Of a stretch of 64,000 nt of DNA, positions 1-64,000 are shown in pieces. The notes beneath the pieces were generated by a model. It saw nothing but the letters and a program-made list of their open reading frames with translations. It was not told the origin of the DNA and searched no databases. Each line of letters begins with the position of its first letter. Within the stretch, counting starts at the first letter, position 1. Both the position numbers and the translations under genes were made by a program. The DNA comes from Macrostomum lignano (taxonomy: Eukaryota): contig NIVC01000423.1 of assembly GCA_002269645.1 (NCBI GenBank), forward strand, positions 124,001 through 188,000. The letters are read 5' to 3'.

Positions 1-426
1 TGTGGCTGTGGCGCCTCCTTCATCATGTATCTGTGCATGGCGCCCCCTTTATGGACTCTGCCGAGGCTTCAATTCAAGATATTGTGCCCTGTCAACAAGG
101 AGATCCTAATTGTCTTGGCCCTTTGTACAGCATACGAGCGTAAATTGTTTGCCATATTGGCCTGAGTGATAAAACATTGTCCAGGGGCTCCTGCAGCACG
201 TGACATACTCAATTCATAGTTCATACCTGTATGTCGGTATAATGATACCAGCATCAGGGGCCGAGCTTCCTATATTTGATAATTGGATTGGCTGACAGAC
301 TTAGAGACATTGAACAAGTTTATAGCAATATTTCATCATTACATCATCTATAAAGTAGTCACTTCGTATAAACTTCTAATTTCGTTGTGTACATATACTC
401 GTACTATACTCGTAATATACTCGTAC

Positions 427-945
427 TGAGGGTCATGGGGATCATGAGGGTCATGGGGATCATGAGGGTCATGGGGATCATGAGGGTCATGGGGATCATG
501 AGGGTCATGGGGATCATGAGGGTCATGGGGATCATGAGGGTCATGGGGATCATGAGGGTCATGGGGATCATGAGGGTCATGGGGATCATGAGGGTCATCA
601 AGCCGTGATGAAGGTCATAGAGGTCATGGGATGGTTGTCATCCGGTCATGGGAATCATGAGATTCATCAAGCCGTGATGAAGGTCATAGAGGTCATGGGA
701 TGGTTGTCATCCGGTCATGGGAATCATGAGATTCATCAAGCCGTGATGAATGTCATAGAGGTCATGGGATGGTTGTCATCCGGTCATGGGAATCATGAGA
801 TTCATCAAGCCGTGATGAAGGTCATAGAGGTCATGGGATGGTTGTCATCCGGTCATGGGAATCATGAGATTCATCAAGCCGTGATGAAGGTCATGCAGGT
901 CATAGGGGTCATGGGATGGTTGTCATCCGGTCATTGGGGATCATG
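427..945. repeat. Minisatellite: 18-bp unit (tgagggtcatggggatca, about 10 copies) followed by a 69-bp higher-order unit (about 4.5 copies)
   Basis: Direct repeats read from sequence; agccgtgatg recurs at 601, 670, 739 and 808 (69-bp period). Confidence 0.95.
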
Positions 946-1720
946 AGAGTCATAGGGGTTGTGGGAGTCATGGGGTCATATGAATTGTTACGGGAGTCAT
1001 GGCTTCCCAGACGGCATGATGACTATTAAAAATTGAATTCTTACTTTTACTTAGTAAGAATCACGAATATGATGGTACGTACAAGTATATGTAACTTAAA
1101 AAACTAAAAAACACTGGCAAAAAGTTGGACCGCGATGCCTGGCTATGTTACAGAGACGCGTCGCTGACTAACAGGTGACAGAATAGAAGTTGAAAAGCAA
1201 TACTGGCTGTTTGTCATTTCCAGATCTCTATAATCCCTGATCCCTGCAGTTCCTCCAATGAGCAAGCAGCAGTCGCAGCTTCCGATCACCAGCCTCCCCA
1301 TTAGCTGGAAAACAAATTTCCTCAAACCCTTCTTGAAAATGCCACTCCATTATTGGGGTCGCGGGATTTGCTCCCCTAAAAACGTCTTCTAAGTCAATTC
1401 CTCACCCTTCTGCGCTCCGCCCCCGGTTGGCGCCCAATCCCGGATAGCCTCCTCACCGCCATTCTCCCCCAATCCGGTGGGAGATCCCCGCCTCCCCTCC
1501 TTTTCCTTCCTCATCCCCCTTCTGGGGATTTTTTAAGAGCCCCCGCTCCGCCTCCGAAATCCTGCTAGCAGCAACAAAAATCTCCCGATTGTCTCTGCGA
1601 ATCGCTAATCGACTTGTTTTGCTTCGGAGAACTGCAAGTGGCTTCCAGTTTGTCTGCCGTCTGTCAAGCGGTGAGTGAATTGGTTTAAGGGTTGAGCAAG
1701 TCTGCCTTTACTGCTCCTGT

Positions 1721-2425
<705 letters not shown>

Positions 2426-3359
2426 TGTATGTCTGCCTGTATATCTCATCTCTGTCATTAGCTCCTTCATGTATTCAACCAGCCGGAAGCCCTCTCAGTA
2501 CCCAATATTAAGAAGTATGTTGCTGCTAGGACAACCTGGTCCCGACTTGCGAGAAAGCCATCCATGGATTACTAAAAACTTGTCCATTCGCATTCATAGT
2601 AAAGGTTTTGGCCCCACTGAATTTTACGATTTACATTTATCAAACAGCACCGGTATAAATAAAGAGACACTTTTAAAGCTTATATTATTGATGGCAACTT
2701 CGGCGGCCGCTCCCAGTTCCCATGGAAAAATTGACATTAAGAGGACCCTCTTTCCCGCAAAGGTTTTCCTCCCCCGGTTTTGATTGCTCCATCTTCCTCA
2801 ACAGACTAGAATACTACTATAAGACTTTAACCTGCAGATCGCCTGATAAATTAGGATCAATTCTGTGCGGCTGGCCTCTGTGAAGCCCGAAGTGTCTTCT
2901 TCTAGGGGAAAGAGAAAATAGAGGAAATTCTGCAGTTCCTATGGGGGCGCCTTTCTCTTTTGAATCATACCGCCAGAGAGGCTTTGAAGTGTGTTTACCC
3001 ATGCCTACCTATATAGATAGCCACGCCACCTTTATATGGAATTCCATCTTTAACTTTCACTTGTCTCGCCTATTTTTTGCGAACCTGTGCCACACGAAAC
3101 TGAAATTTTTGAGGCAAGTTAATTGCTGCTGGTTTGCGCGCGGCAAGTTCAAACTAATAAGGAGATGGATGGAGCAACTGGGGCGGAGGTTAGGGAGTGG
3201 CGCAGGTGCGCTACTGAACACCTGTTGCACACTGGCTTAGTTTAGAGTTTGAGTTGGTCAAATTTAATCTTTTTCTATAGAGTTGACACAATAATGCACT
3301 GCAGTTTTCTGTAGTTTATGGTGCTATCTACACTATATATAGAATCCTCTGTGCTCGTA

Positions 3360-3428
3360 TGACGTCATCTATATTAGCATCCTCTGTATGACGTCATCTA
3401 TATAAATAGAATCCTCTGTATGACGTCA
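3360..3428. promoter_or_regulatory. Three perfect CRE palindromes (TGACGTCA) in a short ~30-bp repeat upstream of prospero
   Basis: TGACGTCA at 3360-3367, 3389-3396 and 3421-3428; function is inferred only. Confidence 0.35.
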
Positions 3429-4594
3429 TCTATATGTACAGAATCATCTGCATGACTCCTCGAAATTATAAGATAACCTTCCTCAGGACGCCTTCCTACG
3501 GATGGGATTATTGAAAAACGGCAAAAAATGGTGTCCACAAAACTGGGTCACGTGACACTAGGCGACTTTCTCTTGCCAGCTCCCCGAGTTCTCAGACTAT
3601 CCATATGCTAATTAGTGTTTTTTCGATCTTTTTTGGCTCACTTTTATGCGAGAATATTGAATGCAGAATGGATGTTAAGAGTTGAATAAGCTGACCTAGA
3701 AGGTGGAAAGGACCCCCGTTTTTATGCTGAGTCTTGTTCGAGCAACCAGTGGCTTGTCTTGTCTTTCTGGGCCATTTATAGACTCTCGAAGATGCCTCAC
3801 AGTGTTGATGCTGTGAGCGCGGCTCTTTCTTAAATGCAAATAGTTGAGACTATTGGTGTAAGCTGTAACTGAACTGAGTAGTTTCAAAATTCAATTCAAA
3901 TCGCCATTTATATGGATTCTTTTGGCCTTTGTTAAACTGTTCACTAACTCGGCCATGCATGCGGCCCCGCTCAAGGTTTGTGTGTCTTCTTTTTTTCTTT
4001 TTTCTTCTCTCTCTTGTCTCACAGCTTTTCTCCTCTCTCCCCTCCTCTCACCTCTTATCTCTCATCTCCCCTCTCTCTACTTTCTCCCCTCCTTTGTCCT
4101 CTCATCTCTCATCTTCACCCTCTCCTCTCTCCCTCTCTCCTCTCTCTTCTCCTCTCCTCTGGCCCGCGACCATGCGCTAGACTGTTCACCGACCCAGTCT
4201 ACCCAGTCTCTCGTTCTGGGCGTCCTTGTCCTCTGCGGGAGCAACAGACCGAACCGAACTGCACAACCTGACTAACCAACTAAATGGCCGAGTGATAAGA
4301 AGCAGCATTGATAGATAAACTGATTCGCAGGAAGCCACCAGCAGAAAAATCCATAGCCCGGAAGTGAATTCGAATCTTAAATATTAGATAAAGATCTATT
4401 CTAAAAAACAGGCAATGGATCCGATACACAAACTTGTAGCAATAATTTTTTATCCATCTTTCAAGAAATTTAAGCAAACCGGAAGTCAACAATTTTCGTG
4501 AAGTTTGTATTCAAAACTAGAATTTACTATATGAGATTAATGACTCAAGTTGGAGATTTGAAAATTGAGCCTTAAACCCGTCATCATCCAGACC

Positions 4595-6049
4595 ATGAGC
4601 GCTCTCGCTGCCATGCCGGCTGTCGAAAGCAAATCCTCCGACGCCACCACCGTCGTCAACAACACGGCCTCTGACGTCACTCCGGCAGCCGCGCCGCCAG
4701 CTTCCGACGAATCTGCTACCGGAACTGCTGCCAACCGGAAGCTGGCCGACTACTACGTGCGCAGCATCCTGAAGCCGGTTCAAAACGACCGCGAACTCGA
4801 CGAATTGGATGAAATTGACGACGAATGCGAAGTCGGCATCGGCGGTGTCATCGACGCAGACGACGCCGACGTCGCTGCCGCCGCATTCGACGGAGTTGTC
4901 GAGGATGACGACGAAGTTGACGACAATGACGTCGGCGAGGAAGAGTTCGCGATGGAGGACAGGGAAGCTGGAGCGGCACCAGCGGAGCCAGAAGAGTTCG
5001 ACGACACACGCGCCGAACTGTGCCGTCGACGTCGGAAACGGAAGCAGAGCACGCCGCAGCCGCTGACTGCCGACTCCGATGAAGACGACGTCGAAGATCA
5101 AGAAGAAGACCCCGACGAAGATGCTGACTTGGACGCTGAGATTCCGCAGGCTGACAGCACCGAAGCCGAGCAGCAGCAGCTTCCGGAAGAAGATTCAATA
5201 GAGGTGCGCGCTGAAATCCGTCGAGTTCGGGCTGAGCTCAGCGCGATGCAGACTCACTACGCCAGACTCATGGATAGCAGCGCTTCATCGGCAGCTGGCG
5301 CCGAGGCTGAGACCAGCAAACCCGACAGCTGCAGCAGCAACAGCAACAACAATAACAATAAAGACAAAGATGAAGGCCAATCAAACCAGACGGCACAGCC
5401 TCCAACCACTTTGCCGCTGCCTCTGCCGCCATTCCTGACGGAGCCGCAGCTGCGCAGCCTCGCCGACGCCTTGAAGAAGCAGATGAGCGACGATGTCGGG
5501 CGCATGGTGGACTCGCTGGTTGGCAAAATTCGCGATGGCGTGAAAACTCAAATGCGGCTGGCAGCAGCCGCTCGAGCTGCTCACGACCAGCATTTCCTAC
5601 AGCAGCAGCAGCAGCGGCCGCCGTTCGGTCTCTATTCCTTCCCAATGCTGCCTGAAGGCTTCCCGAAACCGCCACCGATGCCCCAGCATCCGCATTCCCA
5701 GCATCATCAGTTTTGCGGCGATTTCGGACGCAGGCTTCTGTTCGACGAGCACTGGAGGCCGCCGCCTCCGCCTCTGCCTGCGCATCCGCTGCCTCCCCAG
5801 TCGACTTCGCAGCAGACGTCGCAGATGCCGCCTCCGCCCCTGCCGTTGCCCTCGTCGGCGGTCTCCAGAGGTCCAGGACACTTCCTGCCGCCGCCTCCGC
5901 CGCACCTGCCCTTTCACCCGCCGCCGCCACCGCCGCCCCCGCCGCCGCCGCATTATTCAGCAGCGGCTGCACTGTTTCAGCACCATCAGCATGAGGCTCG
6001 AAAGAAGGAGCAGCAGCAGCAGCAGCATCACAGTCTGCATCAGATGCAT

Positions 6050-6090
<41 letters not shown>

Positions 6091-6184
6091 GCATGCGGGT
6101 GTTGGCGGCGGCAACCGGCAGATGCACACGCATGGCAACGAGCTGGCGATGCCGATCGGACCGCCGAAAAAGAAGAGAACAAAG
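4595..6184 (+). CDS. pros: Prospero/PROX homeobox transcription factor, coding exon 1 (acidic, Pro/Gln/His-rich; ends KKKRTK)
   Basis: Long ORF with ATG at 4595; GT donor at 6185 splits the conserved KKKRTK|VTDTR motif. The true start or an upstream exon is uncertain (AG at 4590-4591). Confidence 0.85.
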
Positions 6185-6224
6185 GTGATTGGGGCTGAAT
6201 TGCCGACAGTGCACCGGTAGACGG

Positions 6225-7680
6225 ATAGTAGAAATCTATCAATCTACCAGGGAAATCAATCAATCTACGGTTGAACTACGGTAGAAATCTATCAATCTAC
6301 AGCAGAAATTCATCAATCTACAGTAGAAATCCATCAATCTACAGTAGAAATTCATCAATCTACAGTAGAAATCTATCAATCTACAGTAGAAATCCATCAA
6401 TCTACAGTAGAAATTCATCAATCTACAGTAGAAATCTATCAATCTACAGTAGAAATCCATCAATCTACAGTAGAAATTCATCAATCTACAGTAGAAATCT
6501 ATCAATCTACGGTAGAAATTCATCAATCTACAGTAGAAATCCAACACACTACAGTAGAAATCTATCAATCTACAGTAGATATCCATCAATCTACAGCAGA
6601 AATTCATCAATCTACAGTAGAAATTCATCAATCTACAGTAGAAATTCATCAATCTACAGTAGAAATCCATCAATCTACAGTAGAAATCCATCAATCTACA
6701 GTAGAAATTCATCAATCTACAGTAGAAATCTATCAATCTACAGTAGAAATCTATCAATCTACGGTAGAAATCTATCAACCTACAGTAGAAATCCATCCAT
6801 CTACGGTAGAAATCCATCAATCTACGGTAGAAATCTATCAACCTACAGTAGAAACCCATCAATCTACAGCAGAAATTCATCAATCTACAGTAGAAATCCA
6901 TCAATCTACAGTAGAAATTCATCAATCTACAGTAGAAATCTATCAATCTACAGTAGAAATTCATCAATCTACAGTAGAAATCTATCAATATACAGTAGAA
7001 ATCCATCAATCTACAGTAGAAATTCATCAATCTACAGTAGAAATCTATCAATCTACGGTAGAAATCCATCAATCTACAGTAGAAATTCATCAATCTACAG
7101 TAGAAATCCATCAATCTACAGTAGAAATTCATCAATCTACAGTAGAAATCCAACACACTACAGTAGAAATCTATCAATCTACAGTAGATATCCATCAATC
7201 TACGGTAGAAATCTATCAATCTACGGTAGAAATCTATCAATCTACAGTAGAAATCTATCAATCTACAGCAGAAATCTATCAATCTACAGCAGAAATTCAT
7301 CAATCTACAGTAGATATCCATCAATCTACAGTAGAAATCTATCAATCTACAGCAGAAATTCATCAATCTACAGTAGAAATCTATCAATCTACAGTAGAAA
7401 TCTATCAATCTACAGTAGAAATCCATCAATCTACAGTAGAAATCTATCAATCTACGGTAGAAATCTATCAATCTACGGTAGAAATCTATCAATCTACGGT
7501 AGAAATCTATCAATCTACGGTAGAAATCTATCAATCTACGGTAGAAATCTATCAATCTACAGTAGATATCCATCAATCTACAGTAGAAATCTATCAATCT
7601 ACGGTAGAAATCTATCAATCTACAGTAGATATCCATCAATCTACAGTAGAAATCCATCAATCTACGGTAGAAATCTATCT
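6225..7680. repeat. 21-bp minisatellite (ctacagtagaaatctatcaat, about 69 copies) filling prospero intron 1
   Basis: Occupies about 1455 of the 1525 nt intron 6185-7709. Confidence 0.97.
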
Positions 7681-7709
7681 GCCCCCCTGTCCCGGCTGCC
7701 CAACCCCAG

Positions 7710-8168
7710 GTCACGGACACCCGTTTGTCCCCAGCACGCTCTGCTGTTGCCGCTGCCGCCGCAGCCGCCGCCAGTCGACATCACGCCGCCGCTGCTGCCC
7801 TCATGGGCGTTGAGGGACCGCCGCAACTGCCGCCGACTTCTTCAGCGACCTCCTCTTCCTCATCCTGCTCGGTCGTCGGCTTCCCGCCTTTTTTCTGCCC
7901 GGCGGTGAGTCACCCCGCCGCCGCAGCCGCCGCCGCCTCCGCTGCTGCAGCCGCCGCCGCGGGCTTTCCGCACTCGCAGCCGTTCGCCAACATCAACGGA
8001 CGAGCTTCGGCAGCTGCTGCCGAAGTCAGCCGCTCACCTCGCGGCGCTTCCAGAGGCGGCGGGGGCGGCAGCGTCGGAGTCGTCAGAGTGGCGAGTCCCG
8101 AATCTTCCGTGAGCGGCGTTGCCAATGGCAACGAGATAACGGCGTCAGCGTACGACGGAATTTCGCAG
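7710..8168 (+). CDS. pros: prospero exon 2 (VTDTRLSPAR...YDGISQ)
   Basis: Acceptor caaccccag at 7701-7709 restores KKKRTKVTDTRLSP; donor GTCTGA at 8169; phase 0 at both ends. Confidence 0.85.
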
Positions 8169-8194
8169 GTCTGAATTTTTTTAATCAAGTCTAT

Positions 8195-8440
8195 CAATCA
8201 TAAAAATCAAGACTATCAATCGTAGAAATCAAGTCTATCAATCATAGAAATCAAATCTATCAGTCATAGAAATCAAATCTATCAATCATAGAAATCAAAT
8301 CTATCAGTCATAGAAATCAAATCTATCAGTCATAGAAATCAAATCTATCAGTCATAGAAATCAAATCTATCAATCATAGAAATCAAATCCATCAATCACA
8401 GAAATCAAGTCTATCAATAATCGAAATCAAGTCTATCAAT
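8195..8440. repeat. 21-bp repeat (agaaatcaaatctatcagtcat-type) at the 5' end of prospero intron 2, related to the intron 1 array
   Basis: About 11 units sharing tagaaatc and ctatcaatc with the intron 1 unit. Confidence 0.9.
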
Positions 8441-9675
8441 CAACTTAATTTTAAAAGATCTTGTCAAAAGCCATCAATTCACTTTTTCGTAAACAACATT
8501 CTCAATTGCAATTTGACTTGACGACAACAAACAAAGCGTTGAGCTAAGCTTAAAAAATCAATTTTCACAATCGGGATTCAATGCAGGAGAGCTCATTCAC
8601 TCAAGTTTCATTACTCATTGCTATTTAAGGATCCTAACAAAGAATTTTACTTTCTGCATCTCTGCAGAAGCAACAGAGGCATTTTGTCTTCAACTCTTGC
8701 TTCTGGCGGATTAACGACTTTTTTAGATTTAATTTTTTTATTAATCCTACTCTCAGTTTTAATTTCCTCATTGCTGCAGAAGCAGTTCGCAAAGACAAGA
8801 GGGGAAGCTCAGTGCTTTTTTTAGCCTTCTGCTCTGCTGCTTTTCGAGACTGACTGCCTCCCTCCATCCGCGTTTATTGATGCCGCAGATTTTTTCACTT
8901 CTCCCATTTCTGGGATGATCGGGCAAGGCTCGCCCCCTCGGGTTTGCCTGCTTTTTTCTTTAGGGTCGCCCCGCTTTTCTTCAGCCATTCTTTGCAGTTG
9001 CGAAGCGTGGCGTCTGCGGATTCACCTTTTTTTCGTTGGAACTGGAGTCGCTCGGTCTGGCTCTCCGTCTGAGCTGCTTCCGTCTCACCTGCTTTTGTTC
9101 CTCCCCTATAGATCTGCTTACGGATCCCTCTGTCTACCCCACTTCACTCTCTCCCTCTCTTCTCCTACTCAATCCCTCCACCTCTCCCTTGTCACTCTCT
9201 ACTTTCCTCTCTATCCTCTCCCTTCTCACTCTATCACTCTCTCTACACTACTCCCTCTGTAGTTCATCCAAGTTTCTTTAGATTATAACAAAATTAACTA
9301 TGACTGTGCAGTATAAAAGATTCCTCACACTTTTTACAATCAAATTCAATGTACGGACCTGTGCGAACCTGCATGTCCTACAATTTCGTTGAGCAAAATT
9401 TTTACAGGTAAAAAAATGTTTTTTTCAGTCTGAGGTGCCCATCAACCTATTCTAACTAGCCTTCTAACTAGGATAGGAGATCGCATGAAGCTGTGCACAC
9501 AACTGCTGCCTTACCTGCTTATCAACTTGAGCTTCTGAGGCACTTGCTAAGCAAGATTTCCTCGGTCTCTTTCGGCTTTGTCCACTCTCACTTTTTGAAT
9601 CGTGTGTGTTATTGCTTGATCTAACCTGTGTAGTCGCCTCACTTGGACTCAAGATAAGCTGAGCACACAAGAGTC

Positions 9676-9677
<2 letters not shown>

Positions 9678-9751
<74 letters not shown>

Positions 9752-9878
9752 TGATTTTGCTATGCGAGCAGAAAACTACCTTGAGATGAAATTATTCTCG
9801 GAAAAAGAGGCCTGAAAAAACACTGGTGGAACTTGCGCGCTGTGTTTGTTCCAAAGGGCGCCTGTTTCTCGTGTCTGC

Positions 9879-9921
<43 letters not shown>
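9678..9921. repeat. (CT)n 9678-9746 and (GT)n 9883-9921 microsatellites
   Basis: Direct reading. Confidence 0.95.
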
Positions 9922-9923
<2 letters not shown>

Positions 9924-10409
9924 CTTCTGCCCGCCTGTTTCTGTCTTTTTGACTCAAAACGATCTGGCCAAAAGTCGGTCCGGGCTTTTTTTCTCGAGAC
10001 AACAATCTCTGAAATCGAAATTGAAGTCAGCTCGTACCCTCCTGCCTTGCTCAGGGACCTTCGCTTTTTCTGCTTTTGGGATTTTTTTAAAGTCGGCTGA
10101 TCAAATTTGAAGTTTGTGCACTGCATAGTCTGGTGCGGGGGGGGGGGTTAGCGCTGAATTCCAGTTCGAAGCCTTTGAATTGATTTGATTCTTGCCTTGT
10201 TGACATTGACAGCCCCGAGAATGTCTGTTTTAAACAATTGTGAGTTTATGCAAAGAATGAAGAAATAGAGGGCAAGGACTGGTGGTGCTTCGTTGGTCAG
10301 GCTAAATTCGGCCTGAAAAAACCATTGAAACAACTTTTGTGAGGCCGACTTTACGATTTAAGAGTTCGTGGTTACCATCGAAAGACCAATTTTAGGCGGT
10401 ATGAGAGCC

Positions 10410-11515
10410 GTGTACTGTAGGACCTCTCAGAGACATGCTGTAGGACCTCCCAGAGACATGCTGTAGGACCTCTCAGAGACATGCTGTATAGGACCTCCCA
10501 GAGACATGCTGTAGGACCTCTCAGAGACATGCTGTAGGACCTCTCAGAGACATGCTGTATAGGACCTCCCTGAGACATGCTGTATAGGACCTCCGTGAGA
10601 CATGCTGTAGGACCTCTCAGAGACATGCTGTAGGACCTCCCAGAGACATGCTGTATAGGACCTCTCAGAGACATGCTGTATAGGACCTCTCAGAGACATG
10701 CTGTATAGGACCTCTCAGAGACATGCTGTATAGGACCTCTCAGAGACATGCTGTAGGACCTCTCAGAGACATGCTGTATAGGACCTCTCAGAGACATGCT
10801 GTAGGACCTCTCAGAGACATGCTGTAGGACCTCTCAGAGACATGCTGTAGGACCTCTCAGAGACATGCTGTATAGGACCTCCGTGAGACATGCTGTAGGA
10901 CCTCTCAGAGACATGCTGTAGGACCTCTCAGAGACATGCTGTAGGACCTCTCAGAGACATGCTGTAGGACCTCTCAGAGACATGCTGTAGGACCTCTCAG
11001 AGACATGCTGTATAGGACCTCTCAGAGACATGCTGTAGGACCTCTCAGAGACATGCTGTAGGACCTCTCAGAGACATGCTGTAGGACCTCTCAGAGACAT
11101 GCTGTAGGACCTCTCAGAGACATGCTGTAGGACCTCTCAGAGACATGCTGTATAGGACCTCTCAGAGACATGCTGTAGGACCTCTCAGAGACATGCTGTA
11201 GGACCTCTCAGAGACATGCTGTATAGGACCTCTCAGAGACATGCTGTATAGGACCTCTCAGAGACATGCTGTAGGACCTCTCAGAGACATGCTGTAGGAC
11301 CTCTCAGAGACATGCTGTAGGACCTCTCAGAGACATGCTGTATAGGACCTCTCAGAGACATGCTGTATAGGACCTCTCAGAGACATGCTGTAGGACCTCT
11401 CAGAGACATGCTGTAGGACCTCTCAGAGACATGCTGTAGGACCTCTCAGAGACATGCTGTATAGGACCTCTCAGAGACATGCTGTATAGGACCTCTCAGA
11501 GACATGCTGTAGGAC
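10410..11515. repeat. 23/25-bp minisatellite (taggacctctcagagacatgctg[ta]) in prospero intron 2
   Basis: About 46 near-identical units with a 2-nt length variant. Confidence 0.97.
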
Positions 11516-12774
11516 CTACTCTACTCTACTCTATTAGAGAAAGCTGCGAAGTTAACTAGAATTCTTATACAAAAAGTCAAAGAATGAAAAGTCTGAAAAC
11601 GGCACAGCGGATCAACTAATACCTGCTGGCTTCCATCAAACACCGGAAGTCAAAGTGAAATACCGAAGAATAGAGAAAAACTGCGATACAGTTTACAGAC
11701 CCAGCTACAATATTGGTTCAACAGAATACACAAGACGCAAAAGACCTGAATGCATCCTACCTATCTGATAACTTGCCGGGCACATCCTGCTTTCTCTAAC
11801 AAAATCTAAAGGCATGAAACTGACGATTAGAATGATGGAGGAAACTGGAAATGGAAGGCAATGCTAAACTAACGCAGATGGTGGGTCCGGGAGTGGGATG
11901 AGGTGTTGAAATCCGATCTCACCATCGTCTTCTCCTTTTACTCGGGGATCGGGCGCGTCGGGGAGAGGTTGAGAAATCCTGAGCAGGATACGACACTTTT
12001 TGTGAGTCTCGCTATTATGGATAAAGCCAAGGAGGCCTGACACCACAGCCTGACAACTCATCGTCCCATTTTCAAGCCATGTTGAGACAACTTCAGTCAG
12101 TACAGTCTTCATAGCAAGCCCCCAGTCGAAACAATAATCAAAAACCAAACCAGGTTCTGTTTGCTGGCCACCATGGCTTGGCCTAGGAGTTCCTATTGGC
12201 CGTAGATAAAAAACTGAGCTCCAAGCCTCTATAATAAGCCTTGTTTTCTGGGAAGAAATTTTTTTCTGAAAGCTAAATTCACCGCGGATGCCTTTCTCGC
12301 TATTTTTTATTGCTGACTTCTTTTGTGTCCGGGAACAGCGCGGGTCTCTCTTTGTGGATTCCAGATCGCCCGGACACAATTTCCTTCTTATCGGATTTCC
12401 TAAGATGTCGCAGCGGCTTGCAATTAAGCATTGAACAGACGTGCAGCCGAGGCGAAGAATTCAGGTTGTGGGCTTGGGTCGGATCTCTAATGGAACGGCT
12501 AATGCTCAAGTACACCCGATGGCGCGAGAGTGAATGCTTGCATAGTTGCATTTCTTTTGTGCATGGGAAGGGGCAGTATGACTGGTCTTCGACTCCCAAC
12601 GGCTCCTGGAATCTTGAAAGATTTTTTTTCAATTCAGTGAGATAAAAATGCCATTTTTGTCTGATTAGTGCGGCCTACGATCGTCGCTTCTATTTGATTC
12701 CAAAGTGTTCCATTTTTCATCGGAATTGCCATTTCGATTTCTACGGAGTGTCAACTCGATGTTTGAAGAAAGTG

Positions 12775-13490
12775 TGCCATTTCAATGTCTGATGAAGTGC
12801 CATTTCGATGTCTGATGAAGTGCCGTTTTGATGTCTGATGAAGTGCCGTTTTGATGTCTGATGAAGTGCCGTTTTGATGTCTGATGAAGTGCCATTTCAA
12901 TGTCTGATGAAGTGCCATTTCGATGTCTGATGAAGTGCCGTTTTGATGTCTGATGAAGTGCCATTTTGATGCCTGATGAAGTGTCATTTCGATGTCTGAT
13001 GAAGTGCCATTTCAATGTCTGATGAAGTGCCATTTCGATGTCTGATGAAGTGCCATTTCGATGTCTGATGAAGTGCCATTTTGATGCCTGATGAAGTGCC
13101 ATTTCAATGTCTGATGAAGTGTCATTTCGATGTCTGATGAAGTGCCATTTCAATGTCTGATGAAGTGCCATTTCGATGTCTGATCAAGTGCCATTTCGAT
13201 GTCTGATGAAGTGCTATTTCGATGTTTGATGAAGTGCCATTTCGATGTCTGAGGAAGTGCCATTTTAATGTCTGATGAAGTGCCATTTCAATGTCTGATG
13301 AAGTGCCATTTTGATGTCTGATGAAGTGCCATTTCAATGTCTGATGAAGTGCCATTTTGATGTCTGATGAAGTGCCATTTCGATGTCTGATGAAAGGCCA
13401 TTTCAATGTCTGATGAAGTGCCATTTCAATGTCTGATGAAGTGCCATTTCGATTTCTGATGAAGTGCCATTTCGATGTCTAAGGAAGTGG
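12775..13490. repeat. 23-bp minisatellite (atgtctgatgaagtgccatttcg) in prospero intron 2
   Basis: About 31 units with degenerate edges. Confidence 0.97.
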
Positions 13491-15500
13491 CTGTTTCGGT
13501 TTCTAAGAGCGCCATTTCAACATTTATAATTTATTCGCTTGGCCTACCACTTCGTGAGATCTCGCACTCTCGCAATCGAAGCTCGTGCGTCTTCACCAAT
13601 CCTTGACAAAGTCTAAAAAAGTGACCAGAAAATTTCCACAGCTACAACTAGAATAAACTTTCGTTTGTTTATAGTTCGCGGACACCTTTCGTTCGGCACA
13701 GTGGGACAAAAACACCTTTGCATAAATAGTTCCTCAGGCCTGCTCTGTTGTAGCCGAATATCAGGGAAGAAGTGATTGCTTCCTCATTCGCAGCAGCCTC
13801 TTTGAACTTAATCTTAGCCGGCCATCTATCTTTCTGCGTGTCTCCAGCGGGGCAGTATTTTTTGCTTGCCTTGCTTGTCTTTTTCTGTCTCACAACTTGA
13901 CAGTGGCTCCGTCTTTGTTTGCATGTTTGTGTATAATATACCCAGCAATCATAGCTAAAGCATTTGGTTGCCTGGCTGCATTATACAAGACCGCACGCAC
14001 CCACATCCAGGTGATCAGTTTAGTTAGCTGCTGATTGAACGCGTTGACTAAAGTCAGTTATAAGCTAACCCAGTAAGTTACGGTGCAGCTGAGGTTGGGG
14101 GGGGGCAGGCATTGGCAACTATCAAGTCACATGATACCGCCAGTAGTCTGTGCGCCACACAACCCGATGCGTTGAAAGCAGCACTCAGTGCGTAAACAAA
14201 TTTTGGTATCGTTGTAGGTTAAGGTCTGGCAGGCTCTTTTTTCGGCAGAAATTGCCCTTTGGTAAGAGGGATTTGAGGAAGGCACAACGGCTCTGGAATG
14301 TCGGAAGAGACGTATCAGTATAATTCTTGTAAGTTTCAATGCAGCGATTGCAGCCTACCAACCCCTTCCACTCTTGTCCTCCGGTGTTTATCACTGTTTA
14401 TTCATTCCTTGGTCATCAAAACTGGTTGGGTAGCAAGCGATGATGAGTTGCTATGATCGGAGAATCTGAAACTCTTTTAATGCGATTCTTCCTACATCTG
14501 GCGCTGGGTTTACTTCGGGTCGTAACTTGGCCCCCGCCCCTCCGCCCCTTGTCGAGTTTCCGGGGCGGAACTGCACTGAAGCGATCGTCATTCGTCGAAG
14601 CGTTTAAAAAATTTTCTGGGGAGACGTGAAAATTTGCCAGCTTGAGGAGGGCAAAATTGGCTCTTTTGGAAATTCTTTTCGCCTGCAATCTGAGGATTGC
14701 GCAGTAAAACATAGAAGAGAGGATTTCAAGTTTATATCCGGTTGAATGCGGTCCTGAACCGCTTTGTAAACGACAGAAATACGCCTGCAGCAGTGATGTC
14801 AGTTTTTTTTGCTTTCAACCATGCAGCGCTTGCTTTTCTGCTTTCTAGTTAATTTGCACTGAAATGCATAGCTATATACAAAATTTTTGCGTTCGGGGCA
14901 TTGTCGGCTGATTTTCCATGCAAGAATGGCATTCTTGCACTCTTTTGCGTGCAGGAATGGATGTCTATGGTAAAATCTCACTGAAAAAGCATTAGACGCA
15001 GAATGCATTCCTGCACGGTTTTGTGCATTCCTGCACGATGAATCTTCCGACAATGGAATTCCTTCACGTTCACTCGTGCGTGAAGGACATCGTGCACTCG
15101 TGCGCTAGCGCGCACTCGTGCAGATGTCATTCCCGCACTCGTGACCGTGCAGGAATATATCATTCGTCAATGGTTTGACGAATGGTTTCGCTCAACAAAT
15201 TGTGTGTTGACTATTAAAAACTTTAGCAATACACATCAACTGAGTCTTGCGAAGCGCGCATATTCGCACCAGCACATAACGCTGTATAAAGCGACTGGTT
15301 CGTAACGCAACATTGCGTAACGCTCGCTGAGACCCCAAACAGCCACTGACTGTAGTTCTGTATTCTAAGTATCCGTTGCTAAATCTTCAAATCTTTTTGA
15401 TTACTTTGCATCAAAGTAAAACAAATCTCCAAGAAAAGGTTGACTCTCAATTTCGATAAACTCTCTTAAACAATTGTTCCATACGTCAATTTGCCTTCAG

Positions 15501-15655
15501 ACCACCACGCTGACACCGATCCACCTGCGCAAAGCGAAGCTGCTGTTCTTTTACAATCGCTATCCCAGCTCGGCCGTGCTGAAGGCCTACTTCCCGGACG
15601 TGAAGTTCAACAAGAACAACACCGCACAATTAGTAAAGTGGTTTTCAAACTTTCG
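15501..15655 (+). CDS. pros: prospero exon 3, atypical homeodomain ([22 protein letters not shown]...LVKWFSNFR)
   Basis: Near identity to the recalled Drosophila Pros homeodomain; acceptor ttgccttcag, donor gtaagt at 15656 (phase 2). Confidence 0.97.
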
Positions 15656-17721
15656 GTAAGTATATAATTAAGTATTTGTACGCTCTACTGTGTCAAATGA
15701 TGTTCGTTGAATTTACTCGTATGCACGGTTTAAGCTTCACTCCGACTCTCCTTTCGGGATGGGGAGGGGGGAGAATTTCCTCAAAAACATATTCCCAACG
15801 GATCCTGGGGGAGAGCGACAGCTTCCGCTGCTGGCAAAATATGCGGTAATTAGGTTTTAGACGGCTAATTCGTCACAGATCAAAGCCTCTGCGATATTAA
15901 TGCGCATTGAAATCATTATTATGCGCAAAGAGACTGCTGCATGGGACTTCAGAAAGCGGCCCGCTGATAGCTTCGATCTTTGGAGGCAGAATTTCTGACG
16001 AGCGCTGGCCCGTTGTAGAATTTAGAAAGCCCAAGCGGGGTTATAATGGAGTTTTTTCTCGCTTGCCGAGTTGTCTTAAGTGACCCGCACCGACTATTAC
16101 TGCCTGAACGGGAGCGGAGAAAATTAAGTTACTCAAACTGCGGGAGCGTTTTAATTTGAATGCCAACCTCCTATGAGAGGCTAGGACAGAACCGACGGCA
16201 AGGAGTCCCTCTTGGGAGATGCTTCTCTTCTACTATTAAAAATCGTCGGTGCAATCATCATTGACAGCTGAAATTATGAATTCTGCGCGTGGAAAATCTT
16301 CGTTCCCGCAAACATCGGCTGACCTCCATGAACAGCGGGTGGTCCATCCATTTTTTACACTCGCAAAGTTTTTGGCGCGTCTTTTGAAAAATAAATTCTA
16401 CTATCTAGGACAACCCATTTTGGCCTGTTAATGTTTACACAAGAGGCAACAGCGCTTGAAATGAAAAGCCTGCAAGGTTGACATCTTGATCTCTGTTTGG
16501 CACACTATACAGCTGGTGACGTCTTTGTCGCCTTTTTGAATTCTTAGAGAGCCTCGGTGTCGATGGGATGGATTTAAAAGGAAAACGCGGGCTGTAAATC
16601 CACCCGGCAGACGTCACTTCCCCGAAGAAGATTTAGAGACTAGAGAGACATGTCAAAAGCCTCAAGGCTGCGAGAAATCCACCGCCCGGGAGCACCGCGA
16701 CCCAGCTGTAGCACCCCAACGAATTGATCGAACGATCTTCTGCTAGCCCTCTAATTTTCTTTCCCGCCGACATACACGGAATACACGAGAGGGAAAAAGG
16801 GGAGCTTTGCATGGAAATCCGAAATCCCCGACGCGCATGGCTGTTGACCCTGGCCCTTGCGTATATATTGAGAAAAGCTGACAGGAGAAGACGACACGCC
16901 CCGGGGGGGGGGGGCGGCTGAAACTCTGGTGGCGGTCCTTTTTAAAGAGACGAGAAGAAGAGTGGAAGAGGATGGATAGACAGAGATAGCCAGGAGCAGA
17001 GTAGATAAGGCCTGATGTCGCGTGATTCCCGGATTAACTTGTCAACTTTCTAAAAGCGACACCCTTCAAGGAAACCTTTTCCGCCTCCTGCGCGCCGGAG
17101 CAGTCTCTGACGGACTTTCACTCGGACCCGTCTCTCTTCTCCATTTTGTCTTATACTGCTCACTTGTTTTTGTAGGGTGGGGCGGGCCAGATTCTCAATT
17201 AATCCGCGGCTGGACTGTAATAGAAATGGAATTTTGTTTGGCATTCCCCCAGGGGAGTTAGGCCATCTTGTCAACTGTAGTTTGAAGAGGCTCGACGCTG
17301 ATTTCAATGATCCTTCTCAAAGTAAAATGCCCCAGAGAGAGAGCACATCCCGGGGAGAATCAGAACCCCAAGCAACTTTATTTCACGTATCGGCTAGCTA
17401 GTCCGTGGTCTCAAAATTTAAATCTTGAGTATGATTATCGACGAGAAAAAAAGGAACCCATCGAAGATGGACGCCTGAGTATCCAAATTAATAGGCAGAC
17501 TGTGAGAAACAGTTCTCACACGCTCTCACGGGGTGTACGGCTGCCCTGACACCGATCATCTTCAGGCAGGGCACACAGCCTGTGCCTTGGGGGGTTAGTG
17601 CTAACAGGTGTGAATCAGACAACAAACCCCCATTGCAAGCTGGGAATCAAACCCGGGGAAATTATTGGAATGTGAAACTATAACAAAATTCTTCTCCCAT
17701 CCGCGTCCCCGTTTTCCACAG

Positions 17722-17866
17722 CGAGTTTTTCTACATTCAAATGGAGAAATACGCTCGACAGGCAATCGTTGAGGGCGTCAGATCGGCCGAGAGAATCACT
17801 GTGACGGCCGACTCGGAGATCTATCGAGTGCTCAATCTGCACTACAACAGGAACAACCAGATCGAG
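17722..17866 (+). CDS. pros: prospero exon 4 ([14 protein letters not shown]...[10 protein letters not shown])
   Basis: Prospero domain sequence; acceptor ttttccacag, donor gtgagt. Confidence 0.97.
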
Positions 17867-18038
17867 GTGAGTCCAAGTGAAACAACTGTTACAAATGCAT
17901 GGCTTTGGCTTTGCTTTAGTCCAAGAGGAACTGGTCAGAAGTTACCGGGACTCCACTGACTGGGACTCCACTGACCGGGACTACCTGCACATCCAGTGAC
18001 ACTCCAACTTAGATAAAACTCGTTCTTGTAATTTTCAG

Positions 18039-18224
18039 GTGCCGTCCCATTTTCGCACAGTCATTGAGGCTACGCTGCGCGAGTTTTTCAAAGCCCTGTC
18101 AGCCAACAAAGACCAGGAGCAGTCGTGGAAAAAGCCAATCTACAAGGTGATCGCTCGCATGGACCAACAGGTGCCAGAGTTCTTTAAGTCACACAACTGG
18201 ATGGAGAGGCTGACTGACCTGTAA
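18039..18224 (+). CDS. pros: prospero exon 5, end of Prospero domain (VPSHFR...SWKKPIYKVI...ERLTDL*)
   Basis: Acceptor attttcag; conserved SWKK-IYK motif; TAA stop. Confidence 0.97.
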   Translation: MPSHFRTVIEATLREFFKALSANKDQEQSWKKPIYKVIARMDQQVPEFFKSHNWMERLTDL

Positions 18225-18889
18225 TTTAAACAAATAGTTTTAAGAATTTCACACCGCATAACCTGTTGTGCACGAAAATTGTAGGTATAATATGTTTTTA
18301 CATTAAACAAAGTTTCATGAAAGACAACAAATTAAATAAGAATAGACTGTTTTGTTTCATATTGTCGACTACTTACTGTTGTAGTTGTAATGTATCGGTT
18401 TTATTTTTATCTTCCTGTTAGACATTTACAATCTTTTCATTTGCTCTCTTTCTGTCTGTCTCTGCCTGCCCGCCCTATTTCTACCTGCCTACCTCTATGT
18501 GGTTCGCTGACTGTCCTGTCCTGTGTAAATTTCTAATGTTCTATTCATTCTCCAACTGTAAGCTTCACCCAATTAGCTTGTCCAGGTACCGTTCTTTTAC
18601 AGTGTTATAGTTTTATCATGCCGTTTCTTCACTTGTACTTAATGAAAACATTTGTTTTGTTAAACTAGTCACACTTTTGGAGCTTAAAAAAGCGTACACT
18701 GCACATAGTTACGCCAGACATTGAAACTATACTCTCAGCGTAAAAAATAAAAATAATGCAATTTTTTATTGTAATTTTCTTGGGCTTCATTGATGCAGAC
18801 ATCTGTCTAAATCAGGTCTTTTGTATTGCATATTTGATTGAGTTCTATAGCTCACAACACCAAAAATAAAGCTCCATGGCCAGCACCGA

Positions 18890-20120
18890 CACATACATTT
18901 AAGGCTCCCCCATCACCGATAATGCTCGTCAATCACCGACACATTAAGCCCCCATCACCGACACATAAGGTTACTCCATCACCGACACATAAGGCTTCCC
19001 CATCACCGACACATAGAGCTCCTATCACCGACACATAAGGCTCTCTTATCACCGACACATAAGGCTCTCCCATCACCGACACATTAAGCTCCCATTACCG
19101 ACACATAAGGCTCTCATCATCGACACATAAGGCTCCCATCACCGACACATAAGGCTCTCATCATCGACACATAAGGCTCCCCATCACCGACACATAAGGC
19201 TCTCCCATCACCGACACATTAAGCTCCCATTACCGACACATAAGGCTCTCATCATCGACACATACGGCTCCCATCACCGACACATAAGGCTCTCATCATC
19301 GACACATAAGGCTCCCCATCACCGACACATAAGGCTCTCCCATCACCGACACATTAAGCTCCCATTACCGACACATAAGGCTCTCATCATCGACACATAA
19401 GGCTCCCATCACCGACACATAAGGCTCTCATCATCGACACATAAGGCTCCCATCACCGACACATAAGGCTCTCATCATCGACACATAAGGCTCCCCATCA
19501 CCGACACATAAGGCTCTCCCATCACCGACACATTTAGCTCCCATCACCGACACATTAAGCTCCCATTACCGACACATAAGGCTCTCATCATCGACACATA
19601 AGGCTCCCATTACCGACACATAAGGCTCTCATCATCGACACATAAGGCTCCCATCACCGACACATAAGGCTCTCATCATCGACACATAAGGCTCCCCATC
19701 ACCGACACATAAGGCTCTCCCATCACCGACACATTTAGCTCCCATTACCGACACATAAGGCTCTCCCATCACCGACACATTAAGCTCCCATTACCGACAC
19801 ATAAGGCTATCATCATCGACACATAAGGCTCCCATCACCGACACATAAGGCTCTCATCATCGACACATAAGGCTCCCATCACCGACACATAAGGCTCTCA
19901 TCATCGACACATAAGGCTCCCCATCACCGACACATAAGGCTCTCCCATCACCGACACATTTAGCTCCCATTACCGACACATAAGGCTCCCCCATCACCGA
20001 CACATAAGGCTCTCATCATCGACACATAAGGCTCCCCATCACCGACACATAAGGCTCTCCCATCACCGACACATTTAGCTCCCATTACCGACACATAAGG
20101 CTCCCCCATCACCGACACAT
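18890..20120. repeat. 20-23 bp minisatellite (ccatcaccgacacataaggctc) with recurring variant order
   Basis: Direct reading; lies downstream of prospero. Confidence 0.97.
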
Positions 20121-21434
20121 TATACGAGCGTATTTGTCGCCAATATTTGGCCTCTTGGTGGGCGCCCCTGTCTCTTGGTCGACGAAATTTTTGCGGAGAC
20201 GCTTTTTGTGGGGTTGATAGAGGGCCTTCTGCAGCCAAAACTCCCGGAAAACTTCATTCCTATGTAATTTAATGTAATGTAATGTAATGTGTACGTAATT
20301 TTAACAGTCTCCCTACCTACGTAACGCACAGAAGTCAATTTATCGACCAATGTCAGGTCTTCAATGAAATTCAAGTGCGTGCACAAAGTTGACAAGTCCT
20401 TGACTTCTGATTTGCGGTAAAAAAACATAATTCCAAAAGTTGATCAAAACATCGATCCGAAGTGCTAATTTTGATCCTACACAACAGCTGAAACCAATAA
20501 ATTTCTATGCATTCACCTGGCTGCTCAATTCTCTTAATTGATTTCAACACAACGCATCAAAGAAATTAAGGAAAATTTAATCTTCAGTCACTTCCAGTTT
20601 GAACAGCTTAATTAAATTGCTGCGAGTATTTGCTATAGTTATAGAGGGCTAGGTGCGCGCCTCCTGAGAACTGTTCTTATCAGTTTTTGTGCCCAATTGC
20701 ATGGCCAATGGAAAAATGGCGCGCGCGTAAAACCATTTATAGCGGACGGAGCCTTTGAAGTGGATCAATTAGCGAGAAAGTGTCGCGTGAGAATTCGGCG
20801 GAATTTGTTCTACCCAAATATTTTTTCGTCAATTATGGTACCCCGAGAATAATTTTAACAATGGGGGCTAGAGATGGATGCTTAAGGTTTACTCTGAGCC
20901 CACCAGCAGCTCTCAGACAATTAATTGTGCAGAGCAGCCTTGATTCTGTAACAATGGGGCAATAACACTGTAGTAGCTAGCGATTGTTGTATTGCGCCTC
21001 TGATTTGCTGCTCTTTTTTCGTCAAGAGCTTCTTCATTCCCTCGGGGAAACGAGGGATTGTTTGATTTCCCTTGAGTCTTTAATAACTGAGTGAAGAGCA
21101 CTGCCAGAAAACGGCGGATGTGAATCTACTCATGTGATTATTATTTCATTGTACTGATCAAGGTCTTGAAGTTCGGCTATGCAGTTTTAACAATTTGAGA
21201 ATTAACAACTTTGCGACAAAACATTGCAGTATGCACTTACATGAATAATGAAAGTCTGTTAAATTTATGGATTAATATCGAAATACACTTGTACTGATAA
21301 AAGCTTAAAGCTTTACTAACAATAGTGTAGTGTCGATATACAGTATGTTTGTTTGTTTACCGCTTGACGGCGTACAAATTGTACACAAGGACCACATACA
21401 TGTATTAGCTTACATACAGGTACATGCAGTGGTC

Positions 21435-22942
21435 TGTGGCGCCCAGAGACAGACGCATCATTTGTCTATGGCCACATCTGATTTTTACGCCTCTCGTTAC
21501 AATTGAGGAGCCCACGGACTGGAGCGCACTTTTCCTTTTCTTACTGCATGGCACCGCGATCGCGAGCCACCAAATTGGTGAGCCCGACTCCCGCCGCCGC
21601 TTGCGGTGGGTCAAACCCTGCAGATACGGCCCGCAGCACAGAGGAAATCAGCGCCCATCAGAGCATACGGCCATCCACTGCCAGCTGCGACCCTTTGAGC
21701 ACCGCTGCAGCCTCCATCTGGCTTTCAACGCTGGCGCTGCCACCACCAGCTCCACGACGCACACGCCGGGCCACTGCGGGTCCAGCGTTTCTGCCCGGCA
21801 ATTGCTTTCGCCTCCGTCACGGCCGTGTAGCCGATTGCTCGGCCACAGACTCGCGTGCGACCGCCACCGCCCAGTTGGTCCGTCCTTACGCTCGTAGTAG
21901 TGCACATGGACAACTGTAGTGCAGTGGGCATAAGATCTCCGCAAGGCACTGACATTGCATACTCTGCCATCATAGCCGTGCGCGACCGCTATCGCTCGCC
22001 TCCTTGGCATGCAGTTGCACCGGACAACGGTTTTTCACCCGCAAGCGAACGGTTTAGTGGAGAGATTTCACCTGCAGCTCAAGGCTTCATTGATGGCGCA
22101 CTTGACAGGACCAGCCTGGGGGTCAGCGAGTTGCCCTGGGTGTTGCTAGGGATCCGCTCAGTTCCCAAGGAGGACCTGCCGGCCTCATAGGCTGAGCTGG
22201 TGTACGGGGCGCCGCTCAGTGTGCCTGGAGAGTGCCTGCTGCGTAGCACCACCGTAGCTGGCAGCCAAGACCAGTTCCTGGCTCAGTTGCGCACAGCCGT
22301 GCAAGTTTTTCGGCCGGTGCCCACGTCGCACAATGTCAAACGATCATATCATCCGCCTGGCCCTTAGCCCTCGAAACCTGAAAATTTGTTTTTTGTGCGA
22401 CGGGACGGCTACCACTCTCTACTCCAGAGGCCATACAATGGGCCGGGCCATTCAGAGTCATCAGAGGGAGGCCAAGACTTTCCTGTTAGACCTGGGCACC
22501 CGGCGCGATCGGGTCCGAGCGTTGACAGGTTAAAGCCGGCCGGCCATTCTCGACACCACCGACTCTGTTCCACAGCCGGCTTTCTGCCCACGGGGTCACC
22601 CCCGGTGCGTGTCTGCCACACCACCAGCGCAACCTGCATGCTAGTCCACTCGGCACCAAGCAGCCACCAGTGCAGCCAGCCAGTGTTCCCAGTCGCCGTC
22701 AGCCACATCGGCAGTGCCGACCGGCGCATTTCGGCATGTAGCTTGACGCTGGGGGGGGGAGCTGTGTGGCGGCCAGAGACAGACCAAGGAGTTCTATAAT
22801 TAACAACGCATCAGTTGTCTATGGCCACATCTGATTTTTACGCCTCTCGTTACAGTTGAGGAGCCCACGGGCTGAGAGAAATAAGAAATATACGAGCGCA
22901 CTTTTCCTTTTCTTTCTGGCACCGCGATCGCGAGCCACCACA
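21435..22942 (+). mobile_element. Miniature, internally deleted Ty3/gypsy LTR element (element C)
   Basis: Short direct repeats 21435-~21574 and 22765-22942; 4-bp TSD GGTC; PBS-like TGGTGAGCCCG at 21576; G-rich PPT 22750-22761; integrase C-terminal remnants LPWVLLGIRSVPKEDL, ELVYG, LQRPYNGP and VDRLKPA. Confidence 0.85.
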
Positions 22943-23825
22943 GGTCCTAGATTGTACATACATGAGCCACTGCATGTTGAGCCCTGGGTTTTTGCCCGCA
23001 CGACCTGGCCCATATTTTGTATTTGGACACAAACACCCAAATTAAGAGACATGACCACTGACTTTGATCGGTTCCCCATGCCCATGCAGGTTAGACAGTT
23101 TACAGAGGGGATGCAGTGAATCAGTTGAGTTTAAACGTAATTCATTTATAGTCATCCTTGGCAGCTGGTACTAATGCACCCGTAGAAACACCCATTTTGG
23201 AGGGCTACTTTAGCAGTCTGACTATAAATACCTAAAAAGTTTGAAGTATACATGCACTTTGTACAGTGCTGCAGATTGCATGCTATAAGCTAGTATACTC
23301 TGATCGTGCTGCTACCACTTAATTGGTTTCGGATGTATCTGTAGGCCTATAATTGTGATACTTTATATGGACTGATGAAATTACATGTACATATTCAAAT
23401 TTTAGCTAAATGGACGTTCGATCTTCATGAGTTTGTTCGATCATGCCGTCTTCATTCATTCATAATTCCATGTAATCGAATTCATTCTTTCAAAGCAGAT
23501 CCTTAATCGTATCGTCGCTTTACAGTCAATGTACAACCATGCACGTACATGTACATTTACACCAATCTATTTTAATTTAATCTCGTATTTTTACTCTTAT
23601 TTATTTAAGCAAAATTACACTTGGAAAATGAAGGGACGGATTTCCTTTTCTCTCGTCATACGAGTCTTACTGATATGTACAGTTACTGTTCATAAATATA
23701 TTTTTTATTTACGCACTATTTACTCTTTTAATAAGTATCCCTTCAGGTAAAAGTTGTGGTAAGGTTGTCGTATACGCCACGAACTTGTTTAAATTTTAAC
23801 ACACGGACGAATTGCAACTTCTTTT

Positions 23826-24587
23826 GGGTCTCCCTAAAACACGCCCCGCACCGCCCTGCAGCGCGACACATTAAAGCAAATTGGACTATAACTGAAGACA
23901 CTTCAAAATGCGTTTTCTGTTAAGCTTCAAAGTTTTTATTAAATTAAGTTTTTTACTATGAAATATAAAATTCGGTGAATAATAAGTGATATTATTAATA
24001 ATATTAATGAAAAATAATAATTTAATAATGAAAACAAGAATATAAAAAATAATAACAATGTTTATAATATTAATTAAAGATATTTATTCCATTACTTGTA
24101 CAACAAATAGTTTTCTTTGCAATCAAATACTGCGTTGACAAAAAATGTTATAATGTGTAGCGGTTCGGGGCGGGGCGGTGCGTGTTGGGTCTCCCTAAAA
24201 CACGCCCCGCACCGCCCCGAACCGCTACACATTATAACATTTTTTGTCAATGCAGTATTTGATTGCAAAGAAAACTATTTGTTGTAAGAGTAATGGAATA
24301 AATATCTTTAATTATTATTATAAATATTGTCATAATTTTTTATATTCTCGTTTTCATTATTAAATTATATTATTATTATTTTATTAATATTATTATTAAT
24401 ATCACTTATTATTCACCGAATTTTATATTTCAAATTAAAGAAACTAAATTTAATAAAAACTTTAAAGCTTAACAGAAAACGCATTTTTTAGTGTCTTCAG
24501 TTATAGTCCAATTTGTTTTAATGTGTAGCGCTGCAGGGCGGTGCGGGGCGTGTTTTAGGGAGACCCGTGCGTGTTTTAGGGAGACCC
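23826..24587. mobile_element. Nested pair of ~380-bp MITEs (GGGTCTCCCTAAAACAC TIRs, Merlin-like) forming a long palindrome
   Basis: Outer 8-bp TSD cttctttt (23818-23825 and 24588-24595); inner copy 24187-24566 flanked by 9-bp TSD gtgcgtgtt (24178-24186 and 24567-24575). The Merlin call rests on GG-starting TIRs and 8-9 bp TSDs. Confidence 0.85.
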
Positions 24588-27500
24588 CTTCTTTTTTTAA
24601 TCTGTGATGAAAATTCGAAATAATTTATATCAAATAAAGAATAAACCGGCCGTCGTGTATTGATAATGCCGTAATGGGGACTCTAAATGAATAATGTAGG
24701 GGCCTATGCTAATTTCCAATCAATTTTCTAATATAATTTTGTATAACATTAGTATTGACTTTATTAGCCTTGGCTTAAGGCCTAGTAGACCATAGACCTA
24801 AGCAAAGAAGGTAACTAACATTCAATTCATCCTTGGACTTTATCTATCTAGGTCAATATTCCAGATTTTTTAGCTAGATCATTCTAGTCTTTAAAAGACA
24901 CTTTAAATAAACCTATGCTATGGCTTGCCAGACTAGGCCCTATTTGAAAAATTCAAGATTGTTTGTCTTTGACTTTACTCTTTGGTCTGGTCTACTCTTT
25001 TTTATAAGTTATTATTTGTTTGTTTCATTCTCATTTAAAGCATGGCATTCTTTCGTCTTACAATGCCCATGTTAAATAAACAAGAAGGGTTTAAAAAAGT
25101 ATAGGCCTACTTTACGATGGAAAAGAGCAGTGTTTCAGAGGTCTTAAATTCAGTCATATAGTTGGTTTGTACTTCTAACTATATTTCCACAGAAATGTCA
25201 CAACTCACACGCTTTAACATTGTGTCCGCCCTCATGACATTAGCAACTGAAGCTATTGAGCCATTATAATCCGTTTTGTTTTACGATGCCTTATGAATAA
25301 TTACAACATCTGGGGCATCACAAAATGAAACAGATATTATAGCGGCACTTTTGGACTCAAACTCATACATTACACGAAGAGTCCTGTGAATTGATAAAGA
25401 AAAGGAGACAAAAGCAGTAAACCAATTTAAGGACCTTTAAGTAAGTAACCCCCTCTCACTTTCATTTTGTGATGCCCATAATGGACTGAATTATACCAAA
25501 GGCACCGTAAAACGAAACGGAATATATAGCTTGCCTTTCATTAATGAATCAACAATCTGTCAAGTATACAAAATACAAAATACGTGTATAGCCATAACAG
25601 AAAATTATACAGAAACTACACTATCATGCCTATGCCATATGCTTTCTATGGGCATCGTAAAATGAACGGGGGCTGTCCCATTGAAATCGAAATGCATAGC
25701 AGGCATCGTAAGACAAAAGAATGCCTAAAGCATTTTATAATATTTGTTTTCATTATTAATTTAATAGGCCTATTGCAATTTTATTTTTAATAGGCCTATA
25801 TAGTAGGGGGCCTAGGCCTAATGTCTTGTCTTCTATTTAATATAAAGCAGTATAGGCCTAGTATAGGTAGGCCTATGCAGCATAGTTTTAAAAGTCTAGT
25901 GTCATTTCACTCATAATATCCAGGGCTACAACATGGCATGGTTAAAAATTTGGATTAAAAAAAAATTCTTACTGGACCCTCTACTATGCTTAGGCTTAGC
26001 ATTATATAATAATTTAAAAACTTATATATAATACTAGGCCTACTAAAAGTAAGCAAATAAAAAGTTTATTTGAAACTTGAAAGTTAATTAATAATTTTAT
26101 TAGTTAATAATAAAATACAAATAAGAGGGTTGTTTCAATAGCATTAGCAGGTAGCACGCAAAAAGTTACAAAAGATTAAGAAAGAAGTGAACAAAGTGAT
26201 CAATGCTCACGCGCAAGTATTATTAAAGTTAATTAATAAGAAGTTATTATATTTGTATTTATCATTGTTATAAACAAAGAGATTAATTAGGAATTTAGAT
26301 AGATTTAAATAAATTTAAAATATTGTAACTATTTGTTTGGAAGTGCAAATTCTACTACTAAAAAGAGTAAGCCTGATGTTGCTCTTGGTGGCATAGAGTC
26401 CAAGTGGCAAGACACTGTCTATTATAAGTTAAGATTATTCCAAGGGAAGGCTACACGATAGACTGGAATTGCTGGGAAACTAACAAGCCAAGGGAGAATA
26501 AGACTTTCAATGGTTAATAGAGAATTCTTGCATGGAAGGTATGTTGTCTAGTAGGGAAGGAGGCAGTATGCCTAATAAGGAACTAGAATTAGGAGGGGAT
26601 TGGGCAGACAGAGAGTCTGGCTGGGGAGTTGATAGAATGTCAGTCTGGGCTAAAAGATCTGGGGATAGGAAAAGGCAGAATGCCTGTTCAACTAGGGAGA
26701 GAGAGAGTATGGCCAATTCGCCTGGGGGAAGAGAGTAGGGCTATATGCTCTTGAGAAAAGGGGGAGAGAGTGGGCAGAGACTGCACGTCTCTAAATGAAC
26801 AAGGCTGACTCAATGGCTATTTTTAGAACAAACTGTTCTTTTGGCACTAGGCCTAATAGCAAACTAGCAGGTCATTAGGTCTTAAATAAAAGGTTTCATA
26901 CTTATATATATAATATAGTCAGTTTACTAAAAATGGCAGATAGTTTTAAAAAAATGTTTTCATTACAAAAGTTTTATTATAGATATATGCTAAGGTTACT
27001 AAATTTCAAGTAAAATTATCATTTAATATGTGTATTATTACTTATGATAATAGTGACAGCAATTTACTCGTTAAAAGGCAGTAAGTACTAAAGATTCTCT
27101 TTATATGCCCAAATAATGGTCAATAAGGTAAAAGTTAATGGAATTTTCATATAAGCTAGTTTTGAGAATAAAATGTTAATAAAAAAATTAGGTTTTTATA
27201 CAATGAATGATTATAAAAATGATGTAGCATGCAATAATAATAGCCTGTTACACATCCTTGGTCATTGACATTATCATGACATTAATGTTAACAATGAATT
27301 TGTCATTAACTCACAAAATTATTCACACAAATTCATTAATCCATTAGTGCAAAAAATCTTAATGGCAGTCCATTTATTTTAATAAAAAATCTTAATGCTT
27401 GTTTATGCTTATTAATAGATTAATACTTATTAATAGACTGGTACCTAATACTGATCTTGTAGGCCTATGGAGTATGGACTAGGTCTAGATTTAAAAAGAT

Positions 27501-28314
27501 TTTGGCTAGTTAGTATATATACTAATAGTAATAATAAGGCCTAATGAGCTTTACATATATGCCAACTTCAAAATTTATTTTATCTAGCTAAACAACTTAA
27601 TTTTTGACAAAAAATAAGACTTATCTATGATATGAAAAAACATGAGCAAAAATTAACAATTTTTGTTAAATGGCAATAGTAAGCCTAGCTATGACTATAT
27701 TATTAAGGCTTAATGTGTTATCATTTAATTAGTAATATATCGGTTTTTGGGTTGGTATTTTTGACACTTGACTAGTCTTTGGCTAGACCTCTTGCTATTT
27801 GCTCAAATTATCTAGGTCAGCCAGATGTTGGATAGGGCCTATTTATAAGGCTCTGGACTCTAGAAAGTTATATGTATGCTAGAGTCCATAGTCCTTTTTG
27901 TTACAGTTATGCCAAGAATCTAGAAAAATTGGGCCTAGCCTTAGTGTAAATGCCTGGCCTGGTGTAAATGAATTGATAAAAATGATTGGCAGAAATCTAA
28001 ATGGCTGGCATAAAAACAACTGTCTACAGATGATTTATTTGTAAAAAGTAAAACAATGTTAAAAACCCAGAAATTATGCTATAATCCATTTTTATTTCAG
28101 TTATTATATAATTATATAATACTAATGCCTAATAGTATTTTTGTATAAAAACTTGTAAAACTTGTTTATTCTGTTTAAAATTTGTAGGTAATAGCATTTT
28201 TGTTTTTTTAAAGATGTTATAAAAAGATTTTGTTTAAAATCTTTTAGGCCTTTTAATATTTTGACCAAATTTTATATACAGTAGAATCTTTAAGTTAGCA
28301 ACTTAATAATATAG

Positions 28315-29454
28315 TGAAGTACAGTTGTTTTTGGTCTGGTTTCTAGTTTGTCTTGCCTGTTGTTGTCTAGAGGCCTTCAATAGAATTGCTGCCACTAGTG
28401 ATGTACAGGCTTCTTCGATGTTGACTTGCGATGGCCTAGTAGGTCTCCTGGAGCAAGGCGGTGACCTCTAGCTGCTTGTTTCTTAGAAAGGATACTTGTA
28501 GAGTAGGTAGTGCTGCCACCAGCTTGCTCGGATCTTGTCCTTCAGTGAGGGAGACTCCGGGCTGAGCAAAATAAACGAGACACGAGAACTCAGCACATCG
28601 TGCAGATTTGACAGTTCGTACCAGTGCACACCTCGTCAGCAGTCCTGTCGGGCTCAAGTGCGGGGATGAGGAACTGTGCTAGTCTCTATTAGTTTGGTTG
28701 GGATTTAGCACACTCGAGGACACACAATCGCAGATGGATCAGATATCAGATAGGTTGGCTAAGGCCTAGCGCAAGCTGCACTGGACTTCCAAGAGAGCAG
28801 TTATTAGAAGAGTTAATGCACAGGTAAATGAGAGGTTTCACAGAGGGTTGCCAAACAGCGGCACAAGAGGCCCGTACTTATAGGGTAGCGGATCAATTTC
28901 ACCATACCGTGCAACACCCCATTGCGCCAGAGTGCGCAAGGCCACTCTCACTGCCCCCAATCTGGCGTGATTCAGTTCTATTTTTAGAAACAGGCGCGGA
29001 TCCCTCAGTTTGAGAGGCAAGGACGCCATTCCTAATTTAGAGCCTGACACCCGAGATTGCACAAGGCAGTGCAAGAAAAGGACAGAGTGCCGGGGCACAT
29101 GATCCACTTCCGTACGGCCAGACAAAGAGTACAGCCAGAACTGGCTGGACTCGAGCTAAGAGAACGCAGCCACACAAAAAAAGGGGGGAAGGAGACAGAC
29201 AAAGAATGAAACAAGGACAGGCTGAGTGGAGAAGCTCAGACGCTGGGAACGCAAACGAACTGGAAAAAGGGGGGAACAATAGGGAGCACAGGCAGACAAA
29301 GGACAATGAGGGAGGGAGAGGGAGAGAGAGGGGTAGGAGAGGGAGAGAGAGAGAGAGGGAGGGAGAGCTGCGGCCAGCGGCAGCCAATAGCTCAGGAGGG
29401 TGCAGGGCACAGCTGACAAAGGGGGCACCTAACACTAAACTAGTGCTCACTTCA
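28315..29454 (-). repeat. 3' LTR of element A
   Basis: Direct repeat of 34911-36053 with scattered substitutions. Confidence 0.97.
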
Positions 29455-30040
29455 CTCTCCCCGTTCAAATGATGAGGCGGAGTGCAAGCGTAGCCGCTTT
29501 ATTTAAAACAAACAAGTTAAATTGTACTTTAACAAAATATAAACTTCGGTGTTAATTTGAGTTTAGGCAGCATGAAGATGGTAGAGATTGTACCTGAAGG
29601 ATAAACATAAAATGCATTAGTGTCGGATTAATACCAGCTGACCTGATTGAATGCAAAACACGGCAATGTTAAGTAGGCGAGTTTGCTGTTCAATATGCGG
29701 GCTGACGCCCTACTAAATGCCTATAATCATGATGGGGGTGTAGGCCCACTAATAGAGTAAAACATAGGATGCCTAAATAAGTTGGTGGGATGCTGGGAGT
29801 CAAATGGCAGAGCCCGGGGAGAAGGCACATGCAGCAAGAGGAGAAAAATAAAATAATGCAGTTGCGCGCAACTTGCGCTTGCATGGAGGGGGCCCTACCC
29901 TCTTTAGAGTTCAAAGTAAGGGCCAAGTTCAGCGTGGCATCAAGCAAAGAGGTGGGTGCATCCTGGCGACGGCCGACCCAGCAGCGAGCACACCTGTCAG
30001 CGTCAAGGCTACCAGATCGGGCGGCTCAGGGCCAGGTGGC

Positions 30041-33000
30041 CTAGGCGATGCGATTGGGCAAGTCCGGGACTCGGCTGGCCATCACACGGGCGATACGGCG
30101 GGCCACCACCCTAAGTATAGCCGGGTGTTCAGGATGGCGGACCGCGGCGCCGGCGATGTCCGCACCGTGGTCCATCGCGGCTTGGCGCTCGATGTCATCA
30201 AGAGCCCGCATCTCAGCCCAGATGGGCTCATTGAAGGAGGGCCATTTGCCATCTTGAGCTGCCGCCACAAAACAGCCGGCAAGATGCTTGGCGATGGTGT
30301 GGGCTAAGCTGATGGGCTCACTTGGTGTCGGCAGGAGGTCGGCGTCATGCAGGTTGGCTGCCTGGATGTATGCGTCGGCCCTGGATGGGCCCTCAGCCTG
30401 GGTGGCGGCATCGATGCAGCGGGGCTCAGCCGGGGAGTTGGGCGGGGCCTGCGGCAGAGCGAGCCGGAGCTCCTCGGCGAGGTCGCTCCAGCTATACGTA
30501 ATCTCGTTGGCGTCGCTGAATTCAGCCTCAGAGGTCTGGGTGGCCATGTTCACCAATGTCGGAGCCTTGTTGGCCCCGGTCACAATCAGCTTTGCGGCCG
30601 CTGCTACAGTCTTACCCGGGGGATCTTCCTGCGGCTGACTGGCGATGGGCTCCAGCGTCTCTGGAGTGGAAGGCCCAGCCGTAGGGCTGTCTGCACCAAA
30701 CGCGGCCGCAAAAGCGGCAAAGCTGGTTGGGCCTCTGGGTAGATGCGAGGGCGCGGCCGCCAATGGCCTTGCCGTGGTCACCGGATCAACAGGTCGTCGG
30801 GGATGTCGCTGCCGGTGGGCCTCTGGTCCCAGGCTGACCCGTGGGTCATCAGGACTCTGGTGGCTCGGCGAGGACTGCAAATGGCGGATCCGGGTAGCGG
30901 AGTCTTCGCCAGTGAGGTCAATGACCTCTGGCTGCAAGTTCTCCTGTCACTGGCGATGCCGTCCGCGTCCTCGGCGATGTCGCAGTCGCGAGGCGTCCCT
31001 TGACCGAGGCGTCTCGTTGTTACGGCGTCGGTCCGGCAGCGGCGATCGTTGATTGGGCGGCGGGGACGGGGACCGACTATACGGAGTCTGGCCGAGACGC
31101 AGTCTAGGGTATACGTGCTGGACCCAGGGAAGCCGGGGCGCACTTTCCCATTGGCTGGCAGCTGTGCCAATGGCGGGGCCAGCATCGGCGAGGCAGAACA
31201 GCTGTCTGCACTGCGCTGTCGCTCGCTCGTTGGAGCTTGTGCGGTCCGTTCGCTTTGGCGGGCGAGATGGGTGCATTTCTGCGCTGAAATGGTTGAAATT
31301 TTGTGCGCGCATGCGGGCGGTGCGACTAGCGTACGTTTGCGGCCTAGTATCACTAATGAGAAGCCTCTCTGGAGGCCTACGGTCCCTAGCTAGCCTACCT
31401 AAACCTACAGGCTCTACAGGCACTTCCACCGGAGTGGTGCATGGCAATGGTACACGAGACTGTACCGCAGAAAAATGCTCAGGGGGAGTAGGGACATGGA
31501 CGGGCGAAAAGGAAGCAGCAGGCACAGGTGCATTAGAAACAGGCTCACGCAAGTGGCATTCACCATACAGCACTGGCTCACGCCGAAGTGCACTTGCCTG
31601 GTTTGCTGGTGTCGTGTTCGGTCCACCTCCTGGCTGCACCTCCGGGATCGCCAGGAAGTACCACCAGAGAGCCGGCCTCACGTCATCATCCTTGTCGTCA
31701 TCGGGATCTTCAAGCTCTTCCTCGGGAACCGGTGGCAGGGTCGCGGGTCCTGCACCGTCAGGATCATCTGGCTGCCGTCTGCACTTCTTCGCCTTCTTGA
31801 CTTCGGGATCTGAAATCATCGCATAGTCCGCGTCAGGAACGTGGAGCAGGTTGCGGCGATGAACGACAAGTTCATCCCGTCAGGCTTGCGGATTGGGCAG
31901 TCTACGGCAAATCTTGTAGACCACCTCGCCTTTGGGTTCTACAACTTCGTAGAGTGCTTTGCGGGGTCGATGAAACTTCGCCGCCTCATCCGGTTTGAGC
32001 ACCGGGTTGTTGAGAAAAACCAAATCACCGGGCTTGAGCTTCTTGGCCTTCAGCAGGTTGGAGTAGTGCTCGTCTCGCAGTTGTTGATGGAGATGCAGAG
32101 GATCCTTATCTAGCTCGGTGGCATTGTCGAGACGGCGTTGGAAGTCCTTGACATACTCGGGCAAGTCGGCATACTCGGGCAGCTTCTTCAGCGCGTTGTC
32201 GATCGGCAGTCGGAAGTCACGGCCGAACACCAGGTAGTGGGGCGTGAATCCTGTCACCGGGTGTACACTGGAGCGGAGAGCCATCAGGCAGGCTGGAAGG
32301 AAGGTGTCCCAGTCATTGTGGTTTCGCTCGAGGAGGCAGGTGAGAATGCTCTTCAGCTGCTTGTTGAGGTTCTCGACTTGACCATTGGAAGCTGGTTTGT
32401 ACGGTGTTGTTGTAGTATGTTGAATGCCAAACAGGTTGCAGAACTTCTTGAAGGCGGAGCCGGTGAAGTTGGTGCCTTGATCAGTGTGTATCCAGCAGGG
32501 TACACCAAAGTCAGGGATCAAGCGCTCCTGCAAGATCTTGATGACAGTCTTGGCTTTCTGGTTCCTCATAGGATAGGCAAACGGGTACTTTGACGTCGCG
32601 TTGCACAAGGTCAATATGTAGCGGTTCCCACTCTTGCTCTTCTAGGCAATAGGGCCTACTACATCGCAATGTACTCTTCCTAGCACTTTGCGGACTGGGA
32701 AGCTTTGAACTGGAACTTCGTCTCGCCTTCGCGATTTGCTTTCGAGACAGGCACGGCATCTGCTGATAAAATTCTCAATGACACGGGCTAATCCGGGCCG
32801 CCAGAATCGTTCTCGCAGTCATTTCAGCGTTTTTGTCTGGCCTAGGTGTCCACACAGTGGCGAACTGTGGAGCTCCTGGAGCACCTGGGCATCGAGGGCT
32901 TCGTGCAGGAAAACCTTCGGGGACTGCTGGCCATCAGTCAGGTCGATCATCAGCAGGCCGTTGTCCTCTCGCAGATTCTCGTAATATCCGAGCAGGTTCC

Positions 33001-33370
33001 GCTGCTCCTTCGTCAGCCGCAACCGGGTGTCAAACTTGGGCTTTGGGGCTTTGTTCTTGACCAAGTTGAACACGTAACTGATAGCTCAGTCAGCGCACTG
33101 CGTGTCGACAAACTGTTGCCGCGTCATCGGCAACCTCAGAAAATCCGTGAGCACAGCGCGGCATGGCTGAGGGGTCATGACTCCCGCAGTCTCCGCTTCA
33201 GTGGCTCGCAGTTGATCACGCGACTCCGTCTTGTCAGCGTCAGGATTAGGTCGCTCCGAGGGACTTTGTCTCACAACGTCGGCGTACAATTGCTGATCTT
33301 GTTTTAAAGTTCTCATCATCGCTCTCTTGACAGGAATTTCCGCAGCTGGAGCAGTCCGCGACATCACCAA
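30041..33370 (-). pseudogene. Element A integrase plus long C-terminal Pol extension (interrupted by stops)
   Basis: LHSSPLCGHLG, HTDQG, QVENLN and KALYEVV motifs; in-frame stops near 32643 and 30947; extension carries EVIDLTG and NMATQTS. Confidence 0.9.
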
Positions 33371-34820
33371 ACTCCACCGGGATGATCACCTTACACGCAA
33401 GGGGTAGCTGCGTACCATCGTACATGGTCACGCAATCCGGGATAGCATGCGATATGATACACCAAGGCATCCGGCGTCTAATAGTGGCCCAGATTGATGA
33501 ACCAAGAAAGTTTTTCCTACTGCCGCTGTCTAGCAAGAAAGCGACCTCTCAACTCGCAACTCGACCTGTGACATATAGATCGGCCTCATGCACATGGATT
33601 TTTTGATCATCAGAGGTGTCCACGAAACCTCCGGGCTCCGCGTCTCTTACTGACGAGCAACTGTCGGACTGGGCACTGGCGCTTGCCCAGCCCACATCCT
33701 CTTCTTCTCGTGACCTCTCGGAGTCTGCCAAGTAGCCGGGGCTTGGGCTCTGCGGAGGGCGTTGCCGTGGGCGCTCTCCGTCTCGCCATTTCCCTGGTTC
33801 TGGCGTAACGGGCACTGTGCATTGCGATGACCAGGCTGACCGCAGCCATAGCAGATCATGGCTTTTGCAGGCAGACTTGTCTTCTGCTGCTGGTCACGCT
33901 GCACCAGGTTGTCTAGCATTTGCTGCTGTTTCTCTAGCAGATCAGTCAGAGCTAGGAGAGCTTGAGCGGTGGCGTCGGGCGTCGGGTCACCGTCGCACTC
34001 CCCATTCAGCATGCGAACCGGGGGTTGAGCAGAGCGCTGCGCCAGTTCTTTGGCGCCTTCCAGACGATGGAGTTCTCGAATAGTGGCCAGCAGATTGTTC
34101 GGGCGGACCCAATAGAGCCACTTGCGCAGATCTGGTGTTGTCCTGATGCCAGCTAGGAACTGATCAGCCAGCTCCCGCTCTCGATCCTCAGGGCATTCAA
34201 GGGTACGCTTGCTCTCCCAAGGTGTGCAGGGCATCAGCGTACTCTTCTGCTGACTCATTCTTGCCTTGCTGACGCCTCCTTAGAAGCTCTCGATACTCAT
34301 CAGCGCCACCGTGGCGCGCAAATCGCTCGATTAAACGCTGCTTAACCTCCTCGTAGCTGGCGAACCTTGGCAGATGCATGCTGAGCAGGGCCGGATACGC
34401 AGTAGACAGATCCAGACTCGCGATGAGGTGCTGCTTCATCTCAAACGGGTCGACGACTCGCTCCATCTCGCAACGCTGCTTGAACGCGGCAAGCCAGACA
34501 TGAATGTCCTGACTTGGAGTAAATTTAACAATCTTAATCTGTTTACTCACCGGTTGCTCTATTTGCTGCTGCAGAGCTGCCATCATGGTCCTCAGGTCCA
34601 ATGGTCTGACGGTCTGGCCAAGGTCATCCAAGCCTCGCAGAAGCTCATCTGGCGGGTCCTCGGACACCTCGCTTCGTACACTTTGCCTCGGCGCGGGCCT
34701 CTGACAGAAGTCACCGGTCGTTGCTGCTGCCGTGGCGGCGTCTGCTGCCGCAGGCCTCAAACTGCTGATGTGCTGATCCAGCCGGCTGCTATTCCGGCTC
34801 TTGTCTCGCTCGTTGAACAT
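33246..34820 (-). pseudogene. Element A gag and truncated aspartic protease
   Basis: MFNERD start at 34820; CYGCGQPGHRNAQC knuckle; LLDSGSRKNFL; stop plus frameshift near 34197; deletion junction at about 33360. Confidence 0.9.
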
Positions 34821-34910
34821 GCTGATCTCGTAGCTGACCGAAAAGTCATTCTCGAGAAAGGGCAGTTGGCTTGGGTGTTTCGAAGTCGGATCCCACCGCT
34901 GAGTCACCAA

Positions 34911-36053
34911 TGAAGTACAGTTGTTTTTGGTCTGGTTTCTAGTTTGTCTTGCCTGTTGTTGTCTAGAGGCCTTCAATAGAATCGCTGCCACCAGTGATGT
35001 ACAAGCTTCTTCGATGTTGACTCGAAATGGCCTGGTAGGTCTCCTGGAGCAAGGCGGTGACCTCTAGCTGCTTGTTTCTTAGAAAGGATACTTGTAGAGT
35101 AGGTAGTGCTGCCACCAGCTTGCTCGGATCTTGTCCTTCAGTGAGGGAGACTCCGGGCTGAGCAAAATAAACGAGACACGAGAACTCAGCACATCGTGCA
35201 GATTTGACAGTTCGTACCAGTGCACACCTCGTCAGCGGTCCTGCCGGGCTCAAGTGCGGGGATGAGGAACTGTGCTAGTCTCTGTTAGTCGGTTGGGATT
35301 TAGCACACTCGAGGACACACAATCGCAGATGGATCAGATATCAGATAGGTTGGCTAAGGCCTAGCACAAGCTGCACTGGACTTCCAAGAGAGCAGTTATT
35401 AGAAGAGTTAATGCACAGGTAAATGAGAGGTTTCACAGAGGGTTGCCAAACAGCGGCACAAGAGGCCCGTACTTATAGGGTAGCGGATCAATTTCACCAT
35501 ACCGTGCAACACCCCATTGTGCCAGAGTGCGCAAGGCCACTCTCACTGCCCCCAATCTGGCGTGATTCAGTTCTATTTTTAGAAACAGGCGCGGATCCCT
35601 CAGTTTGAGAGGCAAGGACGCCATTCCTAATTTAGAGCCTGACACCCGAGATTGCACAAGGCAGTGCAAGAAAAGGACAGAGTGCCGGGGCACGTGATCC
35701 GCTTCCGTACGGCCAGACAGAGAGTACAGCCAGAACTGGCTGGACTCGAGCTAAGAGAACGCAGCCACACAAAAAAAGGGGGGGAAGGAGACAGACAAGG
35801 AATGAAACAAGGACAGGCTGAGCGGAGAAGCTCAGACGCTGGGAACGCAAACAAACTGGAAAAAGGGGGAACAAAAGGGAGTGCAGGCAGACAAAGGACA
35901 ACGAGGGAGGGAGAGGGAGAGAGAGGGGCGGGAGAGGGAGTGAGAGAGGGAGAGAGGGAGGGAGAGCTGCGGCCAGCGGCAGCCAACAGCTCAGGAGGGC
36001 GCAGGGCACAGCTGACAAAGAGGGCACCTAACACTAAACTAGTGCTCACTTCA
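34911..36053 (-). repeat. 5' LTR of element A
   Basis: Direct repeat of 28315-29454, adjacent to the PBS. Confidence 0.97.
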
Positions 36054-36264
36054 ATAGTAATCTACTTTCTTCTTCATTAATTACTTCAAACTTTTAATTT
36101 TTAAAATGCACTTAGCTTAATTTTCTTTGACTTGAAATTTTTTTCAATGTTAATGTGGAACTTTAAACAAATTATAATACACTTTAACTAGAAAATTAAA
36201 CCATGTGTGACACTAAAATATTTAAAACATTAATTGTCAAACTAATTCTTGCTTGAGTTAATTA

Positions 36265-36798
36265 TAGGGATTGCAATCCTTGGATCCCAAAATACCAAGA
36301 TTGGGCCCAAATCCCAGGATTTGGGGTACTAAATCCTGGGACTATTTTTTGTTATTATTTTTACAAAACGTGTCGTAATATGAACATAATTAGGCCTACA
36401 ACTAGCTTATTATACTGTGCTAATTTCCATTTAAGTTCCTCACATTGTGTGGCACATTTTTAAGCCCCAAACTACAGATTTAAATATGAAATTTATTCCT
36501 ATATAAATTTTGATATATGATTACTTCTTTACTACTAATTAGTACTTTTATACTACTTTCTTAATTGCATCACAAGATAATGCTGTTTTTCATCTACAAA
36601 AAGATGTGCTATCTCTATAACAATAAAAAATAGAAGCAAAAATACATTTAGCACATATTCTGCCTTAAAATTTTAACTCAAAAGCTTTAAAATCTGTATT
36701 TTTCTGATCCTGGGATTGAATCCTGGGATTGGCCAAATTCTGGGATTAAAATCCCAGGATCCCAGAATTGCAAAAAAACTGGGATTTTGCAATGCCTA
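36265..36798. mobile_element. hAT-like MITE (534 bp)
   Basis: TIRs tagggattgcaa / ttgcaatgccta; 8-bp TSD gttaatta / gttaacta (7 of 8 match); subterminal atcc(c/t)gggat repeats. Confidence 0.8.
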
Positions 36799-37448
36799 GT
36801 TAACTACTATAAAGATATAGTGTTGACAATCATAAATCTGCTTTGTTACCAAAGTGGCTATTACTAAAATAGATTCTATTCTTGTATATTAAGCCTTTTA
36901 GTAGTCTGGTAATAAGCTACAATTATAATAACAATTGTCTATAGGCCAATTATTTATTAAGATTTGCTAGAGCTTCATGAATTTCATTTTAAATAGAAAG
37001 TTTTCTTATTGAGAATTGAGAATTAATCAATATTAGAATAAATAGCAGTTTGTCTATAGGAGATTTTTTCCTTAAGATCTTTGCTAGCAAAGCATTTTTC
37101 TATTTAGAAATAGCTTATTTAGAAATTACAATATCCAATAATTCACAAATATAAACAGCCTGCCTAATTAACAGAGGGCAAAAAGCAATTCCATTGAAAA
37201 CTTTACCATGACAAGAATCATTATATAGAGGCATTGTAAATAACTCAACTCTGGGATAACCATTTAACAACCCAAACAACTAATATGGGATAGAAAGGCA
37301 AGGCAACTGGTAAATCATGAGTTGCAGAACCATGAATTGCAAAAGAAGTTGTAATTTCTATTTCAATGTGCATTTATGGGACTCCATATTGTAACTTGAC
37401 TTGATGCTGGCAACATTTCAGCACAGGTGTAGCAACCTGCAATCAGGC

Positions 37449-38294
37449 ATGGATGACTCAGAATTTGTTCTCAATCAATCAAGCATCAATCCATACATTC
37501 TAAACATAGAGTATGCAGTCCGAGGCCCCATAGTGGCCAATGCTCAGAGAATTCAAAGCGAACTAGATGCCGGAATTCCGAAGCCTTTCACTGAGCTAAT
37601 CTGGTGCAATATTGGCGATTGTCACGCTATGGGCCAGAAACCAATCAGCTTTCTTAGACAAGTCGTGGCTCTAATTGTTGATCCTAGTCTTATTGAATCC
37701 GACAGTCACTATCCGGCAGATGTGAAACAGAGAGCCAGACGAATTCTTGACAATGGCGGCGGTCTTCAATACAGCAGCGAGATGCTGGGCCTGCCTGTTA
37801 TTCGGCAAGATTGCGCCAACTACATTCAGGATAGAGATGGCGTGCCGTGCAATCCGGACAGTGTCATTCTGAGCACGGGGGCTGGCGAGATGATTAAAGA
37901 ATTGTTGCAGGTGTTTGCCAGATTGCAACCGTCTGCAAGTACTGTCAATGGTTTGCAGTATGGCGTGATGATCCCCATACCGCAGTATCCTATGTACTCA
38001 GCCTCAATTACGCAGTACAATCTGCAGTCGGTGCACTATTATTTAGACGAGTCTGACAATTGGAGCTTGGATCTGTCTGAGCTGCGCAGAGCCTACGATG
38101 AAGCTGTTGGTAAATGCGAGCCTCGAGTCTTAGTGGTGATTAATCCGGGAAATCCCACTGGCCAGGTACTGCGCAAAGAAGTGATCGAAGATGTTGTTCG
38201 ATTTGCCAAGGAGAAGAACCTGTTCATTCTGGCTGATGAAGTCTATCAGCACAATGTGTACGCGGAGGGGGCCAAGTTTTACAGCTTCAAACGG
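37449..38294 (+). CDS. GPT: Alanine aminotransferase-like paralog 1, exon 1
   Basis: [39 protein letters not shown] and ADEVYQ motifs; donor gtgagc at 38295. An upstream exon is possible. Confidence 0.93.
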
Positions 38295-38361
38295 GTGAGC
38301 AAAAAAATCACTAGTGACTCTAGAAACTCTGCGCAAAGAGGTAGCTGAGAGCCGTCCAAGG

Positions 38362-38700
38362 GTCGTTGTGTTAGCGCTTTAACTTTTTACTAACTTAAGT
38401 AGACTAAATAGAGTTGTTGTAAGTTCAAAATGCAATTATGATTCATAACGTGATGCAGAATGCGCTTTAGACGCAACTCAGTGATTCTACATTGACTCTA
38501 GCACGCCTCAGATGCAACTCTATACACGGCCTCAGAGTCGCAGACAATACAACGCCTCAAATTTTTGACAAATCTTAGGCGTCTCTTGGACGACTTGTAC
38601 TCGTCGTTTTAGAGTCGTCTAGAGTCGCTTGTTTCCTATTTTAGCTGTGTTACCTGCAGTGACTCTGGGGTGCTTCTTGGCCTAGATACCGTTTTCATCG
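38362..38700. repeat. Dispersed repeat copy in ALT1 intron 1 (second copy at 60472-60843)
   Basis: Shared gtcgttgtgttagcgctt...gatgcaactcagtgattct...ttttcatcg; unclassified. Confidence 0.7.
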
Positions 38701-38816
38701 ATCTTTTGATAATTTGACTATCGATTGCATAGTAAAGCTCTATTAAGTATAGAATGACATTGATGCTGCTTGACCTCCCGTGACCTCGGACCCCATTTCA
38801 TATCGGATATTGGCAG

Positions 38817-39343
38817 GTGCTGCACCGCCTTGGTCCGGAGTTCTCAACTACAGTCCAGCTGGCCTCGCTGATGTCGGCCAGCAAGGGCTACGCCGGCGAG
38901 TGCGGCTTCCGCGGCGGCTACTGCGAGCTGCTCAATCCAGACGCTCGGCTGCAGTCGCTGCTGTATCGTCAGCTTGCGAATCGAGGCTGTCCGTCGGTGG
39001 CAGGCCAGGCCATCCTAGACGTGATCGTGAACCCGCCTAAGCCCGACGAGCCATCATTCGCTGAGCACGAGCGCGAGAAGTCTCAAGTGCTCGGCGACCT
39101 GAAGCTGAAAGCTCAAATGGCCACTGAGACGTTCAACAGCATACCCGGAATGCGCTGCAATCCGGTTCAGGGCGCCATGTACGCTTTTCCCAGCATTGAG
39201 CTGCCGCCCAAGCTGATTGAGGAGGCCAAGGCGAAGGGAATGCAGCCGGATGCGATGTACTGCACCGCACTGCTGGAGGAGAAGGGCGTCTGTGTTGTGC
39301 CCGGGTCGGGCTTCGGTCAGCGACCCGGCACCTACCACTTTAG
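38817..39343 (+). CDS. GPT: ALT paralog 1, exon 2 (PLP lysine SKGYAGECGFRGGY)
   Basis: Acceptor tggcag; VQGAMYAFP and VPGSGFGQ motifs; phase-2 donor. Confidence 0.95.
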
Positions 39344-39439
39344 GTAGCCAACTCTGATCCAATCATTTCTTAATATAATTTTTAATCCCATCTCTTGTTT
39401 AAACTTTTGACCTCATTTCTGTTCTTTTTCTATGTCCCA

Positions 39440-41000
39440 TTTCCGGTTTTTGTTATCTATGATCCCATTTCCGATTTGTGTTCTCTGTGATCCCATTTCC
39501 GATGTGTGTTCCCTGTGATCCCATTTCCGATGTGTGTTCTCTGTGATCCCATTTCCGATGTGTGTTCTCTGTGATCCCATTTCCGATGTGTGTTCTCTGT
39601 GATCCCATTTCCGATGTGTGTTCTCTGTGATCCCATTTCCGATGTGTGTTCTCTGTGATCCCATTTCCGATGTGTGTTCCCTGTGATCCCATTTCCGATG
39701 TGTGTTCTCTGTGATCCCATTTCCGATGTGTGTTCTCTGTGATCCCATTTCCGATGTGTGTTCTCTGTGATCCCATTTCCGATGTGTGTTCTCTGTGATC
39801 CCATTTCCGATGTGTGTTCTCTATGATCCCATTTCCGATGTGTGTTCTCTGTGATCCATTTCCAGTTTGTGTTCTCTGCGATCCCATTTCCAGTTTGTGT
39901 TCTCTGTGATCCCATTTCCGATGTGTGTTCTCTATGATCCCATTTCCGATGTGTGTTCTCTGTGACCCATTTCCAGTTTGTGTTCTCTGCGATCCCATTT
40001 CCGATGTGTGTTCTCTGTGATCCCATTTCCGATGTGTGTTCTCTGTGACCCATTTCCAGTTTGTGTTCTCTGTGATCCCATTTCCGATGTGTGTTCTCTG
40101 TGACCCATTTCCAGTTTGTGTTCTCTGTGATCCCCTTTCCGATGTGTGTTCTCTGTGACCCATTTCCAGTTTGTGTTCTCTGCGATCCCATTTCCGATGT
40201 GTGTTCTCTGTGATCCCATTTCCGATGTGTGTTCTCTGTGACCCATTTCCAGTTTGTGTTCTCTGTGATCCCATTTCCGATGTGTGTTCTCTGTGACCCA
40301 TTTCCAGTTTGTGTTCTCTGCGATCCCATTTCCAGTTTGTGTTCTCTGTGATCCCATTTCCGATGTGTATGTGTGTTCTCTGTGACCCATTTCCAGTTTG
40401 TGTTCTCTGTGATCCCATTTCCGATGTGTGTTCTCTGTGATCCCATTTCCGATGTGTGTTCTCTGTGATCCCATTTCCGATGTGTGTTCTCTGTGATCCC
40501 ATTTCCGATGTGTGTTCTCTGTGATCCCATTTCCGATGTGTGTTCCCTGTGATCCCATTTCCGATGTGTGTTCTCTGTGATCCCATTTCCGATGTGTGTT
40601 CTCTGTGATCCCATTTCCGATGTGTGTTCTCTGTGATCCCATTTCCGATGTGTGTTCTCTGTGATCCCATTTCCGATGTGTGTTCTCTATGATCCCATTT
40701 CCGATGTGTGTTCTCTGTGATCCCATTTCCGATGTGTGTTCTCTATGATCCCATTTCCGATGTGTGTTCTCTGTGATCCCATTTCCAGTTTGTGTTCTCT
40801 GCGATCCCATTTCCAGTTTGTGTTCTCTGTGATCCCATTTCCGATGTGTGTTCTCTATGATCCCATTTCCGATGTGTGTTCTCTGTGACCCATTTCCAGT
40901 TTGTGTTCTCTGCGATCCCATTTCCGATGTGTGTGTGTGTGTGTGTGTGTTCTCTATGTACCATTTCCGATGTGCGTGTTCTCTATGATCACATTTCCGT
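39440..41000. repeat. 28-bp minisatellite (gatcccatttccgatgtgtgttctctgt) filling ALT1 intron 2
   Basis: About 55 units in two variant classes; about 1560 of 1700 nt of the intron. Confidence 0.97.
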
Positions 41001-41043
41001 TCATTATCATCTTAATAATGACAATGGTGTACTTCTGTTTCAG

Positions 41044-41134
41044 AATGACCATTCTACCGCCAGTTGACAAGCTGCGACAGGTCATGGAGCAGTTTCGAGA
41101 TTTTCATCAGAGTTTTGTGAATCGATTTTCGTAA
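41044..41134 (+). CDS. GPT: ALT paralog 1, last exon (RMTILPP...FS*)
   Basis: Acceptor tgtttcag; conserved HFR|MTILP junction; predicted protein about 487 aa. Confidence 0.93.
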
Positions 41135-41274
41135 TAACCAGACGTGCACAGGACGGGAGCAATTCTTTCAACCTTTTTGTTAGAGATTGCAGTTTTTAAA
41201 ACTTCTAATTTTTCCAGGATCCGGTTGTCTTAATTAGTTTTATACAATTTTACAAATAGAGTTGTATTTGTTAG

Positions 41275-42329
41275 TGTTGTACCTGTGGTTGTCCTGCTGT
41301 ACAGCGCAGTGACTTGGGCTCCGTCCTCTCACTTAGAAGCCTTCTTAACTTTAGTAGCGTAGGTAGTGCTGCCACCAGTTCCTTCAGGTCTCGGCCTTCG
41401 GTGAGGTGAGCTTCCCGTCGGAACGAAATAATGAAGTCAACGAACACAGCACGACGTGCAGATTTGCAGCTCAACGTATAAGGCGTCTCGTCAGCAGCAC
41501 CTGCCGGGCTTGGATGGTACAGGGAGGGCTGAGTTAGCCTCTCGTAGACTTGGATTGGTTTGGTCGGGTCTCAGTCGGAGCAATAGGAACAGAATCAATG
41601 TGCGCAAAGACTCGGACACTCGGGACTTAGTCACACGCGGACGTAGAACTCGAGGTTGAACAGAAGGAAGACTCCTTGACGGAAACAAGGGGGAGAGGGC
41701 TCCTATTTATAGCCGGGAAATTCCCACGCTCCAGACCTCGTGACTTGTTCTATTTTTAGAACTGACGTCACTCGAGAGTCTTGGGCAGGGTACAAGCGCG
41801 CGGAAGACCTCGTGACTTGTTCTATTTTTAGAACTGACGTCACTCGAGAGTCTTGGGCAGGGTACAAGCGCGCGGAAGACCTCGTGACTTGTTCTATTTT
41901 TAGAACTGACGTCACTTGAGGTCCCCGGCCAGAGTACACGCGGCTGTGACTCAGTTGCTATTTTTAGCAACATGAGTCACTCCTCTCCTTAGAGAAGGGA
42001 AGGGTCCGAAAGCACGTGACTCACCCGGTAAACAGGGCCAACGAGTGCAGTAAACATGTTTACTGCACTTTAAGACTCAAAGAACGCAAGAACTGTCATG
42101 TGACTTGCTCACAAGACAGGGAAAACGGGACGGGAGCGAAACAGAGACAGCCCACAGTCGAGAGACTGAGGGCTGAGAACGGAAACGCAACAGGGCGGAA
42201 AGGACACGGGGGCAACAGGCAAGCGAAAGGAGGGCGGGAAGCTGACCAGCGGCAGACAGCAACCCAAAGGGAGGGCGAGGGAACGGCTGACAAGGGTGAC
42301 GCCTAGCCATAAACTAGCGGCTCACTACA
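41275..42329 (-). repeat. 3' LTR of element B (TATA-like TATAAATA on minus at 41704-41711; 72-bp U3 repeat)
   Basis: Direct repeat of 50041-51023. Confidence 0.97.
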
Positions 42330-43047
42330 CTCTCCCCGTTCAAATAAAGAGGCGGAGTGAAGGCGGAGCGCGCCTTTATTTAAAAAGGTAAACTGCAGAA
42401 AATAAAATTTTGATTGGCAAAAAGGTGGTAACTTTGGCAGAATAGCAGAAGAGGGTGGGTCAGGCCCATGATTGCGACCCAAAACGCACGGCGGGGGCGC
42501 CTGCCCGCATGAATTCAGCGCCTAAATACCGGGGTGCTTTAAATAATAGCAGGGCCCGTGGGGGAGAAAGGGGATACCTGAGCAGGTATGGGGACGTAAA
42601 AATAGAGGCCGCAATCGGACTTAAACGCGCGGCTGGGCGAGAGCCGTAAAACTGCCCCATACGGTATTAGTGGAACACACCAAATGCAGACGGGGGGGCG
42701 CCAGCCCCAAGAAAGCAAGAAGCGCCTAAATACAAAGGGATGCGGGAGTTCTTGCAGAGCCCTGGGGAAGAAAAGCAAGGGACTGGCCAGAGGCCTTCAA
42801 AGGGTTATCATCAGCTTGAGCACAAATGGCAAATGCTGCTCACAAAAGGAGAAAATTAAATGGCGCGATTGCGCAAAATTCGCACAGTTGCTATGGGCGC
42901 TAAGTCAGTGGCGCCGAAGGGTTTCGCACTAGGCTGCTTCCTAAAATCAATCAGTCCGCCCTGCCGCAGTTCATTATGATCTCGGGCACTGCCGGTGTGC
43001 GCCCAGCAATTTGCCCAGCGATTAGCTGAGCTACAACGCGCGCTGTC

Positions 43048-46000
43048 TCAGGGTGCGGTGGTCGTCTGAGCGTGGGCTCGGCGAGTTGGTGAGTCCAAAC
43101 CCGTCAGGTCGATGCAGACGGGAGCGGCAGTTCGCGGTCGGCGCTGCCCCTTGGCTTCGGGCTTGGTGTCGGTCGTGGCGGGCTTGGGTCGCTCCCGGCT
43201 GGTTTCTGCGGCCTCGCGTGCTTGGTCGGCCTCGACCTGGCGTCGGATTGTCGCGATTCCTTGGGCGACAGCTTCCGTGCTGGCTGTTGACGCAGCCGCC
43301 TGTCCTCCTGATGAGGTTGGCGCTAGACGACGGACGACGGCCGGGTTCTCCGAGGGCGTCCCCTCGGCACCGGCGGTCCGGTTGTGCCCCGGTCGGCGTC
43401 GACGTCTGCGCCTCCTTGACGGGCGGTGGTTCTCCTCCGGCAGCGGCGTAGCTCCGCCGTCCTGGCGGAAGCCGAGCCGGAGCTGGGGAGGAATGCGATG
43501 AGCCTCTCGGTGCTCGCCAGATTCGAGCTGGCCGGCCGCTGCGCCGATCGGAGGCCCCGGTTCAACATAGTAACGGGGTCGATTGAGGCGAGCCTCAGTA
43601 GGCGGCGAGCGCTCAGTGCGCTTAGCAATACGGCGCGGTTGCATTTCTGCGCTGAAATTCGTTTTAGTTTGTGCGCGGATGCGGGCGGTGCGGCTAACGT
43701 AAGTTTTAGCCCTAGGATTAATAATCAGCCTCTCAGGCTGCCTACGGTTCCTAGCCGGCCTACCGGCATCTACAGTTCCTAATGACGCTTCCACCGGAGT
43801 GGTGCATAGCGACGGCCCAGGGGTCTGGACCACAGAAAAAGCAGCACTGGGGGCGGGAGCAGAAACGGGCGGAAAAGAAACAACAGGCGTAGACGCATCA
43901 AGAACAGGCTCATGCAAATGACATTCACCATACGGCACTGGCTCACGCCGAAGTGCACTTGCCTGGTTCGCTGGTGTCGTGACCGGTCCACCTCCTGGCT
44001 GCACCTCCGGGATCGCCAAAGGCCGGAAGTGCCATCGGAAGGCCGGCCTTGCGTCGTAGCCGTTATCATCATCGTCGTCGGGGTCGTCCTGGTCGTCCTC
44101 GGGAATCGGCGTCAGGGTCGCGGGTCCTGCGCCGTCGGGGACGTCGGGCGGTCGCCGACGCTTCTTCGGTTTGTCGACTTCAGGATCGGAAGTCCTCGTG
44201 TAATCGGCGTCAGGCACGAGTAGGAGGTTCCGGCGATGGACGATTAGTTCGTCTCGTCTGGCTCTCGGGTTGGGCAGTCTCCGTCGAATCTTGTAGACGA
44301 CCTCGCCCTTGGGCTCGACGACTTCGTATAGGGCTTTGCGAGGTCGATGAAACTTCGCCGCCTCATCCGGTTCGAGTACCGGGTTGTTGAGGAAGACCAG
44401 ATCGCCGGGTTGGAGCTTCTTGGCGACGGGCAGGTTCGAGTAGTGCTCGTCTCGCAGTTGCTGATGCAGATGCAGGCGCTCCTTGGCTAGCTCAGTCGCC
44501 TCGTCCAGGCGACGTTGGAAGTCCTTGACATAGTCGGGCAGGTTGGCATACTCGGGCAGCTTCTTTAGCGAGTTGTCGATCGGAAGTCGGAAGTCACGGC
44601 CGAACACCAGGTAGTGAGGCGTGAAACCTGTCACCGGGTGCACGCTGGAACGGAGAGCCATCAGACAAGCTGGGAGGAAGGTGTCCCAGTCGTTATGGTT
44701 GCGCTCGAGCAGACAGGTGAGGACACTCTTCAGCTGTTTGTTGAGGTTCTCGACTTGTCCGTTGGAAGCTGGATTGTACGGTGTTGTTGTCGTATGCCGA
44801 ATGCCAAACAGGTCGCAGAACTTCTTGAAGGCGGAGCCGGTGAAGTTGGTGCCTTGATCGGTGTGAATCCAGCATGGTACACCGAACTCGGGGATGAAGC
44901 GCTCCTGCAGAAGCTTGATGACTGTTTTGGCTTTCTGGTTTCTCATCGGGTAGGCGAATGGATACTTCGACGTCGCATCGCACAAGGTCAGGATGTAGCG
45001 GTTGCCGCTCTTGCTCTTCTGCGCGATTGGTCCTACTACATCACAGTGGATTCTACCCAGAACTTCGCAAACTGGGAAGCTCTGGACCGGAACTCTCTCT
45101 CGCCGTCGCGATTTACTTTCAAGGCAAGTGCGGCACTTACTGATGAAGGTCTTGGTAGCACGGGCTAATCCGGGTCTCCAGAACCGTTCTCGTAGCCGCA
45201 GTAACGTCTTCGTCTCGCCGAGGTGTCCACACAGTGGCGAACTGTGGAGCTCCTGGAGCACCTGGGCGTCAAGGGCCTCAGGCAGAACAACCTTTGGCGG
45301 CTGCTGGCCATCGGACAGGTCAATCAGCAGCAGGCCGTTGTCCTCCTGCAGGTTCTCGTAGTATCCGAGCAGGTTCCGCTGCTCCTTCTTCAGTCGCAAC
45401 CGGGCGTCGAACTCAGGCTTCGGGGCTTCGTTCTCGACCAAGTTGAGCACGTAGCTGATGGCTCGATCAGCGCGCTGGGCTTCAACGAACTGTTGGCGAG
45501 TCATCGGCAGCTTCAGAAAATCAGTGAGCACAGCGCGGCATGGCTGAGGGGTCCGGATTCCCGCAGTCTCCGCTTTAATGGCTCCAGGTCGATCACACGG
45601 CACCGTCTTGTCGGCGTCAGGATTAGGTCGCTCCGAGGGACTTTGTCTCACAACGTCGGCGTACGTCCGTTGATCTCGATTCGAAGTTCTCTTCATCGCT
45701 CTCAAGACAGAAAAATCCGCAGATGGAGCAGCGCGCATGCCTCCACTGCATAGCACAGGCGACTCTTGGCTGTAGGGCGGGACGCAACACGTGAAGCACG
45801 CTTCGTCGCAGGCAGCCGTAGCCGTCGGCTCAGTCGTCGTCAAAATTGGGTGAGTCTTCTCCTGCACTGGGCGGTGTCGCAAAGGGGGACTCGACTTTCC
45901 GCACAGGCGATGAGCAGCTGTCTGTCGGCCCGGGGGACAGAGCTTCGACCTTGCAGCTGGCGCGAGATTCTGGCCTCTGTCAACACGGCGAGAAATCCCA

Positions 46001-46734
46001 GCGAAAGGCTCGGAAGGGTTGTAGTTAAATTGCTTGCCTGGAGTTGCGTTGCGGGCCGTCATCAGAAGGGCTGCTGGTGCGGTGGCCTTTGAATCTTGGT
46101 CCGGGGGCGTCTCCAGAGTCCGAGACCTGTAGTCTTGGGCGTCGTCAAGGAGGTCTGTGTCCACAGTGGCCTCAAGGTCTTCGTCCAGGTTGGTCTCCAA
46201 ATTGCAGCGGGCGGCATGGGCATCGCGGCAGAGGGCTGTTGTCGCAGTGGCCTCTGAGTTGTCGTCCAGGCCGGTCTCCAGGCGTTGACTGCAGCGGTGG
46301 GCGTCGTGTTGGAAGGCTGCTGGCGCGGTGGCTTCCAGGTCTTCGTCCAGGTCAGTCTCGGCCTCCAAGCAGCGAGATTGGACTGTCTTCTGGAGGGCTG
46401 CTCTGGCAGTGGCCTCGGGTGTCAGGTCCGAATCCGGTTCCAGGTCGTGGTTGTCACCGGGTCGGGCTGCAGAACCAGGTTGCTCTAGCAGTCGGCCATG
46501 CTCGCAGGAGATCGGCGGCGCCTCCGGTCTTCTTGACAGGGCATCAGCGTTGGCGTGGTCCTTGCCTTTGCGGTGGTTGAGCTGGAAGCGGAACTCGCTT
46601 AGGCGTTCGATCCAGCGGCCTAAAATACCTGTGGCCTGAGTCTGGTTCAGTAACCACAGTAAGGCCCGATGATCGGATCGAACTTCAAACTTCTTGCCAA
46701 TTAAATAATGACGGAAATGTCGCATAGCGTCCAC
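43048..46734 (-). CDS. Element B Pol, part 2: RNase H C-terminus, long repetitive linker, integrase and C-terminal extension
   Basis: SDHRAL; HHCC (LHSSPLCGH...CRTC); IHCDVVGP / HTDQG / QVENLN DDE triad. Joined to part 1 across a 1-nt frameshift at about 46750. Confidence 0.93.
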   Translation of the reverse strand: MDAMRHFRHYLIGKKFEVRSDHRALLWLLNQTQATGILGRWIERLSEFRFQLNHRKGKDHANADALSRRPEAPPISCEHGRLLEQPGSAARPGDNHDLEPDSDLTPEATARAALQKTVQSRCLEAETDLDEDLEATAPAAFQHDAHRCSQRLETGLDDNSEATATTALCRDAHAARCNLETNLDEDLEATVDTDLLDDAQDYRSRTLETPPDQDSKATAPAALLMTARNATPGKQFNYNPSEPFAGISRRVDRGQNLAPAARSKLCPPGRQTAAHRLCGKSSPPLRHRPVQEKTHPILTTTEPTATAACDEACFTCCVPPYSQESPVLCSGGMRAAPSADFSVLRAMKRTSNRDQRTYADVVRQSPSERPNPDADKTVPCDRPGAIKAETAGIRTPQPCRAVLTDFLKLPMTRQQFVEAQRADRAISYVLNLVENEAPKPEFDARLRLKKEQRNLLGYYENLQEDNGLLLIDLSDGQQPPKVVLPEALDAQVLQELHSSPLCGHLGETKTLLRLRERFWRPGLARATKTFISKCRTCLESKSRRRERVPVQSFPVCEVLGRIHCDVVGPIAQKSKSGNRYILTLCDATSKYPFAYPMRNQKAKTVIKLLQERFIPEFGVPCWIHTDQGTNFTGSAFKKFCDLFGIRHTTTTPYNPASNGQVENLNKQLKSVLTCLLERNHNDWDTFLPACLMALRSSVHPVTGFTPHYLVFGRDFRLPIDNSLKKLPEYANLPDYVKDFQRRLDEATELAKERLHLHQQLRDEHYSNLPVAKKLQPGDLVFLNNPVLEPDEAAKFHRPRKALYEVVEPKGEVVYKIRRRLPNPRARRDELIVHRRNLLLVPDADYTRTSDPEVDKPKKRRRPPDVPDGAGPATLTPIPEDDQDDPDDDDDNGYDARPAFRWHFRPLAIPEVQPGGGPVTTPANQASALRREPVPYGECHLHEPVLDASTPVVSFPPVSAPAPSAAFSVVQTPGPSLCTTPVEASLGTVDAGRPARNRRQPERLIINPRAKTYVSRTARIRAQTKTNFSAEMQPRRIAKRTERSPPTEARLNRPRYYVEPGPPIGAAAGQLESGEHREAHRIPPQLRLGFRQDGGATPLPEENHRPSRRRRRRRRPGHNRTAGAEGTPSENPAVVRRLAPTSSGGQAAASTASTEAVAQGIATIRRQVEADQAREAAETSRERPKPATTDTKPEAKGQRRPRTAAPVCIDLTGLDSPTRRAHAQTTTAP

Positions 46735-48941
46735 AATTGCAAGCAGCTCTTTTTCGTGACCGTGTAGCGCTTCTCAGGATCGCGAAGTTTACGGCTAAAG
46801 AATGCAATTGGACGTTCGACGCCGTCGGATTGCAGTTGTCCAAGGCAAGCGCCTATTCGAATATCAGAGGCATCCGTGTCGAGGACAAACTTCACAGCAG
46901 GATCAGAATTAAATTCAGGCAGAGCGAGAACTTCAGTAGAACACAATTTCTTCTTCAAAGTGTCGAACGCTAACTGATGCTCGGGAGTCCAATGCTGCCG
47001 CAGGCTGCCAATGTCCTTTCGCGTCAGGGCATGCAGCGGCGCAGCCACTCCAGCGTAGCCGTCGACAAACTTGTGGTAGTAATTGGCGAGGCCTAGGAAT
47101 TGTCTCAGTTGAGTAACGGACTGTGGCACGGGCCAATCACGGATCTGCGCAATCTTGTCCTCACAGGTCTTCAGGCCGTCGGGAGTCACGACGTGACCTA
47201 AATAATGCAGCTCCTTGAGGAACAAATGACACTTCTTCGGTTTCACTTTGAGTTTGGCTGCGATGATGCGCTGGAGTACAGTTCGCAAGTTATCCAGCTG
47301 TTCCTCGAAAGTCACTGAGTGCACCACGATGTCGTCCATGTAGCCAAGCGCAGTCTTTGGCGTCAGGCCGTCCAGGAGCTTATTGATGCAACGCTGAAAG
47401 CTGCCGGGACTATCGTGGAGACCCATCGGTAGAACGTTAAAACAGAATTGGCCGCGGTCGATCACTGAGAATGCCGTCAAGTGCTGGTCGCATTCGCGCA
47501 GCGGGATTTGCCAGAATCCTTGAGCAAGGTCCAAGCTAGAATACCACTGAGCACCACGAAGCTTCGCGAAGGTTTCCTGGATGTGCGGGAGCGGATACGG
47601 GTGATACACACACCTGTCGTTGAGAGCTCTGAAGTCGTGGACTAGTCGGATGTTGCCGTCCTTCTTGGGCACGATGAGCATTGGCGAATTGTAGCTCGAG
47701 TAGGCAGGGCGAATGATGTGCTTCGCCAGCATCTCGTCTAGCAAGGCGTCGAGCTTGTCCTTCAGATGAGGCGGGATTCGGCGTGGTGGTAGCGCAACTG
47801 GTGTCCGGTCCTTCAAGATGATCTCGTGGGTCACCAGGTGAGTCAGGCCGGCGTCTAGCAGGTGCTTGGAGAAGGCCGCTTGACATTCAACTAGTAGATC
47901 TCGCACTCGCTGATGTTGTTCTTTGGACAATTCGCTGTTGATCTCGACTTCATCTAGCCATGCTGTGCTGGACTCTTCAGAGTTCTTCGGGAGGTGTCGC
48001 ACTTCAGGTTCGGGCGTCTCGCTCAAGTACATCAGGTCGGCAGTTCGGAGTGGCGTCGCAACACCAACACGGATACCGGCTTGCAGGAACACCTCGCTGT
48101 CGGCGGTGTTGACGACCTCAATGTAGCCGCGACCTTCAGGCATCGTCATCAGAGCAGGCGCTGCTTCCAGAGCGTTGCAGCTGGGATGCAGCCTCGACTT
48201 AACCAGCTCGACAATTGATGGCGATCCTCGATTCTCGGAATGGCCGTCATCCAATCTGACGGGAAGCAGCGCTGAACTTCTAGGCGGCAGGGTGCACTTC
48301 TCGGAGGTGTACACTCGGCAGGTTTGAAGCTCACGACGCGAATAACGAACAGGGATACACGTGCCATTGTTGAACGTTAGCATTCCTTGAGCGAAGTCCA
48401 AGTTCTGGCAGTGCTCTCGCATAAACGATACGCCAAGCAAATTTTCACAATCGGAGACCGTGACGAGGAATTCGGTGTCCGCGACGACATCACCAAACTC
48501 CACGGGGATGGTCACCTTACAAGCAAGTGGGAGCTGCGTCCCATCATACATAGTTACGCAATCGGGATTAGCATGCAATATAATACAACGAGGCATCCGA
48601 CGTCTAATAGCGGCCCAGGTTGACGAACCAAGAAAGTTTTTCCGGCTGCCGCTGTCTAGCAAGAAAGGGACCTCTCGACTCGCAACTCGACCTGTGACGT
48701 ACGGATCGGCCTCACGCGCATGGATTTTTTGATTCGGGGAGGTGTCCACGAAACCTCCGCACTCCGCGTCACTTACTGACGAGCGACTGTCGGACTGGGC
48801 ATTGGCGCCTGCACAGCCGACATCCTCTTCTTCTGGTGACCTCTCGGAGTCTGCCAAGTAGCCTGGGCTTGGACCTCGCGGAGGGCGGTGCCGTTGTCGC
48901 TCTCCGCCTGGCCGTTTCCCTGGTTCTGGCGCGTCGGGCAC
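46701..48941 (-). CDS. Element B Pol, part 1: protease, reverse transcriptase and RNase H
   Basis: FLLDSGS; LDLAQGFWQ; LPMGL; YMDD; LDTDAS. Confidence 0.97.
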   Translation of the reverse strand: MPDAPEPGKRPGGERQRHRPPRGPSPGYLADSERSPEEEDVGCAGANAQSDSRSSVSDAECGGFVDTSPNQKIHAREADPYVTGRVASREVPFLLDSGSRKNFLGSSTWAAIRRRMPRCIILHANPDCVTMYDGTQLPLACKVTIPVEFGDVVADTEFLVTVSDCENLLGVSFMREHCQNLDFAQGMLTFNNGTCIPVRYSRRELQTCRVYTSEKCTLPPRSSALLPVRLDDGHSENRGSPSIVELVKSRLHPSCNALEAAPALMTMPEGRGYIEVVNTADSEVFLQAGIRVGVATPLRTADLMYLSETPEPEVRHLPKNSEESSTAWLDEVEINSELSKEQHQRVRDLLVECQAAFSKHLLDAGLTHLVTHEIILKDRTPVALPPRRIPPHLKDKLDALLDEMLAKHIIRPAYSSYNSPMLIVPKKDGNIRLVHDFRALNDRCVYHPYPLPHIQETFAKLRGAQWYSSLDLAQGFWQIPLRECDQHLTAFSVIDRGQFCFNVLPMGLHDSPGSFQRCINKLLDGLTPKTALGYMDDIVVHSVTFEEQLDNLRTVLQRIIAAKLKVKPKKCHLFLKELHYLGHVVTPDGLKTCEDKIAQIRDWPVPQSVTQLRQFLGLANYYHKFVDGYAGVAAPLHALTRKDIGSLRQHWTPEHQLAFDTLKKKLCSTEVLALPEFNSDPAVKFVLDTDASDIRIGACLGQLQSDGVERPIAFFSRKLRDPEKRYTVTKKSCLQLWTLCDISVII

Positions 48942-49948
48942 TGGGTGTTGCGATGACCGGGCTGTCCGCAGCTATAGCAGATTATAGCTCTCTTTGGCGG
49001 GCTGGCTACCTGCTGTTGGTCACGCTGCACCAGGTGATCCAGCATTCGCTGCTGCTTCTCAATCAAGTCGGTTAGAGTCAGCAAGGCTTGGGCGGTGACG
49101 TCGGTTTTCGGGTCGCCGTCCTCCTCCCCGTCCAACATCCTAACCGGGGGTTGAGCGGTTCGTTGCGCCAATTCTTTGGCGCCTTCTAGTCGTCGTAGTT
49201 CTCGAATCGCAGCAAGAAGATTGTTCGGGCGAACCCAGTACAGCCGTTCACGCAAGTCTGGCGTCGTCCGGATACCAGCGAGAAATTGATCCGCAATCTC
49301 CTTCTCGCGGTCTTCAGGGTGCATCCGAGGATACGCACGTTCACCCAGAGTTCTCAGGGCGTCAGCAAACTCTTCTGCTGACTCATTCTTGCCTTGTTGA
49401 CGACGCCTCAACAGCTCTCTGTACTCATCAGCACCACCATGACGGGCAAATCGCTCAATCAGACGCTGCTTGACCTCCTCGTAGCTGGCGAAACGCGGAA
49501 GATTCATACTAAGCAAAGAAGGATATGCAGTAGCCAAATCAAGACTCGCGATGAGGTGTTGCTTCATCTCGAACGGGTCGACTATGCGCTCCATCTCGCA
49601 ACGCTGCTCGAACGCGGCAAGCCAGACATGAATGTCCTGACTTGGAGTAAACTTCACAATTTTAACTTGTTTACTCACGGGCCGCTCCATCTGCTGCTGC
49701 AGAGCTGCCATCATGGTCCTCACGTCCTGGTGCGTGATGTTCCGGCCGATGTTGTCCAGGCCTTGCAGAAGCTCGTCTGGCGGGTCGTCGGACACGTCGC
49801 TTCTCGCACCTTGCCTCGGCGTTGGCTGCTGACCAAAGTCGTTGATCGCTGCTGCTGCTGCGGCGGCTTCTGCTGCCGCAGGCCTCGAACTGCTGATGTG
49901 CTGATCCAGCCGGCTGCTGCACCGGCTCTCGTCTCGCTCGTTGAACAT
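48773..49948 (-). CDS. Element B Gag
   Basis: MFNERD start shared with element A; CYSCGQPGHRNTQC zinc knuckle; overlaps pol in the -1 frame at GGGAAAC. Confidence 0.92.
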   Translation of the reverse strand: MFNERDESRCSSRLDQHISSSRPAAAEAAAAAAAINDFGQQPTPRQGARSDVSDDPPDELLQGLDNIGRNITHQDVRTMMAALQQQMERPVSKQVKIVKFTPSQDIHVWLAAFEQRCEMERIVDPFEMKQHLIASLDLATAYPSLLSMNLPRFASYEEVKQRLIERFARHGGADEYRELLRRRQQGKNESAEEFADALRTLGERAYPRMHPEDREKEIADQFLAGIRTTPDLRERLYWVRPNNLLAAIRELRRLEGAKELAQRTAQPPVRMLDGEEDGDPKTDVTAQALLTLTDLIEKQQRMLDHLVQRDQQQVASPPKRAIICYSCGQPGHRNTQCPTRQNQGNGQAESDNGTALREVQAQATWQTPRGHQKKRMSAVQAPMPSPTVARQ

Positions 49949-50040
49949 GTTGAACTCGTCGTAGTCGCTGGCCGATGTCGTTCTCGAAAGAGCGGTTGGC
50001 TTGGGTGTGTCGTAGTCGGATCTCACCGCTGCGTCACCAG

Positions 50041-51023
50041 TGTTGTACCTGTGGTTGTCCTGCTGTACAGCGCAGTGACTTGGGCTCCGTCCTCTCACTT
50101 AGAAGCCTTCTTAACTTTAGTAGCGTAGGTAGTGCTGCCACCAGTTCCTTCAGGTCTCGGCCTTCGGTGAGGTGAGCTTCCCGTCGGAACGAAATAATGA
50201 AGTCAACGAACACAGCACGACGTGCAGATTTGCAGCTCAACGTATAAGGCGTCTCGTCAGCAGCACCTGCCGGGCTTGGATGGTACAGGGAGGGCTGAGT
50301 TAGCCTCTCGTAGACTTGGATTGGTTTGGTCGGGTCTCAGTCGGAGCAATAGGAACAGAATCAATGTGCGCAAAGACTCGGACACTCGGGACTTAGTCAC
50401 ACGCGGACGTAGAACTCGAGGTTGAACAGAAGGAAGACTCCTTGACGGAAACAAGGGGGAGAGGGCTCCTATTTATAGCCGGGAAATTCCCACGCTCCAG
50501 ACCTCGTGACTTGTTCTATTTTTAGAACTGACGTCACTCGAGAGTCTTGGGCAGGGTACAAGCGCGCGGAAGACCTCGTGACTTGTTCTATTTTTAGAAC
50601 TGACGTCACTTGAGGTCCCCGGCCAGAGTACACGCGGCTGTGACTCAGTTGCTATTTTTAGCAACATGAGTCACTCCTCTCCTTAGAGAAGGGAAGGGTC
50701 CGAAAGCACGTGACTCACCCGGTAAACAGGGCCAACGAGTGCAGTAAACATGTTTACTGCACTTTAAGACTCAAAGAACGCAAGAACTGTCATGTGACTT
50801 GCTCACAAGACAGGGAAAACGGGACGGGAGCGAAACAGAGACAGCCCACAGTCGAGAGACTGAGGGCTGAGAACGGAAACGCAACAGGGCGGAAAGGACA
50901 CGGGGGCAACAGGCAAGCGAAAGGAGGGCGGGAAGCTGACCAGCGGCAGACAGCAACCCAAAGGGAGGGCGAGGGAACGGCTGACAAGGGTGACGCCTAG
51001 CCATAAACTAGCGGCTCACTACA
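50041..51023 (-). repeat. 5' LTR of element B
   Basis: Direct repeat of 41275-42329 minus 72 bp. Confidence 0.97.
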
Positions 51024-51194
51024 TTAGTGTTTGATTTTAACTGCATAGTGTGTTGACTCATTAGATCTGATTTTTATACAATTTTACTCAATTGTTTACA
51101 TACTGATTTATCTATGATTGATCAAACTTTTTGAAATTTTCCTTTCTGCAATTTTTCACGTTTAAATGTTTGCAAGATTAGGGATACTACCGTA

Positions 51195-52345
51195 CTACCC
51201 CTGAGTCAGCTACCATTGAGTCTGAACTCTCAGCTACCCCTGAGTCATAACTTCAGCTACCCCTGAGTCAGAATCCTCAGCTACCCCTGAGTCAGAATCT
51301 TCAGCTACCCCTGAGTCAGAATCCTCAGCTACCCCTGAGTCTGAATCCTCAGCTACCCCTGAGTCGGAATCCCAAGCCACCCCTGAGTCGGAATCCTCAA
51401 CTACCACTGAGTGTGAATCCTCAGCTACCCCTGAGTGTGAATCCTCAGCTACCCCTGAATCGGAATCTTCAGCTACCCCTGAGTCGGAGTCCTCAGCTAC
51501 CCCTGAGTCGGAATCTTCAGCTACCCCTGAGTCGGAATCCTCAGCTACCCCTGAGTCTGAATCCTCAGCTACCCCTGAGTCTGAATCTTCAGCTACCCCT
51601 GAGTCTGAATCTTCAGCTACCCCTGAGTCTGAATCCTCAGCTACCCCTGAGTCTGAATCCTCAGCTAACCCTGAGTGTGAATCCTCAGCTACTTCTGAAT
51701 CGGAATCTTCAGCTACCCCTGAGTCGGAGTCCTCAGCTACCCCTGAATCGGAATCTTCAGCTGCCCCTGAGTCGGAGTCCTCAGCTACCCCTTAATCGGA
51801 ATCTTCAGCTACCTCTGAGTCGGAGTCCTCAGCTACCCCTGAGTCGGATTCTTCAGCTACCCCTGAGTGTGAATCCTCAGCTACCCCTGAGTCTGAATCT
51901 TCAGCTACCCCTGCGTGTGAATCCTCAGCTACCCCTGAGTCGGAAACTTCAGCTACCCCAAGTGTGAATCCTCAACTACCACTGAGTATGAATCCTCAGC
52001 TACCCCTGAGTCGGAATCTTCAGCTACCCCTGAGTCGGAATCCTCAGCTACCCCTGAGTCGGAATCCCAAGCTACCCCTGAGTCGGAATCCTCAACTACC
52101 ACTGAGTGTGAATCCTCAGCTACCCCTGAGTCGGAATCCTCAGCTACCCCTGAGTCGGAATCCCAAGCTACCCCTGAGTCGGAATCCCAAGCTACCCCTG
52201 AGTCGGAATCCTCAACTACCACTGAGTGTGAATCCTCAGCTATCCCTGAGTCGGAATCTTCAGCTACCCCTGAGTCGGAATCCTCAGCTACCCCTGAGTC
52301 GGAATCCTCAGCTACCCCTGAGTCTGAATCCTCAGCTACCCTAGT
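51195..52345. repeat. 24-bp minisatellite (gagtcggaatcctcagctacccct) upstream of ALT2
   Basis: About 47 units. Confidence 0.97.
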
Positions 52346-52487
52346 GACTGAGTCCCCAGCTACATTGAATCTCCATCACTATTGTTTCAGTTCAAAGTAG
52401 AAGCCGTTTAATTCGCTCAGCTTCACACTTATCAAAGAAGACAGAAGACATAATTTTTACAAGAAGCAACTCAATTAAAGATTAAAA

Positions 52488-52879
52488 ATGCAGCAAGCGT
52501 CAGGAAAAGTGCTCACCCTTGAGTCGATGAACCCGTGCGTGAAACGACTCGAATACGCCGTTCGCGGACCCATAGTTGCTAGGGCTACTCAACTAGAGAA
52601 GGAATTAAAATCCGGCGCTACTAAGCCATTTTCCGAGGTCATCAGGTGCAACATTGGCGACTGTCACGCTATGGGCCAGAAGCCAATCACCTTTCTGCGC
52701 CAGGTGATTGCTGTGCTCTCCGATCCCAGCCTGATGGACTCTGACCGCTATCCCGCCGATGTCAAGGCCAGGGCTAAGCGGATTCTGGAGGGCTGCGGGG
52801 GTGGCAGCGTGGGCGCCTACAGCGCCTCCTGCGGCGTGCCCGTTATTAGGGAAGACTGCGCCAAGTATATTGAGGCTCG
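52488..52879 (+). CDS. GPT: Alanine aminotransferase paralog 2, exon 1
   Basis: [19 protein letters not shown] and [11 protein letters not shown] motifs; phase-2 donor gtgagg at 52880. Confidence 0.95.
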
Positions 52880-52999
52880 GTGAGGCCTGACTTTTGTTGA
52901 TTGCTGTTTATCTAGGCGTTTCTTTGTTCTTGATTCAAAAGGCGGGACGCATATTCCCAGATCCCAAGGCGATTCCCAAGTTATGATTCTTGTCCCAAA

Positions 53000-53960
53000 T
53001 AAGGATTCTACTCCCAAAAAGGGGTTCTTCTAAATAGGGATTCTCCTCCCAATAGGGACTCTTCTAAATAGGGATTCTCCCAAGTAGGGATTTTTATAAA
53101 TAGGGATTCTTCTCCCAAATAGGGATTCCTCCCAAATGGGGATTCTAATCCCAAATAGGGATTCTTCTAAATAGGGATTCCTCTCCCAAATACGGATTCG
53201 ACTCCCAAATAGGGATTCTTCTTCCAAATAGGGATTCTTCTTCCAAATAGGGATTCTTCTTCCAAATAGGATTCTTCTTCCAAATAGGGATTCTTCTTCC
53301 AAATAGGGATTCTTCTCCCAAATACGGATTCGACTCCCAAATAGGGATTCTTCTTCCAAATAGGGATTCTTCTCCCAAATAGGGATTCTACTCCCAAATA
53401 GGGATTCTTCCAAATAGGGATTCTTCTTCCAAATAGGGATTCTTCTTCCAAATAGGGATTCTTCTTCCAAATAGGGATTCTTCTCCCAAATAGGGATTCT
53501 TCTCCCAAATAGGGATTCTTCTTCCAAATAGGGATTCTTCTTCCAAATAGGGATTCTTCTCCCAAATAGGGATTCTTCTTCCAAAATAGGGATTCTTCTC
53601 CCAAATAGGGATTCTTCCAAATAGGGATTCTTCTTCCAAATAGGGATTCATCTAAATAGGGATTCTCCTCCCAAGTAGGGATTTTTATAAATAGGGATTT
53701 TTCTAAATAGGGATTCTCCTCCCAAGTAGGGATTTTTATAAATAGGGATTCTTCTCCCAAATAGGGATTCCTCCCAAATGGGGATTCTAATCCCAAATAG
53801 GGATTCTTCCAAATAGGGATTCTTCTCCCAAATACGGATTCTAATCCCAAATAGGGATTCTTCTTCCAAATAGGGATTCTTCTTCCAAATAGGGATTCTT
53901 CTTCCAAATAGGGATTCTTCTCCCAAATAGGGATTCTTCCAAATAGGGATTTTTCTTCCA
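53000..53960. repeat. 19-20 bp minisatellite (aaatagggattcttcttcc) in ALT2 intron 1
   Basis: Direct reading; internal block duplications. Confidence 0.95.
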
Positions 53961-54116
53961 AATATCAATTCTACTAAATCTTATCCCAAATACCAAACCC
54001 GTATCATTATCCTAAAATCACCAGCTTAAAAATCCCTGTTTACAATCCTTCAACTTCCCCATCATATCGTTCCCAAATCTACAACTGTGACTAATCCCAA
54101 ATCCTCACTCCTTCAG

Positions 54117-54561
54117 AGACGGCATCCCCGCTAACCCTGAGAACATCTTTCTGACTTCGGGCGCCAGCGAAGCTGTCAAGGCGGTGCTGGAACTTCTGGC
54201 AACTGGACAGGAGGGAGCCGATCAGCCTGGCGTGATGGTCCCCATACCGCAGTATCCTCTGTACTCAGCCAGCATCAGCCAGTACAATCTGCAGACTGTG
54301 CCCTACTACCTGGAAGAATCAGACAATTGGAGTCTGAGCCAGGCTGAGCTGCGCCGAGCCTACGATGAAGCTGTTGGTAAATGCAAGCCTCGCGCTTTGG
54401 TTGTGATTAATCCAGGAAATCCCACTGGCCAGGTACTGCGCAAAGAAATAATCGAAGATGTGATTCGATTTGCCAAGGAGAAGAACTTGTTCATTCTGGC
54501 TGATGAAGTCTATCAGCACAATGTGTACGCGGAGGGGGCCAAGTTTTACAGCTTCAAGCAG
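54117..54561 (+). CDS. GPT: ALT paralog 2, exon 2
   Basis: Acceptor cttcag; RDGIPANPENIFLTSGASEAV...ADEVYQ; donor gtcagt. Confidence 0.95.
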
Positions 54562-54657
54562 GTCAGTTGCTGTTTCTAATACTAAATCTTTAATCCATTG
54601 ACTTCTTGAGCTTGACAGTCTGGTTCCCTAACCTACAATTTCATTCACTCTCTTAGA

Positions 54658-55020
54658 GGGGCCGTAGCCCAGTGGTCTAGCGCCGCGCTCTGATATGCCA
54701 ACTAACGGCCCAGGCTCGATTCCAAGTGCAGTCACATTAATTTGCGGCTAAACTAAATTGGAATCTCGGCTTGGCTCTGCTTGTGCAATTAACGCCCTTC
54801 AGGACCAACCCCCAAGGCACAGTGAAATGTACATGTCTATAACGATAATAAAGTTAGGGTCGCTGTACACTCCTGTGAGTGTGTGCCTGTGCGTATGACT
54901 GAGTACGTATCCGCGCGCTTGTATGCCGGCTCAGGGTCGCCGGTTGTGTGACACAATGTCACTTGAAGTGCGCCAGGGTGCACCACAGATACTAGAATAA
55001 GTAGATGGGCCACTCATCAC
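54658..55020 (+). mobile_element. Probable tRNA-derived SINE in ALT2 intron 2 (3' end approximate)
   Basis: A box tagcccagtgg at 54665-54675 and B box ggctcgattcc at 54713-54723; no clean cloverleaf. Confidence 0.6.
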
Positions 55021-55498
55021 ATTTGCGTGTAAACTACTTTCAGTTCAGTAGTAAGTTATAAACCGAAGCATTTTAATGCATTTTTAAAGCCAAGGCTCAT
55101 TTATTGGTTCTTACCCCCGCTTAAACGCTCCAACCGCGCCTTTCCACACTACCCCCGCCCTGCCCCGCCCTGCCCGCCCCAATTTTTATTGCCTTTCTCG
55201 GAATTCCAGCCTAAAGCTACTATGTACATTTCAGTGGACTGGCCAGTGTACATTATTGCTGAACCAATTAGCAAGTTTGTTTACGCCTGCAAGCTTTTGG
55301 GCTTCTAAACTTATCAAAGTCATTTCAGCCGCCTTTTTTTATTAAATAGCTTATGTATTCTTCTTTGCTACTAAACTGAAAGTAGAAAGCTGTTTTACTA
55401 AGTATATGCCTGAGTGGCCCATCTAGTTATTCTAGTATCTGTGGGGTGCACACAGCCTACTGCCTCTAATGAACACACAATGACACTCTTTACTGTAG

Positions 55499-56024
55499 GT
55501 GCTGCACGGCATGGGCGACGCCTACTTCAAGGAGATGGAGCTGGCCTCGTTCATGTCGGCCAGCAAAGGCTACATGGGCGAGTGCGGCTTCCGCGGTGGC
55601 TACTGCGAGCTGGTCAACATGGACCCGAGGTTCAGGCCATGCTGTACAAGCAGCTCAGCGCCCGCCTGTGCTCCGTGGTCATGGGCCAGGCCATCCTAGA
55701 TGTGATTATGAACCCGCCAAAGCCCGACGAGCCATCATTCGCTGAGCACGAGCGTGAGAAGTCTCAGGTGCTCGGCGACCTGAAGCTGAAAGCTCAAATG
55801 GCCACTGAGACGTTCAACAGCATACCCGGAATGCGCTGCAATCCGGTTCAGGGCGCCATGTACGCTTTTCCCAGCATTGAGCTGCCGCCCAAGCTGATTG
55901 AGGAGGCCAAGGCGAAGGGAATGCAGCCGGATGCGATGTACTGCACCGCACTGCTGGAGGAGAAGGGCGTCTGTGTTGTGCCCGGGTCGGGCTTCGGTCA
56001 GCGACCCGGCACCTACCACTTTAG
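55499..56024 (+). CDS. GPT: ALT paralog 2, exon 3, with a 1-nt deletion at about 55625 (assembly error or pseudogenising mutation)
   Basis: SKGYMGECGFRGGY motif; exon is 526 nt versus 527 nt in paralog 1; frame shifts at ATG GAC CCG AGG. Confidence 0.9.
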
Positions 56025-56360
56025 GTTTGTATATACGAGTATCCTCTGTCTAGATCTGTTAATTTGCACTACTTAACTGATTGCTTTAGTGAATAAATTC
56101 ATCCGATTTGATTGATTCGCTAAAGTAAGTGAAGTTTCAAGTAATGAATCTACGATCGACATTAAAAAACCTCGCCTACCTACAAATTACTAACGCGAGG
56201 TATAATTTTAAAATATAAGACAAAAGTACATCAGTTTTTTTCGAAACCATACATTCGATAAACCGATTGACTCCCATCAGCTCCACGCGTGCAGTGTGGA
56301 CATTTAGTGGGAACAAACCGGAGGGGTAGGATACATCAATTCATTTAACCTAGTATTAAC

Positions 56361-57806
56361 TAGGGAATACAAAATACCGAGTTTTGCCAATCCCGGGATT
56401 CTCTGGATCGTGATATCCCGGACTTTGTCAATCCCGGGATTCTCTGGATCGGGGTATCCCGGACTTCGAAAATCCCGCGATTCTCTTGATCGGGATATCC
56501 CGGACTTCGAAAATCCCGGGATTCTCTGGATCGGGATATCCCGGACTTCGAAAATCCCGGGATTCTCGGGATCGGGATATCCCGGACTTCGAAAATCCCG
56601 CGATTCTCTGGATCGGGATATCCCGGACTTCGAAAATCCCGGGATTCTCTGGATCGGGATATCCCGGACTTCGAAAATCCCGGGATTCTCGGGATCGGGA
56701 TATCCCGGACTTCGAAAATCCCGGGATTCTCTGGATCGGGATATCCCGGACTTCGAAAATCCCGGATTCTCGGGATCGGGATATCCCGGACTTCGAAAAT
56801 CCCGGGATTCTCGGGATCGGGATATCCCGGACTTCGAAAATCCCGGGATTCTCGGGATCGGGATATCCCGGACTTTGCCAATCCCGGGATCCCGAAAAGT
56901 TGGGCCGGGATCCCGGATTAAAAAAGTTTCTAATTTTTGTTGGTGCATTTTTGGTTTACGAAGCCATCTAATCTGATTTTAAATGGCCTTCAGAATTGGA
57001 GTGTGATGTACGGACTGGCATATTAGACGTGCTTTTTTACGACCTATGGCGCGAGGTATTGATACTAGGTTAGAAGGGGATCAGACCTCCACCCTCCCAG
57101 GGGCACCCCCCCCCCCTAGATGGAGAACTGGTAGCTTGGGTTGTGGGCCCATTCCGATAGTAAGGTCCCACTGTTCTAATCCCAGCTATGGCCAATGAGT
57201 TTTGGAGGTAGAGACTGCTTAAAGTACATGTAGTTCTGCCACCACCCCTATGCTGGGCATCTATAAAGGGTTTCTTAGCTAACAGTGCTAAGAATGAGGT
57301 CTTCCGCATAAAGGGGGGCTTCTGATCTGCACAAGGTCGAGACCCCCTAATTTTAGCTGGGTTTGAGATAGAGGGAGAGTTCCAATGAACAACGATTGAC
57401 TCCCGTCTGGCAAGCTATAGCGCTGCGATCGGAAATAATGAAGAATTGGCCTCCCTCTATTGCTTCGGACTCTGTGCATAGGTTTTAGAATAATAGTTAC
57501 ATTAGTCTGCGAGTACCATATGCACACAGTTGCGCGTACATTATTACACCTGAAATCTCCTACGATCTGCCCTGCAGCACTAGCCTTCTCACAAGCCTGC
57601 ATGTTTAAAAGATTATTAAATCATAGCCGGCCAACTGGGTTAGGATTTTCACCTGACATTAGCTCAGCTGCAGATACTACTGCTCGAGATTGAATGATGG
57701 AATTATTGCAAACTGGGCTCGGGATCCCGATAGTCAATCCCGGGATTTTCGAATCCCAGACAAGTGTGATCCCGGGGATTTCGGGATCCCGGGATTGTAT
57801 TCCCTA
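56361..57806. mobile_element. hAT-like TIR element in ALT2 intron 3 containing a 41-bp palindrome-rich array (56385-56900)
   Basis: Perfect 12-bp TIRs tagggaatacaa / ttgtattcccta; subterminal atcccgggat repeats; no TSD found. Confidence 0.65.
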
Positions 57807-58048
57807 AGTGTGAATTCGGGTGGCTGGTCGGGGTTGCAGCGAGACTAGGAGACCAGCTATAAAAATCGATAAGCCCCTCACCGCTTTACTCACCCTGCTT
57901 CCGCAAATCCACACGTACAGACTGTATTTTGACTATAATCAGATAAGTGGCACTCTTGGACTGGTAGTGTTTATCCGTTATGTTAACCGTTTAATCTGCT
58001 ACTTGCCTTATTAAATATCGTGATTTTTTGTCTCATCTCATCCCACAG

Positions 58049-58139
58049 GATGACGATTTTGCCGCCAGTCGAGAAGCTAAAGAATGTGATGCAAATTTTC
58101 AAAGAATTTCACGAGAGCTACGTGAACCGCTACAAATAA
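58049..58139 (+). CDS. GPT: ALT paralog 2, last exon (RMTILPP...RYK*)
   Basis: Acceptor tcccacag; same 91-nt length as the paralog 1 last exon. Confidence 0.93.
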
Positions 58140-58749
58140 TTTGAATCGTAGAGAGATGATTTAATTAACAGAATAATCATTTTTGACCGTGACGTTTTTT
58201 GTGTAAGCTTGTTGTGTCCTGTCATATTGAGTAGTGGACCGCCGCCCCGCAACTTAGTTATTAATTATCAGATTTTGCATAGCTGTACTTTTAACTCCCC
58301 CGATTTAAAATATTTTGAAGTAGAAATATTTAAGAGAATCACAGCTTTCAAGCGCTCATATCTAGACTTTCATCGCATGTTATTTGCTTTTTTAAGTTAT
58401 CTACCATCTACAAGCTATGATTTTTTTCTTTAATCAAGATACGAGCTAAACAAGTTCTACTCTAAGTAGTCTACTATAGAATGTTGCTTGGCATCGCAAT
58501 CGCCTGTTTTTCCATAGTGTTATCCGAGTGAATAATAGTTTTCGTGAACACTTTAGAAGCTTCTTACTTATTATTTAGTCTGTCTTCTATTCAACCTTTT
58601 CTGCACTCTAGCAATTTAATAGCAATTTAAAGTATTAGGCAACAAATTAAAGTAGACGTACGTCCTTCCAACCAAAAAATAGTTTTTTTTCTGAGCAAAT
58701 ATATTTAGACTCAATTTGTTTGTTCTTCTGCTCTTTTCATTTCTGGCAT

Positions 58750-59525
58750 CGCTTCAAGAGACAGGGCCAGGGGCGCTTAATACCTAAGAGACAGGGGCGC
58801 TCAATACCTAAGAGACAGGGGCGCTCAATACCTAAGAGACAGGGGCGCTCAATACCTAAGAGACAGGGGTGCTCAATACCTAAGAGACAGGGGCATCCAC
58901 TACCTAAGAGACAGGGGTGCCCACTACATAAGAGACAGGGGTGCCCACTACCTAAGAGACAGGGGCATCCACTACCTAAGAGACAGGGGTGCCCACTACC
59001 TAAGAGACAGGGGCATCCACTACCTAAGAGACAGGGGCATCCACTACCTAAGAGACAGGGGTGCCCACTACCTAAGAGACAGGGGCATCCACTACCTAAG
59101 AGACAGGGGCATCCACTACCTAAGAGACAGGGGCGCCCACTACCTAAGAGACAGGGGCGTCCACTACCTAAGAGACAGGGGCGCCCACTACCTAAGAGAC
59201 AGGGGCATCCACTACCTAAGAGACAGGGGCGCCCACTACCTAAGAGACAGGAGCATCCACTACCTAAGAGACAGGGGCGCCCACTACCTAAGAGACAGAG
59301 ACGCCCACTACCTAAGAGACAGGGGTGCCCACTACCTAAGAGACAGAGACGCCCACTACCTAAGAGACAGGGGCGCCCACTACCTAAGAGACAGAGACGC
59401 CCACTACCTAAGAGACAGGGGTGCCCACTACCTAAGAGACAGAGACGCCCACTACCTAAGAGACAGGGGCGCCCACTACCTAAGAGACAGAGACGCCCAC
59501 TACCTAAGAGACAGGGGCGCCACTG
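58750..59525. repeat. 24-bp minisatellite (ctacctaagagacaggggcgccca)
   Basis: About 32 units with a gradient of variants. Confidence 0.97.
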
Positions 59526-59603
59526 CCTACGAGACGAGCGCCCTTGAAAGAGAATCATATTTTAAAAAATCGTGTATTTTAATTTAAACTTTTTCAGCAT
59601 CGA

Positions 59604-60176
59604 ATGTCCACCTCGTCGCATCAAATACTTGTAGAGCCCTCTTGCCGGCAGCTTAGGATGTTAATTCAACGCCATCTGGCCAAAGGATGTCGATGCTGTT
59701 TGCACGTTGTTGCAGTCTCTGCTCCTAGTAGCAGTAACATTGTTAGTCGAACCATTCCTTTGTGCTCGAATCCCGACGATTCATGCCTATCGGAGTCTTC
59801 AGCAGCATCGGACAAGTGCTTACCAATGTCTGCTAGCGATCTCAGCATCCTGGATGAAGCTGCAGTCAAAACAAGCGATGATGACAACAATTTTGATGAC
59901 GATTGCGAAGCTGCTGGTTTATTAAATTTATTGTCGCTGTCAAAGTTGACAGACAATAATTGTGATGAGTTTGTTAATAATGATGGTTCGGCAAGCGCTG
60001 GTCGAGCTTCGAGTACACCTGTACCGCCAGGCGCTTCTCCCTGTGCTGCTGAGCCCGAGCTTGAACTGTCTATGGCCGAACCGTTGAACTCGGCTACTGG
60101 GCAGGATTCACTGATGGAGAGCGTGCCAAACCGATCTCTGCTGTGCAAGTACAGGCTGTACTGTTCTCGGCGTTGA
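59604..60176 (+). CDS. Possible N-terminal coding exon (Ser/Asp-rich), perhaps of the downstream phosphatase
   Basis: Acceptor-like ttttttcag 6 nt before the ATG and a 190-aa non-repetitive ORF; no recognised domain and the donor is unclear. Confidence 0.35.
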   Translation: MSTSSHQILVEPSCRQLRMLIQRHLAKGCRCCLHVVAVSAPSSSNIVSRTIPLCSNPDDSCLSESSAASDKCLPMSASDLSILDEAAVKTSDDDNNFDDDCEAAGLLNLLSLSKLTDNNCDEFVNNDGSASAGRASSTPVPPGASPCAAEPELELSMAEPLNSATGQDSLMESVPNRSLLCKYRLYCSRR

Positions 60177-60471
60177 TGGAGTTATTCATTTCCGTACCTT
60201 TTGTTTTGTTCAAAAATTTTGCTTTCTCTTTTGGTATTCATTTTTACAAACTGCTCGTCTGTTTCTGCCTGCACAGCCAACCTGACCGTTGAAAGCTTTA
60301 CCGGGACAAGAATTGCTATAGTGTCATTGCAAAGAACTCTCGGGCGATTCTTGTGACTTTTTAACGACTCAAACGACTGCAATACATGTACGACTGAGAG
60401 GCGACTGTAACGTGAACTCTTAACGTGCGTTGTAGAATCGTAAGAGTTGCGAAAAAGTCGTCTAGCAGAGA

Positions 60472-60843
60472 GTCGTTGTGTTAGCGCTTGGATTTCTACT
60501 AACTCAAGTAGACTGAATAGAGTTGTTAAAAATGCAAAATGCGATCCTGATTTATGAAGTGACCCAGGTGCACTTTAGATGCAACTCAGTGATTCTGCAG
60601 CGACTCTGGCACGCCTTGGATACGACTCTGCGGCCCAAGAGTCATTTAGAAGTCCGCAAACAATAAGACGCCCCAAATTGACTCTTAGGACAACTAATTG
60701 ACGACTTTTTGGCGACTCCTACCTAGAGTCGCCTAGAGTCACTTATCCTATTTTACCTGTGTTACCTGCAACAACTTTGAAACAAAGCTGGGGCAACGCA
60801 AGTGACTCTAGAATGCTTCTTGGTTTAAGTACCATTTTCATCG
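60472..60843. repeat. Second copy of the dispersed repeat seen in ALT1 intron 1
   Basis: Similarity to 38362-38700. Confidence 0.7.
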
Positions 60844-61589
60844 GGCTAACTACCTTCCTGCCTTCCTACATGCTTACGAGTACCTGTCTATCAGAATACC
60901 TAGTCTACATATCATATGCATGAATGTACTAATTTTTAGTATATAGGATTACACCTTATATCGTATGAAATTCTATGATTTAAGTCTAATGGTTTACTGC
61001 AAATATCACGCATTTCGAAGTATTTTTTGTTAAGTCCGTTTTTTTAATTATTTACCCCGTGGGTATTTGCATGTACCGTTTTTGTGTTGAATCGTTGTTT
61101 TTATCTTACTATTAGTAGTTGCATTATTGCAGAGCACAAGGTTAATATTGGTGTAATTTGATTAAACTACTCGTAGATACATTTTTTCCAGCATTTTTAC
61201 TCTTATTCTTATTTATTTACTGATATCGAGTTCGTGTATAAATGCGTGTATTTTTCTCTGTGTTCGCACTTCGTCACACTAAAATGTATATAGAGTTTAA
61301 CTATTGCGCTTTTACATTTTATTCGTGTTTCCATGTAGTAGCTGAATGGTAGCTCGTAAATCACCTGACCTACAGTATGTTTTTTATTACTATTCACTGG
61401 CGGCTTGAGTATTGCTTCAAAAAACGTTACATTGAAGCTATAATGCTGTGCTTTATTTCTATGAGCTGGTAGCTGATCACCGAAGCTGTGAAAACATCCT
61501 TGCGTTTGAGTAATTTATTCAATATTTTGATTATCGTACGCTAGCTTTTTCTGCTTAGAACGAATTTGTATAGACAGCTGCATAACTAC

Positions 61590-62035
61590 ACTAGAAAGCC
61601 ACCTCACTCCACTAGACACCCACTCTACTCCTCGAAACACCCACCTCCACTCCTCGAAACACCCACCCCCACTCCGCTAGACACCCACCCTACTCCTATA
61701 AACACTCACCCCACTCCACTAGACATCCACTCCACTCCTCGAAACACCCACCCCACTCCACTAGACACCCACTCCACTCCTCGAAACACCCACCCACTCC
61801 GCTAGACACCCACCTCTTTCCTCGAAACAGCCACCCCACTTCGCTAGACACCCACCTCTCTCCTTGAAACACCCACCCACTTCGCTAGACACCCACCTCT
61901 CTCCTCGAAACACACCCACCCCACTCCGCTAGACACCCACCTCACTCCTCTAAAAACCCACCCCACTCCGCTAGACACCAACCTCACTCCTCGAAACACC
62001 CATCCCACTTCGCTAGACACCCACCTCTCTACAGT
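61590..62035. repeat. C-rich ~23-bp minisatellite (ccactccgctagacacccacc) upstream of the phosphatase exon
   Basis: Direct reading. Confidence 0.92.
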
Positions 62036-62133
62036 AGACACCCTTGCCATTACGCCAGCCAGTTAAAACAATTTGTACTACCTCACATCAAGCCATAACA
62101 CTATGCAGCTGACTAACCTACAAATTCATTCAG

Positions 62134-62779
62134 TTTTGGCGACAATTTGTGGTGCTCGACGAATACGTCGCTGCGTTGCGACTGTCGCCTGCTTGTCGAT
62201 CGGGTCGGTGATTCTGCTCTACCTGGCTGCTCAGCCTTGGTGGCCAAGTTTTCCCCTGCTCAATGAAAGTGCTAGGCATTTGAACAAGTCACCCGCTAAT
62301 GCGCAGTCTTCATCCACCTCTCGTCGCCTTGGCAACGACGACACCCAGCAGCTGCTGTCGGAGGCCGCTCGCTATTGCAACTCGCCGGTGCACACTGGCC
62401 GTTGGCATCGACAAGAACTCGACCGTCTTGCGTCGTCTAATGTTGCTGGCCATCGAGTCCGAGCATTGCTGGTTGTGTTCCGACACGGCGATCGAATGCC
62501 GCTGACCCGTCTGGACGATTCCTCGTTTGTGCCGACTGTTCTACGAAACGTCTATCATCGACGATCGTGCCGACTGGCAGAGGTGACCTCAGCGCCCGAA
62601 TGGCTGCGAGCCAAACTAGATTGGTCAACGCGTCAGATGTTGGACCGGCTGCCCAAGCTGACTCAATCTGTGCCGCGGCTGCTGGCGGGGATTCCTTTGC
62701 CACGAGGACTTCTAGACGATTTTATGAGGAAGCCGACGTGTGCCAGTCGGGTCACCTGACTCCTATTGGTCTGGTGCAG
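62134..62779 (+). CDS. Histidine acid phosphatase (clade 2, PXYLP1-like), exon with membrane anchor and RHGDRMP; frameshift near 62700-62740
   Basis: Hydrophobic anchor CVATVACLSIGSVILLYL; RHGxRxP motif; CQSGHLTPIGLVQ in a shifted frame; branch-like gactaac at 62111, acceptor cattcag, donor gtaatt. Confidence 0.8.
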
Positions 62780-62919
62780 GTAATTAATGGAAATTTATAT
62801 TGCTGCCGATAGTTAAGTTGCCATATAAAATCCCTGATTGTCCCCTTTTGCGCTGTCCATTCAATACCTAGCTTATCGCCTACCTCCATCTAATTAGCAT
62901 ACTTCAATCCGTAATAGGC

Positions 62920-63440
62920 ATCCACGACCCGCCTCACTCCGCCCAGCACCCACCTCACTCCGGCCAGCACCCACCTCACTCCGCTAGACACCCACCTCAC
63001 TCCGCCAAGCACCCACCCCACTCCGCCCAGCACCCACCTCACTCCGCCTAGCACCCACCCCACTCCGGCCAGCACCCACCTCACTCCGCCTAGCACCCAC
63101 CCCACTCCGCCCAGCACCCACCTCACTCCGCTAGACACCCACCTCACTCCGCCTAGCACCCACCTCACTCCGCTAGACACCCACCTCACTCCGCTAGACA
63201 CCCACCTCACTCCGCCCAGCACCCACCCCACTCCGCCCAGCACCCACCCTACTCCGCCCAGCACCCACCTCACTCCGCCTAGCACCCACCTCACTCCGCT
63301 AGACACCCACCCCACTCCGCTAGACACCCACCTCACTCCGCCCAGCACCCACCCCACTCCGCCCAGCACCCACCCTACTCCGCCCAGCACCCACCTCACT
63401 CCGCTAGACACCCACCTCACTCCGCCTAGCACCCAACTCA
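62920..63440. repeat. Second array of the same C-rich minisatellite, downstream of the phosphatase exon
   Basis: Same unit and orientation as 61590-62035. Confidence 0.92.
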
Positions 63441-63452
63441 CTCTATCTTCAG

Positions 63453-63804
63453 GCTTACGAGCTTGGCCGCGCGATACGCCGGGCCTACTACATTCCTCAT
63501 AAAACCAGAGGTCCTCTCGAATATCCATGCCCGGAGTAGCGCCTCCCCGAGAACTCTCAGCACCCTAAGCGGCGTTCTTTACGGCTTCTACGTCAACAGC
63601 GAAGGCGACGGCGACGGCACTCTGTAGACAGCGACGGCGAAGGCCAAGCCGCCCGCCAGCCGGTGGAAGTTTCCGCGATTTTCGACTGTGCCCAGACCGG
63701 GCGAATGCCCGCCTGCCCCCTGCTGCCCCGGCTGACCCGTAGGATTAGCGGCGGCGCTGGCGGCTGAGGGAGCGGCACTATGAGCAGCTTGTGGACGCTT
63801 ACCG
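63453..63804 (+). CDS. Next phosphatase exon, with multiple 1-nt frameshifts
   Basis: AYELGRAIRRAY, then SPRTLSTLSGVLYGF and AIFDC...ACP in shifted frames; acceptor tatcttcag, donor gtgagg at 63805. Confidence 0.6.
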
Positions 63805-63839
63805 GTGAGGCCTATTGCGGGCTTGCGGGGTAGGTTGAT

Positions 63840-64000
63840 GAGAAGTAGGTATGTAGAGTCACGTAGAGTTTGAGTAGAGTAGATTGGAGTTGAGTCGAGT
63901 AGGCTTTAGAGTTGAGTAGAGTAGATAGGAATTGAGAAAAGTTGGTTGGAGTTGAGTAGAGTAGAATGGAGTTGAGTAGAGTAGATTGGAGTTGAGTAGA
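63840..64000. repeat. Purine-rich repeat (gagttgagtagagtagattg-type), truncated by the window end
   Basis: Direct reading. Confidence 0.85.

Follow-up and report, generated by a model that had tools for sequence, protein, structure and literature searches.

An env-slot third gene in Ty3/gypsy-type retrotransposons of Macrostomum lignano, probably expressed from its own trans-spliced RNA

The long open frame behind the integrase in a family of Ty3/gypsy-type elements of Macrostomum lignano is two things, an ordinary integrase tail followed by a third gene, ORF3, which occupies the env slot. In contigs presumed to derive from RNA, the ORF3 message carries the host spliced leader, joined at an acceptor directly ahead of its own ATG, and separate expression of ORF3 is very likely. 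The product is a mostly disordered protein with one small all-helical domain. The original prediction, made from the window (the whole 64,000-nucleotide stretch of contig NIVC01000423.1 analysed here), had described a Gypsy Pol extension; the region does lie in the Pol frame, but the part that bears the motifs forms an ORF of its own, with a dedicated acceptor, ATG and spliced leader. The relevant features of the copy named element A are as follows.

28315–36053, minus strand: element A, a decayed Ty3/gypsy copy with LTRs and a 4-bp target duplication (backbone A, cassette A1)
34545–34551, minus strand: gag splice donor (exon end 34551, intron starting GT), kept in backbones A and B
31277–31861, minus strand: part 1, the acidic, proline-rich integrase tail of about 190 codons, which goes with the Pol backbone
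31809–31815, minus strand: acceptor 1 (exon start 31809), which run contigs show spliced to the gag donor
31592–31598, minus strand: splice donor of GC type within part 1 (exon end 31598), with precise intron loss in four genomic copies
31361–31396, minus strand: R..R....P.R[YL] motif, found at the integrase end of related Pol proteins
31274–31289, minus strand: acceptor 2 (exon start 31283) and the ORF3 start codon (31276–31274); spliced-leader site
30041–31276, minus strand: ORF3 of cassette A1 (part 2), in the Pol frame for about 410 codons, broken here at 30947–30949

Element A is flanked by LTRs at 34911–36053 and 28315–29454 (96.9% identity) and lacks protease, reverse transcriptase and RNase H, about 2.75 kb being gone at 33355/33359; its integrase contains further stops. 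TG...CA ends, a primer site, a polypurine tract and 4-bp target duplications are present in Ty3/gypsy style, and the ranking of relatives hints at a place in the Gmr1/Osvaldo cluster. On the minus strand a single TGA (30947–30949) interrupts the frame between 31879 and 30041; in sister copies the frame is open at the site of this stop and ends five codons later. Over 1236 nt, element A and its sister L032 differ at 71 positions, 42 of them CpG-type transitions. The post-integrase frame with its single TGA, the acidic patch (31682–31723, minus strand), the arginine-rich stretch and the motifs listed in the original prediction are all present, as is HPAILRVVARRIA at 30089–30127 on the minus strand.

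Part 1 stops where related Pol proteins stop. The tail motif was detected in 16 of 33 related Pol proteins scored, and 14 of these 16 terminate 5–57 residues past it; the other two (P0016 and P0021) extend for about 680 residues with hydrophobic stretches near both ends. ORF3 starts 27–28 residues past the motif. Between backbones part 1 shows a dN/dS of 0.33–0.42, indicating purifying selection. The frame from integrase to module is open in 13 of 20 loci, and in the remainder it is broken or deleted or the region is absent; this open frame in long-ORF copies counts against a purely separate gene, which would have no need of it. Public gene models place the start at or beside the ORF3 ATG: P0001 and P0092 correspond to two modules exactly from this codon, passing over an in-frame ATG that lies 11 codons upstream. 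P0094 begins two codons ahead of the ORF3 ATG, at the first whole codon past acceptor 2, and P0093 one codon after that ATG. These models annotate copies studied here and may share the same kind of RNA data.

The gag donor, 90 codons past the gag ATG in sister copies, is spliced to acceptor 1 in run contigs that come from five studies, and its use was seen in all four runs of one set and in X12. The junction opens a frame that ends after 43 codons. Acceptor 1 occurs in backbone A and type C1 and is missing from backbone B. A GC-AG splice was sought in the RNA contigs and none was found, so that its evidence is the intron loss in DNA copies; after this loss the pol frame of L111 and L118 departs from the module. 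The genomic RNA of the element carries the gag donor, the GC donor and three acceptors.

At acceptor 2, which lies 7 nt upstream of the ORF3 ATG, a contig in each of runs X1 and X3 departs from the element at L032:3260 (window position 31284) with 16 foreign letters. Together with the adjoining base these are the final 17 nt of the published M. lignano spliced leader, a 35-nt sequence that is added at AG acceptors of downstream operon genes according to the accessible part of PMC8629364. The junction comes from two of the seven different runs examined, as assembled contigs of one study whose RNA nature is a guess, and the runs examined for junctions represent cassette A1 or close kin. In runs X2, X8 and X12 there are contigs that continue unspliced across acceptor 2. 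For X16 (kind unrecorded, probably DNA) neither junction was among the matches listed, with two loose ends undisplayed. The acceptor motif was not found in the five supplements of PMC12801592, in which line breaks or gaps could mask a match. Other origins of these RNAs and products were considered and rejected: the gag junction seen in contigs could not yield a Gag-ORF3 fusion, being out of frame, a product starting at the AUG within the leader would comprise just 9–69 codons and is unconserved, and neither genomic deletion nor a retrocopy accounts for the gag and leader junctions, for which the genome gave 0 matches (including 0 for leader-ORF3).

Within ORF3 we distinguish the following features.

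30950–30982, minus strand: arginine-rich stretch in the basic N-terminal third
30902–30928, minus strand: SIMb-type motif EVIDLTGED
30530–30550, minus strand: NMATQTS, the best-kept LC8-type motif (TQT anchor)
30431–30499, minus strand: amphipathic helix W..L...L...AL, then PP[NSP][ST]P
30395–30415, minus strand: IDAATQA, a second, weaker LC8-type motif (TQA)
30044–30313, minus strand: C-terminal helical domain, about 90 residues long, under purifying selection; neither a sequence nor a fold match was found

All 12 aligned modules carry a net charge of +9 to +18 over residues 1–120, and of the 13 sequences eight reach 8–9 arginines per 12 residues and five just 4–6, among them types B2a, B2b, C1 and C2, whose weak run counts against the CERV/Rev-like reading given below. 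Peak hydropathy over 19 residues is 0.79–1.68 in the 12 modules and always falls in the C-terminal third, the N-terminus being basic; ORF3 has neither the signal peptide nor the membrane anchor of an env protein. A Pfam chromo domain was sought in the same 12 modules and gave no match, and the all-helical model does not agree with a chromodomain tail. The claim that the region is neither env nor chromodomain, made earlier from the letters, is upheld by the low hydropathy and the lack of a Pfam match at cut-off.

The predicted SUMO-interacting pattern was borne out as a VIDLT-type SIM with an acidic flank in a disordered region, found in 11 of 13 module sequences; SUMO binding is putative, and the core is as in PIAS1, as given in the available text of PMC3901395. 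Type B6 (L123) lacks the SIM and carries two [IVLMF]KxE SUMO-acceptor sites. There are four such sites in the 13 sequences versus 0.63 expected, two of the four lying in near-identical sequences.

Three LC8-type motifs had been proposed, and of these one is well kept (two in some types). ADAYIQA (30359–30379), the third, is unconserved beyond type A1, and its bulky residue at −2 is listed as unfavourable in the accessible part of PMC6607443. The rules drawn from that part are a TQT-type anchor, a small residue at −2, a hydrogen-bonding residue at −4 and a disordered context; it also reports that many peptides with an LC8 anchor fail to bind. An LC8-type motif, a putative ligand, occurs in 13 of 13 module sequences, and the strict pattern in 11 (10 of the 12 aligned modules and B6), the two B4 sequences having QA only. 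Types C1 and C2 place a TQT where A1 has its second motif. In shuffles of each module the SIM pattern arose in 0.25–0.6% and the strict LC8 pattern in 0.65–4%, figures that flatter the result because the patterns were defined post hoc on sequences already seen and the modules are kin. The amphipathic helix is absent from types B2a and B2b, and PP[NSP][ST]P is present in 12 of 12 modules. The helical end domain is predicted by AlphaFold with a pLDDT of about 90, and its dN/dS is 0.05–0.16 in the six close pairs where it was computable.

Searches returned the module from its own species label. A word-indexed search gave two matches among 7,996 scored with alignment 'A1' and two among 7,988 scored with alignment 'A3', and an HMM search of 1.84 billion representatives with alignment 'A2' gave three, all labelled M. 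lignano; the scope of these searches excluded genomes of other Macrostomum species. The ESM Atlas feature search for the module gave no usable match, Pfam returned nothing at cut-off for any of the 12 modules, and Foldseek against PDB and viral sets found no fold match for the helical domain. The best score of a wide VIA-align search with the 179-residue model was Z 6.3 (rmsd 5.3 over 101 residues), a level within the background of helical bundles. In the literature searched, mostly without subscription papers or the earlier M. lignano LTR classification, we found no description of ORF3, nor of leader addition within an LTR element ahead of a separate ORF3.

The modules fall into 13 deep cassette types over three Pol backbones, and we are confident that cassettes have been exchanged between backbones. 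Across cassettes integrase dS is 0.02–0.12 versus a cassette dS of at least 1, and such near-identical integrases bear modules with just 30–47% protein likeness. The LTRs are 89–95% alike despite very different cassettes (A1/A3, B1/B2b, C1/C2) and track the Pol backbone, not the cassette, which rules out co-segregation of LTR and cassette. Module dN/dS ranges from 0.05 to 0.60 across pairs, none near or above 1, and rapid positive selection as the cause of module diversity is ruled out by synonymous divergence in excess of non-synonymous. The motifs persist while synonymous sites are saturated; frameshifts inside the module occur in many copies. Conservation across copies covers the SIM, a single LC8-type motif and the helical domain, selection is purifying, not near neutrality, and no described domain is matched at the Pfam cut-off, in keeping with the original prediction.

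A second, younger copy in the window bears on whether the module acts through the integrase.

41275–51023, minus strand: element B, backbone B and cassette B5, with a 4-bp target duplication
42951–43657, minus strand: acceptor 2 (exon start 43651), ORF3 ATG (43644) and ORF3 remnant of element B

Element B shows the Pfam domain order gag, protease-RT-RNase H-integrase, which is that of Ty3/gypsy, and has a gag donor at 49678, a GC donor at 43963 and a pol frameshift near 46750. VCIDLTG (about 43099–43119) and, in a different frame, HPETARVVAQLIA (about 43017–43055) are present as predicted, but 'diverged' was the wrong word for this copy, which is a cassette B5 copy with about 0.65 kb deleted at 43075–43089. 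The deletion, which removes the LC8 motif and the greater part of the helical domain, is common to four insertions (element B and three more), each with other flanks; one of the four has an unbroken pol frame of 1822 codons. An integrase-tethered role in cis is therefore dispensable. The proposed trafficking or chromatin-targeting function is possible because the integrase fusion is open in intact copies. The deletion-bearing insertions, as well as L111 and L118, may have had complementation in trans, which tempers their weight against an integrase tail.

ORF3 is probably a nuclear protein acting in trans; the trans action is supported by four insertions with different flanks that share the loss of its LC8 motif and helical domain. 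The best overall explanation, which we put forward tentatively and at somewhat less than even confidence, is that ORF3 is a trans-spliced, CERV/Rev-like nuclear regulator that would let unspliced genomic RNA be kept or exported; a regulator would be needed because this RNA holds the used gag donor, the GC donor and three acceptors. ORF3 would be translated from the leader-capped RNA by scanning beyond the leader's own out-of-frame AUG. Its basic Arg/Ser/Pro-rich N-terminal third could serve RNA binding and nuclear import, the VIDLT motif could dock it on SUMO-modified nuclear proteins, LC8 might dimerise it and the helical domain may be the effector, with cassettes exchanged through template switching. 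That its specific job is protecting or exporting genomic RNA is a guess held more cautiously still.

A less likely but substantial alternative is that ORF3 counters silencing, its protein again coming from a separate capped RNA. Its SIM would bind SUMO-marked silencing complexes, LC8 would be taken up or used, heterochromatin on the element would be loosened, and cassette types would be kept by frequency-dependent conflict with the host. The frequency of both motifs, the two SUMO-acceptor sites of SIM-less B6, the CpG-type decay of element A, which fits methylation of these elements, and thirteen deep cassette types side by side are all in its favour, and so is the dimerisation of the Drosophila piRNA silencing complex by LC8/Cut-up described in the accessible text of PMC7861614 and PMC7919418. 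With no pair of modules near or above a dN/dS of 1, however, there is no pair-level sign of an arms race. We know of no use of LC8 in flatworm silencing, and to our knowledge Panoramix is restricted to flies, which also counts against this reading. About equally unlikely is a broader picture of an operon-like retrotransposon from which host trans-splicing cuts out ORF3. Its product would counter silencing, have a new helical fold and hijack both SUMO and LC8, and its dozen or more ancient alleles would be swapped from backbone to backbone under balancing selection.

Rather improbable is a reading in line with the original proposal, in which the module is an integrase tail that directs the pre-integration complex to SUMO-rich chromatin or moves it along the cytoskeleton, with the separate RNA as a by-product or second use. 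The frame open through 13 of 20 loci, purifying selection on part 1 and the real, retained SIM and LC8-type motifs agree with it, but the leader junction and the gene models point to the module's own ATG, near-identical integrases carry very different modules, four insertions lack much of the module, the pol frame of L111 and L118 exits it, and nine 5' flanks show no common target sequence by eye. An activator of the element's own LTR, with the acidic amphipathic helix as its activation domain, is very unlikely. Tat, Tax and the foamy-virus Tas are models for such a protein, and the acidic stretch and W..L...L helix ahead of PP[NS]SP, the basic N-terminal third and a separate early message would suit it; the LTRs, however, go with the backbone, the helix is missing from B2a and B2b, and no DNA-binding fold was matched. 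Neutral or decaying read-through with motifs by chance can be practically dismissed: element A is broken, GC-rich DNA yields long open frames and many copies are frameshifted in the module, but the low dN/dS of the helical domain contradicts it, as do the confident predicted fold and the motifs, which persist although synonymous sites are saturated.

Little is known about the accessory proteins of LTR retrotransposons in animals, CERV being the one worked-out regulator found in the literature searched, and ORF3 is apparently a second, unrelated family beside it. Expression of ORF3 opposes survival of the genomic RNA, as the splicing step that releases ORF3 would sever the genome, and alleles saturated at synonymous sites, set between near-identical integrases and LTRs, offer a natural series on what maintains them. 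Because M. lignano is a model flatworm with RNAi and transgenics, the job of ORF3 is testable at once. A caution follows for trans-splicing animals, in which long in-frame 'Pol tails' may hide genes.

The closest parallel is CERV of the C. elegans element Cer1, known to us by description. In the accessible text of PMC10309623 and PMC3315495 it is a spliced-RNA product required for export of genomic RNA, and the final exon of that RNA follows a TTTCAG acceptor and keeps the polyprotein frame. Both systems combine a gypsy-type element with a novel protein that is confined to its lineage and made from a spliced, sub-genomic RNA, a post-integrase exon in the polyprotein frame, a TTTCAG acceptor and a gag donor; in both the spliced RNA may bear a host leader and the genomic RNA must bypass good splice sites. 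By the same description, CERV fuses Gag exons in frame to its 3' exon, whereas the junctions seen here are out of frame; its leader sits at the 5' end of a five-exon RNA, whereas that of ORF3 lies inside the element before its own ATG; and it has H, M and alpha/beta G domains, in contrast to disorder, a helical domain, a SIM and an LC8-type motif. Cassette exchange, seen in ORF3 elements, finds no mention for CERV in these portions, which are also silent on SUMO and LC8, so the analogy leaves those two motifs unexplained.

Bdelloid rotifer LTR elements, as portrayed in the available part of PMC5408684, likewise carry a non-env third gene in the env slot, gained and lost in modular fashion over pol lineages and typically expressed from spliced messages. 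Those genes encode GDSL esterases, DEDDy exonucleases and TM/coiled-coil ORFs, whereas the flatworm ORF3 has no known homologue, lies in the Pol frame and comprises 13 alleles of one family; trans-splicing is not mentioned there. The tails of P0016 and P0021 and errantivirus env (PMC13524379, accessible portion) occupy the same slot, past the integrase tail motif and in the Pol frame. Hydropathy gives the two tails signal-like and anchor-like stretches, with no Pfam env match, whereas ORF3 is basic, disordered and at most 1.68. Rev-type proteins, among which Rex is another retroviral export protein, share with ORF3 a spliced RNA, an intron-containing genomic RNA that needs export and, in the 8 of 13 sequences where it is strong, an arginine-rich stretch, as far as partial sources describe them; ORF3 is three to four times the length of Rev or Rex and additionally has the SIM and LC8-type motif. 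Finally, downstream genes of M. lignano operons, as set out in the accessible part of PMC8629364, receive the same 35-nt leader at an AG acceptor that frees a downstream ORF, but here the 'operon' is a retrotransposon RNA that must also stay uncut as a genome.

The two Ty3/gypsy copies concerned are:

28315-36053, minus strand: element A, a decayed copy without PR-RT-RNase H
41275-51023, minus strand: element B, with gag-PR-RT-RNase H-integrase

The LTRs of element A are 96.9% alike and those of element B near-identical. For element A, the original prediction described one long extension of Pol behind the integrase. The open frame, its single internal TGA and every motif it named are present, and this tail is real and conserved; however, it is otherwise built. 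It consists of two parts, an integrase tail (part 1, 31861-31277) and a module, ORF3 (part 2, 31276-30041, minus strand), with an ATG of its own 7 nt behind a YAG splice acceptor (acceptor 2).

Searching the same genome with the last 159 residues returned 77 matches at 31-100% identity, many of them in frames of 900-2200 codons. Genomic stretches were fetched in sets of 20, then 10, 40 and 18 more; in 13 of the first 20, one uninterrupted frame (545-668 residues) spans everything from the integrase end up to and including the helical end domain. The copies fall into three Pol backbones (A, B and C) and, once later loci were added, 13 named types of ORF3 cassette, besides further intermediate types left unnamed. 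The matching public proteins are labelled Macrostomum lignano.

Part 1 (~190 codons) tracks the backbone, with DNA identity of 91-99% within and 73-79% between backbones, and closes with the motif R..R....P.R[YL]. This motif was found in 16 of 33 related Pol proteins scored, of which 14 end 5-57 residues past it and two continue with an env-like tail; the latter (P0016 and P0021) extend in frame by ~680 residues, which include stretches resembling a signal and an anchor and match no Pfam env family. ORF3 begins 27-28 residues past the motif, and the acceptor/ATG site is nearly invariant across backbones. A 15-letter pattern of this site has 67 matches in the genome; among the 40 inspected, 30 have the helical domain downstream, two match a known cassette and eight neither.

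The ORF3 protein (350-470 residues) is lysine-poor, with a basic N-terminal third (+9 to +18) and an acidic remainder. No membrane segment was found in the modules, and ORF3 is neither env nor a chromodomain, as predicted. Type A2, whose copies were seen frameshifted, is excluded from the following counts. A VIDLT-type SIM is present in 11 of 13 sequences and takes either of two positions. Every one of the 13 has an LC8-type motif, 11 of them in the strict QT form, and this motif lies on one side or the other of an invariant PP[NSP][ST]P. The end domain is kept as well, as is the amphipathic W..L...L helix outside B2a/B2b; backbones A and B share an IGA.AGQ motif. In type B6, VIDLT is missing; this cassette has a doubled W..LA.ELQAA helix, two motifs of LC8 type and two sites that resemble SUMO acceptors. 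VIDLT is the SIMb core of PIAS1 (PMC3901395). Three LC8 motifs had been proposed for element A: TQT at 30530 fits the rules in PMC6607443, but TQA is weaker and ADAYIQA unfavourable, and the same source cautions that many LC8 anchor motifs do not bind. AlphaFold2 predicts six helices for the end domain (mean pLDDT 84, pTM 0.77). Sequence and fold searches of the module gave no match, in line with the suggestion of an undescribed module, although a missing fold match is no proof that the fold is new.

Nei-Gojobori estimates of pairwise dN/dS, attempted on 14 pairs, were 0.05-0.16 for the helical domain in six close pairs, far from the value near 1 that would have spoken against a functional module, and 0.09-0.53 in five distant pairs; three pairs were saturated and not computable. 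Values were 0.25-0.60 for the disordered front, 0.22-0.90 for part 1 (few changes within backbones, one pair skipped for stops) and 0-0.08 for the integrase (two pairs skipped for stops). Between cassette types A1-A3, A1-A4, B1-B5, B1-B2b and C1-C2, integrase dS is 0.02-0.12 and module dS 1.0-2.4 where computable. Identity of 86-100% drops to mostly 33-83% in bins past the ATG and recovers to 78-95% further on, in the 3' untranslated stretch or the LTR. Over the same 11 elements, tree length is 0.38 for the integrase and 7.35 for the domain, whose deep branches are poorly supported. The cassette pattern is well supported within the reach of contigs and genome copies, and its simplest reading from these comparisons is that old cassettes have probably been swapped between backbones by recombination at conserved flanks.

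Several further features were observed in these elements. Relative to its sister L032, element A ORF3 (30041-31276) shows 71 differences, 52 of them C>T or G>A and 42 at CpG, a sign of methylation-type decay of the copy. Antisense to the tail lies an open frame (31053-31826, plus strand) of 257 codons, which reaches 325 codons in sisters L031 and L032. It has no Pfam match, and no frame of ≥300 codons was seen over this region in other cassette types; it probably arises from GC-rich codon use. Between RNase H and the integrase zinc finger lies a linker (~45260-46545, minus strand) of 429-437 residues in element B and L032, L034, L039 and L041-L045, compared with ~191 in the related Pols P0005 and P0006; all three backbones keep its repeated acidic units and Cys/His-rich patch. 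The element B LTRs (41733-41920, 50499-50636) contain a 72-nt tandem unit, present in 2.6 copies in one LTR and 1.9 in its partner. The primer site of L052-L060, immediately internal to the 5' LTR, looks complementary to a tRNA-Leu 3' end and differs between copies by a small insertion. Elsewhere in the window are nested long inverted repeats (23826-24566) with arms of 129-198 nt that are 89-95% complementary, resembling a MITE or fold-back element, and a 552-codon open frame (4562-6220, plus strand) that runs into a 21-nt satellite and has no Pfam match at cut-off.

No sequencing run was recorded as RNA; 14 were guessed to be RNA, and seven different runs were viewed, all as assembled contigs. 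In X1 and X3, two runs of one study, a contig departs from the element exactly at acceptor 2 (exon start 31283) with 16 letters; counted with the neighbouring base, these equal the final 17 nt of the 35-nt spliced leader published for this species (PMC8629364). This junction has no match in the genome, and the leader piece is absent from all 60 element loci checked. The junction was sought on cassette A1 and close kin; contigs of X2, X8 and X12 read through acceptor 2 unspliced, and X4 has scant cover there. The AUG within the leader itself starts just a short ORF, out of frame with ORF3 (9-69 codons, 13 sequences). Four public gene models, which annotate the copies fetched here and are not independent evidence, start at the ORF3 ATG (two), one codon after it or two codons before it, the last being the first whole codon past the acceptor. 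The leader's last 17 nt occur at 79 places in the genome; at the four inspected (L061-L064) no GT donor follows, which marks some of these places as insertions derived from the leader and not as genes for leader RNA.

Four genomic copies have exactly lost a GC-AG intron starting in part 1, three of them, in two backbones, up to acceptor 2 (311-314 nt) and one up to another acceptor. Together with the leader junction, these copies indicate use of acceptor 2 in cis as well as in trans. In two full-length C2 copies (L111, L118), inserted copies of spliced genomic RNA, the GC donor is fused precisely either to acceptor 2 or to a different pyrimidine-rich acceptor located within ORF3. L048 and L112 are ~4.3-kb non-autonomous elements without gag and most of pol, ordered LTR, integrase end, exact GC-AG intron loss, ORF3 region (closing after 158 codons) and LTR.

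Four of four runs, from four studies, show a GT-AG joint between gag (34551) and acceptor 1 (31809); X1 and X12 show it as a loose end, and its sequence has no match in the genome. The reading frame entered by this joint closes after 43 codons, at a point 407 nt and six ATGs ahead of ORF3, so that this RNA would not yield ORF3 by plain scanning. It would code for ~90 Gag residues plus 43 other-frame residues with an SRRRR run, identical in three backbone-A copies, and is a possible source of a short Gag-derived regulator.

The route of ORF3 expression is well supported within the reach of contigs and genome copies. The LTR transcript bears gag and pol and has to remain intact as the genome. 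It also contains at least two donors in use along with three acceptors; leader addition at acceptor 2 would release a capped ORF3-only message, like a downstream operon gene. We infer the precursor of this message and translation from it. The protein likely acts in trans, because four insertions share a deletion of the LC8 motif and most of the helical domain, but these may equally have borrowed the fused form in trans. The basic SP-rich front and the putative SIM and LC8 motif would point to a nuclear protein. By analogy with CERV, the accessory protein of C. elegans Cer1, or with Rev, our tentative first choice of function is retention or export of unspliced RNA. Counter-silencing ranks second because SUMO and LC8 belong to fly piRNA silencing (PMC7861614, PMC7919418), and integrase tethering third because the fusion frame is kept.

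The literature searched, beyond whose reach relevant supplements or papers may lie, yielded no description of this protein family, nor of a leader being added within an LTR element ahead of a separate ORF. PMC12801592 classifies M. lignano LTR elements, its main text being silent on splicing and extra ORFs, and PMC13524379 deals with env-bearing elements. In Cer1, the 3' exon is in the polyprotein frame, follows TTTCAG and belongs to a spliced RNA to which the SL1 leader can be attached; it encodes a factor for retention or export of unspliced RNA (PMC3315495, PMC10309623). This arrangement matches that of ORF3, whereas one feature of CERV, Gag exons joined in frame, does not hold for the one gag junction observed in the ORF3 element. 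Non-env ORF3s of bdelloid elements (PMC5408684) are of the same kind, and ORF3 works like an ORF3/accessory gene of this known kind.
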